Source: an endosymbiont of Galathealinum brachiosum
Lineage (GTDB): Bacteria; Pseudomonadota; Gammaproteobacteria; SZUA-229
Direction: 5' to 3'
Length of the DNA: 64,000 nucleotides
NCBI GenBank assembly: GCA_003349885.1
Contig: QFXC01000011.1
Span: forward strand, 449,977 to 513,976
Below the pieces are notes generated by a model. The model was not told where the DNA came from. It did no database searches and saw only the letters and a list, made by a program, of their open reading frames with translations. A program made the translations under genes and the position numbers. Of this stretch, positions 1 to 64,000 are shown piece after piece (positions within the stretch are counted from its first letter, which is position 1; every line of letters starts with the position of its first letter).

Positions 1-339
1 AGAAGCAGGTAACGTAGTTAAGCTAAAACGACTACGTCCTGATTTAATTAAAGCTTTATCCCCGTTTATTTCGATATTAAGTTCTGCATCAGAAGGCAGT
101 GCCTTACATATATCAAGAAGTTTTTTCGCAGGTAATGTAATTTCACCTGCTTCATCCATCATTTGATTAACAGTTGATACTAATTCAATTTCAAGATCCG
201 TTGTTGTCAAAGTGAAATGATTATCATTAGCCTTAATCAGTACATTGGAAAGAGCCGGTAATGTTTGTCTTTTTTCAACCGCTCCAATTACTTGCTGAAG
301 GGGTGTTAATAAATCATCACGTAGGATTTTTATCTTCAT
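1..339 (-). CDS. dnaN: DNA polymerase III beta sliding clamp, N-terminal part (runs off window start)
   Basis: Not in the ORF track. Manual translation from ATG at 339 gives MKIKILRDDLLTPLQQVIGAVEKRQTLPALSNVLI...TTTDLEIEL...ITLPAKKLLDICKALP...KSGRSRFSLTTLPA. Lies downstream of dnaA. Confidence 0.97.
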   Translation of the reverse strand, partial: MKIKILRDDLLTPLQQVIGAVEKRQTLPALSNVLIKANDNHFTLTTTDLEIELVSTVNQMMDEAGEITLPAKKLLDICKALPSDAELNIEINGDKALIKSGRSRFSLTTLPAS

Positions 340-582
340 GGGTGTTCCTAATTATTATATATATTTATATACTTAGTTATTATAATTAAGTCCACAGCTT
401 TCTGTGGATAACTTTAAAATAATCTTTATTTTCAATAACTTATTCAAAAAAATCATGCTGAGTAAGTTTTTAGTAAATTACCTGTAAACTGTAGACAGAA
501 TGTGGATAACTTAAGGTTCTAAATTTATTCACAACTACATACAATACTTATCCACAGGATTTAAATAAGTCATTTTAGCTTT
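340..582. other. Probable replication origin (oriC) in the dnaA-dnaN spacer
   Basis: AT-only run at about 351-389 (DUE-like), clustered DnaA boxes, and a near-consensus IHF site TTTCAATAACTTA at 430-442. Confidence 0.8.
403..556. promoter_or_regulatory. DnaA-box cluster
   Basis: TGTGGATAA at 403-411 and 501-509, TTATTCACA at 525-533, TTATCCACA at 548-556; weaker boxes near 389-397 and 440-448. Confidence 0.9.
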
Positions 583-1950
583 CTAATTACTCAGAATACG
601 CAATAAATTGGTGTAATCTTCATCAATTTTACTATCTGATTCTCTTAATTCAGCAATTTTTCTGCAACCATGTAAAACAGTAGTATGGTCACGGCCACCA
701 AATGCATTTCCAATTTCTGGCAGGCTATGGTTAGTTAATTCTTTGGATAACGCCATTGCAAGTTGTCGTGGACGGGTAATTGAGCGACTACGACTATTAG
801 AATGTAAATCTGAAATTCTTATCTTGTAATACTCTGCGACCGTTTTTTGAATATTTTCAATTGTAATTAAACGATCATGGAGTGCAATTAAATCTCGTAA
901 GGTATCTTTTGCAAATTCAAGCGTTACAGGTTTGCCGGTAAAATTTGCGGTTGCCATAACACGACGTAAAGAACCTTCAAGTTCACGAATGTTTGAACGT
1001 ATGCGTTTAGCTATGAAGAATGCAACTTCATTAGGCAGGGCTATACCGAACTCTTCGGCTTTCTTTTGTAATATGGCGACACGTGTTTCCAGTTCAGGAG
1101 GTTCAATGCAAACGGGTAAACCCCAGCCAAAACGTGATTTTAATCGTTCTTCAAGGCCATCTATTTCTTTAGGATATCGATCACAGGTAAGAATGATTTG
1201 TCTGCCGCCTTCAAGTAGCGCGTTAAAGGTATGAAAAAACTCTTCCTGCGAACGTTCTTTGCCAGCAAAAAACTGAATGTCATCAATAAGAAGCACATCG
1301 AGTGATCGATAAAATTGTTTAAATTCATCCATTGTATTGTGCTGTAACGCTTTGATCATGTGGGTAACAAAACGTTCTGAATGAAGATATACAATTCTGG
1401 CCTGAGGGTTATTGGCTAATATCTGGTTACCAACCGCATGCATTAAATGTGTTTTACCCAGGCCAACACCACCATAGAGAAAAAGTGGGTTATAAGATCC
1501 AGCTGGATTCTCTACTACCTGTAATGATGCTGCTTTAGCAAGCTGATTACTTTTACCCTCTATAAAATTATCAAAGGTAAAACCAATATTCAGGTGGTGC
1601 TCAACCTTAACATTAGAGGGTTTCGTAACCATTGATGGTTGAATAGGTTCAGGTGTTGAAACAGGTTGTGATGGTGGTGTCGGTGATTTGAATTGGGGTT
1701 TCGGGTTTTTACTACCAATATCAAGTGAAACAGAAATGTTTCGATCTGCAGATATTTCTTTGCAAATGGAGGTGATTTGTTGCAAAAAGTGCTGTTTAAC
1801 CCAGTCCATTACAAAACTATTCGGGGCGAACAAAGACAACTGATCATTCGACTCTTGAGTTTGCAAAGGTCGAATCCAGGTATTTAACTGTTGATCTGAT
1901 AGCTCCTGTTCTAATCGTTGTAGACACTGATCCCACAAAGCGCTCGACAC
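583..1950 (-). CDS. dnaA: Chromosomal replication initiator DnaA
   Basis: Walker [17 protein letters not shown], domain [13 protein letters not shown]; GTG start. Confidence 0.99.
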
Positions 1951-2155
1951 GAAATTTAATCCCCGAATAAAGTAAATAGCATAACCTGCCCGTTATTAAT
2001 AAACGGCTTTTAATAGGTTATGGAAAGTGAACAGGCAATATTAACCCGCAATGTAATATCGTTAAACTACTATTTTTAGTGTTTTTATAAGTTTATCTGT
2101 ATATCCCCATAACAAAGCTAATTTTAAAGCCTTTTTAATATTTACTAATATTGTT

Positions 2156-2184
2156 TTGACTACTAGACCGACTGCGATTAGAAT
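2156..2184 (+). promoter_or_regulatory. Sigma70 promoter of the rpmH operon
   Basis: TTGACT (2156-2161), 17-nt spacer, TAGAAT (2179-2184), 40 nt upstream of the rpmH ATG. Confidence 0.7.
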
Positions 2185-2224
2185 ACATGCCCCAATTTTT
2201 CAAGATTATATTAGGTCCGGACCA

Positions 2225-2359
2225 ATGAAAAGAACCTTTCAACCAAGTCGCATTAAACGTGCACGTACTCATGGTTTTCGCGCGCGCAGTCGTACTGTTG
2301 GCGGTCGTAAAGTATTAAAAGCACGTCGCGCAAAAGGTAGAGCTCGTCTGTCTGCATAA
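2225..2359 (+). CDS. rpmH: 50S ribosomal protein L34 (44 aa)
   Basis: [21 protein letters not shown]...; true start is ATG 2225, not the 2156 start in the ORF track. Confidence 0.99.
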
Positions 2360-2406
2360 GTTTTGCACAGGCTGATCTTTAGCATCCTTTATAGAAGTAC
2401 CAGGTA

Positions 2407-2826
2407 ATGACAGATGAAAATGCATGTTTTTCGAGACATGTTCGTCTGCTAAAACCAGATGAATTCAGCCGGGTCTTTAAAAACCCGGTTCGTTCCAGTG
2501 ATCGATATTTAACTATATTAGCGGTTGCTAGAGAGGGAGCGGATGTAGAAATTTCAGGTTTGAAGATCTCAGATCAAATTTCAAGTCCACGATTAGGTTT
2601 GGCTATTTCAAAAAAAAATGCCAAACGTGCAGTTGATCGAAATCGTATAAAACGCTTAATACGCGAGAGCTTTCGACAAAATTTACATGCTTTACCCTCA
2701 ATCGATCTAGTTGTGATGGCGAAACCCATTGCTAAAAAAGCAGAAAACCAGCAAATATTCCAATCCCTGGAACAACACTGGAATAAACTAGCCAGAAATT
2801 TTGAAACTCAGAGTGTTCAAAAATAG
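2407..2826 (+). CDS. rnpA: Ribonuclease P protein component
   Basis: [10 protein letters not shown] and the RNR motif [16 protein letters not shown]; canonical position. Confidence 0.97.
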
Positions 2827-2828
2827 CG

Positions 2829-3068
2829 ATGCGCAAAATTTTCATCGGACTTATTCGTTTTTACCAATACGCTATTAGTCCGTATTTACCACCTCATTGC
2901 AGATATACACCAACCTGTTCAACTTATGCAGTTGAAGCTATTGGTCGATTTGGTATATTGCGTGGTGGCTGGATGGCATTACGCCGGATTGGGCGTTGTC
3001 ACCCCTGGCAAGAAGGTGGTTATGACCCTCTTCCAGATGACAAGCATAAAACTGAATGTAACCACTAA
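2829..3068 (+). CDS. yidD: Membrane protein insertion efficiency factor
   Basis: [11 protein letters not shown]...RCHPW...GGYDP motifs. Confidence 0.97.
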
Positions 3069-3097
3069 ACGAATTATAAAAAGTAATCAGGATATCA

Positions 3098-4732
3098 ATG
3101 GAAAACCAACGCACCATTCTTTACCTCGCCTTCTTTTTTACTCTGTTTTTACTTTATCAGGAGTGGCAAAAAAGCTATGGGCCTCAACCTGTAGTAACAG
3201 ACATAGAAAATGCTGCTTCATCTGTTCCCGGTGCTGACGCTGATTTATCTTCTTTACCGCAAGCAGTTATTCCGACAGGAACAAAATCCATTAATGCGTC
3301 ACCTCTGGCATCAGAGGAAAATGTTTCTCGAAATGCTGTTCATGTGGTGACAGATGTGATGGATTTAATGATTGATACGCAGGGTGGCACAATTTATCAG
3401 TTAGATTTGCGTGATTATCAGTTAAGTGCAGAACAGATAGATAAACCATTCCGCTTATTTTCAACAAAAGAAAGTCTTTATCATACAGCTCAATCAGGCC
3501 TGGTTTCATCCGCTCACCCTGCGCCTAATCATAAAGATATTTACCAGGCAGAAAGAACTGAATATCGTCTGGAAGAAGGCACAGATGAACTGAAAGTAAC
3601 ATTGTACTGGCAAAAAGAAGGTGTAACAGTTAATAAAATTTTCACTTTCACTCGTGATAGTTATGTTATTGATGTTGAACATGTTGTGTCGGCACAAAAC
3701 TGGAATGGCTCGGAGTATCGTCAGTTAGTTCGATCATTACAGGAACGTGAGTCAACTATGATTCCTACTTATGTAGGTGGCGTTGTATTTAATGAAGAAA
3801 TTAAATATGAAAAAGTTGATTTTGATGATATCGAAGAGCAGAGCTTTAAAACAGATATGAAAGGTGGCTGGATAGCAATGATCCAGCATTATTTTATGTC
3901 TGCGTGGGTACCTGATCAGAAGCAGGAAAATTTTACGTATACCTCTCATCCAACGGGAAATCGATATATTCTGGGTATGCGCTCACCTGCAGTTAATGCC
4001 ACTGCACAAAGTCCGGCTGTATTTAATAGTCAGTTAGTTGTGGGTCCAAAGCTACAGGGCAAGCTGGAAGAAATTTCTCCAGGACTGGAACTAGTAGTTG
4101 ATTACGGCATATTAACCATTCTTGCAAAACCCCTATTCTGGTTATTAGAATTTTATCACTCCCAATTTAATAACTGGGGCTGGGCAATTATCTTTTTAAC
4201 CATAACGGTTAAAGCAGCTTTTTACTGGTTATCAGCAAAAGGTTATCGTTCTATGGCTCGCATGCGTAAAGTGGGCCCACGTATGCAGCAATTAAAAGAA
4301 CGTTATGGTGATGACCGCCAGCGCATGTCTGCAGAAATGATGAAAATGTATAAAGAAGAGAAAATAAACCCATTGGGTGGATGTTTCCCTATCCTGATAC
4401 AAATTCCCGTGTTTATTGCGCTTTACTGGGTATTACTAGAATCTGTTGAAATGCGTAATGCGCCATTTGCTCTATGGATTCAAAATTTATCAGAACAGGA
4501 TCCATATTTTATTCTGCCAATATTGATGGGTGCAACGATGTATATTCAGCAGAAACTGAACCCTGCACCGGTTGATCCCGTACAGCAGAAAGTATTCCAG
4601 TTTATGCCTCTGGTATTCACTATCTTCTTCCTGTTCTTCCCGGCGGGTCTGGTACTTTACTGGGTAGTGAATAATACACTTTCAATTATTCAGCAATGGA
4701 TTATTACCAGAAATATCGAATCTGAAAAGTAG
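3098..4732 (+). CDS. yidC: Membrane protein insertase YidC
   Basis: N-terminal TM, periplasmic domain, VDYG, NPLGGCFPILIQIPVFIALY, LYWVVNN. Confidence 0.99.
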   Translation: MENQRTILYLAFFFTLFLLYQEWQKSYGPQPVVTDIENAASSVPGADADLSSLPQAVIPTGTKSINASPLASEENVSRNAVHVVTDVMDLMIDTQGGTIYQLDLRDYQLSAEQIDKPFRLFSTKESLYHTAQSGLVSSAHPAPNHKDIYQAERTEYRLEEGTDELKVTLYWQKEGVTVNKIFTFTRDSYVIDVEHVVSAQNWNGSEYRQLVRSLQERESTMIPTYVGGVVFNEEIKYEKVDFDDIEEQSFKTDMKGGWIAMIQHYFMSAWVPDQKQENFTYTSHPTGNRYILGMRSPAVNATAQSPAVFNSQLVVGPKLQGKLEEISPGLELVVDYGILTILAKPLFWLLEFYHSQFNNWGWAIIFLTITVKAAFYWLSAKGYRSMARMRKVGPRMQQLKERYGDDRQRMSAEMMKMYKEEKINPLGGCFPILIQIPVFIALYWVLLESVEMRNAPFALWIQNLSEQDPYFILPILMGATMYIQQKLNPAPVDPVQQKVFQFMPLVFTIFFLFFPAGLVLYWVVNNTLSIIQQWIITRNIESEK

Positions 4733-4744
4733 TTCATCACTAAG

Positions 4745-4770
4745 GCACATATTCCCCGAGGGATATGTGT
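4745..4770 (+). other. Intercistronic hairpin between yidC and mnmE (no U-tract)
   Basis: GCACATAT-T-CCC / GGG-ATATGTGT stem. Confidence 0.45.
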
Positions 4771-4841
4771 CAGAGCAGGGTAATACTTTTCAGATTCAAA
4801 TCTTTATTTCAAAATCTTGTCATGGCAAGTAAACTCCTCAC

Positions 4842-6194
4842 ATGACGCATTCTAACAAAGATACAATTGCAGCTATTGCTACAGCTCCCGGCAGAGGTGG
4901 TGTGGGAATCGTTCGGGTATCTGGTCCGAAAAGTTTCGAAATAGCTAAAAAAATTCTGGGTAAAACGCCAAAAATACGCAAAGCGGAATATTTGCCGTTT
5001 AATGATAGTGATGATCAGGCTATCGACACAGGTATCGCGCTGCTTTTCCAAAATCCAAACTCATTCACCGGTGAAGATATATTAGAGCTACAGGCCCATG
5101 GTGGCCCAGTGGTGCTGGATATGATTCTTAAGCGTGTGCTTGAACTGGGTGCCAGACCCGCGCGAGCAGGTGAATTTACTGAGCAGGCATTTATAAATGA
5201 TAAAATGGATCTGGCTCAGGCAGAAGCTGTTGCCGATTTAATAGAAGCAGAATCAGCGGAGGCTGCTAAAGCTGCTGTTAAATCTTTGCAGGGTGAATTT
5301 TCTAAAACAATATATGATCTGGTAGAAAGCCTGATAGAACTTCGTTTATATGTCGAAGCATCATTAGATTTTCCAGAAGAAGAAATAGATTTTCTAAGTG
5401 ATGGAAAAGTAGAAGCTAAACTGGCTTTAATTGAAGCAGCTTTGTTAGCGGTTTTTAAATCGGCAAGGCAGGGCTGTTTGTTACGCGAAGGTATGACACT
5501 GGTTATAGCGGGTCGGCCTAATGCAGGTAAGTCGAGTTTATTAAATCAGTTAGCGGGTCGTGAATCAGCAATTGTTACTGATATTCCAGGCACAACACGG
5601 GATGTTTTGCGTGAACATATTCAAATTGATGGTTTACCCTTGCACGTAATAGACACGGCAGGATTACGTGAATCTGAAGATCCTATTGAACAGGAAGGTG
5701 TACGACGTGCCTGGAAAGAGATTGAACAGGCTGACAGAATTATATTATTAGTAGATGATACGCACCGAGATGATGATCACCTTGAAATAGAAGATAAACT
5801 ACCACGGCATATTGGAGTTACCCGCGTATTTAATAAAATTGATACTTCAGGTAGAAAGGCAGAATTAATCGAAATTGAATCTGAAACGGATATAGCCCTC
5901 AGCGCTAAAACCGGAGCAGGTATGGATATTTTAAAAAATCATCTGAAACAATGCATGGGGTATGAGCAGAGTAATGAAGGTCGTTTTATGGCAAGAAGAC
6001 GTCATATTGAAGCGCTGGAAAATGCAGATCAACATTTGCAAAGAGCAAGATATAATCTAATAGAGTTACAGGCGGGTGAATTATTAGCTGAAGAATTACG
6101 TATGGCGCAGGATTTTCTTAGTCAGATAACCGGTGAGTTTACTTCTGATGATTTACTAGGGAAGATTTTTTCAAGTTTCTGTATAGGAAAATAA
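4842..6194 (+). CDS. mnmE: tRNA modification GTPase MnmE (TrmE)
   Basis: [25 protein letters not shown] and C-terminal FCIGK. Confidence 0.99.
6177..6194 (+). repeat. attL core (last 18 bp of mnmE)
   Basis: TTCTGTATAGGAAAATAA; 14/18 identical to 11531-11548. Confidence 0.85.
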
Positions 6195-6204
6195 ATTAGT
6201 ATTC

Positions 6205-6290
6205 AATAAGATCTTATAACGTCTAATAAGATCTATTCTCTTTGATTTATCAATAATTTAGTGTCTCATAATGTCTTGCGAGGTCTAATA
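6205..6290 (+). repeat. Helically phased repeats in the attL arm (putative RDF/Xis sites)
   Basis: AATAAGATCT at 6205 and 6225; RTCT at 6211/6221/6231 and GTCT at 6263/6273/6283 (10-bp period). Confidence 0.55.
6248..6260 (+). promoter_or_regulatory. IHF site in the attL arm
   Basis: TATCAATAATTTA matches WATCAANNNNTTR exactly. Confidence 0.7.
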
Positions 6291-6305
6291 ATATCCAGTT
6301 AATAT

Positions 6306-6360
6306 TGTGCCCAATAGTGTGCCTATGATCATTTATTAATCAAAAGTCATGGGCACAAAT
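6306..6360. repeat. Integrase arm-type sites (left)
   Basis: GTGCCCAA at 6307 and GTGCCTAT at 6319 (12-bp period). ATGGGCACAAAT at 6349-6360 is the exact reverse complement of 11447-11458. Confidence 0.75.
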
Positions 6361-6380
6361 CATAAAGGTGGTATGTATTA

Positions 6381-7586
6381 ATGGCATTAACAGAAACTAA
6401 ACTTAAAAATCTTAAACCTCGTGTAAAGTCTTATCAAATGTCAGATGGAAATGGTCTTTTCATAGAAGTTATGTCAGGTGGTAAGAAGGTATGGCGCTTA
6501 CGCTATCGTCTGAATGGTGTTCAGGAAAAAGTTACTCTTGGAGAATATCCTGCATATACACTGCTTGAAGCCAGACAGTGGCGGGAAGAATGTAGAGGCA
6601 TGGTAGCTAAAGGTATTTCTCCAATGAAGGAGAAGCAGAAGAGCAAGGGCTTCTTGAGTGGGCAGATTTCAGTTATTGAGTTTTGTGATGTTTGGGTGTC
6701 GGAAGTAGTAAACAAGACAACGAAAGAACCTAAAAATATTCGTAGAGTATTGGATAAAGATGTAATTCCAGCTATTGGACGAAAAAAACTGCCTGAAGTT
6801 AGCATTTCTGATGTTCAGTCTATTATTGATGCGATAAAGGCTCGTGGGTCTGATCAAGTAGCATTATTAACAAGGAATGTTATGAAGAGGTTATTTGCAT
6901 ATGCTATTTCACGTGAGAAATGTAATTTTAATCCTGCTGCAGCAATCGAGGGACGGTATATAGCCAAAACAAAAAATCGTGATGTTGTATTAACACCTAA
7001 AGAAATTGGTAAGTTACTAAAAGTTATTTATATGTCATCTATGAAAAGATCTAACAAGTTGGCTCTTCATTTGTTGATTTTATGCATGGTAAGGAAGTCA
7101 GAGCTTCTTGAAGCAACTTGGGATGAAATAGATTTTAAAAAGTGCGTTTGGTGTATTCCTGCAAGGCGAATGAAAAAGGATAAGCCTCATGTTGTGTACC
7201 TTTCAAATCAAGCATTAAATATATTAACTGAACTAAAATCATTGAGTAGTAACTCAAGCTATGTATTACCAAGTCGTACTACACTGAATCGTCCTATTTC
7301 AAAAACTACTTTGAACGCTGCTATAAAATCTTTAGACCTACAAATCAGTGCTTTTGTAATACATGATTTTAGGCGAACAGCTTCTACTCACTTACATGAA
7401 GCGGGTTTCAATTCAGATTGGATCGAAAAATCATTGGCACATGAGCAAGGTGGTGTGCGTGGTGTTTACAACCGAGCAGAATATTCAGAACAACGTCAAA
7501 AAATGCTTCAATGGTGGGCTAATTTTGTAGATGATCAAATTGTTGATAGAGACAATGTTATTCTGGGGCGTTTTTCAAATGTCTGA
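6381..7586 (+). CDS. P4-like tyrosine integrase with N-terminal arm-binding domain
   Basis: N-terminal DGNGLFIEV...KKVWRLRYR; catalytic R (MVRKSEL), HDFRR, LAH and Y (GVYNRAEY) all intact. Confidence 0.97.
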   Translation: MALTETKLKNLKPRVKSYQMSDGNGLFIEVMSGGKKVWRLRYRLNGVQEKVTLGEYPAYTLLEARQWREECRGMVAKGISPMKEKQKSKGFLSGQISVIEFCDVWVSEVVNKTTKEPKNIRRVLDKDVIPAIGRKKLPEVSISDVQSIIDAIKARGSDQVALLTRNVMKRLFAYAISREKCNFNPAAAIEGRYIAKTKNRDVVLTPKEIGKLLKVIYMSSMKRSNKLALHLLILCMVRKSELLEATWDEIDFKKCVWCIPARRMKKDKPHVVYLSNQALNILTELKSLSSNSSYVLPSRTTLNRPISKTTLNAAIKSLDLQISAFVIHDFRRTASTHLHEAGFNSDWIEKSLAHEQGGVRGVYNRAEYSEQRQKMLQWWANFVDDQIVDRDNVILGRFSNV

Positions 7587-8016
7587 TAAACAGGATTATT
7601 ATTCACTGCCTACAGGCTGTGATGATGAATCTACAGCAGGGGCTGCTTTATCTACAGATGTTCAATTAGCTTTTAGCTTTAAAGTTGGTCAACTTGGTAA
7701 GGATAAGGTAAATGAAATTATTGAGACAGAAGGTTTGCTGACTAAAAGGGATTTTGTACGACATGAGTACGGATCAATTAAAAACGCTCTTGAACACGTG
7801 CATAATTTAGCGGTAAAACAAGATAAACAACAATCAAGATTGCCAAAAACAGATTATAAACTTTCAGCTTCAGATAGGCAGAAAGCATTAAATAGGGTAA
7901 AGGTACTAAAAGATAAAAACCTGTCACGTTCTGATGAAGATGTATTCAATCAGGTAGGTACTGAGTATGGTGTTGTATCCAGAACAATCCGAAGGTTAGT
8001 AAACAGTATGAAATAA
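7579..8016 (+). CDS. Hypothetical protein (145 aa), possible C-terminal helix-turn-helix
   Basis: ATG 7579 overlaps the int stop. C-terminal DEDVFNQVGTEYGVVSRTIRRLV is HTH-like. Confidence 0.55.
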   Translation: MSDKQDYYSLPTGCDDESTAGAALSTDVQLAFSFKVGQLGKDKVNEIIETEGLLTKRDFVRHEYGSIKNALEHVHNLAVKQDKQQSRLPKTDYKLSASDRQKALNRVKVLKDKNLSRSDEDVFNQVGTEYGVVSRTIRRLVNSMK

Positions 8017-8017
8017 T

Positions 8018-8039
8018 TTGACACCCTCTCGCGTGTCAA
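8018..8039. promoter_or_regulatory. Palindrome upstream of alpA (operator or back-to-back -35 boxes)
   Basis: TTGACAC-N8-GTGTCAA. Confidence 0.5.
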
Positions 8040-8092
8040 TCCTAAGACGTTATTAAATCTAACTGTGTTCAATGAGATCTATGAGGTCAAAC

Positions 8093-8302
8093 ATGGTTGA
8101 TTCAATATTACGTTTACCAATCGTAACTGCTCGTACAGGCCTATCACGAGCAACAATATATTTAAAAATTAAACAGAAAAGATTTCCTCAGCAAGTAGCT
8201 CTTGGTGGAAGAGCTGTAGGCTGGTGGGAAAGTGAAGTGAACTCTTGGTTAGATTCACTGGAACGTGTAAAGGAAGATCCATTGAGGGGGGTTAAGAAAT
8301 GA
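8093..8302 (+). CDS. alpA: AlpA-family regulator / recombination directionality factor
   Basis: ILRLPIVTARTGLSRATIY...FPQQVALGGRAVGWWESEV; GAGG RBS before ATG 8093. Confidence 0.92.
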   Translation: MVDSILRLPIVTARTGLSRATIYLKIKQKRFPQQVALGGRAVGWWESEVNSWLDSLERVKEDPLRGVKK

Positions 8303-8562
8303 TTCTCCCAATAGATGATAACTACAGAGTAGTTGGGAATGCGTACGGATGGTCGATCGAGAAAAAACGACCGTATAAAAAGACATCAAAGTGGGAACCG
8401 ATTAAATGGTTTGGTTCTTTAGAGCAGGCAATTAATGGATTAGGTAGATTATGGCTACGGACATCAGATGCAGAGACTTTGGAGTCTGCATTGTTAGAAG
8501 TTGAACGTATCTCAGCCAGACTAAGCCGAGCTTTAGATAAAGATTATTATCAAAGTCTTTGA
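8299..8562 (+). CDS. Phage-type hypothetical protein, DUF5405-like
   Basis: ATGA overlap with alpA. Pattern YRV..NAYGWSIEKK...WFGSLEQAI...SDAETLESAL resembles DUF5405 (by eye). Confidence 0.5.
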   Translation: MILPIDDNYRVVGNAYGWSIEKKRPYKKTSKWEPIKWFGSLEQAINGLGRLWLRTSDAETLESALLEVERISARLSRALDKDYYQSL

Positions 8563-8574
8563 GGGGTACCGACT

Positions 8575-9036
8575 ATGAGTAGTCGCAATGTAGTCCAGAT
8601 CACAGATATGGGAATTATCACCGATGAAAAGCCCCCATTAATTAAGCCAGGTGTATATGAGCTTGCATTTGTCGAATACCAAACAGCATTAATGTTTGGC
8701 CGTGCATCAAAGCTAATAATGAAATTTAGAATTGTGTCTTTAGGAGAGCATTTTGGAGTAGAACTATTTAGGTATTACAACATCCAGAACTTTTGTGGCA
8801 AACCTGGTAGAAGCGGAAAATTTAAAGCTGGTTGGAAAAGTGACTTTGCTCGCGAATATGCATCTTTGTTTGAAGAATTACCAAATAGAACAGACCGGTT
8901 TTCTATGTCACTGTATAAGGAAAAAATAATAAGGGGCAGGGTAACGACTGTCAAACAAGGTAGTCGACAGAGAAAATTGCATAATGTATGTCAGTACAGT
9001 GTTATTAATGAGTTAATGGAGGTAAAGAAGTTATAG
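8575..9036 (+). CDS. Hypothetical protein, DUF669-like / putative phage ssDNA-binding OB-fold
   Basis: PGVYELAFVEYQ...KLIMKFRIVSLGEHFGVELFRYYN fits the PxGxY...F.I..GE..G pattern of DUF669 proteins (by eye). Confidence 0.45.
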   Translation: MSSRNVVQITDMGIITDEKPPLIKPGVYELAFVEYQTALMFGRASKLIMKFRIVSLGEHFGVELFRYYNIQNFCGKPGRSGKFKAGWKSDFAREYASLFEELPNRTDRFSMSLYKEKIIRGRVTTVKQGSRQRKLHNVCQYSVINELMEVKKL

Positions 9037-9048
9037 TAAATAGTTTTA

Positions 9049-9077
9049 CCTGACCTATGCCTAAACCTACACCTACT
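9049..9077 (+). repeat. Hexamer tandem array CCTA(NN) x4
   Basis: CCTGA-CCTATG-CCTAAA-CCTACA-CCTACT, with CCTA at 9054, 9060, 9066, 9072. Confidence 0.7.
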
Positions 9078-9272
9078 TAAAAATCTCTGATAGCTTGATG
9101 ACACAGAGGATGTAAAGAGGTGTATTGGCAAAGCATTGGCCCTTTGGCTAAAAGTAGTGGGCTAATAATCTGACTACTAATGACTACTGCCCCAGATAGC
9201 TGAAGATTATCAAATTTAGATGCTGTTTGGGGGCCAAAATGACTAATAATTTATATATTGTTTGATTAATAT

Positions 9273-9285
9273 AATCAAAGACTTA
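9273..9285 (+). promoter_or_regulatory. Internal IHF-consensus site, identical to 11503-11515
   Basis: AATCAAAGACTTA. Confidence 0.6.
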
Positions 9286-9303
9286 GATCTTAAATGTGCA
9301 ATA

Positions 9304-9606
9304 TTAAGCTGCTACATTCTGATTGAGGCGATTAAGAATATTCAACGCTATTACTTTATAAATAGAATCTTTAGCATTAATGACTTTTATATAATCACTA
9401 ATGCCATCACGACCTATTTCATATGCAAGAACCCCAAATAGTTCATCGGCAAATGAGTCAGATATAGAGAAAACGTTGGAAAAATCAAACTCCACCCTGT
9501 TTCCACGGGTTATAATTTGATTTACAGCCTCCCTATAGTTTCTCGCTTTAGCTCGAGAAGCTAAGTCACTTTCTAACAGTACTATAATGTTTGTTTTCAT
9601 TCTCAT
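9304..9606 (-). CDS. STAS-like (DUF4325) protein, anti-anti-sigma fold
   Basis: VEFDFSNVFSISDSFADELFG motif; ATGA overlap with the upstream kinase gene. Confidence 0.85.
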   Translation of the reverse strand: MRMKTNIIVLLESDLASRAKARNYREAVNQIITRGNRVEFDFSNVFSISDSFADELFGVLAYEIGRDGISDYIKVINAKDSIYKVIALNILNRLNQNVAA

Positions 9607-10541
9607 CTCCTCAGAAGGCTCACAATGTCTGAAATTTCGGGGCTATCTTTAGTTTCTTCGGCCTTAGAAAGATTACCTATAGGAAATCTACACGAAATAG
9701 CTACACCTTGCCAAGGTTCGCTTATAATTTCATTTGAGATATTTCCAGTGCTATCTATAGTATATATACAATCACCGGAACAAATGCAAAGGTTTCCTGC
9801 ATACTTTCTGACCAGCTGAATCAGCTTATACAGACCTAATCCTTGATGATGATTATCAGAATGGAACGTAGGCACATTGTTCCCATATGGGTTTCCACCT
9901 GTTTGATCTGTTGGTACCTTTTGATCCCAATCATTCTCAGGGGCGTCTCTTAGCTTGGTCGAATGCCCTTTTTGAATACACCATTCTATAGCTCCTTGGT
10001 GATCAGAGACTTCTAACCCAATACTTGTAACTTCTCGTAGAAACCCAAGCCCACTGTCTACCAGAGCAAATTCGAGACTTCCATTAAATTTCTGTGCCAT
10101 AGAGAAGCCAGTATTGAGGCCATGTGACCAAACATTATCATGGAGTTCTCCAACAACATTACATAAGTCTGATATGCCCTGTCCCTCCTCATGTTCACTA
10201 CAGCTTCTTATGCAGCTATTAATGGTAGAAGTCGCTTGATCTGTAACCTCTTGGCAATCAAGCTGTACAAGTGTTGAATAATTCAGCCCTTCATTTATTC
10301 GTTCATATTCATATGAATCAACCCCTGAAAGGTGCTTATCAAAAGCAATTGCCTTGGAATAGCCTTCTTGCACTTGATTACCAAATTGAACATTTTCTGT
10401 GGTGTATTTTTGCTTTTTACCTAAGCAAGCAGCAATAACCCAAAATCCTGGACTACAAAATTCATCTGGTAAAAGGAGCATATTTATCTCCAGTACATTA
10501 ATGTCATTTATGTTCTTAAGTGTTTTTCGAAGACTATACAT
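9603..10541 (-). CDS. GHKL/HATPase_c protein of anti-sigma-kinase type
   Basis: N-box ELHDNVWSHG, G1 VDSGLGF, G2 HQGLGL, G3 QGVAI. No HisKA phospho-His region or TM segments. Confidence 0.8.
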   Translation of the reverse strand: MYSLRKTLKNINDINVLEINMLLLPDEFCSPGFWVIAACLGKKQKYTTENVQFGNQVQEGYSKAIAFDKHLSGVDSYEYERINEGLNYSTLVQLDCQEVTDQATSTINSCIRSCSEHEEGQGISDLCNVVGELHDNVWSHGLNTGFSMAQKFNGSLEFALVDSGLGFLREVTSIGLEVSDHQGAIEWCIQKGHSTKLRDAPENDWDQKVPTDQTGGNPYGNNVPTFHSDNHHQGLGLYKLIQLVRKYAGNLCICSGDCIYTIDSTGNISNEIISEPWQGVAISCRFPIGNLSKAEETKDSPEISDIVSLLRR

Positions 10542-10546
10542 CTATT

Positions 10547-10574
10547 GTCTATGTTAGTGAGTCTATGTTAGTGA
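10547..10574. repeat. Perfect 14-bp tandem duplication just upstream of the kinase start codon
   Basis: GTCTATGTTAGTGA x2. Confidence 0.9.
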
Positions 10575-10671
10575 GTTTTTGTTGTTGGTCATTATAGTGG
10601 GGGATCAAAATTTAGATACAAATATAGTAACTGAATAGAAATATCGATTGGAAATATATTCTGTTTTGTAC

Positions 10672-11322
10672 CTATTTTGAGATCTTTGGAAATTTAGATA
10701 GAAATAAGTTCTCAATCATATTTTGTGCTTGATCGTTAAAATCTTTAATAGGTCGGGTTCTGTATACGGTACCCCTCCATACTTGATGGTTGTATTTAGG
10801 GGCTCCTGTCCACAATATTGGCTTAATACCTAATTCCCAGTAAGGTACATCATAGGACTCATGCCCTCCTGACCAACCAGACCCTCCGTATTGCCCTAAA
10901 TAAACACCACTATATGCTTGACCTGGAACGGTGACTTTCATTTGGCTTTCGATGAATGCTACAGTCAGAATTAGATCTGGATAATTTTTTAGGTCACGGA
11001 CGTTTATTTGTTTACCACCGTCTATATGATGTAAGTTCTTTAGGGGAATGAAATGTACTATATAACCTCTATTTTCCAGTTCAGTCTTACAATAAGCTAA
11101 CAGTGTTTTTTCAATAAGACCATCCACACCCAACTTTTTTCCTTCCTCTGTCCAGTAGCCTGTAACGAGTCCTATGGTTCTGGTAGATTTAAGGTCAAAT
11201 AATGGATCTGTAATGCCATCATAGGTGGTTTTATGGTTTATTGGTCCGACGGGTTGGCAACCAGATATTAGGGGAAGCATTATAGCCAGATATGTGATGG
11301 TGCTTTTTAGCATACATTTCAC
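10672..11322 (-). CDS. Lipoprotein of unknown function (DUF4136-like)
   Basis: Lipobox LISG|C; Gly/Tyr-rich loop YSGVYLGQYGGSGWSGG; C-terminal VWRGT. Confidence 0.65.
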   Translation of the reverse strand: MKCMLKSTITYLAIMLPLISGCQPVGPINHKTTYDGITDPLFDLKSTRTIGLVTGYWTEEGKKLGVDGLIEKTLLAYCKTELENRGYIVHFIPLKNLHHIDGGKQINVRDLKNYPDLILTVAFIESQMKVTVPGQAYSGVYLGQYGGSGWSGGHESYDVPYWELGIKPILWTGAPKYNHQVWRGTVYRTRPIKDFNDQAQNMIENLFLSKFPKISK

Positions 11323-11446
11323 CTTTAGTTATTATGTAATTATTCTTAATATATAACCATGCCACATGAGTATTAGTATATTAAAAATACCTATGTTTAA
11401 ATTTGAGTTTAAGCAACCAATATGTAAAGTAGCCTGATTTTAATAA

Positions 11447-11470
11447 ATTTGTGCCCATTATAGTGCCCAT
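11447..11470. repeat. Integrase arm-type sites (right)
   Basis: GTGCCCAT at 11451 and 11463 (12-bp period, same as the left pair). Confidence 0.75.
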
Positions 11471-11502
11471 TTAATGATTAAAGGAAATATAGATGTTAGG
11501 TA

Positions 11503-11515
11503 AATCAAAGACTTA
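11503..11515 (+). promoter_or_regulatory. IHF site in the attR arm
   Basis: AATCAAAGACTTA matches WATCAANNNNTTR and lies between the arm sites and the core. Confidence 0.7.
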
Positions 11516-11530
11516 TAACAATTTGTTACA

Positions 11531-11548
11531 TTTTGTATAGGTAAGTGA
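11531..11548 (+). repeat. attR core (displaced copy of the mnmE 3' end)
   Basis: TTT TGT ATA GGT AAG TGA encodes FCIGK-stop, the same peptide as the mnmE end. Confidence 0.88.
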
Positions 11549-11549
11549 A

Positions 11550-11972
11550 ATGAAATATATCATTAAATATCTGGTGTTAATGCTGTTAATAAACACGAAT
11601 GTATTTGCCGTAGAAAAATATAATCCGGACAGTGGTGATAAGGAGCTTGATGAATCATTGGTCTTAATACATAAAAATATTAATAGAAATAAAAAATCAA
11701 AATTAAGCCATTTTGTAGACAGGATAGCAGAAGAGTTTCAGATTCCTGTTGGAAAAGTTGAAGAACTGTTTAACCATTATAAGTTTAAAGTTCCAGATGT
11801 ACTAATGAGTGTGTCGATTGCCGATGTGAGTGGTGAACCATTACAGAATGTCGCTGGACTGTATTTTAAAAATAAAGAGAAAGGCTGGAAATATGCATTG
11901 AAGCAATTAAATATACGCAAGGGCAGTAAGATTTATAATCAGATAAAAAAAGACATAACAAGTATTCAATAA
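11550..11972 (+). CDS. Exported hypothetical protein
   Basis: Sec-type signal ending VFA|VE; 140-aa ORF starting 1 nt after attR. Confidence 0.7.
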   Translation: MKYIIKYLVLMLLINTNVFAVEKYNPDSGDKELDESLVLIHKNINRNKKSKLSHFVDRIAEEFQIPVGKVEELFNHYKFKVPDVLMSVSIADVSGEPLQNVAGLYFKNKEKGWKYALKQLNIRKGSKIYNQIKKDITSIQ

Positions 11973-11987
11973 TAAGAATAATTAAAA

Positions 11988-13940
11988 ATGAAGTATTTTA
12001 GGTATCCTCTGATAATAATATGTACATTAATCATAGTTATTATTTCGGCATTAACAATAATTAATTTCTCAAATATAAACTTTTCAAAACCCTATATTAC
12101 AAAATTAATAAGTGAAGCATTAAATAGAGAGATTAAATTTAATGGCGACATAAATATTAAATTTATACCCCCTCATATAACAATTAATAATGTAGAACTT
12201 GAAAATGCAGCATGGAAGACATCAGAAAATCAGATTGATTTAGAAAGCATGGATGTAATTCTGGATTTAGATTCTTTACTATCCGCGGAAGTGAAAATCA
12301 GCCAGATTAATCTTAAAGGTATAAAATTAGATTTACATAATGACAGCAAAGACAGGGCAAACTGGTTTTTTGGAAAAACGACTCAATCTGATGATGATAA
12401 AAGTGAAAAGAACAAGAAACCTGTCGTTTTACCATTCCACTCTAATATTGATATCAGTCTTTCAGATATTACTGTTATCTATAAAGATGAAATCATAAAA
12501 CATGATCATTCTTTTTTTATAGAAGAATTAAAACTGAGAAATAAAAATAATAAATCACATATTTTTATAAATGCTGTACATAATAGTGAACATCTAAATT
12601 TAGATATAGAAACTGAGTTGCTAAAGAATATTTTGGTTGTAAAAAAATTACCAATAATGATTACAGGTAATTATGGAAATATAGAAATTGAGCTTGATAC
12701 GGAAATTCCGCTTAAGGAAATAGACACAGAAAAACTTGTCATTGAGTTTGATATAGATTTTGAGAATTTTTCTACAATTGATAAGTTTATTAAGTCAGGA
12801 CTACCAGTAATACGTAATGAACTGGGAAGAATAGATATAAAGGGAAAACTTATAAAGAAAGAGAAAAAAATAACATTAGAGATGAAAAGTTCAAAAATAG
12901 GAAAATCTGTGTTTGAAGGTGATATAGAATATGTTGCTGATGCTGTTAGGCCGAAAATAAAAGCGGCAATGGAGTTTGAGAAACTTGATTTACTGTTTTT
13001 AAACAAAGATTCGAATAAAAAACAGGTGAAAACAGAACCAATAGAGAAAACTGAAAGAGATGTTCTGTTTTCTGAAACTAAACTTGATTTGAATTTTTTA
13101 AATAAAGTAGATACAGATTTAAATATAAAAATTGAAGATATTGATCATAAACAGTTAGAGTTTGAGACGTTAGATCTTATAGCCTCTCTGAAAAATGGTT
13201 TATTAATAATTAAAAAATTGCATATAGTTAATAATCGAGATGAAGAAATTGACCTGAAATTACGTCTTGATACTAAAAATGATAATAAAGTTGATTTATT
13301 ATTTATAACAGAAAATTTAAAATTAGGTGAAAATGATGTTTTGTCTGAGTACATAACCGGTGCGAATACAAATTTAAAAGTAAATCTTCAGGGTAAAGGG
13401 GATTCCGTTAAAAATATGATGGCAAACCTCAATGGACAGGTGGTAGTGAAAGTAGGAGAAGGTACGGTTGATAAAGATCTTTTAAAGTTTATAGGCAGCA
13501 ATATTTTAATGGATCTAGTTGATGCTGTGAATCCAGTTTCTGATTCATCTGAAACATCCAGTCTTGAATGTGCAGTTGTAAGACTGGATATAAAAGATGG
13601 CGTAGCAACCGCAAATAAGGGTGTTGTTATGCAAACGGATAAAATACAGGTTATCAGTAGTGGCATGATTGATTTAAAAAATGAAACATTAGAATTTGGT
13701 ATAAAACCACAGGCAAGAGAAGGCATAGAGCTTAATCTTAATAGTCTGGCATCAATGGTAAAAATAGATGGATCAATTAAAACCCCTACTATCTCCATGA
13801 GTGTTAAAGATACAGCGGTGGTTTATTCTTATTTTGCTACGGGAGGTGTTACTTTTTTGGCCAAGTCGTTATTTGATACAGCAACACGGGATGGTAATCC
13901 ATGTAAAACGGCATTGTTGGGGCCTGATGAAGTAAATTAG
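11988..13940 (+). CDS. AsmA-family protein
   Basis: N-terminal TM, LNREIKFNGDI...NW.F segment, beta-taco repeats, C-terminal LECAVVRLDIKDG...GSIKTP. Confidence 0.88.
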   Translation: MKYFRYPLIIICTLIIVIISALTIINFSNINFSKPYITKLISEALNREIKFNGDINIKFIPPHITINNVELENAAWKTSENQIDLESMDVILDLDSLLSAEVKISQINLKGIKLDLHNDSKDRANWFFGKTTQSDDDKSEKNKKPVVLPFHSNIDISLSDITVIYKDEIIKHDHSFFIEELKLRNKNNKSHIFINAVHNSEHLNLDIETELLKNILVVKKLPIMITGNYGNIEIELDTEIPLKEIDTEKLVIEFDIDFENFSTIDKFIKSGLPVIRNELGRIDIKGKLIKKEKKITLEMKSSKIGKSVFEGDIEYVADAVRPKIKAAMEFEKLDLLFLNKDSNKKQVKTEPIEKTERDVLFSETKLDLNFLNKVDTDLNIKIEDIDHKQLEFETLDLIASLKNGLLIIKKLHIVNNRDEEIDLKLRLDTKNDNKVDLLFITENLKLGENDVLSEYITGANTNLKVNLQGKGDSVKNMMANLNGQVVVKVGEGTVDKDLLKFIGSNILMDLVDAVNPVSDSSETSSLECAVVRLDIKDGVATANKGVVMQTDKIQVISSGMIDLKNETLEFGIKPQAREGIELNLNSLASMVKIDGSIKTPTISMSVKDTAVVYSYFATGGVTFLAKSLFDTATRDGNPCKTALLGPDEVN

Positions 13941-14023
13941 ATTATAGAATGAGGGAGTTTTGTTGATGTGTCTGCAAGCCCCTGGCTTCATGAGAATCTG
14001 ATTTCTGTGTAGTCACCGCGCTG

Positions 14024-14057
14024 GTCACTTTCTTTTTTCTGTAGAAAAGAAAGTGAC
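14024..14057. terminator. 13-bp perfect inverted repeat between convergent genes (terminator or REP-like)
   Basis: GTCACTTTCTTTT / AAAAGAAAGTGAC with an 8-nt loop. Confidence 0.55.
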
Positions 14058-14152
14058 TTGCTAAGCTAGCAACACCACAGAATTCTAATTCGAATAAAGA
14101 TTAGAGCTTGATAGGACTTCTGCAGTCGAAATAACGGATTAACAATTAAACC

Positions 14153-15259
14153 CTAAGACAAATGATAATGATCACTCAAAAATTCAAGTACCTCATTATG
14201 AGAACCCTTAAAAACAACACGTTCTACTTTCTTACTAAACTGATAGTCATACATAGGGTCATAATAATCCACCAGTAAAGACTTTATCCAGTCCCTATGG
14301 AATTCCGTAATATTATTTTCTCGTTGTTGATCAATTGCATAAGTTAATAATGATTTGAGCTGCTTATGTCTGACACCGCCTAAACGACGTTGAATTTTAT
14401 CAATGGCCTCTATTAACTGCATGGACCATTTTTCAAAACCTGCGTCATCACCATAATGTTGTTGATGCTCAGCTAGCGCTTCAATAATGTATTCATGAAA
14501 GGTAATATTAATACGTTCGTCCACAGTGGCTTCCAGCTGAATAAGCGGTGATTGCTGCATTTTATTATATAAAATTTCAGGTATACGCCTTGAGCCAATA
14601 TTTGGGGCCTCGTCTTCAAATACAATTTGTGAAACCTGATTGTCCAGGTGACGAATAAGTGAGATAGATAAATTATTCTCAATATCAATTTGAGATGGTT
14701 GAGCCGTTACGTGTTTACCAAAAACAGAGCCTCTGTGATGAAACAGTCCTTCAAGATCAATTTGCTGTTTCAGTTTATCTAATAAGATTGTTTTTCCTAT
14801 GCCGGTACGACCACCAAGCATAATAGGCTGAATATTTTCTACAGAGTTTTCAAGTTCATCGATCAGGTAGCGGCGCATGGCTTTATAACCACCTTTAACC
14901 CGCGGAAAGATAATACCTGTTTTTTCATATATCCATTGTTGAGATATTTTTGAACGCATGCCACCACGAAAACAATACAGTACACCTTGAGGGTATTGAT
15001 CGAAAAATGACTGCCAGTGATTAACCCGTTCTTCCTTAATATCTCCCTGAACCAGATTATGTCCCAGTTTAATGGCTTCATCCTGCCCCATATTTTTATA
15101 TTTAATACCGATGGTTTCCCTTTCTTTATCGTTTATAAGCGGAAAGTTTTCGGCAAAGGGGAATGCACCCTGAGAAAACTCAACAGGTGCACGTACATCA
15201 AGTAAAGGGGTCTGGTTTAAGAATAATGAACGGTAATCGTCAATTTGAGGAAGATCCAT
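14153..15259 (-). CDS. mnmH: tRNA 2-selenouridine synthase MnmH (SelU)
   Basis: Rhodanese domain DVRAPVEF...LYCFRGGMRS, plus P-loop GRTGIGKT, DLEGLFHHRGSVFG and LLVDYYDPMY. Confidence 0.95.
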   Translation of the reverse strand: MDLPQIDDYRSLFLNQTPLLDVRAPVEFSQGAFPFAENFPLINDKERETIGIKYKNMGQDEAIKLGHNLVQGDIKEERVNHWQSFFDQYPQGVLYCFRGGMRSKISQQWIYEKTGIIFPRVKGGYKAMRRYLIDELENSVENIQPIMLGGRTGIGKTILLDKLKQQIDLEGLFHHRGSVFGKHVTAQPSQIDIENNLSISLIRHLDNQVSQIVFEDEAPNIGSRRIPEILYNKMQQSPLIQLEATVDERINITFHEYIIEALAEHQQHYGDDAGFEKWSMQLIEAIDKIQRRLGGVRHKQLKSLLTYAIDQQRENNITEFHRDWIKSLLVDYYDPMYDYQFSKKVERVVFKGSHNEVLEFLSDHYHLS

Positions 15260-15371
15260 AAATACAGCTTACGATGCTAGATAGTAATTGAAGTAGGCCA
15301 TTATACGCCTATATAGGTGCTTATGAGGGTAATCGTCAGTTATAGATGTGTTAATGTTGATATAACGTAAT

Positions 15372-15677
15372 CTATATTAGCCGTTTGAGAAAAACCTTCA
15401 TTTCTTTTGCAGCCTGAATATCACCCTTATTTTCAGCTATTTGGATGCCTTTATTATAGGTATTTATAGCTAGCTGATTTTGCTCTGTTTTGGCATAGGC
15501 TTTACCTAATAGTTTATAAGCAGCGGAATATTCGTGATCAAATTCCAGTGCTTTAAGCAGGTGTTCGATTGAGGTTAAATAATCCCCCTGCTTTAGCAGG
15601 GCCTGACCAAGGCCAAAACGCAGGATTAAACTGTCCTGACCCTGATCTAACATTGAATTAAGGGAATCTATATTCAT
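15372..15677 (-). CDS. Small TPR protein
   Basis: LRFGLGQALLK...YSAAYKLLGKAY TPR pattern. Confidence 0.85.
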   Translation of the reverse strand: MNIDSLNSMLDQGQDSLILRFGLGQALLKQGDYLTSIEHLLKALEFDHEYSAAYKLLGKAYAKTEQNQLAINTYNKGIQIAENKGDIQAAKEMKVFLKRLI

Positions 15678-15774
15678 AACTACTATTATATATGAGATGA
15701 ATAGTACAATAACAGTTAATAGCTGAGAGCCAGATTACGGTTTTCAGGCGCAGTAAGTGTAATAATTGAGAATT

Positions 15775-16161
15775 ATGAGAACCATATACTTTATATTAGG
15801 TTGGGCCTTCTTTGCTTTAGGAGCAATAGGCGTACTTTTACCCGTAGTGCCTACTACACCATTTATGCTGCTGGCGTTATGGGCTTTTTCACGGAGTTCA
15901 GAACGATTTCATAGCTGGTTGTATAACCATCGTTTTTTTGGGCCCCCATTACAAATGTGGAATAAACACAGTGTGATACCCCTGCCAGCTAAAATAATGT
16001 CGATCGGTTTTATGGGCATCAGTTTTGTGTTTATGATGGTTTTTTCACCGCACAGCATTATATTGAAAGCGGCTATAGGCCTACTTATGTTATATGGAGG
16101 CTGGTTTGTTTTAAGCAAACCCTCAAATCCACCTAAAAATGATCATTGCGTAGAACTATAA
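15775..16161 (+). CDS. ybaN: YbaN/DUF454 inner-membrane protein
   Basis: GAIGVLLPVVPTTPFMLLA...SSERFHSWL...FGP. Confidence 0.88.
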   Translation: MRTIYFILGWAFFALGAIGVLLPVVPTTPFMLLALWAFSRSSERFHSWLYNHRFFGPPLQMWNKHSVIPLPAKIMSIGFMGISFVFMMVFSPHSIILKAAIGLLMLYGGWFVLSKPSNPPKNDHCVEL

Positions 16162-16169
16162 GAAATAGT

Positions 16170-16643
16170 ATGTCTAGTATATTGAAAAAATTTCTACAGG
16201 CTGATGAATTCAAACAGCCTCATGTCTGTGAAATCGTTAATTACGAAAGTGGCGATTGCATCATGATGGAAGGAGAAGAGAGCCTGGATGTTTATTATAT
16301 AGAACAAGGTCATGTTCGAATTAATAAACGGGTAGTTTTGCATGATGGCAGGCAAATACAATCAGGTTTTTGTGATTTAGGACCAGGTGATACATTTGGA
16401 GAATTAAACCTTTTTGATGGCTCACCCCGAAGTGCATCGGTTATTGCATGTGATGATGTGGAAGTTACGCGGATAAATAGAAAAATATTATTAGACTATA
16501 TGGATAAGCATCCTGAGGAGGCTTATCTCTTATTTAAACATTGGTTACAAAGGTTGGCGAGTAATATACGTCAGTCAAATGATCGAAGTAGTCATTTGTT
16601 TGCCTGGGGGCTTAATCAGTATGGAATTGATGAAGAATTATAA
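16170..16643 (+). CDS. Stand-alone cyclic-nucleotide-binding domain protein
   Basis: Phosphate-binding cassette FGELNLFDGSPRSASV; no HTH. ATG 16170 preferred as start. Confidence 0.85.
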   Translation: MSSILKKFLQADEFKQPHVCEIVNYESGDCIMMEGEESLDVYYIEQGHVRINKRVVLHDGRQIQSGFCDLGPGDTFGELNLFDGSPRSASVIACDDVEVTRINRKILLDYMDKHPEEAYLLFKHWLQRLASNIRQSNDRSSHLFAWGLNQYGIDEEL

Positions 16644-16662
16644 ATTAGGTCTATTATAAAAA

Positions 16663-17007
16663 ATGAATAATAAATTGAAATTGCCACTGCCAAAAGATAA
16701 AAAACTGGAAGTTTTTTTTAGGGTTGAATCCGGATGTCTTGGTCCTCAGGGTGAAGAGCATGTAAATGATTTTTGTACCTCAGCACAAAAAGAAGTTGAT
16801 GTAATTGATGCCGATTTTGTTCACTGGAATATTATTCCAAGGCATGACAAAAAATTACCTGAAATGGAATATAAACTAAATAATAAAAAATTAACCCATG
16901 ATAAAGCAGCAAAGTATTTAAGTTTTTTTGATAAAAATCTTGATGAATTTGAAGGCCACTTACATGATAAGCTGGCATTACTAATTGATGAATATTTAGG
17001 GCATTAG
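16663..17007 (+). CDS. Hypothetical protein
   Basis: 114-aa ORF in a co-oriented run, with an RVESGCLGPQG motif. Confidence 0.65.
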   Translation: MNNKLKLPLPKDKKLEVFFRVESGCLGPQGEEHVNDFCTSAQKEVDVIDADFVHWNIIPRHDKKLPEMEYKLNNKKLTHDKAAKYLSFFDKNLDEFEGHLHDKLALLIDEYLGH

Positions 17008-17025
17008 TTTTAATGTCTTGATTAA

Positions 17026-17496
17026 ATGGTTATGAGTATAAATATGAGAATGAAAATAATATTTTTAACAATATTCGTTCTGTTTACACAGCCAACAACA
17101 GCGGATGAAAAATTAACCTTAAATAAACTCGTTGAAAATAAATATCATTTAATGACGAGCAATGAAATCAGTGAAATTCTGATAGACAAAACAGTGATAC
17201 TAAAAGATCTGTTATCAGAAGCTGTTTATGAAATATCTATTAATAAAGAAGGTAAGATTGATAAAAAAATTATCAAAGAAAAAACCCCTAAAATGTTAAC
17301 AAATATTGAATATCACTCACGGGCCGATATGTTAAGTGGCTCTATTAAATTTTCAATAGGCGGCAACAAAATAATATCCACAGATGGGGTAAGAACATAT
17401 ATGTCCAGTTTATACAAGAAAGGTAACAAAATTTTCGGTGTGCGTGATATTGATCATGATATTGTGAATTTTGAAATAATCAGTAAAAAAGAATAA
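17026..17496 (+). CDS. Exported hypothetical protein
   Basis: Signal-peptide-like N-terminus; start may be 17050. Confidence 0.6.
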   Translation: MVMSINMRMKIIFLTIFVLFTQPTTADEKLTLNKLVENKYHLMTSNEISEILIDKTVILKDLLSEAVYEISINKEGKIDKKIIKEKTPKMLTNIEYHSRADMLSGSIKFSIGGNKIISTDGVRTYMSSLYKKGNKIFGVRDIDHDIVNFEIISKKE

Positions 17497-17538
17497 TCCC
17501 CTCAAGTTAAAACTTAATAACAAGTCTATACGTACAAA

Positions 17539-18279
17539 ATGGATGTTCTTTTAAATTTTAGTTTTATAGAATTATGTTTTGTTGCTTTGGTGTTTATCTG
17601 GACCGGGTTTGTTCGTAGTGGTCTGGGCTTTGGGGGTGGTGCTTTAGGCTTGCCCCTGATGTTGTTTATATATGATCAGCCATTATTCTGGTTACCCGTC
17701 ATTGGGTTTCATCTTCTGTTTTTTTCAAGCCTTACTTTACGTTCACGTATTAGTAAAGTTGACTGGTTATATCTAAAAAAAGCGATCTTAATAATTATTC
17801 CATTTGTATTGGTAGGTGTGCTTGGTTTAATAAAATTACCAACTAACTGGTTACTGGTGTTTATATATTCTATCACTCTGTTATATGCCATTTTATGGGT
17901 ATCAGGTTTAAATATACGCAGTAATAATAAATGGGTAGATCGGTTTTTATTATGTATTGGTGGATATGTGGCGGGTACATCATTAACCGGTGCGCCTCTG
18001 ATTGTGGCGGTATTTTTACGCCATGTATCAGCAGCATTTTTACGAAATACATTATTTGTACTGTGGTTCAGCATTGTCATGATTAAAATGACTGCTTTCA
18101 TTGTGGTTGGTATAGATCTAAATTTAATAACAGCCCTTACATTAATACCCGTAGCAACCATCGGTCATATTATTGGTTTGAAGGCTCATGATAAAATTAT
18201 ACAGAATGATGCGTTATTCAAACGACTAGTAGGTGCAGTATTAATACTTATTAGTAGCCTGGGATTATACAATATTTAA
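17539..18279 (+). CDS. Sulfite exporter TauE/SafE family membrane protein
   Basis: GFVRSGLGFGGGALGLP and GGYVAGTSLTGAPL repeats, multiple TMs. Confidence 0.85.
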   Translation: MDVLLNFSFIELCFVALVFIWTGFVRSGLGFGGGALGLPLMLFIYDQPLFWLPVIGFHLLFFSSLTLRSRISKVDWLYLKKAILIIIPFVLVGVLGLIKLPTNWLLVFIYSITLLYAILWVSGLNIRSNNKWVDRFLLCIGGYVAGTSLTGAPLIVAVFLRHVSAAFLRNTLFVLWFSIVMIKMTAFIVVGIDLNLITALTLIPVATIGHIIGLKAHDKIIQNDALFKRLVGAVLILISSLGLYNI

Positions 18280-18352
18280 AGTTGCCAGAGACTGTCAGTC
18301 TTTTAGATATATTCAACCATCTTTTTATCCCTGAAAGTGGAAAATCGTCCTT

Positions 18353-18372
18353 TTTCAGTTTGGTTTCAGTTT
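18353..18372 (+). promoter_or_regulatory. OmpR/PhoB-type tandem binding site upstream of the cytochrome cluster
   Basis: TTTCAGTTT at 18353 and 18364 (11-bp period). Confidence 0.55.
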
Positions 18373-18414
18373 CAGCTGATATTGTTAAGTTACTGAAAAG
18401 CAGGGATATACATA

Positions 18415-18996
18415 ATGACAAATTCATCACAAATTAAAGTATGGGACCCATTGGTGCGGTTTTTTCACTGGTCTCTGGTCAGTGCTTTTATTATCGCATT
18501 TATTACAGAAGATGACTTTCTAAGTATACATAGCTGGGCTGGATACCTGATTCTAGCGTTACTTATCATTCGATTTGTCTGGGGGTTTGTTGGTACACGA
18601 TATGCCAGATTTTCAGATTTTGTCTATTCCATTGAAAATATCAAACAGTTTTTAAAAGATACATTGTCGCTTAAAGCGAAACGATATATCGGCCATAACC
18701 CGGCTGGTGGTGCGATGGTCGTTTTATTAATGCTGAGTTTGTTAATGACGACAACAACAGGCATTTTAGTATTGGGTGCTGAAGAACACGCAGGGCCTGT
18801 GGCTCACTGGTTCAGTGAAACAAATGGTTTCTGGGGTAGTGCGCTTGAAAATCTGCATGAGTTTTTTGCTAATTTCACACTTTTACTTGTGTTTGTACAT
18901 GTTGCTGGTGTGTTAGTAGAAAGCCTGATACATAAAGAAAATCTGGTATCAGCGATGCTAACAGGATTTAAAAATAAAGAAGTAGAGGAGGATTAA
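18415..18996 (+). CDS. Cytochrome b/b6-domain membrane protein
   Basis: VWDPLVRFFHW, HSWAGY, GHNPAG, LHEFFAN, HVAGV heme-b histidines. Confidence 0.93.
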   Translation: MTNSSQIKVWDPLVRFFHWSLVSAFIIAFITEDDFLSIHSWAGYLILALLIIRFVWGFVGTRYARFSDFVYSIENIKQFLKDTLSLKAKRYIGHNPAGGAMVVLLMLSLLMTTTTGILVLGAEEHAGPVAHWFSETNGFWGSALENLHEFFANFTLLLVFVHVAGVLVESLIHKENLVSAMLTGFKNKEVEED

Positions 18997-18998
18997 TA

Positions 18999-19412
18999 AT
19001 GAGATACCAAACTCTATTTGTAGTGTTACTTATTGGTATGCCCGGGTTACTTCTGGCAGAAAGTGTAGCCGTAGATAAACTGTTAGAAAAATACAAAAGT
19101 CAGGGCGTAACGTTGGCAGATACTAAAAAAGGAGAGGCTTTGTGGAAAAAAACATTTGTTAGCAAAGGTGAATTTCCTGAGCGTAGTTGTACAACATGCC
19201 ATACAGATGAATTAACAAAAACGGGCAAACATATTAAAACAGGTAAAGAAATTAAACCTATGTCACCTGTTATTAATTCTGAACGATTAACAAATAAGAA
19301 AATGATTAATAAATGGTTCAAACGAAACTGCAAGTGGACTATGGGGCGTGAGTGTACGGCTCAGGAAAAGGCAAACATACTGGTTTATATAGAAAATCGG
19401 ACAAGATTCTAG
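18999..19412 (+). CDS. SHP-like (DUF1924) monoheme cytochrome c
   Basis: Signal peptide, CTTCH, and KWFKRNCKWTMGRECT (Asn ligand / disulfide motif of sphaeroides heme protein). Confidence 0.9.
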   Translation: MRYQTLFVVLLIGMPGLLLAESVAVDKLLEKYKSQGVTLADTKKGEALWKKTFVSKGEFPERSCTTCHTDELTKTGKHIKTGKEIKPMSPVINSERLTNKKMINKWFKRNCKWTMGRECTAQEKANILVYIENRTRF

Positions 19413-19422
19413 AGGTGATATT

Positions 19423-19965
19423 ATGAAAGGTTTACTCGCAATAAGCGCTATGGTTATAACTACTGGATTTCTTTCTATTCCGGCTGTGTGGAGTGATAGT
19501 GATTTTAACTGGAATAAATCATCTGGGGTTGATGCGGTTACATCACCCGTTTACAGGGAAGAATGTGGCAGTTGTCATATGAGTTATCCGCCAGGGTTAT
19601 TACCTGAAAAATCATGGGCACTTATTATGTCCGGACTTGAAGATCATTTTGGAGATAATGCTGAGCTGGATGATGAAACAGGTCAGATAATAAAACGGTT
19701 TCTGGTTAAAAATAGTGCAGATAAGTCAGGTTATAGAAAATCACATAAGTTTAATCGATCAATTAAATCGGTTGATACACCATTACGAATATCAGAAATC
19801 GATTATTTTAAACATGAACATGATGAAATTCCCCAACGACTGGTATCAGGTAATGAAAAGGTAAAAAGTTTTAGTCACTGTAATGCCTGTCATTCAGGTG
19901 CAGAGCAGGGTAAGTTTAATGAGGATGATATAAATATCCCTGGATATGGCCAGTGGGATGACTAG
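19423..19965 (+). CDS. Diheme cytochrome c (DHC)
   Basis: YREECGSCHMSYPPGLLP...HFG and SHCNACH. Confidence 0.93.
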   Translation: MKGLLAISAMVITTGFLSIPAVWSDSDFNWNKSSGVDAVTSPVYREECGSCHMSYPPGLLPEKSWALIMSGLEDHFGDNAELDDETGQIIKRFLVKNSADKSGYRKSHKFNRSIKSVDTPLRISEIDYFKHEHDEIPQRLVSGNEKVKSFSHCNACHSGAEQGKFNEDDINIPGYGQWDD

Positions 19966-19990
19966 GGCAGGATTAAGGTATACTTTAAAT

Positions 19991-20305
19991 ATGAAAAATA
20001 AAATTCTTATTATTATAAGTTTACTTTTGATATTAAGTCCATTGACTACGATTAAGGTAGCTCATGCGGATGATGACTATATTGAGGCCAGACGTCTGCA
20101 GAATGCGGGTGAAATTTTATCACTGGAGAATATACTCAAAATTATAAGACCAGAGTTTCCAGGAAGAATTCTGGAAGTAGAACTTGAGAGTGAAGATGGT
20201 CAAATAGTATATGAAGTCGAAATACTCAGTAATAATGGCATAGTAAGAGAGATTTATATCAATGCCAGAACAGGCAAGCTGTTATCGGTTAAGGAAGAAG
20301 ATTAA
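19991..20305 (+). CDS. PepSY-domain exported protein
   Basis: Signal peptide, ILEVELESEDGQIVYEVEI...INARTG; ATG 19991. Confidence 0.88.
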   Translation: MKNKILIIISLLLILSPLTTIKVAHADDDYIEARRLQNAGEILSLENILKIIRPEFPGRILEVELESEDGQIVYEVEILSNNGIVREIYINARTGKLLSVKEED

Positions 20306-20307
20306 AG

Positions 20308-20973
20308 ATGCGATTATTATTAGCTGAAGATGATCATTATCTGGTAGAAACATTGAAAAAAGATCTTCAGGCAGCGGGTTATGCTGTAGATGTGGCTGAT
20401 AATGGTGTTGATGCTGAATATCTGGGTAATGAAAAGATTTATGATATTGCCGTGCTTGATCTGGGGTTGCCTAAACGAAACGGTCTGGATGTTCTAAAAA
20501 ACTGGCGAGAAGCGAATAATCATTTACCAGTAATCGTGCTGACAGCAAGAAATGCCTGGCATGAACGGGTGGATGGTTTTAAAGCCGGAGCAGATGATTA
20601 CCTGGGTAAACCTTTTCATATTGAAGAGTTATTAGCCAGAATTGTTGCTTTACTTCATCGTTCAAGTCAGCAGCCGGGAGGTATTTTGAATGTTGCGGGC
20701 TTATCACTGGATGAAGAAAGTCAGACAGTGACAACAAAAGATAATAAAACACATAAATTAACCGGTATAGAATATCGGTTATTACGATATTTTTTATTGA
20801 ACCCGCAACGTGTTTTATCAAAGTCAAAAATAACCGAACATATCTATGATTTTGACTCTGAAAAAGACAGTAATGTGATTGAAGTGTATGTAAGGCATTT
20901 ACGACAGATATTAGGTAAGGAGAGCATTGAGACACGCAGAGGTCAGGGTTATGTTTTCAGGGGAGATGGTTAA
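20308..20973 (+). CDS. OmpR-family response regulator
   Basis: LLAEDD, VLDLGLP, GADDYLGKPF, and winged helix IETRRGQGY. Confidence 0.96.
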   Translation: MRLLLAEDDHYLVETLKKDLQAAGYAVDVADNGVDAEYLGNEKIYDIAVLDLGLPKRNGLDVLKNWREANNHLPVIVLTARNAWHERVDGFKAGADDYLGKPFHIEELLARIVALLHRSSQQPGGILNVAGLSLDEESQTVTTKDNKTHKLTGIEYRLLRYFLLNPQRVLSKSKITEHIYDFDSEKDSNVIEVYVRHLRQILGKESIETRRGQGYVFRGDG

Positions 20974-22298
20974 TGCAGTCCCTGCAATCTAAACTCAGTA
21001 CGGGTTTATTTATTAGTCTTGTGATCACGTTTTCTGCTTTGTGGTTATTAGTGAGTTTTAATGTTCAATTTCTGGCAGAAGAATATATTGCCTCACGCCT
21101 TAAACATGATGCCGATACGTTACTTAGCCGTATTAGTTTCGATCAGAATAGTCAATTAATAATTGACTCATCACGAGTTGATCTTATTTATACGCAGCCA
21201 TTTTCCGGTCACTATTATGTTATTAATACAGGTAAACAGTCTGTGACTTCTCGATCATTATGGGATCAGAAAATAACGCATAAAATAGTTGATACTGGTC
21301 AACAACTGCAATCAACACAAAAGGGGCCGGAGCAACAATCCTTATTAATAATATCGGCGGGTTATAAGAAACAGGGTAATAAACTCACTATCACTGTTGC
21401 TGAAGATCTTAATCCTATTAATGAAAATATAACTAAATTTAAAACCGGTTTTGCTGTAATGGCCGTTAGTTTTCTGTTGGTTCTACTTATATTTCAAATC
21501 ATTATATTACGACTAAGTTTAAAACCATTGAATAAAATTCAAAATGAATTAAAAGCACTTCAACAGGGAAGGCTTGAGAAGTTAAGTACGGATACGCCTG
21601 ATGAGTTACAGCCATTAATCTATGAAGTGAATCATTTGCTGGAGATAATGCAAAAGAACTTACTTCGTTCGCGTAATGCATTAGGTGACCTGGCCCATTC
21701 AATAAAAAAACCCCTAACTGTTATAAAACAGATAACCAGTAAGATTGATACATCGGAAAAAAATAGAGCGATACTGGATGAACAAAGTGAAGATATTTAT
21801 CAGATAACTGATCGTATATTAAAACGAGCAAGATTAGCTGGCCATAGTCATAGTGGAACATTGTTTTCATTTTCAGATGATTTACCGATATTAGTAAAAA
21901 CACTGGAAATGATGCATGCAAATAAAACCATTCAGTTAAACTTAGATATAACACATAACACTATCTGTCCGGTTGATCGAGAAGACATGCTGGAGTTGTT
22001 GGGTAACCTGCTGGATAATGCTTACAAATGGGCTGCCCATAAAATTACAGTCAAAGTAAAAATTAATTCTGAATTACATATTGTCATTGAAGATGATGGG
22101 CCAGGTGCTGATAATGAGAAGATAAATGAAATTTCAAAAAGAGGTGTTCGACTGGATGAAAAAGTTCATGGTCATGGATTTGGACTGGCAATTTCTGCAG
22201 ATATTATTGCAGACTATAAGGGTAGTATAAGTTTTAAGCACTCTGACGAACTTGGTGGCTTCAGAGTTGATATAACATTACCAGTGCATCAACAGTAA
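20973..22298 (+). CDS. Sensor histidine kinase
   Basis: Two TMs, HAMP, H-box DLAHSIKKPL, NLLDNAYKW, EDDGPG, GFGL. Confidence 0.96.
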   Translation: MQSLQSKLSTGLFISLVITFSALWLLVSFNVQFLAEEYIASRLKHDADTLLSRISFDQNSQLIIDSSRVDLIYTQPFSGHYYVINTGKQSVTSRSLWDQKITHKIVDTGQQLQSTQKGPEQQSLLIISAGYKKQGNKLTITVAEDLNPINENITKFKTGFAVMAVSFLLVLLIFQIIILRLSLKPLNKIQNELKALQQGRLEKLSTDTPDELQPLIYEVNHLLEIMQKNLLRSRNALGDLAHSIKKPLTVIKQITSKIDTSEKNRAILDEQSEDIYQITDRILKRARLAGHSHSGTLFSFSDDLPILVKTLEMMHANKTIQLNLDITHNTICPVDREDMLELLGNLLDNAYKWAAHKITVKVKINSELHIVIEDDGPGADNEKINEISKRGVRLDEKVHGHGFGLAISADIIADYKGSISFKHSDELGGFRVDITLPVHQQ

Positions 22299-22310
22299 TC
22301 GAGATATAAA

Positions 22311-22775
22311 ATGATTAAATTACAGTTTTTAATACTATTAAGTGCAATATTACTTCCTATAACCTCTATGGCATTGAGCCCACAAGCCATTGAAGGCAAG
22401 AATCTCTATCCAAGCTGTCATGTCTGTCATAACCCGGAAATGGATCCGCCTTTAGGGCCACCCATGTGGGGTGTGCAACGTCGTTATAAAAACAACAGCC
22501 TCGATGATGAAGACTTTATACAAAGTATGACTGATTTTGTAAAAGCGCCAACACTTAAAAAAGCGCTACAGGATAAAGCAGTTAAACGTATGGGGTTAAT
22601 GCCGGCTCTTGCCTTACCGGATGATATGTTAAAGAAAATAGCGACCTATATTCTTGAGGAAACGTTCCCACCTCCCTGTGCACACTGGAAGATTGGAGTA
22701 AAGCGATCTACAGAGCAGGGTGATTTGGAACATGCAAAAAAAGATCAGAATAAACTGAAACGATTTTGTAACTAG
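22311..22775 (+). CDS. Periplasmic monoheme cytochrome c
   Basis: Signal peptide, CHVCH, GPPMWGV, MGLMP. Confidence 0.88.
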   Translation: MIKLQFLILLSAILLPITSMALSPQAIEGKNLYPSCHVCHNPEMDPPLGPPMWGVQRRYKNNSLDDEDFIQSMTDFVKAPTLKKALQDKAVKRMGLMPALALPDDMLKKIATYILEETFPPPCAHWKIGVKRSTEQGDLEHAKKDQNKLKRFCN

Positions 22776-22948
22776 TTGTTTAACTTAAGCTTATAGAAGA
22801 AGTTAACTAATAATCTCTCTACAGCGATTAATTGTTGATAATTGTCATATCGACAAATATATAAAATTTGTTATAAATGAAAAGATTACTATTAGAATTG
22901 ATACATAATGTAGTTTAATTGAGAATATTTCTGTGCTGGAGGAATCTT

Positions 22949-24640
22949 ATGATCATCATCGGTAGGCACACAATTTTCAGACAGATATTAACTATTATTT
23001 TTAGCCTGCTACTGATATTTCAGGCAATCAGCGCACAGGCATCAAACGAGCAGTCACAACCGGCACAGACTAAAGATGTCGATATGAACTTTCGTCTCGA
23101 TAAAGTCGTAGAAAAACCCACTGTACGTTTAGATTCTAATTCTACTGCTGATCATACAAAATTTGAAGAACTGAAAAATCCCCTTATGAGTGGTCCCGAA
23201 GTCACTAAAGCCTGTCTTAAGTGTCATACCGAAGCGGGTCAGCAGTTTATGAAAAATATCCATTGGACGTGGAGTTACGAAAACAAAAAAACGGGTCAGC
23301 TTCTGGGTAAAAAATATCTGGTTAATACATTCTGTACCAACTCCCGTGGTAATGAGGGAATGTGTGCTCAATGCCATGCGGGGTATGGCTGGAAGGATGA
23401 TAGTTTTGATTTTAAAAATGAGAGCAATATTGATTGTGTAGTCTGTCACGACAGAACGGGCACTTATTATAAAACACCACCGACCAAAGGTAATAAATCC
23501 TGTTCGGTTATGTTTGAAGGTAAACAGCCAATCCAGTGGTCTAAAGTGGCACAAAATGTCGGGCTGCCCGCACGTGAAAACTGTGGAGGCTGTCATTTCT
23601 ATGGAGGAGGTGGTGACGGTGTAAAACATGGTGATCTTGATTCATCACTGATCCACCCAGATAAAAAACTCGATGTGCACATGGATGAAGCCGGACTGAA
23701 TATGGCCTGCACAAATTGTCACGTTACAAAAAAACATGTGTGGGCAGGTAGTCGTTATGATGTTATTGCAAAAGATATTCAAGGCACCGGTAAACCCGGG
23801 CAACGTAGAGATGTAGCGACCTGTGAATCTTGTCACAGTACATCGCCACATCCGAATAATAGCCTTTCAAATATTAAACTGAATGATCATGTCGATCGAG
23901 TTGCCTGTCAGACATGCCATATACCAGCCATCGCCCGTGGGGGTGTTGCGACCAAAACAGACTGGGACTGGCGAACAGCCGGTAAAACAAAAGATGGTGA
24001 AGGTTATAAAGAAAAGAATTATACCCAGGGCAATGGTGAACATCGAGCGACCTATAAATCCATAAAGGGCAGTTTTGAATACGGTGAAAATCTGCAGCCA
24101 CATTATGGCTGGTTCGATGGTCAGATGATTTACACCACCATCGATACACAATTTGACCCGAGCAGTGGTCCGGTAGATGTAAATCGTTATACCGGTTCAG
24201 CAGCAGATGAAAATTCACGTATCTGGCCATTTAAACAGATGCATACGATTCAGCCGTATGACAAAGTTAACAATACACTGGTTTATATGCAGCTATGGGG
24301 AAATGATAAAGATGCCTACTGGGGTAACTATGATTTTGGTAAAGCAATCAGGGCAGGAATGGAAAAAAATAATCTGCCATACAGTGGAGAATATAGTTTT
24401 GTAGAAACTTATTCATACTGGCCAATTACTCATATGGTGGCACCTAAAGAAGATGCATTAAGTTGTGATGAATGCCATTCGAAAGAAGGTCGACTAAAAG
24501 GTCTTGAAGGTTTTTATTTACCGGGATCGGGCGATCATTCATGGTTAGATATTCTCGGATTATTGGCACTAGCCGGTACACTGTTCGGTGTTCTGGCTCA
24601 TGGTCTGATCCGGTTTGTTTTAAATAGAGCGAGGAAATAA
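22949..24640 (+). CDS. otr: Octaheme c-type cytochrome, tetrathionate reductase (Otr) family, with C-terminal TM anchor
   Basis: Eight CxxCH (CLKCH, CAQCH, CVVCH, CGGCH, CTNCH, CESCH, CQTCH, CDECH); HWTW and LGK..VNTFC; YWPITHMVAPKEDAL; GGAGGA RBS before ATG 22949. Confidence 0.9.
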   Translation: MIIIGRHTIFRQILTIIFSLLLIFQAISAQASNEQSQPAQTKDVDMNFRLDKVVEKPTVRLDSNSTADHTKFEELKNPLMSGPEVTKACLKCHTEAGQQFMKNIHWTWSYENKKTGQLLGKKYLVNTFCTNSRGNEGMCAQCHAGYGWKDDSFDFKNESNIDCVVCHDRTGTYYKTPPTKGNKSCSVMFEGKQPIQWSKVAQNVGLPARENCGGCHFYGGGGDGVKHGDLDSSLIHPDKKLDVHMDEAGLNMACTNCHVTKKHVWAGSRYDVIAKDIQGTGKPGQRRDVATCESCHSTSPHPNNSLSNIKLNDHVDRVACQTCHIPAIARGGVATKTDWDWRTAGKTKDGEGYKEKNYTQGNGEHRATYKSIKGSFEYGENLQPHYGWFDGQMIYTTIDTQFDPSSGPVDVNRYTGSAADENSRIWPFKQMHTIQPYDKVNNTLVYMQLWGNDKDAYWGNYDFGKAIRAGMEKNNLPYSGEYSFVETYSYWPITHMVAPKEDALSCDECHSKEGRLKGLEGFYLPGSGDHSWLDILGLLALAGTLFGVLAHGLIRFVLNRARK

Positions 24641-24642
24641 TT

Positions 24643-25293
24643 ATGGCACAGCGTCGTATAATGTTGTTTACCCGCTTTGAACGCTTCTGGCACTGGTCGC
24701 AGATGATATTAATAATGATATTGCTGTTTACCGGTTTCGCCGTTCACGGTTTTCATAATCTGGTCTCTTTTAAAGTGGCAGTGAGCTGGCACACGGGTAG
24801 CGCAATTGCATTGCTGTTGTTATGGGTGTTCGCTATTTTCTGGCATTTAACGACCGGCACCTGGCGGCATTATGTACCCACGACGAATGGATTACTGAAA
24901 GTGGCAAAATTTTATGCTTTTGGTATTTTCAAAGGTGAGCGCCATCCTTACCGTAAAGCCTACTGGCGTAAACACAATCCACTGCAGGCAATTTCTTATC
25001 TGGCGCTTAAATTAGTTTTATTTCCCGGTATCTGGATCAGCGGATTATTTTACCTGCTTTATTCTTTCTGGGGTGCAGCTGCTTCTGGTGAAGTATTAAT
25101 GTGGGTAGCGATAATCCATACGATATTCGCTTTTGCTATTGCCGCATTTATAATTATTCACGTGTACTTATTAACAACCGGACACTCAATTAAAGAACAT
25201 GTAATGCCAATGATTGACGGCTTTGACGAAGTTGAGTTGAGTGAAGCTGAAGAGGCTTATCTGGAAAAAGATGAGCCGGGGCATATACAGTAA
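24643..25293 (+). CDS. Cytochrome b subunit (PhsC/YdhU-like)
   Basis: FTRFERFWHW, H in TM2, KHNPLQ, IIHVY; starts 2 nt after the otr stop. Confidence 0.9.
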   Translation: MAQRRIMLFTRFERFWHWSQMILIMILLFTGFAVHGFHNLVSFKVAVSWHTGSAIALLLLWVFAIFWHLTTGTWRHYVPTTNGLLKVAKFYAFGIFKGERHPYRKAYWRKHNPLQAISYLALKLVLFPGIWISGLFYLLYSFWGAAASGEVLMWVAIIHTIFAFAIAAFIIIHVYLLTTGHSIKEHVMPMIDGFDEVELSEAEEAYLEKDEPGHIQ

Positions 25294-25302
25294 ACAATAT
25301 TA

Positions 25303-25345
25303 AAAGGGGACGGAGGGATTATTTTTTAATCCCTCCGTCCCCTTT
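25303..25345. terminator. 19-bp perfect inverted repeat between convergent genes (bidirectional terminator / REP-like)
   Basis: AAAGGGGACGGAGGGATTA-N5-TAATCCCTCCGTCCCCTTT. Confidence 0.75.
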
Positions 25346-25399
25346 ATGCTTTTGTATATACCAGACTATCAGTTAAAAACTAATGAGTTAACCCAATCT

Positions 25400-26137
25400 T
25401 CATGATCGTAATTCAGATATTACAGTCGATTCAATATTGGGTATTTCATCTGTGAGTTTGGCGTAAGTAAGTGACATGCTTGCTTCTTCAATATCAGAGA
25501 CTTTCCACTGTCCATTTTCCATGGTAAACGACCAGACGGTTTCGACTTCTTTATAACGTTTGCTGCCTTCTACAACTTTTCCTGTTTGCCGGCTCTGAAG
25601 ATAGTCTTTCATTTTGGCTTCCATTGAAATAATAACGATAGAATCTTCATGTTCTTTTCCCTGATTTCTATGTACAAACATAACCGGTTTGATATTAGTA
25701 ATTTTTTTAACATCACAGATATTCACAAGACCGTCTTTTTTCCATTTATCAAGATGTACCAGTTGCTGATTTTGCCAGTACCAGTCAGTCATCCAGTGGG
25801 AAACCTCAGACAGGTCTTCTTTATCCCAGGCGGAATGTACTCTAAAGAAACAGTCTTTGGCTCGTTGTTGAATGTTAATCCAGTCAAATAACGGGTCATA
25901 TGCGGCCATAAATCGCAGGTCTTTACGTGCCCGACGTTCAGCAATTTTCTCCTGTAGCATAACGTAAAGTATTAATGGTAAGAATACGAGAGTAAGAAGG
26001 CCAAGAATAATGCGCCCCCAGAATGTCTCGAAAGCAGCACTGGCTATTTTGCCTCCGGGTCCAGCTATAGCAGGTTCTATAAGAAGCAGGCTGACAATAA
26101 ACATGATGAAAACACTAAAAATAACATTACGTTTCAT
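25400..26137 (-). CDS. Tim44-like domain membrane protein
   Basis: N-terminal TMs, then AKDCFFRVHSAW...DL...MT...EAKMKDY...ETVWSFT..NGQWKVSDI. Confidence 0.75.
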   Translation of the reverse strand: MKRNVIFSVFIMFIVSLLLIEPAIAGPGGKIASAAFETFWGRIILGLLTLVFLPLILYVMLQEKIAERRARKDLRFMAAYDPLFDWINIQQRAKDCFFRVHSAWDKEDLSEVSHWMTDWYWQNQQLVHLDKWKKDGLVNICDVKKITNIKPVMFVHRNQGKEHEDSIVIISMEAKMKDYLQSRQTGKVVEGSKRYKEVETVWSFTMENGQWKVSDIEEASMSLTYAKLTDEIPNIESTVISELRS

Positions 26138-26360
26138 GAGATCTTCCTGATATCCGAGTTTACGTGTAGAAAAGAATACTCTTTAATATTAGATGTAATT
26201 TCTCGCTTATCCAGTTATATGATTCATAGCCTGAGTATTGATTGTCAGGTATCAAGTACCGCAAGGGTGATGTGAGAAGGGATATAAAAATATTTATCTC
26301 AGTGTACTCACGCTAAATTTGCTAAAATTGCTGAATTATTAAGCAATAAGTTAGAAATTG

Positions 26361-28232
26361 ATGTTCTATAACGAATCCTACGATGTAATTGTGATTGGCG
26401 GTGGCCATGCGGGCACAGAGGCCGCGCTGGCAGCTGCTCGTATGGGATCAAAAACACTGTTACTCACCCATAATATTGAAACACTAGGCATAATGAGCTG
26501 TAATCCGGCTATCGGGGGCATCGGTAAAGGGCATTTGGTTAAAGAAATTGATGCCATGGGTGGCATTATGGCGAAAGCGGCGGATAAGGGCGGCATCCAG
26601 TTTCGCACCTTAAATAGCAGCAAAGGCCCCGCAGTTCGTGCGACCCGTGCACAGGCTGATCGTCAGTTATATCGTCAGGCGATTCGCATTGCGCTTGAAA
26701 CTCAACCTAATCTGTCTATCTTTCAACAGGCGGTAGAAGACCTGATTATTGAAAATGACCAGGTTGTGGGTGTGGTTACACAAATGGGGCTTAATTTTAA
26801 ATGTAAATCTGCCATATTAACGGTAGGTACATTTCTGGATGGCTTGATTCATATTGGTCAAAGCAATCATTCTGGTGGACGTGCAGGTGATCCGCCTTCA
26901 ATTTCATTATCAAAACGCCTGCGTGATTTACCTTTTAGAGTGAGTCGTTTAAAAACCGGTACGCCACCGCGTATTGATACCCGGTCTATTGATTATAGTG
27001 ACTTACAGGAGCAGCCCGGTGATACACCAACGCCTGTATTTTCAATAACCGGTACAGTTGAGGATCATCCGCGACAGATTTCCTGTCATATCACCCATAC
27101 TAATGCCAATACACATGACATTATTCGAGGTGGTTTAGATCGCTCACCAATGTATTCTGGTGTGATAGAAGGGGTTGGTCCAAGATACTGTCCGTCAATT
27201 GAAGATAAAGTGGTGCGTTTTGCGGATAAAGATTCACACCAGATATTTATTGAGCCGGAAGGTTTAAACAGTTTTGAAGTTTATCCAAACGGCATTTCAA
27301 CCAGTTTACCTTTCGATGTACAAATGGATCTTGTGCGATCAATGAAAGGGTTTGAAAATGCGTTTATAACACGCCCCGGTTATGCCATTGAATATGATTT
27401 CTTTGACCCCCGTGATTTAAAGCCAAGTTTAGAAACACGATTTATAAATGGTTTATATTTTGCGGGTCAGATCAATGGAACAACCGGTTATGAAGAAGCC
27501 GCAGCACAGGGTATGACGGCGGCCATTAATGCCAGCTTAAAGATTCAGGAAAAAGATGCCTGGTCACCGAGAAGAGATCAGGCATACATTGGTGTACTAG
27601 TTGATGACTTAATCACGAATGGTACGCAGGAGCCTTATCGCATGTTTACATCACGCGCGGAATATAGATTATTATTACGTGAAGATAATGCAGATTTACG
27701 TTTGTCAGAAACCGCGCATGAAATGGGTTTATTAAGTGAATATCAGTGGCAATTATTTAATGAAAAACGTGAAGCGATTGAACAAGAGCAACAGCGTTTA
27801 AAAGACATGTGGATTCAACCCACATCAAATGCAGCAAAATCATTGGAAGCGGTTTTAGCCAAGCCTTTAAGTAAAGAATCACGTGCACTGGATTTACTCA
27901 AGCGCCCTGAAATGGATTATGAAAAACTCACACAGGTTGCAGAAATTGGCCCTGCCGTGAGTGATGCAAGAGTTGCTGAACAGGTTCAGATTCAGGTTAA
28001 ATATGAAGGTTATTTAAACCGTCAAAAAGAAGAGATTGAAAAAGCACGACGTTACGAAGATAAAAATATTCCTGAAAAAATTGAGTATGATCAGGTAAAA
28101 GGCCTGTCGAATGAAGTGCGTCAGAAACTGATTGATCATCGTCCAGCAACGCTGGGGCAGGCGGGTAGAATATCGGGTGTAACACCCGCGGCAATTTCAC
28201 TTTTATTAGTCCATCTTAAAAAGAAATCATAA
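26361..28232 (+). CDS. mnmG: tRNA uridine-5-carboxymethylaminomethyl modification enzyme MnmG (GidA)
   Basis: [50 protein letters not shown]. Confidence 0.99.
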
Positions 28233-28260
28233 AAAATATTTTTTATTTTTAGGAATATAA

Positions 28261-28788
28261 ATGCCATTTACACCATTTCACATGGGGCCTGGAATATTAA
28301 TTAAAGCCCTATTTCAAGGTGGTTTTAGTTTAATGATATTTGGTTGGTCACAAATTGTAATGGATATTCAGCCATTAATAGTTTTATTGACGCATGAAGG
28401 TCACTTGCATGGTTTTTCACACACTTATATTGGTGCGACACTACTGGCGATTTTCTCAGCTTTATCTGGAAAATATCTTTCTGAACTGGTTTTACGTTGG
28501 CTTGATATAACAAATGGTGATAAACCGATAATAATTGTCTGGTGGATTAGTTTTATTAGTGCGTTTATTGGCACATATAGTCATGTGTTATTAGATAGTT
28601 TAATGCATGCTGATTTACAGCCATATTACCCATTTAGCAATGTTAATCATTTGTTAGGTTTGTTAAATAATGAACAAATATATTTGTTATGTATTATTAC
28701 AGCGATAACCGGTGTGATAATTTATTTCACGATTATTTTTTTATGTAAGAAGCCAAATCCTTTTAAAAAAATATTTAAAGTCCGATGA
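28261..28788 (+). CDS. Membrane metal-dependent hydrolase-like protein (DUF4184-like)
   Basis: MPFTPFH, MDIQP, LHGFSHT, SHVLLDSLMH. Confidence 0.75.
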   Translation: MPFTPFHMGPGILIKALFQGGFSLMIFGWSQIVMDIQPLIVLLTHEGHLHGFSHTYIGATLLAIFSALSGKYLSELVLRWLDITNGDKPIIIVWWISFISAFIGTYSHVLLDSLMHADLQPYYPFSNVNHLLGLLNNEQIYLLCIITAITGVIIYFTIIFLCKKPNPFKKIFKVR

Positions 28789-28936
28789 ATTAAATATGTT
28801 TTTATTTCTGCCGGATTAGGACTGGTAATGGCTGGAGTTGAGCAGGCAATAACGAGTAGTGTCGGCATAGCTGAACTCTTTATAGATTAATCGACACAAT
28901 TAAGTTAATAACAAATTTACTATTTAAGGATAAAAG

Positions 28937-29383
28937 ATGATAAAAACTATTGTGATGTTGCTCATATTGATACCTTCTTTTGCTCATGCATCAGAAGAAC
29001 ACACCGTTAAACAAAGTCGCTACAGTGTAGGTGAAACGCTGGATCGATTAGAGCATGTATTAAAAGAGAAAGGCGTGATTATTTTTAGCCGTATTTATCA
29101 TTCTGTGGGCGCTAAAAAAGTGAATATTCCGATGCGGCCGACCCAGTTACTTATTTTTGGTAAACCAGTTGTAGGTTCTCCTTTGATAAATGAAAATCCA
29201 CTGGTTGCGTTGGATCTACCAATGAAGGTGCTGGCATGGCAGGATGAAAAAGGTCAGACCTGGCTGGCTTATCTCAATCCGTCTGAATTGCAGAAACGCC
29301 ATAATATCCAGAATAGAGAGTTAATTAATAAAATGAAAAATGCCTTAAACAATTTAACGAATAAGGCTCTGGGGTATAAATAA
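28937..29383 (+). CDS. DUF302 domain exported protein
   Basis: Signal peptide; LLIFGKP..G.PL...ALDLPMKVLAW. Confidence 0.9.
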   Translation: MIKTIVMLLILIPSFAHASEEHTVKQSRYSVGETLDRLEHVLKEKGVIIFSRIYHSVGAKKVNIPMRPTQLLIFGKPVVGSPLINENPLVALDLPMKVLAWQDEKGQTWLAYLNPSELQKRHNIQNRELINKMKNALNNLTNKALGYK

Positions 29384-29402
29384 ACAGCAATCTGGTATGT
29401 TC

Positions 29403-29498
29403 GGGTCGGAGTCAAGTCTATTAGAGGCATGGTTCAGATTACGCTGTGTTAAGCGGTGCTATCAATTATAATGATATTGAAATATTTGACTCCGCCCC
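29403..29498. repeat. 96-bp element with 13-bp terminal inverted repeats (MITE/REP-like)
   Basis: GGGTCGGAGTCAA (29403-29415) and TTGACTCCGCCCC (29486-29498), 12/13 complementary. Confidence 0.6.
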
Positions 29499-29543
29499 CT
29501 GAGGTGATTTCCCGGGGCGATCCCCGGGGTTCTGGAATAAAAA

Positions 29544-30161
29544 ATGCAAGCAGAAGATAGATTAAAAGAAGGTTTAGATAAGCTGGGTTTGAGTATATCT
29601 GCCGATACTCAGCAAAAATTGATCGATTATTTACAGTTGATGCTGAAGTGGAATAAGGCTTATAACCTGACGGCCATCAGAGAGCTGGACTCTATGGTGA
29701 TTCGACATGTGCTGGATAGTTTGAGCATTATGCCATATATAAATGCCGGACCTGTACTGGATGTGGGAACCGGTCCTGGTCTTCCAGGTATTCCGCTGGC
29801 GTTATGTATGCCCGATTGTCAGTTTGTTTTACTGGACAGTAATGGCAAGAAAACCCGTTTTCTAACCCAGTGTAAAATTGACTTAAAGCTTGAAAACATT
29901 GACATTATCCATAGTCGTGTAGAAGACTATAAGTCGGGTTCTGGCTTCGAAATAATCACCTGTCGAGCCTTTGCGGCATTAAATACTATATTGGATCGTA
30001 CTCAACATCTGTTAACATCAACAACCCGGATCATGGCAATGAAGGGTAAAGATGAGTTGCCGGAGTTGATCGAGGGGTTTGAGCAGCTAGCGCAACATCA
30101 ATTACGGGTGCCCTGGCTGGATGAAGATCGACAGTTAATAGAAATTTGTCGTTCGAAATAA
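29544..30161 (+). CDS. rsmG: 16S rRNA m7G527 methyltransferase RsmG (GidB)
   Basis: KWNKAYNLTA, HVLDSL, DVGTGPGLPG, CRAFA. Confidence 0.98.
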   Translation: MQAEDRLKEGLDKLGLSISADTQQKLIDYLQLMLKWNKAYNLTAIRELDSMVIRHVLDSLSIMPYINAGPVLDVGTGPGLPGIPLALCMPDCQFVLLDSNGKKTRFLTQCKIDLKLENIDIIHSRVEDYKSGSGFEIITCRAFAALNTILDRTQHLLTSTTRIMAMKGKDELPELIEGFEQLAQHQLRVPWLDEDRQLIEICRSK

Positions 30162-30196
30162 GGTTGTAATAAGAGCATCACTAAAGAATTGAATTC

Positions 30197-30985
30197 ATGG
30201 CAAAAATAATAGCAGTAACAAATCAGAAAGGTGGCGTAGGTAAAACTACAACATCGGTTAACCTGGCGGCATCTCTGGCATTAACCAAGAAACGGGTTTT
30301 GCTGGTGGATCTCGATCCTCAGGGCAATGCCACAATGGGTAGTAGTGTCGATAAACACGAGCTTGAAATCAGTGTTCTGGATGTATTACTTGCAGAAGAG
30401 GATATTAAGGACTGTATTCATAAAGTTGAAGAGATCGGTTTTGATGTATTACCCTCAAACAGTGATTTAACTGCTGCTGAAGTAGAGTTGTTAAATGTAG
30501 ACGGACGGGAATCACGTTTAAGAAATGCACTGGCACAGGTAGAGGCGAATTATGATTTTATTATTATCGACTGCCCGCCATCATTGAATATGCTGACCCT
30601 GAATGCACTGGTCTCTGCACAGGGTGTATTAATCCCGATGCAGTGTGAATATTATGCATTAGAAGGCCTGTCATCTTTGATAGAAACCATTGAGCAGGTG
30701 AAAAGCAGTGTTAACCCGAATTTACAGATAGAGGGTTTGTTACGCACTATGTATGATCCTCGCAATAAACTGGCTACAGATGTATCAGCGCAACTTATTG
30801 AGCATTTTGGTGATCGTGTTTATCGAACGGTTGTGCCTCGTAATGTGCGTCTGGCGGAAGCGCCATCTCATGGTGTGCCCGTTTTGAATTATGATAAAAC
30901 CTCACGCGGCGCACTGGCGTATTTTTCTCTGGCGGGTGAAGTCATTCGTAAACAGGTTAAACCAGTTCAACCAGCGGTTGCGTAG
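30197..30985 (+). CDS. parA: Chromosome partitioning ATPase ParA
   Basis: NQKGGVGKTT, DLDPQGN, DCPPSL, RNVRLAEAPSHG. Confidence 0.98.
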   Translation: MAKIIAVTNQKGGVGKTTTSVNLAASLALTKKRVLLVDLDPQGNATMGSSVDKHELEISVLDVLLAEEDIKDCIHKVEEIGFDVLPSNSDLTAAEVELLNVDGRESRLRNALAQVEANYDFIIIDCPPSLNMLTLNALVSAQGVLIPMQCEYYALEGLSSLIETIEQVKSSVNPNLQIEGLLRTMYDPRNKLATDVSAQLIEHFGDRVYRTVVPRNVRLAEAPSHGVPVLNYDKTSRGALAYFSLAGEVIRKQVKPVQPAVA

Positions 30986-31040
30986 ATTCGAGACCCTGAC
31001 CGTTAGAACCATATAAATATAAGCATAAATTAGAGTTAAC

Positions 31041-31949
31041 ATGGTAAAAAAGAAAAGAGGCCTTGGCCGCGGTTTAAATGCGTTATTAGGTAGTGCAGCA
31101 GAAGTAAAAGAACTGACTGACCCCAAACCGGCACCAACAGCACCCGTTGAGGCTCCTGTTGAAACGACTGATAATGGCTTAAGGCATATTGCTGTTGAGC
31201 TTATTCAACGTGGCACCTATCAGCCTCGAGTGCATTTTGAACCTGAAGCACTTCAGGAGCTGGCAGATTCTATTAAAACTCAGGGCGTTATTCAGCCGAT
31301 AGTCGTACGCCCTGTCTCTGCCGGTAAGTTTGAAATAATTGCAGGTGAGCGTCGATGGCGTGCCTGTCAGCTGGCGGGGTTACATGAAGTACCGGCAGTT
31401 GTAAAAGAGTTAAATGATCAGTCTGCAGCAGCGATATCGCTAATTGAAAATATTCAGCGTGAAAACCTTAATCCGCTGGAAGAATCCCGTGCGTTACAAC
31501 GTCTGATAGATGAGTTCGATATGACGCATCAACAGGTTTCAGAGGTGGTGAGTCGCTCCCGTGCCAGTGTTACCAATCTGTTACGCCTTAAAGATTTAAA
31601 TGAAGATGTAAAACTGCTGGTAGATGAGCGCAAGATTGATATGGGGCATGCACGTGCTTTATTGGCATTGACAGGTGCAGAACAAAGCCTGCTTGCAAAT
31701 AAAGCGTCAGCACAGGGCTGGTCGGTAAGAGAAACTGAAAAGCAGGTAAAGCGCCAGTTAAATCCGGCGCCAAAGGTAACAGAGTCATCTGCAAGCATTG
31801 ATCCGGATATCAAACGACTGCAGGAGCAGGTAAGTGAACGCCTGGGTGCGCCGGTTAATGTGCAGCACAAAAGTAATGGCAAGGGTAAATTGGTCATTAA
31901 TTATTCCAGCCTGGATGAACTTGACGGTATTCTTGCAAAAATACAGTAG
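31041..31949 (+). CDS. parB: Chromosome partitioning protein ParB
   Basis: KKRGLGRGL, YQPR, IAGERRWRA, ENIQRENL, HARALL. Confidence 0.98.
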   Translation: MVKKKRGLGRGLNALLGSAAEVKELTDPKPAPTAPVEAPVETTDNGLRHIAVELIQRGTYQPRVHFEPEALQELADSIKTQGVIQPIVVRPVSAGKFEIIAGERRWRACQLAGLHEVPAVVKELNDQSAAAISLIENIQRENLNPLEESRALQRLIDEFDMTHQQVSEVVSRSRASVTNLLRLKDLNEDVKLLVDERKIDMGHARALLALTGAEQSLLANKASAQGWSVRETEKQVKRQLNPAPKVTESSASIDPDIKRLQEQVSERLGAPVNVQHKSNGKGKLVINYSSLDELDGILAKIQ

Positions 31950-32178
31950 TTAAATCCGCATATAAAATACGAATTTATAGGCAAATTACTCGTCCGCGCA
32001 CAAATACGGTGCAAAAGCATTAATTGTTTAATATCAAAGACATGCGGTTGCAAATATGCTCAGTAGTCGGTTGATTTAAAAAGAGCTTAATTGGGAAAAG
32101 CCCTAGAAAGCCCGCTCTATCACCTTCATCACTACATTAGCAATTACTAAATAAACTGGACTTATTCGTACATTAAGG

Positions 32179-32207
32179 TTGACCGGACAGTCGCATCCTC
32201 ATATAAT
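32179..32207 (+). promoter_or_regulatory. Sigma70 promoter of the atp operon
   Basis: TTGACC, 17-nt spacer, TATAAT, followed by GC-rich TTGCGCGCG (stringent-type discriminator). Confidence 0.8.
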
Positions 32208-32249
32208 TTGCGCGCGTTTTCAGACGCGTGAAGAGGGCTTGTTGAACCC

Positions 32250-33507
<1,258 letters not shown>

Positions 33508-33555
33508 ATAGTACTTAAATTAGTGCTATTTTTAGAAAAGATTTTTTGAATTTAA

Positions 33556-33825
<270 letters not shown>

Positions 33826-33896
33826 TTATTCAGTCACTTACCCACTTGTTGGGCAAGACACCTGAACAGTTAACGAAATAGTTACGAGGAATAAAC

Positions 33897-34367
33897 ATGA
33901 ACATCAATGCAACTCTTATCGGACAGTCAATCGCGTTTTTCGTGTTTGTGTGGTTCGTAATGAAGTATGTTTGGCCACCGCTAATTGCAGCGCTGGACGA
34001 ACGTAAAAAGACGATTGCCGATGGACTTGCTGCCGCAGAGCGCGGACAGCATGAGCAAGAGCTAGCTGAAAAAGCAGCTGAGAAACATATTAGAGAAGCC
34101 AAAAATCAGGCATCTGATATTGTGACTCAGGCGCAAAAGCGTGCATCTGAAATTGTTGAAGAAGCGAAAGATACTGCAAAAGAAGAAGCGGGTCGTGTTA
34201 AAACGGCAGCTGAAGCTGAGATTGATCAAGAGATCAATCGTGCAAAAGAAGCGCTGAGACAACAAGTTGCAGGTATCGCAATGGCTGGTGCTGCTAAAGT
34301 CCTTAATCGTGAAGTTAACGAAAGCGCACATAGCGAAATCGTTGATGACATGATTGCCCAGATATAG
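33897..34367 (+). CDS. atpF: ATP synthase F0 subunit b
   Basis: [10 protein letters not shown]...KYVWPP plus coiled coil. Confidence 0.99.
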
Positions 34368-34389
34368 AAAAAGGGTATAGGTAAACACC

Positions 34390-34926
34390 ATGTCTGAATT
34401 TACAACAGCAGCAAGACCATACGCGAAAGCAGCTTTTGAAGTGGCGCAAGCCGAATCGAAGCAGGCGGAATGGTCAGACGCCCTGCAATTTATTGATGCA
34501 GTAGTATGCAACGATGAATTTGCAGCCGTGATTGATAACCCAGCAATGGGTGCTGAAGCTAAAGGTGATATTTTATTAAGTATCTGCGCTGATAAAATTT
34601 CTGATACTCAGAAAAACTTTATCAAAGTTATGGCTGAAAATAGCCGCCTTATGTTAATGCCAGAAATTGTAGTTTTGTTTGAAGCGCTTCGCGCAGCAGC
34701 AGAAAATACGGTTGAAGCAATTGCAACAGCAGCATACGCATTAAGCGATGCACAAGTTCAATCAATGACCGACGCCCTGAAAAAGAAATTAGGCTGTGAA
34801 GTTACGTTATCGACTGAAGTAGATTCGTCGTTAATAGGCGGTGTAATTATTCGCGCAGGCGACTTAGTTATCGATGGTTCAACAAAAGCAAAAATTGAGT
34901 CTCTGACTCAAGCTGTTGGCCATTAA
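34390..34926 (+). CDS. atpH: ATP synthase F1 delta
   Basis: ARPYAKAAF, LIGGVIIRAGDLVIDGS. Confidence 0.99.
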   Translation: MSEFTTAARPYAKAAFEVAQAESKQAEWSDALQFIDAVVCNDEFAAVIDNPAMGAEAKGDILLSICADKISDTQKNFIKVMAENSRLMLMPEIVVLFEALRAAAENTVEAIATAAYALSDAQVQSMTDALKKKLGCEVTLSTEVDSSLIGGVIIRAGDLVIDGSTKAKIESLTQAVGH

Positions 34927-34938
34927 AGAGGAATTAGA

Positions 34939-36480
34939 ATGCAACTGAATCCATCAGAAATCAGTGAACTGATTAAAAAACGAATAGAAAACTTTGAGAC
35001 GGTAGCAGAAGCCCGTACCGAAGGTACTATTGTAAGCATGAGCGACGGTATCGTTCGTATCCACGGATTATCCGAGGCAATGCAGGGCGAGATGATCGAA
35101 CTGCCAGGCGAAACTTATGCATTAGCACTTAACCTGGAGCGCGATTCAGTAGGCGCGGTTGTACTAGGTTCAGACAAGCACCTGAAAGAAGGTGATGTTG
35201 CCAAGTGCACAGGTAAAATTTTAGAAGTACCAACAGGCGATGCACTTTTAGGTCGTGTTGTTGATTCATTAGGCTCACCTATCGACGGTAAAGGCCCAAT
35301 CGAAACAACTACATTCGCACCTATCGAAAAGATTGCACCGGGTGTTATCGAACGTAAGTCAGTTGATCAACCAGTACAAACTGGTTTGAAATCAATCGAT
35401 GCGATGGTACCCATCGGTCGTGGCCAGCGTGAGTTAATCATCGGTGACCGCCAGACAGGTAAAACAGCAGTAGCGTTAGATGCCATCATCAATCAGAAAG
35501 ACACAGGCGTTAAATGTGTATACGTTGCGATTGGTCAGAAAGCATCAACCATTGCTAACCTGGTTCATAAATTAGAAGAGCACGATGCAATGGCTCACAC
35601 TATCATCGTTGCGGCGGCAGCGTCTGATTCTGCGGCTATGCAATATATTGCACCTTACTCTGGTTGTTCAATGGGTGAGTTTTATCGTGACCAAGGCGAA
35701 GATGCACTGATTGTATATGATGATTTAACTAAGCAGGCATGGGCTTACCGTCAGGTATCTCTACTGTTACGTCGTCCACCAGGTCGTGAAGCATATCCAG
35801 GTGACGTTTTCTACTTACACTCTCGTTTATTAGAGCGTGCAGCACGAGTTAATGCTGACTTCGTAGAAAAAGCAACTAACGGTGCTGTAAAAGGTAAGAC
35901 TGGTTCTTTAACTGCTCTTCCTATTATCGAAACACAGGACGGTGACGTTTCTGCATTCGTACCAACCAACGTTATCTCAATTACGGATGGCCAGATCTTC
36001 TTAGAATCTGACTTATTCAATGCAGGTATTCGTCCAGCGATCAATGCAGGTTTATCTGTATCTCGTGTTGGTGGTGCAGCTCAGACTAAGATCATCAAGA
36101 AGTTAGGCGGCGGTGTTCGTTTAGCATTGGCTCAGTATCGTGAACTTGCAGCATTCGCTCAATTCGCATCTGACCTTGATGACGCAACTCGCGCACAGTT
36201 AGCCTTAGGTGAACGTGCGGTTGAGTTAATGAAGCAGGCTCAGTACTCACCTATGGGTGTGGCTGAAATGGGCTTCAGTCTATATGCGATGAATGAAGGT
36301 TATATGGATGATATTGAAGTTAAGGCAGTTCTTAATTTCGAAGCAGCCATGTGGGCTTACGTTAAATCTAATAACGCCGATCTCGTTTCTAAGATAGATG
36401 AAGCGGGTGATTATAATGACGATATTGCTGGTGAAATGAAAACAGCTCTAGACGCATTTAAAGCTAACGGTGTTTGGTAG
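34939..36480 (+). CDS. atpA: ATP synthase F1 alpha
   Basis: [21 protein letters not shown]. Confidence 0.99.
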
Positions 36481-36492
36481 CGGAGACTTAGT

Positions 36493-37353
36493 ATGTCCGG
36501 TGCAAAAGAAATACGCGGTAAAATAAAGAGTATTAAAAATACTCAGAAAATTACCAAAGCAATGGAAATGGTAGCCGCTTCTAAAATGCGTAAAGCGCAG
36601 GAAAGAATGCGAGCTAGCCGTCCATATGCTGAGAAAATGCGCAATGTAATTGCCCATTTATCTCAGGCTCATGCGGAAATAAAACATCCGTATATGATCG
36701 AACGTGAAGTGAAGCGTGTTGGTTATATTGTGGTTACATCAGACCGTGGTTTGTGTGGTGGCTTAAACGTTAATATCTTTAAAAAAGCGATTAACGACAT
36801 GAAAGCCTACCATGACAAAGGCGTGGAAATTGATGTAGTGCCGGTTGGTCGTAAAGCGGTTGATTTTTTCAAGCGCAACCCAGGCAACGTAGTTGCTGAG
36901 GCCAGCCAGTTAGGTGATTCACCCCACATTAATGACCTAATAGGTTCTATCAAGGTAATGCTTGATGCATTTACTGACGGTAAAATCGATCAGCTGCATT
37001 TAATTAGCAATACGTTTGTTAATACGATGACGCAAGAGCCAACAGTTTTACAAATGTTACCCGTAAGCGGTTCCACTGATGAAAATTTAAAACATCACTG
37101 GGATTACATTTATGAGCCGGACTCTAAAGAGATTCTTGATGGCCTGCTCATGCGTTTTGTTGAATCACAAGTTTATCAGGGTGTTGTTGAAAACATCGCC
37201 TGTGAAATGTCTGCTCGAATGATTGCCATGAAATCGGCAACGGATAATGCGGGCGATATTATCGGCGAACTTGAAACGGTTTATAACAAAGCGCGTCAGG
37301 CAGCAATTACTCAGGAAATTTCTGAGATTGTTGCAGGTGCATCTGCGGTTTAA
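36493..37353 (+). CDS. atpG: ATP synthase F1 gamma
   Basis: [28 protein letters not shown]. Confidence 0.99.
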
Positions 37354-37354
37354 T

Positions 37355-37376
37355 TGTCGACGCGTAAGCGTCGACA
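37355..37376 (+). other. GNRA-capped intercistronic hairpin between atpG and atpD
   Basis: TGTCGACGC-GTAA-GCGTCGACA perfect 9-bp stem. Confidence 0.7.
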
Positions 37377-37389
37377 TAAAAGAATTTAA

Positions 37390-38784
<1,395 letters not shown>

Positions 38785-38795
38785 GGTGAGCTGAT

Positions 38796-39215
38796 ATGGC
38801 TATGACAACACATGTAGATATTGTTTCTGCGGAAAAAGAAATCTGGTCAGGCGAAGCCACTATGGTTTTTGCCCCGGGTATCATGGGTGAATTAGGTATT
38901 GCACCACGTCACACTCCATTACTGACTAAGCTGAAAGCTGGCGAAGTTCGAGTACGTGGACGTGACGGAGAAGATGAGTCTTATTTCATCTCAGGTGGCA
39001 TGCTGGAAATTCAACCACACGTGGTAACAATATTGTCTGATACCGCAGTTCGTGCAGATGATCTGGACGAAGCTGCTGCAATTGAAGCTAAGCAACGCGC
39101 TGAAGAAGCCATGCAGGATCAACATTCTGAAATGGACTTCGCAAAAGCCAGCTCTCAATTAGCTGAAGCCGCTGCAATGGTTGAGACAATCAAGAAGGTG
39201 CGAGGACGTAGATAA
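38796..39215 (+). CDS. atpC: ATP synthase F1 epsilon
   Basis: [23 protein letters not shown]. Confidence 0.99.
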
Positions 39216-39233
39216 AGCGTTTTTTTACTTTTT

Positions 39234-39262
39234 AAAAAAGCCGGACTTGTTCCGGCTTTTTT
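39234..39262 (+). terminator. Rho-independent terminator of the atp operon
   Basis: AAAAAAGCCGGA-CTTGT-TCCGGCTTTTTT. Confidence 0.9.
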
Positions 39263-39382
39263 ATTGTCTTATAAAAATGCAATTAGTTATAAATGTTGTA
39301 TTATTAGCTTAAATTTAATGCTTCTATTAACAATAAGTAGTTAATAACAATTGATGAAGCTCACATAATGAAAGGAACCCTA

Positions 39383-40741
39383 ATGCCATTAAGTGTAGTA
39401 ATCCTGGCCGCCGGAAAAGGCACACGCATGAAATCAAGCACGCCTAAAGTGCTGCATAAGCTTGCAAATAAACCCCTGGTAGAACATGTCTACGATACTG
39501 CTAAAGAGTTAGGAGCAGAAGAAGTGGTTGTTATATATGGTCATGGTGGCGATCAGGTAATGGAAACCTGCAAACATTTTGATGCTAAATGGGTAGAGCA
39601 GAAAGAGCAGCTAGGCACGGGTCATGCTGTAATGCAGGCATTTGATTCAGTAAATCTAAATAACAATGTTCTGGTTTTATATGGTGATGTGCCTTTAACT
39701 AAAAAAGAAACATTAGAAGACCTGCTTGATGGCTCAGAAGGTAAAGTCGGTTTGCTTTCAGTAAATCTGGATAACCCATTTGGTTATGGCCGTATTTTAC
39801 GCAATGCGGATAACCAGGTAACCGGTATCGTTGAGCAAAAAGATGCAAATGATGAGCAACAAAAGATACAGGAAGTTAATACTGGCATTCTCTCCTGTAA
39901 TGGAGAAACATTAAAAAGATTATTAAATAATATTGATAATAAAAATAGTCAGGGTGAATATTATTTAACAGATATTTTCGAACTGGCAGAAAAAGAAAAT
40001 ATTGCCATCAAAACAGCTCAGCCAAATTCAAGCTATGAAGTTGAAGGTGTTAATAATCGTTTACAATTGGGTACGTTAGAACGAATTTATCAGAGAAATA
40101 TTGCAGATGAACTTATGACTAATGGTGTTGCACTGGCAGATCCTGCTCGTATAGATATACGTGGTAATGCTGATATCAGTAACGATGTATATATAGACAT
40201 AAATGCAGTGATTGAAGGTAATGTAAAAATTGGTTCTGGAACAAATATAGGTCCAAATTGTGTAATAATTAATTCAATCATTGGTGAAAATGTAAATATA
40301 AAAGCCAATTGTGTTTTAGAGAATGCAATTGTTGAAAATAATTGCGAAGTAGGTCCATACGCTCGATTAAGACCAGAAGCGCATTTAAGTGAAAATGCTA
40401 AAGTGGGAAACTTTGTAGAAATTAAAAAAGCAAATATTGGTGTTGGAAGTAAAGTAAATCATCTCTCCTATATTGGTGATACAGAAATGGGTTCAAATGT
40501 TAATGTTGGCGCCGGAACCATAACCTGTAATTATGACGGTGCAAATAAACACAAAACAATTATTGGCGATAATGTATTTGTAGGCTCAGATACTCAGTTA
40601 GTTGCCCCTGTTAATATTGCTGATGGAGCAACGATTGGTGCAGGAGCGACAGTAACTAAAGATGTATCTGAAGGGGAATTAGTGATAAGTCGTTCACCAC
40701 AGAAAAGTATTCCAGGATGGGAACGCCCTACAAAAAAATAA
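39383..40741 (+). CDS. glmU: Bifunctional UDP-GlcNAc pyrophosphorylase / acetyltransferase GlmU
   Basis: [23 protein letters not shown], hexapeptide repeats, NYDG; ATG 39383 likely. Confidence 0.99.
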
Positions 40742-40839
40742 TTAATATAGAGCGCTATAGGAAAGAGGTGTGTAGGTAATTATTTTAGTAACCATACAGA
40801 ATAAGTGCTTACATAACTCAGCTTCAAGTTCGGAAAAAT

Positions 40840-42165
40840 ATGTCTAGTTTAATTACAAAAGCTCAAGAGTTCGCAACGACAGAACATCAACGAATTAATC
40901 ACGTACGTAAATATTCTAATTTACCCTATCAGACACACCTACAAGCTGTAGCGAAACTTGTGTCAACAGTTACTGATGATGAAGAAATGATTGCAGCGGC
41001 ATGGTTGCATGACACTGTTGAGGATACACCAGCAACATTAGGTGATATTGAAAAAGCCTTCGGAATTCATGTTGCTGAACTTGTTGAAGAGTTAACGGAT
41101 GTTAGTAAGCCGTCAGATGGAAATAGAGCAACGCGAAAAGAAATAGATCGTCAACATCTTGCAACAGCATCACGTAGAGCTAAAACGATTAAGTTGGCAG
41201 ATTTAATTCATAATTGTGCTGATATAGTAAAAAATGATGAGAAATTTGCAAGAACTTTTATTTCAGAAATGAAGGCTCTTTTAGAGGTATTGTCAACAGG
41301 TGATAAAACGTTGTTTAAACGGGCTCAGAATCTCATAAGTAAAAGTAGTGAAAAATTAGGTATAGATCCATCGATAGAAAGATTAGTAGAACCAGTTAAT
41401 AGCGTTTTACTAAATTTAATTGGATTTTCTGATTTACATTTTAAGGATAAATATCTTCAATTATTTACAGCAAGAGATGTAGCGGAAAGTTTACTGTCTT
41501 TTGATAGTGATGCATTAATAGATGAAGCGGATAAAGCTTTTAATTATCATAGACAAAGTGTTGCAAGTATTAGAATAAATGGCAGAGTTCAGGGTTATGT
41601 AAAGCAGAGTCGTTTAAAAGGCGAGGTATGTGGTGATAGCATGCGACACTTTACAGTTGATCAGGTGATACGAGGAACAGCTAGTTTAAGTGATGTAATA
41701 CATGTTTTAACAAGGCATGATTTTTGTTTTGTTAATATATTTGGCGAAGTAACTGGTGTTGTTACTCGAGAAGATATTAATAAGCCACAGGTAAGAATGT
41801 GGCTGTTTGGTCTGGTTACTATGATTGAAACTTCTATAACAGAACTTATTGATAGAGTGTACCCGGATGAAGCCTGGAAACAAATTATGTCAAAAGGTCG
41901 GCTGGAGAAAATGGAAGAAATCTGGTCAGAACGAAAACGAAGAAATTTGCATTGCCAGCTAATTGAATGTCTACAGTTTTCAGATAAAGCAGGAATTTTA
42001 ATTACAGATAAAGCTTCTCTTGAGCAAATGGGTTTTGAAACGGGTAAGCAAGCTAAGAAGGTTATAAAAGAGCTTGAATCTTTAAGAAACCATCTTGCTC
42101 ATTCTCAGGATATTGTTTCTCATGATTGGGCACAAATTGCCCGCCTAGTGAATCGCTTAAGTTGA
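40840..42165 (+). CDS. HD (RelA/SpoT hydrolase-like) - CBS pair - Swt1-like HEPN fusion protein
   Basis: PY..H...V, WLHDTVED and KLADLIHN (HD); TARDVAESL...TGVVTREDIN (CBS pair); LQFSDK...LRNHLAH (HEPN RxxxxH at 42085-42102). Confidence 0.8.
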   Translation: MSSLITKAQEFATTEHQRINHVRKYSNLPYQTHLQAVAKLVSTVTDDEEMIAAAWLHDTVEDTPATLGDIEKAFGIHVAELVEELTDVSKPSDGNRATRKEIDRQHLATASRRAKTIKLADLIHNCADIVKNDEKFARTFISEMKALLEVLSTGDKTLFKRAQNLISKSSEKLGIDPSIERLVEPVNSVLLNLIGFSDLHFKDKYLQLFTARDVAESLLSFDSDALIDEADKAFNYHRQSVASIRINGRVQGYVKQSRLKGEVCGDSMRHFTVDQVIRGTASLSDVIHVLTRHDFCFVNIFGEVTGVVTREDINKPQVRMWLFGLVTMIETSITELIDRVYPDEAWKQIMSKGRLEKMEEIWSERKRRNLHCQLIECLQFSDKAGILITDKASLEQMGFETGKQAKKVIKELESLRNHLAHSQDIVSHDWAQIARLVNRLS

Positions 42166-42170
42166 ATAAC

Positions 42171-43352
42171 ATGAAAAACCATTATGATGTTATTGTGATC
42201 GGTGCTGGAGCAGCAGGTTTGTTTTGTGCATTTAATAGTGCGATAAGAAATAAACGAGTGTTAGTGTTAGACCATGCTAATAAGGTGGGTAAGAAAATTT
42301 TAATGTCCGGTGGTGGACGTTGTAATTTTACAAATTTGAACACGATGTATGATGACTTTACATCAGAAAATATACATTTTGTAAAATCAGCTCTAAATCA
42401 ATATAGTGCTTATGATTATCTTAATTTAGTAGAGAGTCATAATATTGAGTATGTAGAAAAGTCACCTGGGCAGTTATTTTGTAAAAATAGCTCAAAAGAT
42501 ATTCTAAAAATGTTACTTGATGAATGCGCAAAAGCATCGGTAAAGATCTTTAAAAAATGCAGCATTAATAAGATCAATAAGAGTGATATTTATAGTATTG
42601 AAACAAATGTTGAAAATTATACTGCAAATTCATTAGTTGTTGCTACGGGAGGTCTGTCAATACCTACACTGGGAGCAACAGGATTTGGATATGAAATTGC
42701 CCAACAATTTGGCCATAAAATAGTTAAAACTAACGCATCTTTAGTGCCATTTACTTTAAGCAAAAAAATTCTGGATAAACAGAAAGAGTTGTCAGGTGTA
42801 TCATTACCGGTATTAGTAAGTAACAAAAATCATAATGTAGAAGATGATTTGTTATTTACTCATCGGGGTTTAAGTGGCCCGGCAATTCTTAAAATGTCTG
42901 TATACTGGAAATTTGGTGAAGAAATATTAATAGACTTGCTTCCATCTAAAAATATAAAAGAAGTGATAAAGTCAGAAAGGCTTAAGCATCCTGATAAATT
43001 ATTGATTAATAGTTTATCAGTAGTATTGCCAAAACGACTGGTTTTATATCTCTGCAATGAAAATTTAAAAGAATTAAAGTTAAAACAGCTGGATAAACCC
43101 GTAATTGATCAGTTAGTTAAAACCATACATGAATGGACGGTGACTCCATCTGGCACAGAAGGTTACAAAACAGCAGAAGTAACCTCAGGTGGTATAAGTA
43201 CTGAAGATATATCATCTAAAACATTAGAATCAAAGTTGCACAACAATTTATATTTTATTGGTGAAGTTCTGGATGTTACGGGACAGCTAGGAGGTTATAA
43301 CTTTCAGTGGGCGTGGTCTTCAGCATGGTGTGCGTCACAGGCTGTCAAATGA
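42171..43352 (+). CDS. HI0933/YhiN-family flavoprotein
   Basis: IGAGAAG, KILMSGGGRCNFTN, ATGGLS.P, LLFTHRGLSGP, GGYNFQWAWSS; ATG 42171. Confidence 0.95.
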   Translation: MKNHYDVIVIGAGAAGLFCAFNSAIRNKRVLVLDHANKVGKKILMSGGGRCNFTNLNTMYDDFTSENIHFVKSALNQYSAYDYLNLVESHNIEYVEKSPGQLFCKNSSKDILKMLLDECAKASVKIFKKCSINKINKSDIYSIETNVENYTANSLVVATGGLSIPTLGATGFGYEIAQQFGHKIVKTNASLVPFTLSKKILDKQKELSGVSLPVLVSNKNHNVEDDLLFTHRGLSGPAILKMSVYWKFGEEILIDLLPSKNIKEVIKSERLKHPDKLLINSLSVVLPKRLVLYLCNENLKELKLKQLDKPVIDQLVKTIHEWTVTPSGTEGYKTAEVTSGGISTEDISSKTLESKLHNNLYFIGEVLDVTGQLGGYNFQWAWSSAWCASQAVK

Positions 43353-43517
43353 GAGTTATTACTTTTATTTAAAGTGCAAATAATAGTGATGTTACATTAC
43401 TGAATATGTGAGCATTTACTCATTAATGAATTTGTTGATTTAAAGCTGTATTAATTTAAGCATAAATCTGGCAAGGTATAATGCGATTCATCAAACAGGA
43501 TGTGGGAATATTTAATA

Positions 43518-44327
43518 ATGAAATTAATATGGGTTATTTTACTTACCGTTATTTCAGCTTCAGTCTTAGCAGAAGATAGTTTTCCAGGACGTAAACTGTA
43601 TCCCAGTGTCCCATTTATTGAGCTAGACGATCTCTATAAACAGATAAATGATGTTGTAATAATAGATGCCAGATCAAAATATGAATATGAAACCCTGAAG
43701 ATCAAATCGGCCGTATCTATCCCGCTTGCATTATCAACCAAACGATTCCAGAAAAGAATGATGACAATAAGACAGGAAAATCCAGAGAAGAAACTGGTGT
43801 TTTACTGTAATGGTCATAAATGTATGAAATCATATAAAGCTGCAAAACGCAGTATCTCATATCTTGGTTTAAATAATATTTTTGCATATGATGCAGGTGT
43901 TTTTGAATGGGCCAAGAAATATCCTGCTGAATCTCTACTATTAGGGGAGGTACTAGTAAGTCCGGATAAGCTTATATCAAAAAGCGCATTTACAGAGCAC
44001 CTTCTTCCAGGAGAAGCATTCATCAAAAATGCCAATTCTGAAGTCACTATACTGGATATCAGAGATAGAATAGAGAGAGATGGATTTTATATATTTTCTG
44101 GTGAGGAAAATTCGATTAGTCTGGATAAGCGAGAAAAATCAAAACTTGATAAGCTTATTGCATCTGTAAAAAAGAGTAATAAAACACTTTTTGTATATGA
44201 TATGGTCGGTAAACAGGTTAGATGGTTTCAATACTATCTTGAGTCTAAAGGTATAAAAAAATACTATTTTATGAAAGGTGGAGCAGATGCCTTTTTTGAT
44301 ATCCCGCTCAACAAACTAATAGATTAA
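43518..44327 (+). CDS. Exported tandem rhodanese-domain protein
   Basis: Signal VLA|ED; domain 1 IIDAR...FYCNGHKC; domain 2 LDIRD...FVYDMVG. Confidence 0.8.
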   Translation: MKLIWVILLTVISASVLAEDSFPGRKLYPSVPFIELDDLYKQINDVVIIDARSKYEYETLKIKSAVSIPLALSTKRFQKRMMTIRQENPEKKLVFYCNGHKCMKSYKAAKRSISYLGLNNIFAYDAGVFEWAKKYPAESLLLGEVLVSPDKLISKSAFTEHLLPGEAFIKNANSEVTILDIRDRIERDGFYIFSGEENSISLDKREKSKLDKLIASVKKSNKTLFVYDMVGKQVRWFQYYLESKGIKKYYFMKGGADAFFDIPLNKLID

Positions 44328-44343
44328 TATTTCGACTTAATGC

Positions 44344-45066
44344 CTAATCAAGCCAGCCACCTGTGGCTTGTATGGGTTGTAAGTTACCAGGTGCATTAAT
44401 CCAGATAGCTAATGCGTAACGCTGGCTAACAAAATTACTTGTAGTTTCCAGTTCTATATCCCATGTACCATTCTTAGAAAGTTTCGATATTTTATTTAAA
44501 ACGATGAAATTTTCAGAAAATAATTCACCACTATTTTCTCCGTGTTTCACATCTGTTTTAATTGAAAAACCTAATAAAGCAACATTAAGATTCAAAGGGA
44601 TTTTGTGTTTGTAATGTACATGTAAGTTATTGTCATTTAAGTCAGCAGACAGAATGCCTGGTTTAACCAGAGACTCTGGTAAGGTCTTACCACGATACCA
44701 GCCACGCCACTCATTACCGTTAGCTATCATACCCGGTGTATAAACCGAGCTGACCCCGCCCTGATAATGATAGGTTCTTTGTCTCTGAGAATACTGCTTT
44801 TTAGAGAAAGGATCCTTCCATCCCAGATAGTCCCAGTAATCAACATGAAAAACAAGGGGTATGAAATCAATCCATAAACCCGGGTTATCAATTTGTCTGG
44901 AAATCCAGCGTTCTGCTGGAGGGCAACTGCTACAACCCTGGGATGAATACAGTTCGAGTAGCTGGGTATTAGCACTCGTACTCTGGAATGTTTGTGCCTG
45001 ACCGGTTAGTACATACCCGACAGTAAGGCTTAATATCAGGTTTAGCGTAATAATGGCATTTTTCAT
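44344..45066 (-). CDS. DUF1223 thioredoxin-like exported protein
   Basis: LELYSSQGCSSCPPA, FHVDYWDYLGWKDPF, VYTPG. Confidence 0.92.
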   Translation of the reverse strand: MKNAIITLNLILSLTVGYVLTGQAQTFQSTSANTQLLELYSSQGCSSCPPAERWISRQIDNPGLWIDFIPLVFHVDYWDYLGWKDPFSKKQYSQRQRTYHYQGGVSSVYTPGMIANGNEWRGWYRGKTLPESLVKPGILSADLNDNNLHVHYKHKIPLNLNVALLGFSIKTDVKHGENSGELFSENFIVLNKISKLSKNGTWDIELETTSNFVSQRYALAIWINAPGNLQPIQATGGWLD

Positions 45067-45179
45067 AATCTCTCTCCGTATTACATAGAGTGAGTAAAGT
45101 AAGGGCAGTTCAACGATGTTAATATTTTGTGATAAATATTAAATATTTAAGCAGGAAAAATGGTGCTAGTTTTGAAAAA

Positions 45180-45566
45180 TTATGACTTCTCGCCATTTAG
45201 GCAGGCTTCAATTGCATCTTCAGGTGTATCATGTAAGAACGCACCCTGTAGAGGATACAGATCATTAAGTTTACTAACAAATTGACTTTCCTCTTTCAGT
45301 ACAAAAACAATCGTTTTTGTATCGGGACTGTATTTGGGTAATGATGATAGTAGAACATCGAGATTACTAACATTAACGCCAGCATAATTATTGCCATAAC
45401 CATAAAAAAATTCCGCCACGATAAAATCAGGTTTATATGTTTTTAAGGCTTTAATGGCATTTCGGCTTGAATTAACCTTAATTTCACGCGCACCCATCTG
45501 TTTATACAAATTACTTAATTTTGGATGGGTTGGGGACTCAATAATTGAGAGTATTGTCAGGTTCAT
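45180..45566 (-). CDS. Hypothetical protein, atypical receiver-like fold
   Basis: KPDFIVAEFFYGYGNNYAGVNVSNLD; ATG 45566 preferred over 45629. Confidence 0.6.
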   Translation of the reverse strand: MNLTILSIIESPTHPKLSNLYKQMGAREIKVNSSRNAIKALKTYKPDFIVAEFFYGYGNNYAGVNVSNLDVLLSSLPKYSPDTKTIVFVLKEESQFVSKLNDLYPLQGAFLHDTPEDAIEACLNGEKS

Positions 45567-45651
45567 AATATTTCTATGGTGTGAAAAACATAATAATACT
45601 ATCAGGCTCTGATAAAATACACGCCACATAACAGGAATTTACAGAAGTACT

Positions 45652-47547
45652 ATGGCATTACTCACTCTACGCAATATCAATCTGGGCTTTGGCGGGCCGA
45701 ATTTATTTGACTCTCTGAATCTGCAGATAGACCCCAAAGAACGTTTATGTCTATTAGGGCGTAACGGAGAGGGTAAATCGACTCTGATGAAGCTTATCGG
45801 AGGCATGGTAAAAGCGGATGAGGGGAGTATTGAGCAACAGCAGAATCTAAAAATTGCCTATCTAACACAGGATATTCCAGATGATATTGAAGGCAGTGTT
45901 TATGATGTGGTTTCATCCGGACTGGAAGGTGTAGGTGAAATTTTAAAGAATTATCATCATTGTAGCCTCGAATTAGCGGAAGATTACACTGATCAAAAGA
46001 TGGAAGAGTTATCTCGGATTCAGCATGAATTAGAAGCAGTAGACGGCTGGAGTCTGTCGCAACAGGTTGAAACGACCATCTCACAACTGGAGTTACCGGC
46101 AGATGATGAGTTTAGTTCGTTATCCGGAGGTTTAAAGCGTCGGGTGTTGTTGGGAAGAGCGCTGGTTACTACACCAGATTTGTTATTACTGGATGAGCCG
46201 ACTAATCATCTGGATGTTGAAGCCATACAATGGATAGAAGAGTTTCTGCTTAACTGGAATGGTAGTGTGTTATTTGTGACCCACGATAGGTCATTCCTGA
46301 GAAGGCTGGCAACAAGAATTATAGAGCTAGATCGTGGCAAGTTAACCTCCTGGCCGGGCAATTATGAAACGTACCTTGTGCGTAAACAGGAGTCACTTGA
46401 AAACGAAGAAAAGGAGAATGCACTTTTTGATAAACGCCTAGCTCAGGAAGAAGTATGGATTCGTCAGGGCATAAAAGCCCGTCGTACTCGCAACGAAGGT
46501 CGGGTGCGTGCACTTAAAGCGATGCGTAATGAGCGATCGGCAAGACGAGAGCAGAAAGGTCAGGTCAATATGCAGGTTTCAGCTCAGGATAGTTCGGGCA
46601 AACGAGTCATTGAAGCTGAGAACCTTACTTATAGTTATGGAGATATGCCTATCGTTAAGGGCTTAACAACATTAATTACCAGAGGTGATCGAATAGGTAT
46701 TATCGGGCCAAATGGTGTTGGTAAATCAACCCTGATTAAACTAATGTTAGGCGAGTTACAGCCTGACGAAGGTAAAGTTGAACTAGGAACAAAACTTGAG
46801 ATTGCTTATTTTGATCAGCTTCGTTCAGAGTTAGATTTACAAAAAAGTGTGCGAGATAATTTAGCGCCAGGCACCGATAAAATTACAGTTGCAGGCCGGG
46901 AAAAACATGTCATGAGTTACCTCAGTGATTTTCTGTTTGCCCCAACACGTGCAAATTCACCAGTAAGCACTTTATCCGGTGGTGAACGTAACCGATTAAT
47001 GCTGGCCAAATTATTTGCAAAACCATTTAATCTTCTGGTAATGGATGAGCCAACTAATGACCTGGACGTAGAAACTCTAGAATTACTTGAAGACCTGTTA
47101 ATGTCATATGAAGGTACTTTGATCTTAATCAGTCATGACCGTGCTTTTTTAGATAATGTAGTAACAAGTACATTGGTCTTTGAAGGAAATGCGCAGGTTA
47201 ATGAATATGTAGGTGGGTATGAGGACTGGCTAAGGCAGTTTAAAAATAAATTTAGCAGGAAAAAAGACAAAAAAGAGAAACAGGTAAAGACAGAAGTAAA
47301 ACCAGTAGAGCAGAACAAACCAGTTAAGAAACGTACATTTAAAGAACAAAAAGAATTAGAAGAGCTGCCGGTATTAATTGAAACACTGGATGCAGAAATG
47401 GCTGAGATAACAGAAAAAATGGCTGAACCTAAATTTTATCAGCAGAATAAAGAAATTATTGCGATAACTACAACGCGTGTTTCAGAAATAGAGTATGCAT
47501 TAAAACAGGCCTATGAGCGCTGGGAGCAGTTAGAGGATACAGAATGA
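45652..47547 (+). CDS. uup: ABC-F ATPase Uup
   Basis: Two ABC domains (GRNGEGKST/LSGG/DEPTNHLD; GPNGVGKST/LSGGE), EEVWIRQGIKARRTRNEGRVRAL linker, C-terminal coiled coil. Confidence 0.95.
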   Translation: MALLTLRNINLGFGGPNLFDSLNLQIDPKERLCLLGRNGEGKSTLMKLIGGMVKADEGSIEQQQNLKIAYLTQDIPDDIEGSVYDVVSSGLEGVGEILKNYHHCSLELAEDYTDQKMEELSRIQHELEAVDGWSLSQQVETTISQLELPADDEFSSLSGGLKRRVLLGRALVTTPDLLLLDEPTNHLDVEAIQWIEEFLLNWNGSVLFVTHDRSFLRRLATRIIELDRGKLTSWPGNYETYLVRKQESLENEEKENALFDKRLAQEEVWIRQGIKARRTRNEGRVRALKAMRNERSARREQKGQVNMQVSAQDSSGKRVIEAENLTYSYGDMPIVKGLTTLITRGDRIGIIGPNGVGKSTLIKLMLGELQPDEGKVELGTKLEIAYFDQLRSELDLQKSVRDNLAPGTDKITVAGREKHVMSYLSDFLFAPTRANSPVSTLSGGERNRLMLAKLFAKPFNLLVMDEPTNDLDVETLELLEDLLMSYEGTLILISHDRAFLDNVVTSTLVFEGNAQVNEYVGGYEDWLRQFKNKFSRKKDKKEKQVKTEVKPVEQNKPVKKRTFKEQKELEELPVLIETLDAEMAEITEKMAEPKFYQQNKEIIAITTTRVSEIEYALKQAYERWEQLEDTE

Positions 47548-49922
47548 CGAAGTATTTGATTCACGGTTTAGTTGTTGTTTTTTCATTGCTTATCGTCTCA
47601 TGTGGAAGTGATAAAGAAAGTATAACGAAGCAGCAGTCTGATATTGAATATGATATTTTATTAAAAGGAGGAGAGAAAAATATCTCCTTTATAAATCAGG
47701 CAAGACCCGTTTTAGAAAAGCGTTGTATTGTGTGTCATGGATGTTATGACGCACCATGCCAGTTAAAGTTGACTTCAATAGAAGGGATTAAACGCGGTGC
47801 GAATCCTGAAAAAGTATATAATTCGGAAAGAATTATTGCGGCACAACCTACACGGTTATTTATAGATGCAAAGTCTGAAGAAGAATGGCGAGAAAAAGGT
47901 TTCAACTCTGTTTTAAATGAACAGGAAAATAACGAGATTAATAATTTACGTCACTCTGTGCTGTACAAAATGCTGCGTCTGAAACAGCTTAATCCCCAGC
48001 CAAGAGTGGGCATGATAGATGAAAAAATTGATCTAGGCCTAAACAGGGAACAGACGTGCCCGGTTAATGAAGAGTTTAATGATTATGCTGAAGAATTTCC
48101 CTTTCAGGGTATGCCATTTGCCACTCCCAACTTATCAGATGACGAATATCATATATTAGTTAAGTGGATCTCTCAGGGTATGCCAGATGATAGTCAGATA
48201 ACTTTTACTGAATCAACCCAAAATCAGATTAAGACATGGGAAGATTTTTTAAATAAAAAAGGATTGAAATACCAGCTGATAAGTCGTTATTTGTATGAGC
48301 ATTTGTTTATGGCTCATCTTAATTTTAAAGGTGAAAGTAGTCGTGAATTTTTTCGTATTGTTCGTTCATCTACACCTGCAGGACAAACGATAAATGAAAT
48401 AGCAACTATTCGCCCATATGACTACCCCGGTCCGGATTCCTTTTATTATCGTTTACGATATGAGGAATCGTCTATAGTAGATAAATCACATGTTGTTTAT
48501 CAGTTGTCAGATAAAAAGCTAGAAAGATTCAAAGAGTTATTTATTAATCCAGATTATAAAGTTGATAAATTACCATCATATGAGGCAGCGGTTGCATCTA
48601 ATCCTATAAGAACATTTGCAGATATACCTGTTGAATCTCGATATCGTTTTTTACTTGATGATGCAAAGTTTTTCATTGATGGTTTTATAAAAGGCCCTGT
48701 ATGTAGAGGGCAGGTCGCATTAAATGTTATCGAAGATAATTTCTGGGTTTTTTTTAGCGACCCGAAAAAATTACGTGTTAATCATAATACTGAATATTTG
48801 AAGGAAATCGCAGGTGATTTTAATCTGCCGGCAGAGCAGGGTAATACATATAATCCATTTAGTATCTGGACAAATTACTGGGAATTACAACGCGACAATA
48901 TGCTTAAGCGTCAGGAAGAATATATTAAACTACCTAAAATGAATCTTGATAAAGCGCTCGAGTTTATATGGGATGGTAGTGATAGTTTAAACAAAAATAA
49001 TAACGCATTAACAGTATTCAGACATTTTGATAGCGCAACAGTGAAGCAGGGGTTGCTAGGTGATTACCCTGAGACGGCCTGGGTAATTGATTACCCGATT
49101 TTTGAGAGAATACATTATTTACTGGTTGCAGGATATGATGTTAGCGGAAATGTAGGCCACCAGTTTAATACCAGAATATATATGGATTTTTTACGCATGG
49201 AAGCAGAAAACACCTTTCTGGCTTTTTTGCCGGTTAAACATAGAAGAGAAATTCGAGCGTCGTGGTATAAGGGAATACGTGAAGGCTTGCAGCCGTATTT
49301 CAAAGAGCCTGATGACTGGTTAAATGTGCAGATAGTAAACGGGTTTAAGACGAATGACCCGCAAATGGAGTTTTATAGAAAAATTGAACAAAGATTAAGT
49401 GCCTCAGACAAAAACATTGATCTTATTAATCGCTGTAAGGGGGTTAAATGTAATGTTAAAAATAAATTGTCGGAAATGGAAAGGCATATTCAACGCATAG
49501 CAAAAATTAAAGGTGAAAGATTAAGTATATTTCCAGACACAGCTTTCTTAAAGGTAATATCAGAAAAAGAAACGCAGGTGTATACCATTATAAATAATAA
49601 AGGTTATAAAAATATTAGTTCTCTTTTAAGTGATACGGAGAACAGAGATAAGCACTCAGATACACTGACTATATATAAAGGGTTGCTCGGATCTTATCCA
49701 AACTTCTTTTTTGTTGTTAATGAAAATAAATTAAGTGATTTTGCGAATGAAATTATTGCTATTAGCTCAAGAGATGATTATGAACGTTTTGTTGGTCGTT
49801 ATGGAGTGCGTAGAACATCTTCAGATTTCTGGAAAGAGGCGGACTGGTTTAATGAGCAGTTTGCAAAACAGGATCCGGTAGATTACGGAATATTTGATTT
49901 GTATCGATATAACAATCGTTGA
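47544..49922 (+). CDS. cti: Fatty acid cis/trans isomerase
   Basis: RCIVCHGCYDAPCQLKL heme motif, YLYEHLF, FIKGPVCRGQVAL, FRHFDSA; lipobox LIVS|C. Confidence 0.93.
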   Translation: MTKYLIHGLVVVFSLLIVSCGSDKESITKQQSDIEYDILLKGGEKNISFINQARPVLEKRCIVCHGCYDAPCQLKLTSIEGIKRGANPEKVYNSERIIAAQPTRLFIDAKSEEEWREKGFNSVLNEQENNEINNLRHSVLYKMLRLKQLNPQPRVGMIDEKIDLGLNREQTCPVNEEFNDYAEEFPFQGMPFATPNLSDDEYHILVKWISQGMPDDSQITFTESTQNQIKTWEDFLNKKGLKYQLISRYLYEHLFMAHLNFKGESSREFFRIVRSSTPAGQTINEIATIRPYDYPGPDSFYYRLRYEESSIVDKSHVVYQLSDKKLERFKELFINPDYKVDKLPSYEAAVASNPIRTFADIPVESRYRFLLDDAKFFIDGFIKGPVCRGQVALNVIEDNFWVFFSDPKKLRVNHNTEYLKEIAGDFNLPAEQGNTYNPFSIWTNYWELQRDNMLKRQEEYIKLPKMNLDKALEFIWDGSDSLNKNNNALTVFRHFDSATVKQGLLGDYPETAWVIDYPIFERIHYLLVAGYDVSGNVGHQFNTRIYMDFLRMEAENTFLAFLPVKHRREIRASWYKGIREGLQPYFKEPDDWLNVQIVNGFKTNDPQMEFYRKIEQRLSASDKNIDLINRCKGVKCNVKNKLSEMERHIQRIAKIKGERLSIFPDTAFLKVISEKETQVYTIINNKGYKNISSLLSDTENRDKHSDTLTIYKGLLGSYPNFFFVVNENKLSDFANEIIAISSRDDYERFVGRYGVRRTSSDFWKEADWFNEQFAKQDPVDYGIFDLYRYNNR

Positions 49923-50006
49923 GGTGAAATATAATACGTAGGTAGGTAGTGAGAAAATTATGATATAAAATCATAAGGTTAAGGCTAAGTTGATGATGGA
50001 TTAGAT

Positions 50007-51212
50007 ATGCAGGCTCATGATTTTTTTCTGACATTATTAATTATATTGTTAGCTGCGCGTATTTTTGCTGAGTTAGCAACACGATTAAAGACCCCTGCTG
50101 TGATAGGTGAGTTGTTTGCGGGTGTGGTTTTAGGGCCAAGTCTGTTTGGATGGATTGAGCCTACAGAAGCAATACGATTAATGGCTGGCATTGGCATTAT
50201 TCTGTTACTCTTTGAAGTTGGGCTTGGTACAGATGTAAAACGTCTTGTGCGCACAGGTGGTGCTTCTGTTCTGGTCGCGTTTTCCGGGTTTATCCTGCCA
50301 TTAATACTTGGTTTTACACTGGCATATTGGGTATTTGATCTCTCAGTAATGGTGTCGTTATTTATTGGTGGCACTCTGACAGCAACCAGTATTGGTATTA
50401 CCGTAAGGGTGCTGGCTGATCTCAAACGTCAAAACTCAAAGGAAGGCCAAATTGTTCTCGGCGCAGCTGTTTTAGATGATGTAATGGGTGTGGTATTACT
50501 CGCGCTACTTTATGAGTTTTCTACTGCTGGTGGTGTAAGCGTCATGAATGTGGGCAAAGTGCTTGTATTTATTACTGCCTTTTTTGTTCTAGCGCCGGTT
50601 GCGGCCAAATTGATGTCAATAATTATTAAACGTTTTGATGCTGCCAGTGAAATACCTGGACTTATACCAACAACAATTGTTTCTTTAGTTTTATTTTTTG
50701 CATGGTTGGCACATGTAATTGGTGCTCCAGAATTACTTGGTGGATTTGCTGCGGGGCTTGCATTGTCTCGGCGCTTTTTTATGCCGCTTGGCATTGCACT
50801 GCATGCGGACGAAGCTTTTGCAGATCGTATTGAATCTCAGATGAAACCCATTGTGCAACTATTTACCCCAATCTTTTTTGTTATGGTCGGTCTGTCATTA
50901 AATTTACGAGAGATAGATTGGGGTTCAGCATTCATCTGGATATTTTCGTTTTCTTTATTATTAGTAGCCGTTGCAGGAAAATTGACTGGCCCGTTGTTTC
51001 TAAAAGATAAATGGGCTAGCCGATTAATGATTGGTACGGCAATGATACCTCGTGGTGAAGTGGGTCTTATATTTGCAGAGCTTGGTAGAGCAGGTGGTAT
51101 ATTTAATAATGAAATTTATGCAGGAATGATAATTGTAATTGCGTTAACAACGTTATTACCACCGCTTTTCATGAAATGGTATTACGGTAGATATAGTCAG
51201 GAGTTTAAATGA
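50007..51212 (+). CDS. Cation:proton antiporter (CPA2 / Na+/H+ exchanger)
   Basis: LLFEVGL, ATSIGIT, AAVLDDV, MIPRGEVGLI. Confidence 0.93.
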   Translation: MQAHDFFLTLLIILLAARIFAELATRLKTPAVIGELFAGVVLGPSLFGWIEPTEAIRLMAGIGIILLLFEVGLGTDVKRLVRTGGASVLVAFSGFILPLILGFTLAYWVFDLSVMVSLFIGGTLTATSIGITVRVLADLKRQNSKEGQIVLGAAVLDDVMGVVLLALLYEFSTAGGVSVMNVGKVLVFITAFFVLAPVAAKLMSIIIKRFDAASEIPGLIPTTIVSLVLFFAWLAHVIGAPELLGGFAAGLALSRRFFMPLGIALHADEAFADRIESQMKPIVQLFTPIFFVMVGLSLNLREIDWGSAFIWIFSFSLLLVAVAGKLTGPLFLKDKWASRLMIGTAMIPRGEVGLIFAELGRAGGIFNNEIYAGMIIVIALTTLLPPLFMKWYYGRYSQEFK

Positions 51213-51277
51213 GTAATACAAATTGTATTTCTATTTAAACCAGCCGAAAAAGTAAATATAACAAATATTATTATGCT

Positions 51278-51637
51278 TCAGGTTCTTTTGATTTTTTCTT
51301 TTATTATTAAGACTAAAATCAAAAGAATAAAAACAAGTATATTAATTAAAGGTAAAGCGGCTATAAAAATAGAAGTGCTTTCATTCTTTTCAATAACGGG
51401 TACCCACCGACTACAAATTAATGAAATAAGATAAACAATGGGGTAACTGAACACTGTGCTAATAAATATATTTGACGAGGTGCTTGAGCCAGAGTCTGTT
51501 GATATAATTGCAGGAATATAAAGTACGCCTGATAAAATCAGTCCCAGTCCAAAAATAATATTTAATGTAGTTACTGTTAAGTTGGATAGCAACGCATACG
51601 CTGTTGCCAGCACAATATAACTTCCCAGCATATACAT
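51278..51637 (-). CDS. Small hypothetical membrane protein
   Basis: 119 aa, three to four hydrophobic segments. Confidence 0.5.
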   Translation of the reverse strand: MYMLGSYIVLATAYALLSNLTVTTLNIIFGLGLILSGVLYIPAIISTDSGSSTSSNIFISTVFSYPIVYLISLICSRWVPVIEKNESTSIFIAALPLINILVFILLILVLIIKEKIKRT

Positions 51638-51759
51638 TGAATATGTATATAATTAAGCGGCTCCCCAGGGGATGATTTTTATAATGTTATTCATTCGTAT
51701 CTAGTGTCCATTTCAAATCGGTTAATTATTTTAAGGTAATTCAGAATTTAGTAAGTTCA

Positions 51760-52659
51760 TTACTTATGATTACCGCAAAATAATGAGCTATCCAGCTTAT
51801 CTATAAACCATTGTAGAGAGCGACCGGTTTTTCCAGTACGCCATGCAAGATAACTTGTAGCCGTTTGATGCCCTGTTTCCACTTCTTTTTCAATTAATAA
51901 ACCCTGTTCAATTTCATTTTGAACAAAATATCGAGGTAAAAATCCTACCCCCATTCCCATAATATGAGCTTTTATTTTAGTTTTAAAATTGGGTACTGTA
52001 AAAATGTCCTGTCCAGAGTAAATTCCAGCGGTGCGTGGCGGAAGGTTGCGTGAAGTATCAGCTACCGCAATAACCCGATATTTAGAAATAATATCTTCAG
52101 GTATAGGCGTTTGTATTTTAGCTAATGGATGATCCGCTGCAATAACAAATATCCAGTCAATCTGACATAGTTTGCGTACGTGATACCCACCACCTGTTGG
52201 TCCATTGTCTGGTGCGCCGATCACGAGGTCGGCTCGATTACTCATTAATGCATCCCATGTGCCGCCATAAACTTCTGAGTGTAAACGTATGCGTGTTCCG
52301 CTTTGTTGTTGGTAAAACTCGTTTATGAGTTCAAGTAAACCTTCTATAGGTAACATATCTGCTATAGCGATATTTAATTCAATCTCCCATCCTCTTGATA
52401 CTTTTTTTACCTGATTCTCAAGTTCAGAAACGGCTTCGAGTAAATGTCGCCCTTCATCCAGTAAGAATTTACCGGATTCTGTAAGTTTAGCTCTATGACC
52501 AGCTCTATTAAATAAAGGTGTATTTAAATCCTGTTCCAGTTTTTTCATGCTGTAGGTAATCGCAGATGGAACGCGATGTAATGTTTCAGCGGCAGCAGCA
52601 AAACTTCCCTGTCTATGTATGGCATCCAGAACAATTAATGCATCGAGTGTTAATTTCAT
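51760..52659 (-). CDS. LysR-family regulator (YhaJ-like)
   Basis: LDAIHRQGSFAAAAETLHRVPSAITY HTH; GWEIEL; EVYGGTWDAL. Confidence 0.93.
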   Translation of the reverse strand: MKLTLDALIVLDAIHRQGSFAAAAETLHRVPSAITYSMKKLEQDLNTPLFNRAGHRAKLTESGKFLLDEGRHLLEAVSELENQVKKVSRGWEIELNIAIADMLPIEGLLELINEFYQQQSGTRIRLHSEVYGGTWDALMSNRADLVIGAPDNGPTGGGYHVRKLCQIDWIFVIAADHPLAKIQTPIPEDIISKYRVIAVADTSRNLPPRTAGIYSGQDIFTVPNFKTKIKAHIMGMGVGFLPRYFVQNEIEQGLLIEKEVETGHQTATSYLAWRTGKTGRSLQWFIDKLDSSLFCGNHK

Positions 52660-52804
52660 TCAATTATTTTAAACAAAATATGCAGATTATTCCAATATTA
52701 ATAATGCAACTGTCTGATTATTATTAAGTCCTAATATATGTCTGAAATTAAACAATCAATAAGAAGTGAATTATCTTATTGATTAATAAGGGTTTAGTGT
52801 AAAA

Positions 52805-53872
52805 ATGAATAAGTGCGAATTTATGAATTACGATGAACTATTTGCTCGGTTTATTCATAATAAAAAACAAGTAACTATCAAATATATTGAATTAGTTGCA
52901 ATTATAGTGCTGTTAGTTTTGTCAGTCAGTGAGTCATGGGCAGATACTTTTGCGCCAGATCCGTATTGGCAGGGTACTTTAGGGCCTTTAAATATTCGCT
53001 CTCTTTCGCCTGGCCAGGCCTTACGCCTGGCTCCCTTACCGAGATCCCCATATGGTTTGCCTGATGGAGAAACGGAACTACAGTTTCATATTGCTGCAGC
53101 CAGTGTTTATTTGCGCTCAGAAGGTGAGTACCTGATTGATTTCAACTTTATTGATACGCGTCTGGCTATTAACCATGGATTTTCTGATAGCTGGTCAACG
53201 GAGTTATCATTTAATGATAGACGTATAAAGAATCTGTACCTTGATGAGGTTGTAGAATCCTTTCATGATGTTTTTGGAATTGAACAAAATGGACGTGATA
53301 TCAATCAGAATGAAACACATATCGTTATACCCGGATATTCGGCAAACTTTGCTAATGAACTGGACGGTGTTTTCTCACAAACACTGGGTTTCTCAATTCA
53401 AAAAGTACTTATAGATAAAAGTGTAGAGTGGCCTGCAGTCGCGATTATTTTCAATACAGGTTTAGAAATACTTTCAGGTGGCATGATAGAAAAAGGTGCA
53501 TTTGATTATGGTTTACAGTTAACCATGGCGCAGAAACAGTCGTCAGGTTATATGTTTGCAAATCTTTCATATACGCGATTTGGATCGGAAAAAACGCTGG
53601 AAGTTATCCCGTTAACTGAAAAGCAGTTTTCGGGTATGTTTGGATATGAATTTACAATGACTGGTAATGAAGCCTTTATAGTGCAGTATTTGTTTAGTGA
53701 GGGTGTATTGAAAGATCTGGGAGCGCTGGATAAAGTAAGCCATGAGATACATTTTGGTTACAAGTGGCGTACTGAGAATAATATTATTGAAGTGGGTCTG
53801 GTTGAAAATATAGTCAATTTTGATAATGGGCCGGATGTGGCATTTACATTTGGGGTTACACGCAGAATTTGA
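52805..53872 (+). CDS. DUF3187-like outer-membrane beta-barrel protein
   Basis: GPLNIRSLSP, FHDVFGI.QNGR, ENIVNFDNGPDVAF, terminal beta-strand; start uncertain. Confidence 0.75.
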   Translation: MNKCEFMNYDELFARFIHNKKQVTIKYIELVAIIVLLVLSVSESWADTFAPDPYWQGTLGPLNIRSLSPGQALRLAPLPRSPYGLPDGETELQFHIAAASVYLRSEGEYLIDFNFIDTRLAINHGFSDSWSTELSFNDRRIKNLYLDEVVESFHDVFGIEQNGRDINQNETHIVIPGYSANFANELDGVFSQTLGFSIQKVLIDKSVEWPAVAIIFNTGLEILSGGMIEKGAFDYGLQLTMAQKQSSGYMFANLSYTRFGSEKTLEVIPLTEKQFSGMFGYEFTMTGNEAFIVQYLFSEGVLKDLGALDKVSHEIHFGYKWRTENNIIEVGLVENIVNFDNGPDVAFTFGVTRRI

Positions 53873-53980
53873 GTATTCAGTGAAAGAAGCATTAAATCAC
53901 TGAAGATGTAGAGGTTTGATGGATTGCATCGCATGTGAATCCAGATCTAATTTTAATAAACTGTATTTAAATAGAGGCAT

Positions 53981-54014
53981 AAAAAAAGGGTGACATGATA
54001 GTCACCCTTTTTTT
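53981..54014. terminator. Bidirectional Rho-independent terminator
   Basis: AAAAAAAGGGTGAC-ATGATA-GTCACCCTTTTTTT between convergent genes. Confidence 0.9.
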
Positions 54015-54036
54015 GTCCTGAGGAGGAAGTAGTAAA

Positions 54037-54372
54037 TTAACTACAGCCCTTAGGGCGTGGTAAACCCGCAATTTTATTTGCGCATTTAATTAGACCAGTT
54101 GGGAACAGAGAATATATATATTTCTGATCACTTTTGTCTTTGCCGTACTCTTTCTTCATCTTTTTAGAAAAAGCGCGTGGCTCACAAACCTGGCCATTAT
54201 CATGAAAGTGCTCACGGGCCATATTAATAATGTTCCAGTGTTCTTCAGTTAGTTCAGGAACATTTTCAGTAATCGCGATTTTCTCCGCTAACCCTTCACT
54301 CCACTCTTCTAAATTTAGCAGCCAGCCTGCTTCGCTTAATTCAATTGTTTTACCGTCAACAACCGCTTCCAT
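54037..54372 (-). CDS. TusE/DsrC/DsvC-family sulfur relay protein
   Basis: GWLLNLEEWSE, LTEEHW, YSLFP, C-terminal KIAGLPRPKGCS. Confidence 0.92.
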   Translation of the reverse strand: MEAVVDGKTIELSEAGWLLNLEEWSEGLAEKIAITENVPELTEEHWNIINMAREHFHDNGQVCEPRAFSKKMKKEYGKDKSDQKYIYSLFPTGLIKCANKIAGLPRPKGCS

Positions 54373-54419
54373 TACATCACCTCGTAAAAAATAAATAATC
54401 TTGACTAATTTGGTCGGGT

Positions 54420-54448
54420 ATTATCCATGAAATCGCCTTCAGAGGCAA
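54420..54448 (-). promoter_or_regulatory. Candidate sigma70 promoter of the DsrC-like gene
   Basis: Minus strand TTGCCT, 17-nt spacer, GATAAT. Confidence 0.5.
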
Positions 54449-54569
54449 ATACTTTTAAGATATTTGTTAGACAGTCGTCTTAGTTAGTGATAATGTTAAT
54501 TTCTTCGCGTTCTCGTATGAGATCGTCTAAGCTCAATATATACACTAGCTTAATTCATGTGAGAAGCTT

Positions 54570-54911
54570 ATGTCTGATCAGAAAATTGATATGTTTAAAG
54601 GTGTTCTCCCCGGGGAGCCATTGTATAAAATTGCGCCCACACGTGATGAAAATGGTAAATCATTTGTTGATTTTATGCTGATTATTCCCAGGCTAAAGAA
54701 AAAACCACAGGATTATATTGATCGAACTTTGACGGATATCCAGATGGTATTATCCCGTTATAGTTCAGATGTGGTTTTTGCTAATATGGACTTAAAAATC
54801 AATTGCTTATGGGTTTCCCATAAAGCAAAACCCGGTTTATGTAAGGAGTTAACCGCCGCTATCCGACAATATGTGCCTGAGGCGACATTGGTCGGTGACG
54901 TTTCTCGCTAA
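54570..54911 (+). CDS. Hypothetical protein
   Basis: 113-aa ORF with GAAG RBS; FVDFMLIIP...VVFANMDLKINCLWVS. Confidence 0.7.
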   Translation: MSDQKIDMFKGVLPGEPLYKIAPTRDENGKSFVDFMLIIPRLKKKPQDYIDRTLTDIQMVLSRYSSDVVFANMDLKINCLWVSHKAKPGLCKELTAAIRQYVPEATLVGDVSR

Positions 54912-54934
54912 ACTTAAATATACTGAATAAAATT

Positions 54935-55273
54935 ATGACAGATGCAGTAATCGATACACTGGTTTTTAATGAAATTGCTGACCTAATGGGTGATTCAATA
55001 AATGAATTTATTGAAATCTACCTCGATAATTCGCCTAAATTGCTTAAAGGCATTGGCATTGCTGTCCCAGCGGGTGATCTTGAGGGCGTGATAGCGAATT
55101 CGCATCAGTTAAAAGGTGGCAGTGGAAGTATTGGGGCGATGCAGGTTTTTCACTATGCAAAACAGCTGGAAGATGATGCTAGAGCAGGTGAATCTGCTGA
55201 TCTGGCGAGTGTATTTGTGCAGCTAGAAACAGCTTATGAGCAGGTGGAAGCAGATTTGAGAAATCGCCTGTAG
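54935..55273 (+). CDS. Stand-alone Hpt phosphotransfer protein
   Basis: SHQLKGGSGSIGA motif. Confidence 0.92.
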   Translation: MTDAVIDTLVFNEIADLMGDSINEFIEIYLDNSPKLLKGIGIAVPAGDLEGVIANSHQLKGGSGSIGAMQVFHYAKQLEDDARAGESADLASVFVQLETAYEQVEADLRNRL

Positions 55274-55320
55274 GTCATCAAGCCTCTATGAAAGATAGCA
55301 GGTGTCTACAGGCATTTGTT

Positions 55321-56724
55321 TTATTTTATTCTTTCACGTCCATCAGCTACAGCTTTTAATACCTGTTCAGGTGCTGTGCCACCAATATGATTACGTGCTG
55401 CCACCGAGCCTTCCAGTGTTAATACATCAAATACATCTTTATGAATGATATCTGAAAACTTCTGTAGTTCTTCTAGTGACATTTCACTTAAGTCTTTATT
55501 TGAGTCAACGCCAAAAGCAACGGCTTTACCCACTACTTCATGTGCGTCACGAAATGGCAGGCCTTTAACAACCAGATAATCAGCTAAATCTGTGGCAGTA
55601 GAAAAACCCTGTTTAGCTGCCTTGTACATATTCTCTTTTTTAGATTCAATTGCGGGAATCATGTCAGCAAATGCACGTAAAGAACCTAATAACGTATCGA
55701 TTGTGTCAAAAATAGGTTCTTTATCTTCCTGATTGTCCTTGTTGTAAGCCAGTGGTTGAGATTTCATTAGTGTGAGAAGTGAAATTAAATGGCCGTTAAC
55801 TCGACCTGTTTTACCGCGAACTAACTCAGGCACGTCCGGGTTTTTCTTTTGCGGCATAATCGAAGAACCGGTACAGAAACGATCAGGTAAATTGATAAAA
55901 TTAAACTGTGCAGATGACCAGAGAACCAGCTCTTCAGAGAAGCGAGAAAGATGGGTCATTAAAATAGCCGCGTCAGCACAGAACTCGATAGCAAAGTCCC
56001 GGTCACTTACCGCATCTAGTGAATTGCGGCAAACGTCGTCGAACTTGAGCTGTTCTGCAGTGAAATGTCTATCAATTGGATATGTTGTGCCCGCTAGTGC
56101 GGCTGCACCCAGAGGTAAAACATTTAATCGGCGAGCGCAGTCTTGCAGGCGAGAAGCATCTCGGTGCATGTTTTCGAACCAGGCTAACAGGTGGTGACCG
56201 AATGTAACAGGTTGAGCCACCTGTAAATGTGTAAAACCGGGCATGATGGTGTTAGCTTCACGTTCGGCCAGATCAAGTAAACCGGTTTGCAGTCGGCGAA
56301 TTTCAGCGATTGCAAAAGCAATTTGATCACGTAGATACAGGCGAATATCGGTAGCGACCTGATCATTACGTGAGCGCCCGGTATGCAGACGTTTACCCGC
56401 ATCTCCAACTATTTCAGTAAGACGTGCTTCGATATTCATATGCACGTCTTCACGGGCGATTGACCATTCGAATTTACCGTCGGTTATTTCCTGTTCTATT
56501 TGATCAAGCCCTTTTAATAGAGCCTGTAAATCTTCATCAGTTAACACGTTAATTTTCTTTAACATGCGGGCATGTGCACGAGAGCCTTCGATATCCTGTC
56601 GATACATACGCTGATCGAACTGAACAGAGGCGGTAAATGCCTCTACAAATGCATCGGTTGGTTCTGTAAAACGACCACCCCATAATTTCTCAGGTGGTGT
56701 ATTTGAATCTGAAGAGTTGCTCAT
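55321..56724 (-). CDS. argH: Argininosuccinate lyase
   Basis: [37 protein letters not shown]; real start is ATG at 56724. Confidence 0.99.
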
Positions 56725-56835
56725 GATGATGCCGAATCCTGAAACTGGTTTTGAATTAGCGCGGAGTATAGCAAAACCCATACAGCTAACCAATTGAAGT
56801 GTTTTTTCTTCTGTGAAGCAATAGACGAATTCTTT

Positions 56836-56930
56836 CGGATTGGTAAACTGGTGTCGCTTTACCCTGTTCATGCTCATCTCCATTGGGGAAATGTCAAAAC
56901 AGGGTAAAGCGACACCAGCTTAACAATCTG
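56836..56930. repeat. 95-nt long hairpin (21-bp perfect inverted repeat plus extensions) in the divergent argH-algZ spacer
   Basis: CTGGTGTCGCTTTACCCTGTT (56848-56868) / AACAGGGTAAAGCGACACCAG (56898-56918). Confidence 0.85.
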
Positions 56931-57005
56931 ACAAATGCCCACTTCAGTGCAACAACTGCCTTAGTAATAATTAACATACCTACCGTTTATCGTCTAAACT
57001 GAAGT

Positions 57006-58046
57006 ATGGATATGGAATTGAATTCAAATCGGGGGTTTATCCCGAATTTATGCGAAGTTTCAGCTGTTTTTATGCTGATTTTAATGGTCGAGCTCCTGTC
57101 ACTGCTTCTTGCTTTAGCATCTTCTGAGCAAACAGGCTTCTGGCAGCGTTTAGCATTTATTTCATTTTTTGCTCAATGGTTGGGTTTAATTAATGCCAGT
57201 TTGTTGTGCCTGTTAAAAAATTGGCTGAATAAACAGACCGTACTTTTATGTGCGTCATTTAGTTTTGTGATGATGTTGTTCGTTACGTTTATATTCAGCG
57301 CACTGGTTATATATATAGGTGACATGCTGGCAATATCAGGCAGCCCCAGTAAACAGCAGATCATTTATTTCATTGTGCGAAATATGGCTATCAGTAGCAT
57401 TATTTATGGTGTATTGCTGCGTTACTTCTATGTTCAATACCAATGGCGTTCGAATTTACAGGCACAAAGTCATGCGCAGGTTCAGGCGTTAAAGGCACGT
57501 ATTCGGCCTCATTTTCTGTTCAATTGCATGAATACCATTGCCAGCCTGGTGCATATTGATGCGGATAAAGCGGAGAAGGCGGTTGAGGATTTATCCGATC
57601 TGTTTAGAGCCAGTTTGCAGGAAGATACGGTTCATACATTACGTGATGAATTAGATCTCGTTGCAAGTTACCTTGATATTGAACATTTGCGTCTGGATCA
57701 GCGCCTTTCTACGGATTGGCAGTTAGATGATGATGCAATGACAATAGAAGTGCCTTCATTATGTTTACAGCCTTTAGTTGAAAATGCAATTTACCATGGT
57801 ATTGAGCCGCTTCCTGATGGAGGTAATATAAAAATTTCAGCGCAACTTGAAAACAATCGACTATGCTTAAGTGTAAGCAATCCGGTTATAGGGCATGGTG
57901 CTATGAGCCGGCACAAGGGAAATCATATGGCACAGGCAAATATACAGACTCGTCTGGCACTGATGTATGGAGACGAAGCCGAATTTAATATTAATGCAGA
58001 GCCTGATCTGTATACGGTTTCCATAGGAATACCTTTAAAAATATGA
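57006..58046 (+). CDS. algZ: LytS-type sensor kinase (AlgZ/FimS-like)
   Basis: ALKARIRPHFLFN, LQPLVENAIYHG; synteny argH-algZ-algR-hemC. Confidence 0.85.
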   Translation: MDMELNSNRGFIPNLCEVSAVFMLILMVELLSLLLALASSEQTGFWQRLAFISFFAQWLGLINASLLCLLKNWLNKQTVLLCASFSFVMMLFVTFIFSALVIYIGDMLAISGSPSKQQIIYFIVRNMAISSIIYGVLLRYFYVQYQWRSNLQAQSHAQVQALKARIRPHFLFNCMNTIASLVHIDADKAEKAVEDLSDLFRASLQEDTVHTLRDELDLVASYLDIEHLRLDQRLSTDWQLDDDAMTIEVPSLCLQPLVENAIYHGIEPLPDGGNIKISAQLENNRLCLSVSNPVIGHGAMSRHKGNHMAQANIQTRLALMYGDEAEFNINAEPDLYTVSIGIPLKI

Positions 58047-58789
58047 ATATATTGATTGTCGATGATGAGCCGTTGGCCAGACAGAGATTGATTGGTCTGG
58101 TACAGGAGTTAAATGGTTTTGAAACTTGCGCTAATGCGTCTAATGGTAAAGATGCCTTACGACTTGCGCAGGAGTTAAAGCCAGATGTGGTTTTGCTGGA
58201 TATTCGTATGCCCGGTATGGACGGTATTGAAACAGCACATCATATGAATCGATTGAGCAAACCCCCGGCAATCATATTTACAACAGCTTTTAGTGAGCAT
58301 GCATTAAAAGCGTTTGAAACCCATGCTGTTGATTATCTGCTTAAACCGATTAAGCAGGATCGCTTACATGAAGCACTGGATGCAGCTGCTCGATTGACCA
58401 AACCTCAGTTAGAACAGCTTAAATATATTGATGAGCAGCCAAAAGTTCGCACTCATATCTGTGTTAAAACCCGGGGTACGCTTGAACTGGTGCCAATTGA
58501 AAGTATTCGTTATTTTCTTGCGGATCATAAGTATGTGACGTTACGTACCGGCGATCATGAATGTTTGATAGAAGAGTCGTTAAAGTCGCTTGAAACTGAG
58601 TTTGATCATATATTTACCCGCATTCATCGAAATGCACTGGTTGCTGACCAGTTTATGAATGGACTGGAAAAAAATTCTGAAGGTCATTGCGTCATTACCA
58701 TAGAGGGTATTGAAGAGCGACTGGAAATATCCAGACGTCATTTGCCCCATGTGCGTAAAAAAATCAAGAATATGGCAACTTATAAGTAA
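58043..58789 (+). CDS. algR: LytTR response regulator (AlgR-like)
   Basis: IVDDEPLAR, LLDIRMPGMDG, DYLLKP, YFLADHKYVT, RIHRNALV, SRR. Confidence 0.88.
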   Translation: MNILIVDDEPLARQRLIGLVQELNGFETCANASNGKDALRLAQELKPDVVLLDIRMPGMDGIETAHHMNRLSKPPAIIFTTAFSEHALKAFETHAVDYLLKPIKQDRLHEALDAAARLTKPQLEQLKYIDEQPKVRTHICVKTRGTLELVPIESIRYFLADHKYVTLRTGDHECLIEESLKSLETEFDHIFTRIHRNALVADQFMNGLEKNSEGHCVITIEGIEERLEISRRHLPHVRKKIKNMATYK

Positions 58790-58914
58790 CAGCAGGCGTA
58801 ATTAAGAAGTAAATTTCAGCTACATTAATCTAAAACAAGATAAGCAAAGAGTTATCCTACGCATCAGTATTAATCTGCGCTAAAATATGCTGTTTTAAAT
58901 GTCTGGATTAATTC

Positions 58915-59844
58915 ATGTCACAAACCATCCGCATCGCTACACGTAAAAGCCCCCTTGCTCTCTGGCAGGCTGAAGAAGTTTCACGTCAGTTAACGCTTTT
59001 ATATCCAGATATAAATATAGAGTTAATTAAAATCCTTTCAAAAGGTGACAAAATTCTTGATGCGCCTCTGGCCAAAGTCGGTGGTAAAGGTCTGTTTGTA
59101 AAAGAGCTTGAGCAGTCCATGCTTGACGGGGAATCAGATATAGCCGTTCATTCAATGAAAGATGTACCCATGGTATTTCCTGATGGATTGCACCTTCCGG
59201 TTATTATGGAGCGTGAAGATCCAACTGATGCATTTGTGTCTAATAATTATAAGAGCCTGGAAGAATTACCAGAAGATGCGCGTATTGGATCGTCCAGTTT
59301 GCGTCGTCAGTTACAGATTAAAGAAGTGATGCCTAAAGCGCAGATGCTGAATTTACGGGGCAATGTAAATAGTCGCCTGCAAAAGCTCGATAATGGTGAT
59401 TACGATGCCATTATACTGGCAACAGCTGGTTTATTAAGGCTTGAATTTGAAGAACGTATTAAAGGCCGGATTACACCTGAGCAAAGTCTACCGTCAGTTG
59501 GTCAGGGCGCTGTTGGTATCGAGTGTCGTGTAGGCGATGAAAGAATAGAGTCATTAATTGCACCCTTAAACCATGCTGATACTCATACTCGACTGAGTGC
59601 AGAGCGAGCAATGAATAATCGTTTAAATGGTGGTTGTCAGGTGCCAATAGCAGGATTTGCTCTTTTGGAAAATAATGAAATATATCTCCGCGGACTGGTC
59701 GGGCGCCCGGATGGCAGTGAGGTGGTACGAGGTGATATTAGAGGGCCATCTCAGGATGCTGAAGCCTTAGGTAGACAATTGGCTGAGCAGTTATTAAATG
59801 ATGGTGCGGATGTAATATTGCGCGAAATGGGAATGATTGATTGA
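58915..59844 (+). CDS. hemC: Hydroxymethylbilane synthase
   Basis: [36 protein letters not shown]. Confidence 0.99.
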
Positions 59845-59893
59845 TTTATTTATTTCGTTATTATCGACCGAATTATTCGTTATCAGGTCTGTA

Positions 59894-60679
59894 ATGTCAG
59901 AAAGTAATAAAATCGTACTGGTTACCCGGCCCCAACAACAGGCGGCCGAGTTTATAGGTTTATTAAAAGATAAAGGCATTAATTCACTGCCTTTTCCAAG
60001 TATAGAAATACAGGCTGTTGAATTAAATCAGTCACTTAAAAAAATATTAGATACGCTAAATCGTTTTGATTTGATATTTTTTATAAGCGTTAATGCAGTC
60101 AGGTATGCTGAAAAGGCTTTACTACAGGCAGGGATAGAGCCGGATTCTATTACGGCAAAAATTGCGACCATTGGTAAAGCTACATTTGCTGTAGCGAAAT
60201 CATCGGGCTTCAATGTGACACTGAGCCCAGATAATGGATTTAATAGTGATTCTCTATTGGCATTGAATGAATTGCAGGCAGAATATATAAGTAATACACA
60301 ATGCCTGATATTCAGAGGGGCCGGTGGCCTGGATTATCTGTCTAATGAATTGCAGAAACGGGGTGCGCAGGTGCAGTATGCTGAGGTATATAAACGCACT
60401 AAACCGTTAGAGGATAAAGGTATAAGCCGTTTGCAACTCAGTGAAGACTGGAGTGGGCAGAGAATAAGTGTCATTACAGTTACCAGTAATGAATCATTAC
60501 AAAATCTGTATGATATGCTTGAGCGGCCGGGTAAAGATGAAATATTAAAAACACCATTAGTGGTGGCATCTTCACGAGGATTCGAGCTGGCTAAAAGTCT
60601 CGGATTTAAGACGATACAACTAGCGTCATCAGCGATGAATCATCATATGCTTGAAGCTGTTGAAAAAACATTAAAATGA
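59894..60679 (+). CDS. hemD: Uroporphyrinogen-III synthase
   Basis: LVTRP, FISVNAV, IGKAT, EVYKR, TVTS; ATG 59894. Confidence 0.95.
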   Translation: MSESNKIVLVTRPQQQAAEFIGLLKDKGINSLPFPSIEIQAVELNQSLKKILDTLNRFDLIFFISVNAVRYAEKALLQAGIEPDSITAKIATIGKATFAVAKSSGFNVTLSPDNGFNSDSLLALNELQAEYISNTQCLIFRGAGGLDYLSNELQKRGAQVQYAEVYKRTKPLEDKGISRLQLSEDWSGQRISVITVTSNESLQNLYDMLERPGKDEILKTPLVVASSRGFELAKSLGFKTIQLASSAMNHHMLEAVEKTLK

Positions 60680-60705
60680 ACAGGTTATTTTAAAGTAAAT
60701 TTATT

Positions 60706-61875
60706 ATGTCAAACTTAGAAAGTACAGTACCAAACATTGATTCTGATGCTGAAAATATGAAAGCGTCTACATCTGATAATGAATCACAGAATCAATCAGA
60801 GAAGAAATCATCAGGTAACGGCTTTATATTGTTTTTAATGTTGCTCGTTGTTGGAGTGAGTGCGGCAGCTGCATTTTATCTTTGGGATTTACAGAAAAAG
60901 CAGGATGCGATCTTACAAAGCCAGCAGTTATCAATAGAAGAATTAAAAGAACAGGTAGAAAAAACTGTAGTTGGATTTAGTGAAAACGTTAAATTAGTGG
61001 CTGACAATAAACAGCACATTGAACTAGTCGGCAGTAAGATAGAACAAGCAGAAAAAATTTCACAACAGGCAATTGAAACGGTTAATCGCAGTCAGCGTGG
61101 CTGGGTTATTGCAGAAATAGATTATTTATTACGAATTGCGCATCAAAGGATCGCTGTTGCAAAGGATATTGGCGGAGCGATAGCCGCACTAAAAGGTGCC
61201 GATTCCAGACTAGAGCAACTGGGTGATTTAAGTTTATTTAAAATTCGTGAACAACTCTCAAAAGATATAGGAAATTTAAATGCCATTCATCAGGCAGATG
61301 TAAACGGCATTTCATTAGCGTTAGATCAGATTATTGCTTCTTTGCCATCGCTTCCTTATAAAACAGTTAAAGATGAAATAAAAATTCAGTTTACTCAGGA
61401 TGATGCGGTTGAACAGCCAAAAACAGAAGATAAAACATTTATAGATTCTGTCGTTGAAACAGTAAAACAGATTGGTGATATAAAAGTTCATCAGAAAAGC
61501 ATAGAAGCTGCAAGTAGTGTGGAGCAGAAAAGCGGTATTGAGCAGTTATTGCGAACTTACCTGTTAGGTGCGCGGTTAGCTGCGCTTCGATTTAATCAGA
61601 TGCAATTTTTACATGAGATAGAAAAAGCAAATGAAATTATCAGATTGCATTATGATGACAAGGATAATCGAATACAGCAAATGCAAAAAACATTACTTGA
61701 TTACTCTGCATTACAGTTAAGCCCTGATCTGCCAGAATTAACAAAAGCCTGGACAATGTTACAGTCGGAAATAAAAAGTCCTGCGAGAAAAACAGTCAAT
61801 GCTGCAGTGGCAAATAAAAGTAAAAAGACAGCGTCTAAAGCAGGTGTAAAACCTGAAGAGCAGGAGAAGCAATAA
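60706..61875 (+). CDS. hemX: HemX-family protein
   Basis: Single TM, coiled coil, WVIAEIDYLLRIAHQR, ADSRL; position after hemD. Confidence 0.9.
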   Translation: MSNLESTVPNIDSDAENMKASTSDNESQNQSEKKSSGNGFILFLMLLVVGVSAAAAFYLWDLQKKQDAILQSQQLSIEELKEQVEKTVVGFSENVKLVADNKQHIELVGSKIEQAEKISQQAIETVNRSQRGWVIAEIDYLLRIAHQRIAVAKDIGGAIAALKGADSRLEQLGDLSLFKIREQLSKDIGNLNAIHQADVNGISLALDQIIASLPSLPYKTVKDEIKIQFTQDDAVEQPKTEDKTFIDSVVETVKQIGDIKVHQKSIEAASSVEQKSGIEQLLRTYLLGARLAALRFNQMQFLHEIEKANEIIRLHYDDKDNRIQQMQKTLLDYSALQLSPDLPELTKAWTMLQSEIKSPARKTVNAAVANKSKKTASKAGVKPEEQEKQ

Positions 61876-63140
61876 TGAAACGTATTATACTTGCAATATT
61901 ATTGGCGACAATACTTTCCGTTATTATTGGTGTTACCGCATTTTATAATGGTGCTGGTTATGTTGTATTTAGTTTTGCTGATTATACCGTAGAGACATCG
62001 TTTATCTTTATGGCAGGTTTTCTTGCAGCAAGTTTTTTTGTGTTTTATTATTTTTTACGCATCCTTTCAAGATTGCTTCATTTTCCAGACTACATGAGTC
62101 AGAGGCATTCATATCGTCAGTCTGAACGAGCAAAAGATGCTCTTGTTAAAGGATTGATAGAAATGTCTGAAGGTCGTTTTGAGCAAGCTGAAAAAATATT
62201 ACTAAAACAGGCGGGTTCCAGTAATACGTCTCTATTAAATTATTTAATGGCAGCAAGGTCAGCTCAGCAGGTTGCTGCATATGATAGACGAGACGAATAT
62301 TTACGCCTGGCACATGAAGTGACACCATCTGCTGATATCGCTATTGGATTAACTCAGGCTGAGTTACAGTTAAGTCATAAACAGTACGAGCAGGCATTAG
62401 CAACATTAAATCATCTTTCTAGTGTTTCACCTAAACATGGTTATGTGAAAAAGCTACAGGCGAAAGCTTATCAACAGCTTGAAGACTGGGATAACCTGGG
62501 TCCTATACTTGAAGATGTTCGTAAGATGAAAGCACTGGAAGAATCACAGCTTGAGAAAGATGAAATAGAAGCATACTACGGCATGTTAAAAGGTAGTATC
62601 AAACAGGTAGATGGTGAAAAGACAGATCGTATCTGGCAAAAAATACCAAAACGATTAAAAGTTAATTCTGAATTAATACATGTCTATTGTGGTTTTTTAT
62701 TAAAGAATAATAAGGCAGAAGAGGCTGAAGTTTTAATTAGAAATCAGTTAAGTAATAGTTGGGATAATGAGCTGGCCATGTTGTATTCTAATTTATCAGT
62801 AGGGGATTGTACCAAACAGTTAGAAACAGCTGAAACATGGCTGCACGGTCAATCACGTAATCCGGTTTTATTATTAGTGTTAGGTAAACTTTGTTTAAAC
62901 TGTCAGTTATGGGGCAAAGCTAGAAGTTATTTTGAATCGAGCATAGGTATAAAGCCGGGCTCAGAAGCATATTTGAAATTAGCTGAATTACTTGATAGCA
63001 AAATGGATGAGCATGAAGAGTCTCAACAGATGTACCAGTTAGGTTTATTGAATGCGGTAGATAGTCAGTGTGAAGATAATAAACAGGCTCTTTCTAGTGA
63101 AAATAATACGGCTAGACCATTATTGAAAGTAATTCAGTAG
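61875..63140 (+). CDS. hemY: HemY-family TPR protein
   Basis: GYVVFSF..YTVETS, GLIEMSEGRFEQAEK, TPR repeats, QLWGKARSYFE. Confidence 0.93.
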   Translation: MKRIILAILLATILSVIIGVTAFYNGAGYVVFSFADYTVETSFIFMAGFLAASFFVFYYFLRILSRLLHFPDYMSQRHSYRQSERAKDALVKGLIEMSEGRFEQAEKILLKQAGSSNTSLLNYLMAARSAQQVAAYDRRDEYLRLAHEVTPSADIAIGLTQAELQLSHKQYEQALATLNHLSSVSPKHGYVKKLQAKAYQQLEDWDNLGPILEDVRKMKALEESQLEKDEIEAYYGMLKGSIKQVDGEKTDRIWQKIPKRLKVNSELIHVYCGFLLKNNKAEEAEVLIRNQLSNSWDNELAMLYSNLSVGDCTKQLETAETWLHGQSRNPVLLLVLGKLCLNCQLWGKARSYFESSIGIKPGSEAYLKLAELLDSKMDEHEESQQMYQLGLLNAVDSQCEDNKQALSSENNTARPLLKVIQ

Positions 63141-63222
63141 AAAATAATTACTTTGGTCTGAAGGCTCTTATGCCTTGCAGAATCTTCAGGTGATATTAGA
63201 ATTGTTTCTGATTTGATGTTAG

Positions 63223-63666
63223 TTATTGATGAACTACATAATGGCCACGAAATAATAAAGCATCTTTTCCATTAAATAAAACTTTAATCTCTAATTTAAT
63301 GCGCGCCAACCCTTTACGGTGATAGGTTTTTAGAAATCGTGATAAAACGTTACTATCATTTAATTCACATACTGCTCTTATCTCTCCATCAACGGGCAGC
63401 AGGTAATCAACTTCACTATGTTGAATAACAATGTGACCAGTAAGATTATGTAACTTCATCTGATGGAAAACAAAACTCCACCCGCATAAAACAGCAACAG
63501 AATATAAACTGCCTCCAAAAGCGGTGCATTTGTGATTTATATTTGGCTCTAGAGGTGCTGTGAGTTCGACTCTGTTAACATCGCAATGGGCAACAGAAAT
63601 TTCCATTGCCCGTGTAAGCGGGATTTCACTATGAAGCACTGACTGTAAATGCTTGCAAGATTTCAT
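63223..63666 (-). CDS. YiiD C-terminal-type thioesterase domain protein
   Basis: EIPLTRAMEI, APLEPNINHKCTAFGGSLYS. Confidence 0.88.
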   Translation of the reverse strand: MKSCKHLQSVLHSEIPLTRAMEISVAHCDVNRVELTAPLEPNINHKCTAFGGSLYSVAVLCGWSFVFHQMKLHNLTGHIVIQHSEVDYLLPVDGEIRAVCELNDSNVLSRFLKTYHRKGLARIKLEIKVLFNGKDALLFRGHYVVHQ

Positions 63667-63671
63667 ATGAT

Positions 63672-64000
63672 TTATTTTTTTGCAGCAATTGCCTGCGTAG
63701 CATCTGCAGAGTATTCAAAAGCATCGGAAAACATATTGTCTTTAGATGCTCCTAGTGTTGTGAATAAATCAACCGCAGCATTTACCATAGGTGGTGGGCC
63801 GCTCATATAAATATCAAAAGCAGATAGTTGAGGGAATTTATTGGCAACGGCCTGATGAACAAAACCGGTTTCACCTTGCCAGTTATCCTCATCCATCGGA
63901 TCAGAGAGAACAGCTGTAAAAGTAAGGTTACTATTGTTTTTGATCCATTGTTTGGCCATGTCGTCCATATACAGATCACGTAATGCCCTTACTCCCATAA
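63672..64000 (-). CDS. C-terminal part of a flavin/NAD(P)H oxidoreductase (CDP-6-deoxy-glucoseen reductase / Fre-like); start outside window
   Basis: YWGVR..DLY, W.GETGFVHQAV, IYMSGPPPMV, FSDAF. Confidence 0.85.
   Translation of the reverse strand, partial: MGVRALRDLYMDDMAKQWIKNNSNLTFTAVLSDPMDEDNWQGETGFVHQAVANKFPQLSAFDIYMSGPPPMVNAAVDLFTTLGASKDNMFSDAFEYSADATQAIAAKK

Follow-up and report, generated by a model that had tools for sequence, protein, structure and literature searches.

Positions 6177 to 11548 of the window, the 64,000-nucleotide stretch of bacterial DNA analyzed here, may hold an intact, site-specific, helper-dependent mini-island with the minimal phage-satellite architecture of PICMI and PICI elements and a novel module in its replication slot, a reading to which we give an even chance. 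In the mechanism that we propose, a P4-type integrase would insert the island at the final 18 bp of mnmE, restoring the 3' end of that gene, a step that both the sequence and the behavior of the integrase lineage support. Judging from PICMI, excision would need Int and AlpA and probably X145 as well. The slot after alpA, where relatives have a primase-helicase and an origin, appears to be filled here by Y87, S, and a cis element. S would bind a hexamer array as a single strand and, together with a folded element, may form an origin or priming site that lets enzymes of the host or helper replicate the excised circle, so that the island needs no primase of its own. Because the island itself encodes neither terS nor capsid or transfer genes, the copies would be packaged by a helper phage; since both the island and its homologue L001 lack terS, phage packaging is argued by analogy only. 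The three minus-strand genes at 9304 to 11322 would be exchangeable cargo, possibly antiphage.

Boundaries, backbone, and cargo of the island

The original prediction had given the element a size of 5,354 bp, which we reproduce as positions 6195 to 11548, comprising one copy of an 18-bp repeat and the island. Its left neighbor is mnmE and its right neighbor is a 140-aa gene. An att match as good as that between the two cores (Table 1) is expected by chance about 0.04 times in the 10 kb searched. The attR core sits in an intergenic gap, at the point where homology to the right flank of L001 resumes; in L001 a separate attR (15/18) occupies the corresponding position. Further, the 18-mer class of attL ends mnmE immediately upstream of int in about 20 integrase-related loci. 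When metagenomes were scanned with the 140-aa protein of the right flank for an empty mnmE site, nothing was found. No public sequencing run in which excision junctions might be sought was listed for this DNA. The TGTGCCC repeats at the two ends of the island, a motif also found at both ends of L001, are probably arm-type integrase sites, given the arm-binding domain of P4-type integrases. SGI1 integrates in the last 18 bp of trmE (the same gene as mnmE/thdF) and is flanked by imperfect 18-bp repeats (PMC3285670), and MGIVchHai6-type islands use the same trmE 3' site (PMC7449626). The island lies in the same last 18 bp between imperfect 18-bp repeats, and this shared att core, which the original prediction had not recognized as the SGI1/MGIVchHai6 site, keeps a reading with a conjugative helper alive.

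Table 1. Features of the island, in window coordinates
Feature	Position	Strand	Evidence and remarks
attL core	6177..6194	+	TTCTGTATAGGAAAATAA; final 18 bp of mnmE including stop codon; direct reading
TGTGCCC repeats, left	6305..6357		Two direct copies at 6305-6326, one inverted at ~6350-6357; between attL and int
int, P4-type tyrosine integrase, 401 aa	6381..7586	+	Pfam Arm-DNA-bind_3, Phage_int_M, and Phage_integrase; phrog_1, E 6e-71
X145, 145-aa gene	7579..8016	+	Start overlaps int stop by 8 nt (7579-7586; ATGTCTGA)
alpA, excisionase/regulator	8072..8302	+	PF05930, E 3.4e-19; phrog_2790 and phrog_66, "excisionase and transcriptional regulator"
Y87, 87-aa gene	8299..8562	+	ATGA, 4-nt overlap with alpA; phrog_154, E 3.5e-10
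S, 153-aa basic protein	8575..9036	+	SSB/DUF669/PrgE-like by predicted fold; hallmark gene of the element family
Tandem hexamer array	9048..9077	+	ACCTG ACCTAT GCCTAA ACCTAC ACCTAC; directly 3' of S
Conserved structured element	9125..9238	+	Hairpins/helices 3' of the hexamer array
TTGGCA box	9125-9130	+	Part of structured element
Helix H1	9135-9142 / 9159-9166	+	Structured element
Helix P2	9143-9148 / 9233-9238	+	Structured element
Helix P3	9153-9158 / 9183-9188	+	Structured element
Hairpin H2	9189-9232	+	Structured element
STAS-like DUF4325 protein, 100 aa, cargo	9304..9606	-	PF14213, E 4e-13; not in L001, which has other cargo there
312-aa protein, cargo	9603..10541	-	phrog_3364, E 1e-41; weak GHKL-ATPase signature, HATPase_c_5, E 0.018; overlaps STAS-like gene
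216-aa lipoprotein-like protein, cargo	10672..11322	-	Weak DUF4136, E 5e-4, under Pfam cutoff; N-terminal signal and Cys in translation
TGTGCCC direct repeats, right end	11449..11468	+	L001 counterpart at 7627-7646
attR core	11531..11548	+	TTTTGTATAGGTAAGTGA; best attL match downstream of int, 14/18 identical

We recovered all five genes of the original prediction in place, tightly packed or overlapping on the + strand: int, the 145-aa gene X145, alpA, the 87-aa gene Y87, and the 153-aa gene S. The integrase is apparently intact, with R238, H328, R331, H354, and Y363/Y368, which we read as catalytic-type residues, invariant in alignment A4. X145 has no family match in Pfam, PHROGs, NCBIfam, or PADLOC, and no sequence similarity was seen beyond L001 and a second island, L002; by position, it may be the analogue of the PICMI gene iolg. 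Comparison with L001 suggests 8093 as the likely start of alpA. Y87 had been called DUF5405-like, a label that we drop: no Pfam family, DUF5405 included, matches it at E ≤ 0.1, and a PHROGs family takes its place. An AF2 model of Y87 (pLDDT 76.5) has four strands and two helices, and a search of the PDB with this fold gave no match (best E, 0.26). In agreement with the prediction that primase, relaxase, and capsid genes are missing, no family for any of these, or for a terminase, was found in any island ORF in Pfam, PHROGs, NCBIfam, or PADLOC.

The backbone is common to the window island, L001, and L002, and the cargo differs. PADLOC assigns the cargo to no named defense system, its sole hit being a partial one, DrmA-like, for the STAS-like protein; from its position, we would guess that the 312-aa protein acts in defense.

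Compared with L001, all five backbone genes have dN/dS values of 0.10 to 0.23 (int, 0.11; X145, 0.17; Y87, 0.14; S, 0.10), indicating that they are under purifying selection and thus are real genes. Four of the five island proteins are 74 to 82% identical to their L001 counterparts and X145 is 56% identical, whereas a flanking host protein is ~46 to 48% identical. Similarly, dS is 0.8 to 1.8 for the island and 3.5 (saturated) for host mnmE. The island is far closer to L001 than the host flank and mnmE are, by both protein identity and dS, which implies horizontal movement. Purifying selection on the backbone, together with a dS below that of mnmE, argues that the island is not a decayed remnant.

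The predicted OB-fold protein S and the element 3' of it

The AF2 model of S is an OB fold (pLDDT, 81.5; pTM, 0.77), the structure that the original prediction had proposed to look for. Foldseek against the PDB places PrgE (8s4s/8s4t) first (E, 2e-3; TM, 0.51 to 0.59), with SSB and PriB weaker, and against BFVD it returns DUF669 proteins and phage SSBs (E, 1e-5 to 1e-3; TM, ~0.5). The fold similarity is moderate, with 7 to 19% sequence identity between S and these structural matches. S is strongly basic (pI 9.8) and aromatic-rich and has no acidic C-terminal tail. Profile searches of Pfam, PHROGs, NCBIfam, and PADLOC gave nothing for S, a PDB sequence search with two profiles gave no match, and no sequence-level link to any SSB family was found. 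The Pfam DUF669 profile does not match the window S and matches 1 of 108 members of the S family, at E = 0.1. The earlier DUF669/SSB-like label therefore stands as a predicted fold (AF2, Foldseek) and falls as a sequence-profile assignment: S is SSB/DUF669-like by fold only, and binding to single-stranded DNA (ssDNA) is a prediction from the model.

An exhaustive profile search shows that S belongs to an unannotated family of 904 clusters. A word-indexed homology search gave 9 S proteins, an apparent rarity that is an artifact of the method. IMG/VR, probed with two alignments and one DNA pattern, yielded no copy of S or of the motif described below, and tblastn against GenBank phages yielded none either.

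Directly 3' of S, a hexamer array is followed by a structured element (Table 1). Among 13 loci, 12 have homologous arrays of 5 to 10 hexamers after S, and in the same number the whole element follows, with its hexamers and four covarying helices. The period-6 signal is significant in 11 of the 13 related loci; the noncoding repeats of the original prediction are real in that the array exists, but the window array is short, the weakest among the loci, and its signal is not significant alone. The structured element is 78% identical to that of L001, in blocks. A covariance model built from five loci was weak on the other subgroup (E, 4 to 7) and truncated H2, so the pairing table across groups was made by hand; in it, helix covariation spans 11 loci. 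A tool count on alignment A6 gives 90.7% paired, compared to 34 to 50% when the pairing is slid, and none of 500 shuffles reached this count. RNAalifold recovered H1 and H2 in one group and P2, P3, and H2 in the other, and the fold z-score of the window copy is -3.7. Judged from the sequence, the topology of these helices is that of a pseudoknot or two-state switch. They contain G-T/G-U wobbles, so the element is strand specific and readable only on the + strand, the sense strand of S.

A known RNA family, a tRNA, or a tmRNA was rejected as the identity of the element since none matched; against Rfam 15, neither the window (E ≤ 1) nor six related loci (E ≤ 0.5) returned a relevant hit. The covariation would be explained no less well by an RNA than by an ssDNA origin, and evidence from promoters and terminators does not separate the two. 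By its place right behind the replication-slot gene, the element sits where origins are found in the general SaPI/PICI organization.

ORFs of 82 to 94 aa can be called across the hexamer region in L003 and L005. We nevertheless rejected a small coding gene over the hexamers, since every frame is interrupted in the window and L001 and since L006, L007, and L011 have no ORF running across the element. The codon phase of the callable ORFs relative to the hexamers differs between lineages, indicating that the period of 6 is not a coding signal.

Relatives of the module and alternative explanations

In 12 further contexts, S follows alpA/xis (HTH_17). These are small integrase islands and two elements that have phage structural genes, and no primase was recorded in any of these 12 loci. 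The pairing of S with the cis element recurs in many unrelated metagenomic islands, among them at least nine further independent primase-less lineages. These small integrase-alpA islands form a recurrent family in which S is the sole universal gene after alpA and is followed by the conserved cis element, much as had been foreseen for a family supplying an ssDNA-handling factor and a cis site. In some members, phage genes come next: terS follows S and the cis element in L003, L098, and L100, HNH-TerL-capsid follows them in L005, and L014 is an S element with a tail gene. Because relatives of the S module carry terS or HNH-TerL-capsid, we place the family within the PICI/cf-PICI/PICMI continuum.

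The integrase has other company. Its closest relatives, likewise at mnmE, have a primase-helicase after alpA in the position of S; these are DUF3987+Prim-Pol, PriCT_2+Toprim_3+DUF3987, DUF927+Prim-Pol, or AAA_25 proteins, with the alpha-like PriCT_2+Toprim_3+DUF3987 protein confined to L021, L030, and L032. S is found in 0 of 80 integrase-related loci, and we rejected the idea that it is tied to this integrase lineage. The original prediction would have failed had homologous elements normally carried a primase or relaxase that was deleted here, and the answer is divided: S relatives are primase-less, but the closest mnmE integrase relatives have a primase-helicase. The data favor replacement of a module over simple deletion of a primase. 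That the island is a degenerate P4-like or PICMI-like satellite which lost its primase and is now a fixed, immobile defense islet is in our view very improbable. These primase-bearing relatives, the very small size, and the lack of transfer genes would fit such a remnant. Nonetheless, none of its five backbone genes is broken, all of them evolve under purifying selection, the two att cores and the arm-type repeats survive, and island dS is far below that of the host; moreover, the same primase-less backbone carries different cargo in L001 and L002, and the S-cis module recurs in the independent lineages noted above.

The main rival, which we consider unlikely, is an integrative mobilizable element moved by a conjugative helper, in the way that IncC plasmids mobilize SGI1 and MGIVchHai6. 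On this view, the folded + strand element would serve as an oriT, or else as a promoter or single-strand initiation site on the strand being transferred, and S would be a plasmid-type SSB that coats incoming ssDNA. The att core is indeed the mnmE/trmE/thdF site of the SGI1 and MGIVchHai6 islands, which have a lambda-family Int and Xis (PMC3285670, PMC7449626), and some mobilizable islands have no relaxase and just a mimic of an oriT (PMC7449626). Among solved structures, S is matched best by PrgE, from the conjugative plasmid pCF10, and strand-specific hairpins suit ssDNA. However, no MobI, MpsAB, relaxase, or T4SS-like gene appeared in Pfam, PHROGs, NCBIfam, or PADLOC, which offered no MobI profile, and tblastn against PLSDB found an S homologue in 0 of 72,556 plasmids. 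The one-directional int-alpA order is of the satellite type rather than the convergent int/xis of MGIVchHai6, and S-cis relatives encode terS or HNH-TerL-capsid directly afterwards. We are similarly skeptical that S and the element are a regulatory pair, in which S would bind the hexamer/pseudoknot region of its own transcript (like T4 gp32, f1 gene V protein on mRNA, or P4-like immunity RNA) and control either the expression of genes downstream, which in relatives are terS or Z, or the timing of the island; the island itself might then not replicate and simply be transduced. Wobble pairs readable only on the sense strand of S and a pseudoknot or switch topology are compatible with this, in L003, L006, L007, L011, L098, and L100 the element separates S from the next gene on the + strand, and jumbo phages transduce integrase-plus-defense islands that lack replication genes (PMC12595487). 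Against it, the element is conserved in the window, L001, and L096, where no + strand gene follows, it has no Rfam relative, and L005 and L014, with their phage structural genes, would be left without a recognizable replication gene.

Extending the preferred reading of a helper-dependent mini-island to the whole family is possible but more doubtful than the reading itself: S and the hexamer-pseudoknot element could be an undescribed, self-contained propagation module of satellites. S would polymerize sequence specifically on the 6-nt repeats of one strand, beside the folded nucleic acid, and the two would jointly draw in the replication (or packaging) machinery of the host or helper, so that the island could dispense with a primase, helicase, or initiator of its own. 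Such a satellite family would be large, ranging from minimal elements of 3 to 5 kb to capsid-forming islands, and would have been missed by the profile libraries used. What emerges is an unannotated protein family of ~900 clusters and a new structured motif with clear covariation that in every case accompanies S.

Comparison with satellites and mobilizable islands

PICMI (phage-inducible chromosomal minimalist islands) are defined by co-localized int, alpA, and prim (DUF3987/DUF5906), all mandatory, in the order int, the int-overlapping gene iolg, alpA, the small gene up1, prim, and a defense gene (PMC10803314). The island resembles the PICMI of Vibrionaceae in size (~5 to 6 kb) and matches them one for one in gene order and orientation, with S in the prim slot. 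It shares the iolg-type overlap with int, exchangeable defense-type cargo, and the lack of capsid-remodeling and packaging genes. Unlike PICMI, it has S and a structured cis element in place of the mandatory primase, and it lies at the 3' end of mnmE rather than next to fis, so that neither the int-alpA-prim set nor fis-adjacent integration is found. The claim that the element fits neither satellites nor mobilizable islands was thus too strong, as the order is that of PICMI with S for prim and relatives carry terS or HNH-TerL-capsid.

The PICI core set consists of an integrase, AlpA/Stl/MerR, a primase-replicase, capsid morphogenesis genes, and terS (SatelliteFinder, PMC10085698). The window island has the first two components only, without primase-replicase, capsid-morphogenesis, or terS genes. 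The PICI/cf-PICI layout of int, alpA, replication module, and terS or HNH-TerL-capsid is nevertheless recognizable, its last part in S relatives (terS in L003/L098/L100; HNH, TerL, and capsid in L005). As S is absent from all four profile libraries, profile-based satellite detectors would probably miss the element.

In addition to int and alpA, P4-like satellites carry ash, psu/delta/sid, and an alpha primase-helicase. The island has a P4-type integrase (Arm-DNA-bind_3, Phage_int_M, and catalytic domain) and alpA in common with them, whereas no alpha primase-helicase, psu/delta/sid, or ash was detected with Pfam and PHROGs, nor was a cos region detected. With SGI1 and MGIVchHai6 it shares the 18-bp trmE site, a lambda-family Int with a small excision factor, and defense or resistance cargo. 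It differs in size (5.4 kb versus ~20 to 47 kb) and gene order; no mpsAB/oriT, mobI, traN/G/H, sgaDC, or rep was detected in the profile searches of its ORFs, and 5.4 kb leaves no room for the SGI1 mpsAB, tra, sgaDC, and rep genes. MGIVchHai6-like genomic islands have mobI with an upstream oriT, an xis-86-85 cluster convergent with int, and AcaCD boxes (PMC7449626), whereas the backbone genes of the island are all codirectional. The 3' end of mnmE/trmE, known as the SGI1 site, is also a hotspot for satellite-like islands. S itself resembles PrgE of pCF10, phage DUF669 proteins, and SSBs in its predicted single OB-fold domain of similar size and differs from them in being strongly basic, lacking an acidic C-terminal tip, and being paired with a downstream cis element.

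A primase-replicase is core in published satellite definitions, and even PICMI, the proposed minimal satellite, still requires one. The S family might explain some of the satellite-like elements for which a primase-replicase was reported as absent or not identified. If our reading is true, a family with int, alpA, an OB-fold protein of ~150 aa, and a folded cis element would exploit a helper with fewer functions than the minimum known so far.

The structured element 3' of S

The main new result is a conserved structured element after S, the 153-aa ORF of the island. In 12 of the 13 non-redundant S loci that we read, the same parts follow the S stop codon directly and in the same order: hexamers, a TTGGCA box, hairpin H1, a conserved CAGACTNACTGACTAC-like stretch, and a GC-rich hairpin H2. 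The hexamers occur 5 to 10 in tandem with the consensus [CG][CT]T[GAT][CT]A, the last always being (A)CCTAC, and a period of 6 rises above shuffles in 11 of the 13 loci, the short window array not being among them. The window copy is 78% identical in conserved blocks to that of L001, the homologous island at mnmE, far more than sites free of constraint would retain at this level of synonymous divergence.

Each half of the H1 loop can pair with a segment beside H2, giving helices P2 and P3 in the order H1-5', P2-5', P3-5', H1-3', linker, P3-3', H2, P2-3'. Across loci, the P2 arms pair as TTTGGC/GCCAAA, TTTGGA/TCCAAA, GGAT/ATCC, GCGGA/TCCGC, GCGGG/CCCGC, and CTTGG/TCAAG, and the P3 arms as AGTAGT/ACTACT, CGTAGT/ACTACG, GGTAG/CTACC, and GGTAGAA/TTCTACC. 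H1 covaries as well (e.g., TTGGCCC/GGGCCAA, TTAGCTT/AAGCTAA, TTGGTCT/AGACCAA, and TTGTCCT/AGGACAA). In a MAFFT alignment of five loci, not fitted to structure, paired cells amount to 90.7% versus 34 to 50% with slid partners, double changes occur at 8 pairs versus 0 to 2 in slid controls, and none of 500 shuffles attains the observed values. RNAalifold independently recovers H1 and H2 in one subgroup and P2, P3, and H2 in the other. The predicted topology is that of a pseudoknot or a two-state switch and, because several pairs are G-T/G-U, would form on the plus strand only, as RNA or ssDNA. No Rfam family matches the element. We also considered and rejected a coding gene in this region: in the window and L001 every frame through the hexamer/element region is interrupted, L006, L007, and L011 have no ORF that spans the element, and the phase of ORFs elsewhere varies by lineage.

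The S protein and the loci that carry it

S has no match among the family profiles of Pfam, PHROGs, NCBIfam, and PADLOC or in a PDB sequence search, and DUF669 matches only 1 of 108 family members (E=0.1). A word-indexed search returned only 9 relatives; exhaustive profile searching returned 904 clusters at E<=1e-3, of which 549 reach E<=1e-10. The AlphaFold model has a beta-rich fold (pLDDT 81.5, pTM 0.77), and its closest solved structure is PrgE of pCF10 (E 2e-3, TM 0.51-0.59), an SSB-like OB-fold protein from a conjugative plasmid. SSB and PriB structures match less well; a comparison with viral models ranks DUF669 proteins and phage SSBs highest (E 1e-5 to 1e-3, TM ~0.5). S proteins have a basic pI (9.3-10.1), are rich in aromatic residues, and do not share the acidic C-terminal tip seen in bacterial SSBs. 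The original prediction had called the 153-aa protein SSB-like, a label that the fold of the model bears out but sequence profiles do not. For the preceding 87-aa ORF (Y87), the label "DUF5405-like" finds no support, there being no Pfam match. It matches phrog_154 (E 3.5e-10), whose name, "replication initiation protein," we could trace no further than the RefSeq product name of one weakly matching protein, PBC1 gp35, the gene of which adjoins a DNA polymerase gene. The Y87 model consists of four strands and two helices, with no informative match in the PDB.

Gene order at the S-bearing loci read
Locus	Gene order
L001/L002	mnmE-int-145-212-alpA-87-S, then different cargo
L006	int-302-HTH_17-132-S-214
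L007-L010	int-248-89-137-S-229-90, then SIEA and other cargo
L011-L013	tRNA-int-DUF6387-AlpA-163-S-201
L096	int-178 (overlapping)-AlpA-S
L098	AlpA-123-79-S-146
L099	int-278-HTH_17-S-134
L100	int-269-151-S-148
L005	int-183-HTH_17-90 (phrog_154)-S ... HNH-TerL ... capsid
L014	int, Arc and HTH_17, S, lambda-type tail gene
L004 (short fragment)	69-98-S
L003 (short fragment)	S-94-180

Across these loci, S is therefore the only gene consistently found after alpA/xis, in elements that range from few-kb islands to capsid-forming ones. No recognizable primase is present among the Pfam families recorded for their called genes (for L005, among scanned ORFs). In L098 (1701-2141), L100 (3597-4043), and L003 (1313-1855), the gene directly after S and the structured element matches small terminase subunits (phrog_51, E 1e-7 to 1e-8; phrog_4044, E 2e-6), although a Pfam scan of the L098 and L100 genes gave no match. 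These predicted terS genes link the S family to phage packaging.

A conserved protein of 201-229 aa with the C-terminal motif KGQQKMTVEHVHVNEGGQAIIGNV, designated Z, comes after the cis element in each of three lineages (L006 10766-11410, L007 10734-11423, and L011 10729-11334) and is absent from the window; it has no match in Pfam or PHROG and may partner S in packaging or replication. The cargo of L007-L010 includes a SIEA (superinfection exclusion) family protein (L007 11744-12274), consistent with anti-phage cargo for the S-element family. In L096, S is followed ~640 nt further on by a tRNA gene (3356-3429), which separates the S backbone (int-178-alpA-S, ~3 kb) from DISARM-like genes (DEAD/MZB of 1755 aa, SNF2); this locus may represent tandem islands or a very small S-element of ~3 kb.

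The island at mnmE and its integrase lineage

All genes originally listed for the island are present, and its size of 5,354 bp corresponds exactly to 6195-11548. As predicted, Pfam, PHROGs, NCBIfam, and PADLOC reveal no primase, relaxase, or capsid gene among them; terminase families are likewise undetected. The window has no tRNA genes. An alignment with two relatives shows no variation at integrase residues R238, H328, R331, H354, and Y363/Y368, which we read as the catalytic set.

Features of the window island and its chromosomal context
Feature	Coordinates	Strand	Description
yidC	3098-4732	+	upstream of mnmE; conserved chromosomal context
mnmE	4842-6194	+	conserved chromosomal context; island next
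attL core	6177-6194		last 18 bp of mnmE, TTCTGTATAGGAAAATAA
int	6381-7586		Arm-DNA-bind_3, Phage_int_M, and Phage_integrase domains
145-aa ORF	7579-8016		ATG overlaps int stop by 8 nt, ATGTCTGA
alpA	8072 or 8093 to 8302		PF05930, E 3e-19
87-aa ORF (Y87)	8299-8562		ATGA overlap with alpA
153-aa ORF (S)	8575-9036
Structured element	9048-9238		hexamers 9048-9077, folded part 9125-9238
STAS-like DUF4325 protein gene	9304-9606	minus
312-aa protein gene	9603-10541	minus	weak GHKL signature; phrog_3364 match
Lipoprotein-like protein gene	10672-11322	minus
attR core	11531-11548		TTTTGTATAGGTAAGTGA, 14/18 identical to the 18-bp mnmE end

L001 has its own att pair at equivalent places (15/18 identical). 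TGTGCCC repeats just inside both ends of the window island and L001 are plausibly arm-type integrase sites. Between attL and these repeats lie a 10-bp repeat (AATAAGATCT x3, 6205-6235) and a 44-nt imperfect direct repeat (6190-6233/6252-6295), which may be further recombination-protein binding sites; part of the 6190-6295 region is conserved in L001. Between S and attR the two islands carry unrelated cargo, and a defense role is inferred for that of the window, where a 14-bp perfect tandem duplication (GTCTATGTTAGTGA x2, 10547-10576) sits just upstream of the start of the minus-strand 312-aa gene. The gene flanking the island on the right (11550-11972) and its counterpart beside L001 are homologous (48% identity by BLASTP local alignment, ~46% by full alignment). 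Just right of attR, G+C falls to 27-29% (11250-13250), atypical for the window, over the gene for a 140-aa protein that looks secreted and the beginning of one for a 650-aa protein (11988-13940); this low-G+C region lies outside the island, since L001 has a homologue of the 140-aa protein at the same place.

Against L001, dN/dS is 0.11 for int, 0.17 for the 145-aa gene, 0.23 for alpA, 0.14 for Y87, and 0.10 for S. Island genes have a dS of 0.8-1.8 versus a saturated 3.5 for adjacent host mnmE; the island therefore postdates the divergence of its two hosts and thus was transferred horizontally. The backbone, on these rates, appears both alive and mobile between hosts.

A metagenome scan yielded 80 related integrase loci, at least 20 of them directly downstream of an mnmE ending in the same 18-mer class, and S is absent from all 80. 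Many with enough downstream sequence encode int, an overlapping or contiguous ~200-aa gene, alpA, a small gene, and a 436-952-aa protein. Ten of these large proteins were scanned: five are primase-helicases (DUF3987+Prim-Pol, PriCT_2+Toprim_3+DUF3987, or DUF927+Prim-Pol), two are AAA_25 proteins, read as RepA/DnaB-like helicases, and three are cargo. The mnmE relatives with a primase-helicase downstream of int (L016, L021, L028, L030, and L032) are P4/PICMI-like elements at the SGI1 site, and the position of that gene is filled in the window by Y87 and S. The original prediction had weighed whether relatives carry a primase or relaxase deleted here, and this is half borne out. Integrase relatives indeed have a primase-helicase, but S recurs in many unrelated integrase backgrounds, which argues for replacement of a module in the primase slot rather than deletion. 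A third small mnmE island (L023 240-4733, ~4.5 kb) has its own attL/attR (15/18) and an integrase 61% identical to that of the window, without S or a large primase-sized ORF; the mnmE site may host several kinds of minimal island.

Proposed function of the module and relation to known satellites

The boundaries, the site specificity of the integrase lineage, backbone selection, recurrence of the module, and structure covariation are supported by sequence. We read S, the hexamers, and the structured element as a putative replication-origin or priming module. Int and AlpA would excise the island, S would bind the hexamers, replication would proceed without its own primase, and a helper phage would package the product.

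A plasmid-mobilized island, with the folded element as an oriT or single-strand initiation site, is possible: the protein closest to S in structure comes from a conjugative plasmid, and the att site coincides exactly with the one used by SGI1 and MGIVchHai6 in the last 18 bp of trmE (PMC3285670, PMC7449626). However, the island has no mob genes, and relatives carry terS or capsid genes. S and its RNA may also form a regulatory rather than a replicative pair, comparable to autoregulation by T4 gp32 or to an immunity RNA. That the island is a dead remnant is unlikely, given a backbone under selection (dN/dS 0.10-0.23 against L001) and transferred horizontally.

PICMIs are laid out as int, iolg, alpA, up1, prim, and a defense gene (PMC10803314); the window island has the same layout, with S and the cis element where PICMIs have prim and its origin. 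PICIs and cf-PICIs carry terS or a full head module (PMC10085698), and S-module relatives of the window element add these likewise. The window element is thus, in our reading, a minimal satellite that depends on a helper and belongs to a wider S-family. Minimal satellites are already known (PMC10803314), as are integrase-plus-defense islands without transfer genes (PMC12595487). The novelty lies in the module, in which an unannotated family of OB-fold proteins is always paired with a structured motif that is itself new; it takes the place of the primase throughout a wide and unnamed group of satellite-like elements.

Follow-up and report, generated by a model that had tools for sequence, protein, structure and literature searches.

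A coupled kinase–STAS gene pair beside mnmE

In the 64,000-nucleotide stretch of DNA from an endosymbiont of Galathealinum brachiosum analysed here (the window), a gene for a GHKL kinase and a gene for a small STAS protein lie side by side on the minus strand and share a four-nucleotide stop/start overlap (Table 1). The initial annotation had reported both open reading frames and the ATGA overlap, and they are present as claimed; judged from the sequence, the overlap is a translational coupling of the two genes. A lipoprotein gene stands immediately upstream of the pair on the same strand, a 265-bp spacer lies 3' of the STAS gene, and the gene downstream is convergent, in the window as in most of the loci described below. 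Just ahead of the kinase start lies a perfect tandem repeat, possibly an operator or 5'-leader element, whose membership in the module is uncertain; it is not conserved in front of the homologue in the locus L054 (82% identity). The sequence around the pair matched no Rfam family, and neither a promoter nor a terminator could be convincingly identified there.

Table 1. Coordinates (window numbering) of the gene pair, its protein domains and the neighbouring island features.
Feature	Position	Strand	Evidence
P4-type tyrosine integrase, island left end	6381..7586	plus	Pfam Arm-DNA-bind_3, Phage_int_M, Phage_integrase
AlpA-family HTH regulator/excisionase of the island	8072..8302	plus	Pfam PF05930, E=3.4e-19
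STAS partner gene, DUF4325, 100 aa, ending -VAA	9304..9606	minus	Pfam PF14213, E=4.3e-13
Candidate phospho-acceptor loop, codons S49-D50-S51	9454..9462	minus	N-terminus of STAS helix alpha2
ATGA stop/start overlap AGATGAGAATG	9603..9606	minus	Read off the sequence; kinase TGA over STAS ATG
GHKL kinase gene, 312 aa	9603..10541	minus	ORF; phrog_3364 match E=1e-41; 440 homologues
GHKL ATP-binding/kinase domain, residues ~121-290	9672..10181	minus	Invariant motifs; SpoIIAB fold match; VapK alignment
Family-specific ATP-lid insert, residues 197-233	9843..9953	minus	34-39 residues in 120/120 homologues
Kinase N-terminal domain, residues 1-120	10182..10541	minus	beta-alpha-beta-alpha-beta-alpha (DSSP on AF2 model, pLDDT 94-98)
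Perfect 14-bp tandem repeat (GTCTATGTTAGTGA x2)	10547..10574		6 nt upstream of kinase start codon

The surrounding island adjoins mnmE, the stop codon of which marks the point where homology with the nearest relative ends; the P4-type integrase gene, directly after mnmE, and the AlpA-family gene lie beyond that point. No second copy of the 3' end of mnmE that could serve as attR was found, either with an 18-mer allowing up to 3 mismatches or with shorter seeds afterwards, and a repeated ATTTGTGCCCAT motif near both presumed island ends is at chance level. The kinase–STAS pair is plausibly the main cargo of this island. The island had also been described as free of any sigma factor, phosphatase, PIN toxin or HTH partner. 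The first three absences hold among the scanned island ORFs and, for the PIN toxin, in a tblastn search with VapC as well. The AlpA-type protein encoded at 8072-8302 does have an HTH, but as a regulator or excisionase it belongs to the island itself.

Fold and conserved residues of the two proteins

The kinase motifs quoted in the initial annotation are all present and, together with the long lid insert, are kept in 120 homologues. The N-box reads E132-LHDNVWSHG-141 (positions 10119-10148), the G1 box D162-S-G-L-G166 and the G2 box G234-L-G-L237, with 37 residues separating GHSTK196 from G234. Because N136, D162, G164, G166, G234, G236 and L237 are invariant across the 120 homologues, these motifs are more than a chance resemblance. 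Within the lid insert, W205, Q207, P210, D212 and H232 are invariant or near-invariant in the same set; the AF2 model has a pLDDT of 71-84 over the insert and of 91.5 over the whole kinase.

The Pfam match to the GHKL domain is weak and misses the cut-off (HATPase_c_5, E=0.018), the PHROGs family that holds the kinase (phrog_3364) is unnamed and gives no function, and NCBIfam offers no function for either protein. Sequence and profile searches of PDB chains with both proteins returned nothing meaningful, and neither SpoIIAB nor RsbW was matched by the kinase in the PDB sequence search. At the level of the fold, SpoIIAB (1tid_C) is the top Foldseek match of the kinase AF2 model (TMt 0.72), in keeping with the SpoIIAB/RsbW-like character first ascribed to it, and a BFVD fold search gave generic GHKL matches only. 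The fold comparison, together with the profile comparison with VapK given below, settles the GHKL assignment.

The N-terminal domain ahead of it is, on the AF2 model, possibly a truncated STAS-like sensor domain; its profile had no match in the PDB. Position 28 is F, Y, H or W in 119 of the 120 sequences and P31 is kept in 119 of 120, P31-G32 following the aromatic/His position in the window kinase. Pfam matched no HTH anywhere in the 312 residues.

The partner protein consists of a STAS fold only and stops at residue 100, directly past helix alpha3, with no HTH or wHTH in Pfam or in the AF2 model (pLDDT 94.5, built with database homologues). Foldseek matched this model to RsbS (6jhk) and SpoIIAA (1tid_B) at a TM of ~0.6. 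Helix alpha2 starts at residue 50 with S49 as its N-cap, both S49 and S51 are invariant in 71 STAS homologues, and the same holds for the whole alpha2 face (S49-x-S51-x-A-D-E-L-F-G-V) and for the surface residues R18, R25 and R93. With the conserved Asp in strand beta3 taken as zero, S49 lies at +8 and S51 at +10, compared with +9 for the known acceptors S58 of SpoIIAA and S48 of VapS and +10 for S54 of CapS. The suggestion that S49/S51 correspond to the phospho-Ser loop of anti-anti-sigma factors is borne out: the fold is that of a STAS domain, and its conserved Ser loop sits at the matching place. The family varies at its C-terminus: about 58% of the STAS proteins have an extra conserved basic helix (PDIALLAARKALKQR), which is absent from the window protein, and short STAS proteins end in Ala in 50 of 53 cases, 24 of these in Ala-Ala.

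Spread, genomic setting and characterised relatives

We collected 440 kinase homologues, all of about 315-330 amino acids. The STAS gene adjoins the kinase gene, following it, in 50 of 51 genomic and 54 of 55 viral loci, a two-gene state found in 104 of 106 loci, the two exceptions running into a contig edge. The initial annotation had weighed the case that homologous pairs always need a third gene, but no PIN gene or other recurrent third gene appears across the 106 loci. A tblastn search with VapC, in which the positive control worked, found none in the window (best E=8), in the 51 genome loci or in the 55 viral loci, and no PIN relic lies in the spacer that follows the STAS gene. Comparison of the window with L054 gives a dN/dS of 0.13 for the kinase and 0.11 for the STAS gene; both genes are under purifying selection. 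The module ranges over Gamma- and Betaproteobacteria and reaches a Leptospira plasmid, and every copy sits on a mobile element. Upstream of the pair on the Leptospira plasmid there is an additional 307-aa gene, to which Pfam gives no function. The kinase ORF is disrupted with the STAS gene intact in 7 of 50 loci and the reverse occurs in none, a 7:0 ratio that is not significant when gene length is considered (p ~0.13) and that includes several cases from MAGs. We found no description of this two-gene family in the literature. The pair is a conserved family in effector-less form, neither orphan nor remnant, and its earlier designation as an orphan is misleading, since the family is widespread and selected.

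Of 40 distinct viral loci, 27 have the pair in the interval from gpA to the portal gene gpQ of P2-like prophages, those of E. coli included, and an annotated E. coli prophage has the same gpA–portal placement. The P2-hotspot version of E. coli strain EM06-18-14 comprises WP_016242317.1 and WP_016242316.1. The gpA–gpQ interval is the P2 old/tin anti-phage hotspot (Rousset et al. 2022, PMC9122126); the main text of that paper does not name the kinase–STAS pair. The exclusion genes of the hotspot (old, tin and others) occupy the same genomic slot as the pair, but their proteins are unrelated to it. The gpA end lies less than 1 kb upstream of the pair in at least seven P2-like loci, in which the pair is therefore the only sizeable cargo, and DinI is found near the pair in P2-like loci. 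The window copy sits in the small mnmE-adjacent island and not in the P2 hotspot.

The closest relative (82% identity) comes after HsdR and a DinG-like helicase, and other neighbours across the loci comprise RM methyltransferases, PD-Lambda-1, PD-T4-6, SoFic and CI-like repressors. A CI-like HTH-S24 repressor lies 17-71 bp upstream on the same strand in four genome and five viral loci; in phage KIRK, a CI repressor is followed by a 293-aa protein and then by a DUF4325 protein (PMC7924643). Profiles of known defence systems did not place the pair: in PADLOC-DB v2, where there is no model of the kinase, the kinase had no match at E<=1, and the STAS protein matched weakly a DUF4325-like stretch of the DrmA model (E=1.2e-5).

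The initial annotation had named CapK/CapS and a version with a PIN nuclease as related modules; both are real published systems, and the kinase is detectably homologous to VapK. VapKSC comprises the kinase VapK, the STAS antitoxin VapS and the PIN toxin VapC, while CapK is an HTH-STAS-GHKL kinase and CapS a STAS-wHTH repressor, which regulate adjacent operons upon DNA damage (Chambers et al., EMBO J 2026, PMC13373217). In both systems the output sits with the STAS protein: VapS holds VapC, its C-terminal helix reaching the toxin active site and blocking it, and CapS holds DNA (PMC13373217). VapKSC responds to DNA damage/ssDNA and protects its host from phage. VapK's N-terminal STAS domain is predicted to bind ssDNA, and its residue F54 is needed for the response (PMC13373217).

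On sequence comparison, the closest characterised relative of the kinase–STAS pair is VapK/VapS of VapKSC. The 120-sequence kinase profile aligned with Escherichia VapK in hhalign (probability 95%, E=3.3e-8, residues 126-283 against 150-285), and VapK shares the motif W-x-C-x-Q-x-G-x-[ST]-T with the family. The layout is alike as well: a kinase of about 300 amino acids that has no HTH and joins an N-terminal alpha/beta domain to a GHKL domain, a tightly coupled STAS gene after it whose product of about 100-116 amino acids carries a conserved Ser where helix alpha2 begins, and a location on mobile elements and near defence genes. In contrast, the VapC/PIN gene is absent from every locus of the family, and VapK has neither the lid insert (hhalign leaves a gap there) nor the extra C-terminal helix of the window kinase family. 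The similarity between VapS and the STAS protein is marginal (hhalign probability 54%, E=1.3e-4); the inhibitory C-terminal helix of VapS is absent from the window STAS protein and differs from the basic helix seen in ~58% of the family. Taken alone, the kinase N-terminal domain showed no significant similarity to VapK in a single-sequence comparison (E=0.21), and a forced global hhalign set F28-x-x-P31 of the kinase on F54-x-x-P57 of VapK. A scan for VapK relatives returned one locus, in Rahnella.

CapK/CapS resembles the pair as a GHKL kinase with a STAS substrate, and S54-F-P-R-E of CapS is mirrored by S51-F-A-D-E in the window. The similarity of CapK to the kinase profile is weak (hhalign E=4.8e-4, probability 32%); it reaches the pre-GHKL linker and begins past the HTH of CapK and the greater part of its STAS domain. 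CapS is not similar to the STAS profile (hhalign E=0.82). Unlike CapK, the window kinase has no N-terminal HTH and no obvious counterpart of the ssDNA-contacting Lys residues; the window STAS protein has no wHTH and, because the next gene is convergent, the pair controls no downstream immune operon. SpoIIAB/SpoIIAA and RsbW/RsbV match both proteins best in structure and have their Ser at the alpha2 N-terminus, but the window family comes without a cognate sigma factor or PP2C phosphatase, and its kinase carries an additional 120-residue N-terminal domain and the lid insert.

A proposed stand-alone phospho-switch and its alternatives

We read the pair as a stand-alone defence or abortive-infection phospho-switch, with a probability of about 0.5. 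A stand-alone defence or toxin switch had been proposed from the start, and this proposal has gained ground: the effector-less form is the conserved state of the whole family, and the position in the P2 old/tin hotspot favours it. The components of this reading are of unequal strength. By analogy with the known systems, the two proteins probably form a kinase–substrate pair; an anti-phage or stress defence role, suggested by genomic location and by homology to CapK and VapK, seems on balance probable; and the view that the kinase itself is the effector is tentative and less likely than not, with two features missing from VapK, the lid insert and the extra C-terminal helix, and the Ala-ended STAS proteins counted toward it.

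The pair would then be a self-contained kinase–substrate switch that shares its lineage with VapK/VapS and CapK/CapS and travels as accessory cargo on prophages and integrative islands, and it would protect the lysogen or island host from other phages through abortive infection or exclusion. At rest, the kinase would be occupied and restrained by the unphosphorylated STAS protein, which may be short-lived, given the Ala or Ala-Ala ends of its short forms. An infection cue, which by analogy with CapK and VapK may be ssDNA, would turn the kinase on, and the active kinase would phosphorylate the bound 100-aa STAS protein on its invariant Ser loop (S49 or S51) and release it. The freed kinase could then act on host or phage proteins via its lid insert and C-terminal helix. 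A possible but doubtful form of this scheme is a minimal two-protein immune switch in which the GHKL Ser kinase would be both sensor and executioner, and the STAS protein a stoichiometric, possibly proteolytically unstable pseudosubstrate buffer that sets the threshold. With the STAS pool phosphorylated in response to the cue, the kinase would attack host or phage proteins through its lid insert and halt the infection. If true, partner switching would here operate with no sigma factor, phosphatase or nuclease and with no output through DNA binding.

The characterised relatives, in which the STAS protein holds the output, favour a different arrangement with a VapS-like logic, whereby the unphosphorylated STAS protein inhibits or activates an unlinked host or phage protein and phosphorylation by the sensor kinase frees this target. 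Such is the mode of both VapS–VapC and CapS–DNA (PMC13373217); R18, R25 and R93 with the alpha2 face could serve a second partner, and the basic C-terminal helix of the longer STAS proteins recalls the VapC-blocking helix of VapS. However, the window STAS protein has no C-terminal extension, none of the 106 loci has a candidate partner linked to the pair, and, as the module moves across Gamma- and Betaproteobacteria and onto a Leptospira plasmid, any unlinked target would have to be nearly universal, so that we consider this arrangement rather unlikely. The structural matches to SpoIIAB and to SpoIIAA/RsbS/RsbV would suit a classical partner switch capturing a host sigma factor, with the kinase as anti-sigma factor and the STAS protein as its antagonist. 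Beyond these matches nothing points to the hijack of a host sigma factor raised in the initial annotation: the window has neither a sigma factor nor a PP2C phosphatase linked to the pair and neither recurs in the 106 loci, the proteobacterial hosts have very different sigma repertoires, and in sequence VapK is a closer match to the kinase than any anti-sigma factor, which leaves sigma capture very improbable. The homology of the kinase to VapK and the absence of VapC could also suggest a degenerate, non-functional remnant of a three-gene VapKSC operon minus its PIN nuclease. This was rejected and has a negligible chance of being right, as neither a PIN relic (the 265-bp spacer included) nor a VapC homologue was found in the window or the 106 loci, two genes are the rule in 104 of the 106, dN/dS is ~0.12 with invariant catalytic and acceptor residues, and the lid insert is the family's own synapomorphy.

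Two further explanations, both improbable in our view, tie the pair to the mobile element itself. An addiction (toxin–antitoxin) module stabilising the element, with the kinase as toxin and a labile STAS protein as antitoxin, would agree with two small, translationally coupled genes always on mobile elements, with the Ala or Ala-Ala STAS C-termini, which suggest a degradation tag, and with the disruption of the kinase beside an intact STAS gene in 7 of 50 loci and never the reverse. That imbalance, however, is not significant given gene length (p ~0.13) and draws on several MAGs, simple sequestration needs no conserved phospho-acceptor Ser, and the P2 hotspot holds mostly defence systems, toxin–antitoxin and abortive-infection functions overlapping anyway. 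The other explanation is a regulator of the element's own life cycle, in which a DNA-damage-sensing kinase would modulate induction or excision through the STAS protein, CapKS-like without the DNA-binding domain. CapK and CapS do regulate adjacent operons in the DNA-damage response, and the closely spaced CI-like HTH-S24 repressors (four genome and five viral loci), the gene order of phage KIRK and the DinI genes in P2-like loci all agree with such a role. Against it, HTH and wHTH are both missing from the STAS protein, most loci have a convergent gene next, RecA is already sensed by S24 repressors, and exclusion genes, lambda rexAB for example, are typically co-transcribed with cI too.

Kinase–STAS pairs were tied to bacterial immunity only in 2026 (PMC13373217). 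The stand-alone family described here has the switch without a visible output, yet it is conserved and repeatedly found in the P2 old/tin hotspot. If it proves phage-protective, the pair would be a defence system missed by current tools such as PADLOC and would pose the mechanistic question of what a GHKL kinase/STAS switch with nothing attached to it targets. Its E. coli homologues make the family directly testable in standard laboratory strains.

A conserved two-gene kinase-STAS family

We examined the open reading frames, the sequence and Pfam matches of the pair, and all the elements read in the initial annotation were there: the kinase motifs, the ATGA coupling (kinase TGA stop/STAS ATG) and the DUF4325 STAS partner. 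The 100-aa protein is a clear DUF4325/STAS-like match in Pfam (E=4.3e-13); the GHKL domain of the kinase lies below the Pfam threshold (HATPase_c_5, E=0.018), and 37 residues separate GHSTK196 from G234. The database entry for the kinase has 292 aa and starts at M21, with a GGAG 9 nt upstream of M21 (window 10482-10541). Since residues 1-20 are conserved among homologues (L4 in 117/120) and the structural model is confident in that stretch, the 312-aa form is more likely to be correct.

Features of the pair and of the surrounding island
Feature	Position	Strand	Source
Kinase ORF, 312 aa	9603..10541	-	ORF scan
STAS ORF, 100 aa	9304..9606	-	ORF scan
Kinase N-box	E132-LHDNVWSHG-141		312-aa protein
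Kinase G1 box	D162-S-G-L-G166		312-aa protein
Kinase G2 box	G234-L-G-L237		312-aa protein
P4-type integrase	6381-7586		island ORF
AlpA regulator	8072-8302		island ORF
161-aa ORF	7531-8016		island ORF
87-aa ORF	8299-8562		island ORF
14-bp tandem repeat	10547-10574
TATAAT	~10590-10595	-
TTGTGCCCA / ATTTGTGCCCAT copies	6305-6322, 6349-6360, 11447-11466
Low-GC segment	11500-13950

The pair had been called an orphan; we found instead a conserved two-gene family with 440 kinase homologues (E<=1e-5, 90%-identity clusters), each of ~315-330 aa and each annotated as hypothetical, and with 177 clusters matching the kinase at E<=1e-30 among 50%-identity representatives. N136, W138, H140, D162, G164, G166, K196, Q207, D212, H232, G234, G236, L237 and W277 are invariant in a 120-sequence alignment, all members of which carry a lid insert of 34-39 residues. 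Downstream of the kinase lies a STAS homologue in 50 of 51 loci from species-representative genomes of Gamma- and Betaproteobacteria, the exception ending at a contig edge, and in 54 of 55 viral contigs (IMG/VR). Neighbour clustering of these 51 genome and 55 viral loci revealed no recurrent third gene, and tblastn with the VapC PIN toxin gave no match in them or in the window; the positive control worked. Between the window and the 82%-identical homologue in locus L054, dN/dS was 0.13 (kinase) and 0.11 (STAS gene). The conserved two-gene state, the low dN/dS and the lack of a recurrent third gene or VapC contradict the hypothesis of a degenerate remnant that has lost a required third gene.

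Between a perfect TATAAT and the kinase gene, the 14-bp sequence GTCTATGTTAGTGA occurs twice as a perfect direct tandem repeat, 6 nt before the ATG; this repeat might serve as an operator or leader element. No such repeat precedes the L054 homologue, where homology with the window begins only ~5 bp before the kinase ATG. Plasmid p1 of the spirochaete Leptospira mayottensis (NZ_CP024873.1) carries a distantly related copy (32% identity); an additional 307-aa gene precedes the pair by 6 bp on the same strand, and IS elements and a BrnA antitoxin gene are close by. In Ralstonia phage RSA1 (NC_009382.1), the STAS partner of ORF51 is present at 38212-38457 (tblastn E=8e-11), with no annotated feature beneath the match.

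Relation to VapKSC and CapK/CapS

The CapK/CapS and VapKSC systems that the initial annotation pointed to exist as published (Chambers et al., EMBO J 2026, PMC13373217). ssDNA activates CapK (HTH-STAS-GHKL), which phosphorylates the repressor CapS (STAS-wHTH), and in the authors' model VapK (STAS-GHKL) phosphorylates VapS, releasing the PIN toxin VapC (PMC13373217). Experiments demonstrated the VapS-VapC complex, antitoxin activity and phage protection; VapS phosphorylation by VapK and ssDNA activation are based on AlphaFold 3 models and protection-losing mutants (PMC13373217). Using query sequences from the supplementary files of PMC13373217, the kinase profile matched VapK across the GHKL domain (probability 95%, E=3.3e-8) and CapK with a probability of 32% (E=4.8e-4), and the STAS profile matched VapS marginally (54%, E=1.3e-4) and did not match CapS (E=0.82). 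The kinase and VapK have the motif W-x-C-x-Q-x-G-x-[ST]-T in common, but VapK has a gap of ~30 residues opposite the lid insert. VapC, the third component defining VapKSC, is absent from the pair loci, and the DNA-binding domains of CapK/CapS are absent from the kinase and the STAS protein; therefore, the pair belongs to neither system. The published VapKSC search retained solely loci with vapK, vapS and vapC (PMC13373217). We found no description of a two-gene kinase-STAS family in the literature, and a search of defence-system HMM profiles with PADLOC did not detect the kinase.

The AF2 model of the kinase is confident (pLDDT 91.5), and its top PDB match is the anti-sigma-factor kinase SpoIIAB (1tid_C, TM 0.72 on target), ahead of Hsp90 and GyrB ATPases. 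The STAS protein model (pLDDT 94.5) has STAS topology, with helix alpha2 from residue 50 and RsbS, SpoIIAA and RsbV as top structural matches. S49 and S51 are both invariant in the family alignment, and by sequence either may be the phospho-acceptor: relative to a conserved Asp in the strand before them, they lie at +8 and +10. SpoIIAA S58 and VapS S48 lie at +9, and CapS S54 lies at +10 in an S-F-x-x-E context like that of S51. The 120-residue N-terminal domain of the kinase is modelled as beta-alpha-beta-alpha-beta-alpha, with an aromatic residue or His at position 28 and P31 each in 119/120 members. A forced global alignment places F28-x-x-P31 onto F54-x-x-P57 of VapK, whose response requires F54 (PMC13373217). 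Because this domain alone has no significant similarity to VapK (E=0.21) or in a PDB profile search, its possible role as a STAS-like ssDNA sensor is a lead, not a finding.

Genomic setting of the pair

Of 40 non-redundant viral loci, 27 have the pair in a P2-like prophage slot: the replication gene gpA (PF05840) lies 0.7-3.8 kb upstream of it, and the portal gene gpQ (PF04860), which is convergent, lies ~45 bp away, with terminase gpP, scaffold gpO and capsid gpN beyond. Rousset et al. 2022 (PMC9122126) defined this gpA-gpQ interval as a hotspot that harbours many anti-phage systems, among them old and tin in P2. In at least 7 loci gpA ends <1 kb upstream, leaving the pair as sole sizeable occupant. 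Among 5426 complete E. coli genomes, 25 carry the pair, and an annotated E. coli chromosome has this gene order too: replication endonuclease, DinI, hypothetical protein (326 aa), STAS-like protein, portal. In 15/40 viral loci, gpA and the pair are separated by a DinI-like gene, also seen at 4720-4953 of locus L191 (E. coli EM06-18-14), so that a RecA/DNA-damage modulator stands beside a putative DNA-damage-sensing kinase. In phages RSA1 and vB_SBP7 the pair sits just past int/attP, at the genome end, and nine loci have it immediately after a CI-like HTH-S24 repressor. Its nearest relative is preceded by HsdR and a DinG-like helicase, and in other chromosomal settings integrases, transposases, RM methyltransferases, PD-Lambda-1, PD-T4-6 and SoFic are among the neighbours.

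In the window, the pair lies in a small element that begins directly past the mnmE stop codon, the point at which similarity to the nearest relative stops. Its description as an island whose main cargo is the pair is thus plausible but not delimited, because attR was searched for and not found, and a DUF4136-like lipoprotein gene lies 130 bp upstream of the pair on the same strand. As the initial annotation stated, no sigma factor, phosphatase or PIN protein is found among the island ORFs (Pfam, other family profiles, PHROGs). Besides the integrase and AlpA, the island has an 87-aa ORF with a match to phrog_154 ('replication initiation protein', E=3.5e-10) and two ORFs without database matches; a SocA/Panacea antitoxin-domain match of the 161-aa ORF is sub-threshold (E=0.065). 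With int and alpA and no primase, the element resembles a minimal satellite-like island. Copies of TTGTGCCCA / ATTTGTGCCCAT lie shortly before the integrase gene and past the lipoprotein gene and include a perfect 12-bp inverted pair 5086 nt apart; they could be integrase-binding or att-related sites, with island ends at ~6195 and ~11470, a match at chance level. The low-GC segment (27-28% vs ~37-40% in the surroundings) codes for a protein of 140 aa that looks secreted and for an AsmA-like protein of 650 aa (NF008091, E=4e-12), and may be a separate horizontally acquired segment adjoining the island.

Mode of action and alternatives

These data firmly support a predicted cognate pair of GHKL kinase and STAS substrate, working without a linked effector. 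From its genomic location, we infer that the pair defends the host against phages; by analogy, the trigger of the kinase might be ssDNA. We favour the kinase itself as the output, since its family has acquired a C-terminal helix and a conserved lid insert, both absent in VapK, and VapC is missing. Short-form STAS proteins end in Ala in 50/53 and in Ala-Ala in 24/53 (family alignments A3/A4), the window protein in -VAA (9304-9312); such ends resemble an ssrA-like degradation signal and might be the sign of an unstable inhibitor. In 7/50 genomic loci (L042, L045, L046, L048, L049, L050 and L051, several of them MAGs) an intact STAS gene accompanies a split or truncated kinase ORF, and the reverse occurs in none, an excess that would fit a toxic kinase although the difference is not significant.

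The main rival is that the STAS protein holds an unlinked conserved target, following the logic of VapS and CapS, which fits the conserved basic C-terminal helix (PDIALLAARKALKQR) of long-form STAS proteins (~58% of all). An addiction-only module, a life-cycle regulator and the sigma-factor hijack raised in the initial annotation are weaker explanations. The pair is a good, directly testable defence candidate.

What the first reader, a model, noticed from the sequence alone, without database searches (positions are those of the whole stretch)
40840..42165. HD alarmone-hydrolase-like + CBS nucleotide sensor + HEPN RNase in one protein: candidate self-limiting, nucleotide-gated RNase system
Seen: aa 1-170 carry RelA/SpoT-type hydrolase motifs (H57-D58 in WLHDTVED, KLADLIHN) with no synthetase domain. 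Aa ~207-315 form a CBS pair. The C-terminus has LQFSDK...LRNHLAH, an intact RxxxxH. Known: small alarmone hydrolases and MESH1-like HD domains cleave (p)ppGpp/(p)ppApp-type nucleotides; CBS pairs bind adenosine nucleotides allosterically; HEPN RxxxxH domains are dimeric RNases used as toxins and defence effectors. Inference: a nucleotide signal bound by CBS switches on the RNase while the fused HD domain destroys the signal, similar in logic to effector-ring nuclease fusions. Alternatively the HD domain senses a phage-made alarmone. I know of no characterised protein with this three-domain order. The gene is AT-rich and sits where glmS usually follows glmU.
Basis: partly seen in the sequence, partly recalled or inferred. 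Interest (0 to 1): 0.85.

Follow-up and report, generated by a model that had tools for sequence, protein, structure and literature searches.

The report
Alarmone-hydrolase fused to CBS-gated HEPN RNase
The gene encodes a real three-domain protein (a small alarmone hydrolase, a CBS nucleotide-sensor pair and a HEPN ribonuclease) that is a stably inherited chromosomal gene of sulfur-oxidising Gammaproteobacteria; the architecture was already catalogued in 2013, but no protein with it has been studied experimentally.

Summary
ORF 40840-42165 (+) encodes 441 aa with three domains. The first is a Mesh1/RelH-type alarmone-hydrolase HD domain with every catalytic residue intact. The second is a CBS pair. 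The third is an all-helical C-terminal domain with HEPN topology and an invariant R416-x4-H421.

- **Not unprecedented.** Anantharaman et al. 2013 list "CBS and HD" fusions of Swt1-like HEPN domains and proposed nucleotide-sensed control of RNA stability. A remote CBS-HEPN relative, E. coli DS-11, was validated in 2026 as a one-protein anti-phage system.
- **CBS-HEPN is the core.** The roughly 260-aa CBS-HEPN module usually stands alone. The HD domain is an add-on, found at the N-terminus or, rarely, the C-terminus.
- **No defence context.** This clade sits in the oriC-proximal core (atp-glmU-X), keeps clade-specific synteny, has ordinary composition and evolves at a housekeeping rate. No defence or mobile genes lie nearby.

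My best reading is a dimeric, nucleotide-gated RNase. Its tethered hydrolase would remove a 3'-pyrophosphorylated purine signal, (p)ppGpp or (p)ppApp. That would couple alarmone level to RNA cleavage. The ligand, the RNase activity and the fold match to solved HEPN structures remain unproven.

The parts
40840..42165 (+). Whole gene: 441-aa HD(SAH)-CBS-HEPN protein, stop codon included
   Evidence: ORF list. More than 1500 full-length homologs at 57-82% identity.
40840..41364 (+). Small-alarmone-hydrolase-type HD domain (aa 1-175; Pfam HD_4 matches aa 8-135)
   Evidence: Pfam 59.3 bits. PDB phmmer hits RelH 7qoc at 4e-16 and Mesh1. Foldseek matches 7qod, 3nqw and 6yvc with TMt 0.80-0.85.
41008..41025 (+). 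HD catalytic core H57-D58...E61-D62 (WLHDTVED); the other metal or catalytic residues are H33 (40936-40938), D121 (41200-41202) and N125 (41212-41214)
   Evidence: Invariant in 28 homologs. Aligned to the Mesh1/RelH HD and ED motifs. Kept in about 22 of 25 diverse fused representatives.
41365..41433 (+). Flexible, poorly conserved linker (aa 176-198)
   Evidence: pLDDT below 50 at aa 180-191. These columns are variable in A1.
41434..41784 (+). CBS pair / Bateman module (aa 199-315), with the ribose-phosphate-type motif G306-V-V-T-R-E-D312 in CBS2 (41755-41775)
   Evidence: Secondary structure shows 2 x beta-alpha-beta-beta-alpha. Foldseek matches CBS pairs 2p9m, 4gqv and 3sl7. Profile hits to CBS proteins in the PDB. 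Pfam CBS hits.
41779..41811 (+). CBS2-to-HEPN junction motif NKPQVRMWLFG (aa 314-324), the most conserved stretch of the wider family; presumed allosteric relay
   Evidence: The tool chose it as the family's search pattern. R319, L322, F323 and G324 are at least 90% conserved in both fused and stand-alone forms.
41785..42162 (+). HEPN domain (aa 316-441): H1 316-340, H2 352-367, helical insert 374-396, H3 402-420, H4 425-440
   Evidence: AF2 models. The topology matches the HEPN description in PMC3710099. Pfam HEPN_Swt1 hits. Foldseek gave no solved-structure match.
42085..42102 (+). HEPN catalytic motif R416-N-H-L-A-H421; the third invariant residue, R354, is at 41899-41901
   Evidence: R354, R416 and H421 are the only invariant columns among 84 CBS-HEPN modules of 29-54% identity. 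The motif aligns with DS-11 R330/H335.
40742..40839 (+). glmU-to-gene spacer containing a hairpin (about 40750-40831); no sigma-70 consensus or terminator called
   Evidence: Fold energy -23 kcal/mol, z -2.65. No Rfam family. Sequence not conserved in relatives. Promoter and terminator scan.
39368..40741 (+). glmU, the upstream co-oriented neighbour (context, not part of the protein's mechanism)
   Evidence: ORF and translation. Synteny in L001-L003 and L175. A strong terminator before it at 39233-39263.
42171..43352 (+). HI0933-like FAD flavoprotein gene starting 5 nt after the stop; probably co-transcribed in this clade only
   Evidence: Pfam HI0933_like 6e-89. Sequence at the junction. The same neighbour occurs in L001, L003 and L175 but not in other clades.

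Best explanation
Shown: the gene encodes a cytosolic, single-polypeptide enzyme of the widespread CBS-HEPN family (HEPN of the Swt1-like group). In this lineage a Mesh1/RelH-type small alarmone hydrolase (SAH) domain has been fused to it through a flexible linker. It is a vertically inherited, single-copy chromosomal gene of sulfur-oxidising Gammaproteobacteria.

Inferred mechanism:
- The protein dimerises through its Bateman and HEPN modules.
- Binding of a purine nucleotide in the CBS pair is relayed through the rigid, highly conserved CBS2-to-helix-1 junction (NKPxVRMWLFG).
- This sets the geometry of the HEPN dimer so that the two R-x4-H motifs form an active, metal-independent RNase site.
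- The tethered HD domain hydrolyses the 3'-pyrophosphate of the same class of nucleotide, most likely (p)ppGpp or the adenine alarmone (p)ppApp.
- RNA cleavage therefore follows alarmone level and is switched off, or buffered, by the protein itself.

In this clade the role is more likely stress or starvation-linked RNA turnover than a mobile anti-phage module.
For: Domain identities and intact active sites.

HEPN R416/H421 are invariant in 84 diverse modules and in all 25 diverse fused representatives.

CBS-HEPN is the conserved core: 114 of 150 representative clusters are stand-alone and 30 are HD-fused. HD is found on either end: P0158/L082 and L150 are single ORFs with the order CBS-HEPN-HD, and P0158 lies outside the HD-N cluster in a module tree. 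This is a Rosetta-stone-type argument for a functional link.

The HD domain is 42-50% identical to ordinary stand-alone SAHs, so it probably keeps their substrate class.

Precedents:
- (p)ppGpp binds the Bateman module of most bacterial IMPDHs (PMC9462843).
- The remote relative DS-11 needs both a CBS residue and the HEPN R/H for function (PMC13092281), and it is collinear with this family (hhalign probability 88.8%, E 2.5e-6).
- The 2013 catalogue proposed nucleotide-sensed RNA stability control for CBS(+HD)-HEPN proteins.

Housekeeping-like behaviour:
- Located about 40 kb from dnaA.
- Clade-specific conserved synteny and no conserved partner.
- Identity to orthologs is 78-82%, between GlmU (86-90%) and the HI0933 neighbour (69-76%).
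- Ordinary GC and codon use.
- 482 species-level genomes encode a relative; among the 80 best loci kept, only one genome contributed two.
Against: - No ligand evidence exists. CBS residues are poorly conserved across the family; only L218 and G248 are near-universal.
- Proteobacterial IMPDH Bateman modules have lost the (p)ppGpp pocket, so alarmone binding by a CBS pair cannot be assumed.
- Most family members lack the HD domain and have no SAH gene within +/-8 kb. A few fused members have a degenerate HD site while keeping R-x4-H. The hydrolase is therefore dispensable for the core mechanism.
- Only two positions distinguish fused from stand-alone modules.
- A permanently tethered hydrolase would blunt its own signal unless it is regulated.
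- The isolated C-terminal model found no HEPN structure in the PDB or BFVD, and the Pfam HEPN hit for this protein is below the curated cut-off.
- The inter-domain arrangement is uncertain (pTM 0.50).
- Dimerisation was not modelled.
Confidence: 0.4

Rival explanations
1. Two parallel outputs under one sensor. The CBS pair reads adenylate status or another adenosyl ligand (ATP/AMP, Ap4A, SAM, c-di-AMP), not an alarmone. It co-regulates both enzymes, so that alarmone clearance by the HD domain and RNA cleavage by HEPN happen together, for example on exit from or entry into starvation.
For: CBS pairs classically bind adenosyl ligands. DS-11 was modelled with ATP, and its authors propose an adenine derivative. 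Stand-alone CBS-HEPN proteins work without an HD domain or a neighbouring SAH. Fused and stand-alone modules barely differ. A CBS protein (DarB) regulating an RSH enzyme has a structural precedent, 8acu, seen.
Against: It does not explain why specifically an SAH-type HD domain was fused, and in both orders. There is no evidence of HD-CBS contact (pTM 0.50 and a disordered linker).
Confidence: 0.22
2. An anti-phage abortive-infection protein of the DS-11 type. A nucleotide that accumulates during infection, possibly made by a phage or by a toxSAS-type enzyme, gates the RNase. The HD domain then prevents autoimmunity or senses the nucleotide.
For: DS-11 (CBS+HEPN) protects E. coli, and its CBS and HEPN mutants lose protection. 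It is remotely homologous to this family. There are weak PADLOC hits to PDC-M34B and CARF_HEPN profiles. Distant haloarchaeal relatives sit beside restriction endonucleases, an integrase and a TIGR02391 gene.
Against: In this clade the gene lies in the oriC-proximal core with conserved synteny and housekeeping-rate evolution. No defence or mobile genes occur in any inspected neighbourhood. The CBS-HEPN module is absent from the phage genomes, found on 8 haloarchaeal plasmids only, and in only 2 of 2.9 million viral contigs. The PADLOC hits are far from significant for membership.
Confidence: 0.15
3. An RNA-end enzyme pair. HEPN cuts RNA, leaving a 2',3'-cyclic phosphate. The HD domain then acts on RNA 3' ends (3'-phosphate, cyclic phosphate or a pyrophosphorylated CCA end) rather than on free nucleotides, so the protein is an RNA processing or repair enzyme gated by CBS.
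For: Some SAH enzymes remove the 3'-pyrophosphate from tRNA CCA ends (Kurata et al.). Mesh1 also accepts 2'- or 3'-phosphorylated nucleotides such as NADPH and PAPS (PDB 5vxa and 9chy). The physical tethering of the two catalytic domains also fits.
Against: The HD domain is dispensable in most of the family. It is closest to ordinary free-standing SAHs. There is no RNA-ligase or kinase partner nearby.
Confidence: 0.12
4. A regulated alarmone hydrolase only. The C-terminal helical domain is an RNA-binding or dimerisation module without nuclease activity, analogous to the regulatory C-terminal domains of SpoT.
For: Foldseek does not confirm a HEPN fold. The Pfam HEPN hit is below threshold. Eukaryotic Swt1 HEPN domains are thought to be inactive.
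Against: R416 and H421 are invariant in every relative examined, including those with a dead HD site or no HD domain. The equivalent residues are essential in DS-11.
Confidence: 0.05

Closest known systems
HD + CBS + Swt1-like HEPN architecture catalogued by Anantharaman, Makarova, Burroughs, Koonin & Aravind 2013 (examples alr3009 of Nostoc and gi 118580987 of Pelobacter propionicus)
   Same: The same three domain types, and the same HEPN group (Pfam HEPN_Swt1). It is listed as catalytically 'active'. The same proposal was made: CBS senses a nucleotide and regulates RNA stability.
   Different: It is only a computational listing. The HD domain was called a generic 'HD phosphohydrolase', not a RelA/SpoT-type alarmone hydrolase. 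I could not fetch alr3009 to test direct orthology. No experiment exists.
DS-11 (E. coli WP_000257686.1, 365 aa), a one-protein CBS+HEPN anti-phage system (DefensePredictor, Science 2026, PMC13092281)
   Same: A collinear CBS pair followed by HEPN with an RNxxxH motif. Profile alignment spans both domains (probability 88.8%, E 2.5e-6). A CBS residue and the HEPN R/H are both required for function.
   Different: The homology is remote: 19% identity, and BLASTP is not significant. DS-11 has an unrelated ~120-aa N-terminus and no HD domain. It is an accessory E. coli gene, whereas this one is a core-region, syntenic gene. The ligand of DS-11 is also unknown.
Small alarmone hydrolases and Mesh1 (C. 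glutamicum RelH 7qod, P. aeruginosa SAH 6yvc, human and Drosophila Mesh1 3nr1/3nqw)
   Same: The fold (TMt 0.80-0.85), the HD_4 family, and the full H...HD...ED...D...N active site.
   Different: Those are stand-alone proteins of about 180-200 aa. Here the domain is the N-terminal third of a 441-aa protein.
Csm6/Csx1 CARF-HEPN effectors of type III CRISPR (self-limiting, ligand-degrading)
   Same: The logic is similar: a nucleotide-sensor domain gates a dimeric HEPN RNase, and the ligand is destroyed by the same polypeptide. A few family members give weak PADLOC hits to CARF_HEPN profiles.
   Different: The sensor is a CBS pair, not CARF. Ligand destruction would be by a separate HD domain. 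There is no CRISPR-cas context.
Bateman-module regulation by alarmones and of RSH enzymes (IMPDH-(p)ppGpp; DarB-Rel, PDB 8acu)
   Same: CBS pairs can bind (p)ppGpp, and a CBS-pair protein can control a Rel-type enzyme (8acu appears).
   Different: In those cases the CBS module regulates a dehydrogenase or acts in trans. Proteobacterial IMPDHs lost the alarmone pocket.

Membership tests
RelA/SpoT-homologue hydrolase domain (Pfam HD_4) / small alarmone hydrolase | Profile match above the curated threshold | tested here: met
   HD_4 scores 59.3 bits against a cut-off of 27.2, E 5e-16. All 28 homologs match.
RelA/SpoT-homologue hydrolase domain (Pfam HD_4) / small alarmone hydrolase | Metal-binding H...HD...D and catalytic ED motif | tested here: met
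   H33, H57-D58, E61-D62, D121 and N125 are invariant in A1 and aligned to Mesh1/RelH.
RelA/SpoT-homologue hydrolase domain (Pfam HD_4) / small alarmone hydrolase | Fold similarity to solved SAH/Mesh1 structures | tested here: met
   Foldseek matches 7qod, 3nqw, 9chy and 6yvc with E 3e-7 to 1e-5 and TMt 0.78-0.85.
RelA/SpoT-homologue hydrolase domain (Pfam HD_4) / small alarmone hydrolase | Stand-alone single-domain format (what makes an SAH 'small') | tested here: not met
   The domain is fused to CBS-HEPN in a 441-aa protein.
RelA/SpoT-homologue hydrolase domain (Pfam HD_4) / small alarmone hydrolase | Hydrolysis of (p)ppGpp/(p)ppApp | not testable with these tools
   Needs an enzyme assay.
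Long RSH (RelA/SpoT) | Synthetase, TGS and ACT domains | tested here: not met
   TIGR00691 scores 68.6 bits against a cut-off of 499 and only positions 3-121 of 687 are matched. No other RSH domains were found.
CBS pair (Bateman module) | Two tandem beta-alpha-beta-beta-alpha CBS units | tested here: met
   The AF2 secondary structure shows them at aa 199-314. Foldseek matches CBS pairs with TMt 0.62-0.71.
CBS pair (Bateman module) | Profile match above the curated threshold | tested here: inconclusive
   This protein scores 21.2-23.2 bits against a cut-off of 24. 23 of 84 relatives match, the best at E 1.2e-10. The family profile hits CBS proteins in the PDB.
CBS pair (Bateman module) | Binding of an adenosyl or purine nucleotide ligand | not testable with these tools
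   Only the motif G306-VVT-R-E-D312 in CBS2 is seen.
HEPN superfamily, Swt1-like group (PF18731) | Conserved R-x4-6-H motif | tested here: met
   R416-NHLA-H421 is invariant in A1, A3 and 25 fused representatives.
HEPN superfamily, Swt1-like group (PF18731) | Four-helix bundle with an insert between H2 and H3 and the motif at the end of H3 | tested here: met
   Model helices are 316-340, 352-367, insert 374-396, 402-420 and 425-440. They match the definition in PMC3710099.
HEPN superfamily, Swt1-like group (PF18731) | Profile match above the curated threshold | tested here: inconclusive
   This protein scores 22.4 bits against 27.5. The relative P0125 (49% identical module) scores 29.5 bits, above the cut-off. 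26/28 and 35/84 relatives match at E <= 0.01.
HEPN superfamily, Swt1-like group (PF18731) | Structural similarity to a solved HEPN domain | tested here: inconclusive
   The isolated C-terminal model (pLDDT 83.5) has no Foldseek hit with E below 1 in the PDB or BFVD. There is no PDB sequence hit either.
HEPN superfamily, Swt1-like group (PF18731) | Metal-independent RNase activity | not testable with these tools
   Needs a biochemical assay.
DS-11-type CBS-HEPN single-protein anti-phage defence | Collinear CBS pair followed by HEPN, homologous to DS-11 | tested here: inconclusive
   hhalign gives probability 88.8%, E 2.5e-6 over 190 columns including RNxxxH. BLASTP gives E 1.2.
DS-11-type CBS-HEPN single-protein anti-phage defence | Accessory, patchy or defence-island genomic context | tested here: not met
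   The gene is in an oriC-proximal syntenic core position with housekeeping neighbours.
DS-11-type CBS-HEPN single-protein anti-phage defence | Protection against phage | not testable with these tools
   Needs phage challenge experiments.
CARF-HEPN (Csm6/Csx1) | CARF sensor domain and CRISPR-cas association | tested here: not met
   The sensor is a CBS pair. Only weak PADLOC hits to the HEPN part occur in a few relatives. No cas genes are in the window.
HEPN toxin-antitoxin pairs (e.g. HEPN-MNT) | Conserved adjacent antitoxin or partner gene | tested here: not met
   No conserved neighbour was found in about 73 genome loci or about 50 metagenome loci.

The most novel reading that the evidence does not exclude
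The SAH fusion is a 'Rosetta stone' for the whole CBS-HEPN family. On this reading, the unknown activating ligand of these RNases, including that of the validated defence protein DS-11, is a 3'-pyrophosphorylated purine alarmone such as (p)ppApp or (p)ppGpp. In sulfur-oxidising Gammaproteobacteria the fused form would be a domesticated, self-resetting, alarmone-gated RNase that links the stringent response directly to RNA decay.
Probability: 0.25. Interest if true: 0.8.

Novelty: new variant of a known kind. Interest (0 to 1): 0.5.

Why it matters
CBS-HEPN proteins are a large family: 1635 clusters at 50% identity matched at E <= 0.001. Only one remote member, DS-11, has any experimental data, and its activating ligand is unknown.

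The recurrent fusion to a bona fide alarmone hydrolase narrows the candidate ligands to a small, purchasable set: (p)ppGpp, (p)ppApp, and 3'-phosphorylated adenine nucleotides. The question therefore becomes directly testable in vitro.

If confirmed, this would be a direct enzymatic link between alarmone signalling and RNA cleavage. It would also be a non-CRISPR example of a HEPN effector that carries its own signal-degrading domain. The core-genome behaviour of this clade would further show a defence-type RNase module recruited to host physiology.

Tried and rejected
1. Foldseek of the isolated C-terminal model against the PDB and BFVD gave no hit with E below 1. I treat this as a limit of the method on a small all-helical domain, not as evidence against HEPN.
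2. HMM profiles of the C-terminus (A2) and of the CBS-HEPN module (A3) against PDB sequences gave only CBS hits and spurious coiled-coil or PPR hits. No HEPN structure was found.
3. I searched for a conserved operon partner or antitoxin by clustering all neighbours in 80 genome loci and about 58 metagenome loci. None was found.
4. I searched for a separate SAH gene next to stand-alone CBS-HEPN genes. None was found within +/-8 kb.
5. PADLOC gave only weak hits: PDC-M34B at E 5e-4 for this protein, and CARF_HEPN hits for a few relatives. I rejected these as evidence of membership.
6. tblastn against the phage collection found nothing. On plasmids, the full-length protein matched only through its HD domain, and the CBS-HEPN module matched 8 haloarchaeal records. 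Viral contigs gave only 2 weak loci.
7. An Rfam scan of 39000-45800 for a riboswitch upstream of the gene found nothing relevant. The spacer hairpin is not conserved.
8. I tested foreign origin by composition and rejected it.
9. Three look-ups of stand-alone representatives landed on contigs of 2 kb or less and gave no context.
10. Comparing CBS residues between fused and stand-alone forms gave only two clade-specific positions, Q275 and R435. No pocket signature emerged.
11. Literature searches for 'small alarmone hydrolase'+HEPN, 'CBS-HEPN', and HEPN+'CBS domain'+ppGpp returned no papers.
Full report

Yes. The ORF at 40840-42165 (+) starts with ATG and encodes 441 aa.

Pfam finds HD_4 at aa 8-135 (E 5e-16, 59.3 bits against a cut-off of 27.2). 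It also gives two sub-threshold hits: CBS at aa 276-313 (21.2 bits against 24) and HEPN_Swt1 at aa 329-440 (22.4 bits against 27.5). NCBIfam's RelA/SpoT model matches only its first ~120 positions, at 68.6 bits against a cut-off of 499, so there is a hydrolase but no synthetase.

The best PDB sequence matches are small alarmone hydrolases and Mesh1: RelH 7qoc at 4e-16, then Mesh1 3nqw and 3nr1. In a 28-sequence alignment of full-length homologs (57-82% identity), the SAH/Mesh1 catalytic set H33, H57-D58, E61-D62, D121 and N125 is invariant. So is the C-terminal ESLRNxLxHxQD with R416 and H421.

**2. Structure**

An AlphaFold2 model built on that alignment has mean pLDDT 84.5 and pTM 0.50. It contains:
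- a helical N-terminal domain;
- a disordered linker (aa 180-191, pLDDT below 50);
- two beta-alpha-beta-beta-alpha units (aa 199-314);
- an all-helical C-terminus.

Foldseek against the PDB matches the N-terminus to RelH, P. aeruginosa SAH and Mesh1 (TMt 0.78-0.85, E about 1e-6). It matches the middle to CBS pairs (TMt about 0.65-0.71).

A separate model of aa 312-441 (pLDDT 83.5, pTM 0.73) found no significant structural neighbour in the PDB or BFVD. Sequence profiles of this region hit no solved HEPN structure. Direct structural confirmation of HEPN therefore failed.

The helix layout, however, is exactly the one that defines HEPN in Anantharaman et al. 2013. H1 is 316-340 and H2 is 352-367. 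A helical insert follows at 374-396. H3 is 402-420, with R416 in its last turn and H421 at the start of the loop, and H4 is 425-440. [quoted passage not shown]

Pfam HEPN_Swt1 also hits 26 of 28 close homologs and 35 of 84 distant ones. One relative whose module is 49% identical to ours (P0125) scores 29.5 bits, above the gathering threshold. I accept the HEPN assignment on motif, topology and profile evidence. The fold-search result is negative.

**3. The family**

More than 1500 close full-length homologs exist. A scan of one genome per GTDB species found 482 genomes with a relative. Among the 80 best loci kept, all but one carried gammaproteobacterial or unresolved labels. They include Thiogranum, Thiohalobacter, Sedimenticola, Chromatiales, tubeworm and clam symbionts, Thiohalocapsa and Halochromatium.

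I searched aa 181-441 alone against 1.84 billion cluster representatives. This gave 1635 clusters at E <= 0.001. Of the best 150:
- 114 are stand-alone CBS-HEPN proteins (median 265 aa);
- 30 are HD-CBS-HEPN;
- one is CBS-HEPN-HD.

The permuted order is a genuine single ORF in two independent contigs: P0158/L082 and L150. In a neighbour-joining tree of the module, P0158 falls outside the HD-N cluster.

Across 84 diverse modules (29-54% identity) only R354, R416 and H421 are invariant. Among 25 diverse fused representatives the HD active site is intact in about 22. It is degenerate in P0130, P0135 and P0196, while R-x4-H is kept in all.

The conserved engine is therefore CBS-HEPN. The alarmone hydrolase is a recurrent but dispensable add-on. 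The HD domain itself is 42-50% identical to ordinary stand-alone SAHs, many of them on plasmids.

**4. Genomic context**

The window is the oriC-proximal core. It carries dnaA, yidC, mnmE, mnmG, parAB, the atp operon and glmU.

A strong terminator follows atpC (39233-39263). There is then no terminator through glmU, the 98-nt spacer, the target gene and an HI0933-like flavoprotein gene that starts 5 nt after the stop.

The order atp-glmU-X-HI0933-rhodanese is kept in relatives at 73-82% identity (L001, L003, L175). Other clades have different but internally conserved neighbours:
- a KefB-like antiporter and phosphatidylserine decarboxylase in the Thiogranum group;
- a hybrid histidine kinase in the symbiont/Sedimenticola group;
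- patatin, OprD and AsmA elsewhere.

There is no conserved partner. I saw no integrase, transposase or known defence gene. No SAH gene lies next to stand-alone forms.

Identity to syntenic orthologs is 78-82%. That lies between GlmU (86-90%) and the HI0933 neighbour (69-76%). GC (0.356) and codon usage are ordinary for the window.

The CBS-HEPN module is absent from 50,697 phage genomes. It is present in only 2 of 2.9 million viral contigs. On plasmids it occurs only in 8 haloarchaeal megaplasmids at 25-28% identity. In the two I inspected it sits next to restriction endonucleases (one) or an integrase and a TIGR02391 gene (the other). Distant relatives can therefore be in defence-like regions, but this clade is not.

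**5. What is already known**

Anantharaman et al. 2013 list, under Swt1-like HEPN, the fusion 'CBS and HD (alr3009), active'. The paper does not identify the HD as an alarmone hydrolase.

DefensePredictor (Science 2026) validated DS-11, an E. coli one-protein CBS+HEPN system. Y157A in the CBS domain and R330A/H335A in HEPN abolish defence. The authors conclude that an undiscovered adenine derivative gates the nuclease.

DS-11 aligns to our family profile over both domains, with R330/H335 on R416/H421 (hhalign probability 88.8%, E 2.5e-6). Pairwise BLAST is not significant. The relationship is remote homology plus an identical layout, not membership of the same subfamily.

I found no paper that mentions both small alarmone hydrolases and HEPN.

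**6. How it most likely works**

Shown:
- three domains with intact signature residues;
- a flexible HD-CBS linker;
- a rigid, extremely conserved CBS2-to-HEPN-helix-1 junction (NKPxVRMWLFG).

Inferred from established knowledge of Bateman modules and of HEPN RNases (Csm6, RNase L, Ire1): the protein dimerises, and nucleotide binding in the CBS pair repositions the HEPN protomers to form the composite R-x4-H site.

The fusion partner points to the ligand class. HD_4 enzymes remove 3'-pyrophosphate (or 2'/3'-phosphate) from purine nucleotides. (p)ppGpp is a proven Bateman-module ligand in IMPDH of most phyla. The most economical model is therefore an alarmone-gated RNase whose own HD domain hydrolyses the signal. 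I give this 0.40.

The weak points are these:
- there is no ligand evidence;
- CBS pocket conservation is poor;
- the HD domain is dispensable;
- proteobacterial IMPDH has lost the alarmone pocket.

Rivals:
- CBS reads adenylates or Ap4A and co-regulates two outputs (0.22).
- It is a DS-11-like abortive-infection protein (0.15). This is the same mechanism with a different biological role, and the context evidence argues against it.
- The HD domain acts on RNA 3' ends, as some SAHs do on pyrophosphorylated tRNA (0.12).
- The HEPN is non-catalytic (0.05). This is contradicted by the invariance of R/H.

**7. Verdict**

The gene is a new, uncharacterised variant of a known kind, the CBS-gated HEPN RNases, and belongs to an architecture already catalogued computationally. 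Its value is as a testable clue to the ligand of the whole CBS-HEPN family. Interest 0.5.

Noticed in passing
window 583-39215: The window is the oriC-proximal chromosomal core. It carries dnaA (583-1950, -), yidC (3098-4732), mnmE (4842-6194), mnmG (26358-28232), parA/parB and the complete atp operon ending at 39215.
   Followed up: partly
window 39368-45066: glmU is not followed by glmS. Instead come the target gene, an HI0933-like FAD flavoprotein (ATG 42171, 5 nt after the stop), a double-rhodanese protein with a signal-like N-terminus (43500-44327) and DUF1223 (44344-45066, -). The same order is found in relatives L001, L003 and L175.
   Followed up: partly
window 40750-40831: The glmU-target spacer contains a hairpin (-23 kcal/mol, z -2.65). 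There is no Rfam match, and the sequence is not conserved. Unrelated palindromes sit at the same place in L003, L085 and L086.
   Followed up: partly
L082 1565-2860 (P0158); L150 1350-2666: These are single ORFs with the permuted order CBS-HEPN-HD. Their HD domain is very similar to the N-terminal one of this family (E 1e-54 to 5e-69).
   Followed up: partly
P0139 (860 aa, representative cluster): This protein has HD_4 + CBS-HEPN followed by PAS and HATPase_c domains. It may be a fusion to a sensor kinase or a gene-calling artefact.
   Followed up: no
L169 5977-6801; L170 5989-6777 (haloarchaeal megaplasmids): These are distant stand-alone CBS-HEPN proteins (25-28% identity, LRNxVAH motif kept). 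The one in L170 lies beside two restriction endonuclease genes. The one in L169 lies near a phage integrase and a TIGR02391 family gene.
   Followed up: partly
plasmid hits H1-H25 (e.g. NC_013930.1 6147-6671): 389 plasmids matched the full-length protein, none over more than half its length. The listed hits are HD-only genes annotated 'HD domain-containing protein', 34-50% identical to the HD domain (42-50% for most of the top 23). Hosts include Klebsiella, Salmonella, Enterobacter and Pseudomonas. Their role on plasmids is unclear to me.
   Followed up: no
PMC13092281 Table S10: E. coli WP_001532511.1 is a 263-aa 'CBS domain-containing protein' predicted as a novel defence gene. It has the length of the stand-alone CBS-HEPN family.
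   Followed up: no
P0271 (257 aa) and P0275 (179 aa), each on a 2186-bp contig: Cluster members at 90% identity or more to the fused P0124 appear as separate HD-only and CBS-HEPN-only proteins. Both come from JGI contigs of 2186 bp, possibly the same contig. This may be a real split gene or a frameshift in the assembly.
   Followed up: no
window 22919-24640 and 47544-49922: A multihaem cytochrome c (Cytochrome_cB, MtrC-like repeats) and a fatty-acid cis/trans isomerase (CTI, E 1e-260) lie in the same window.
   Followed up: no
window 14153-15259 (-) and 45180-45629 (-): Two ORFs of 368 aa and 149 aa have no significant Pfam family.
   Followed up: no
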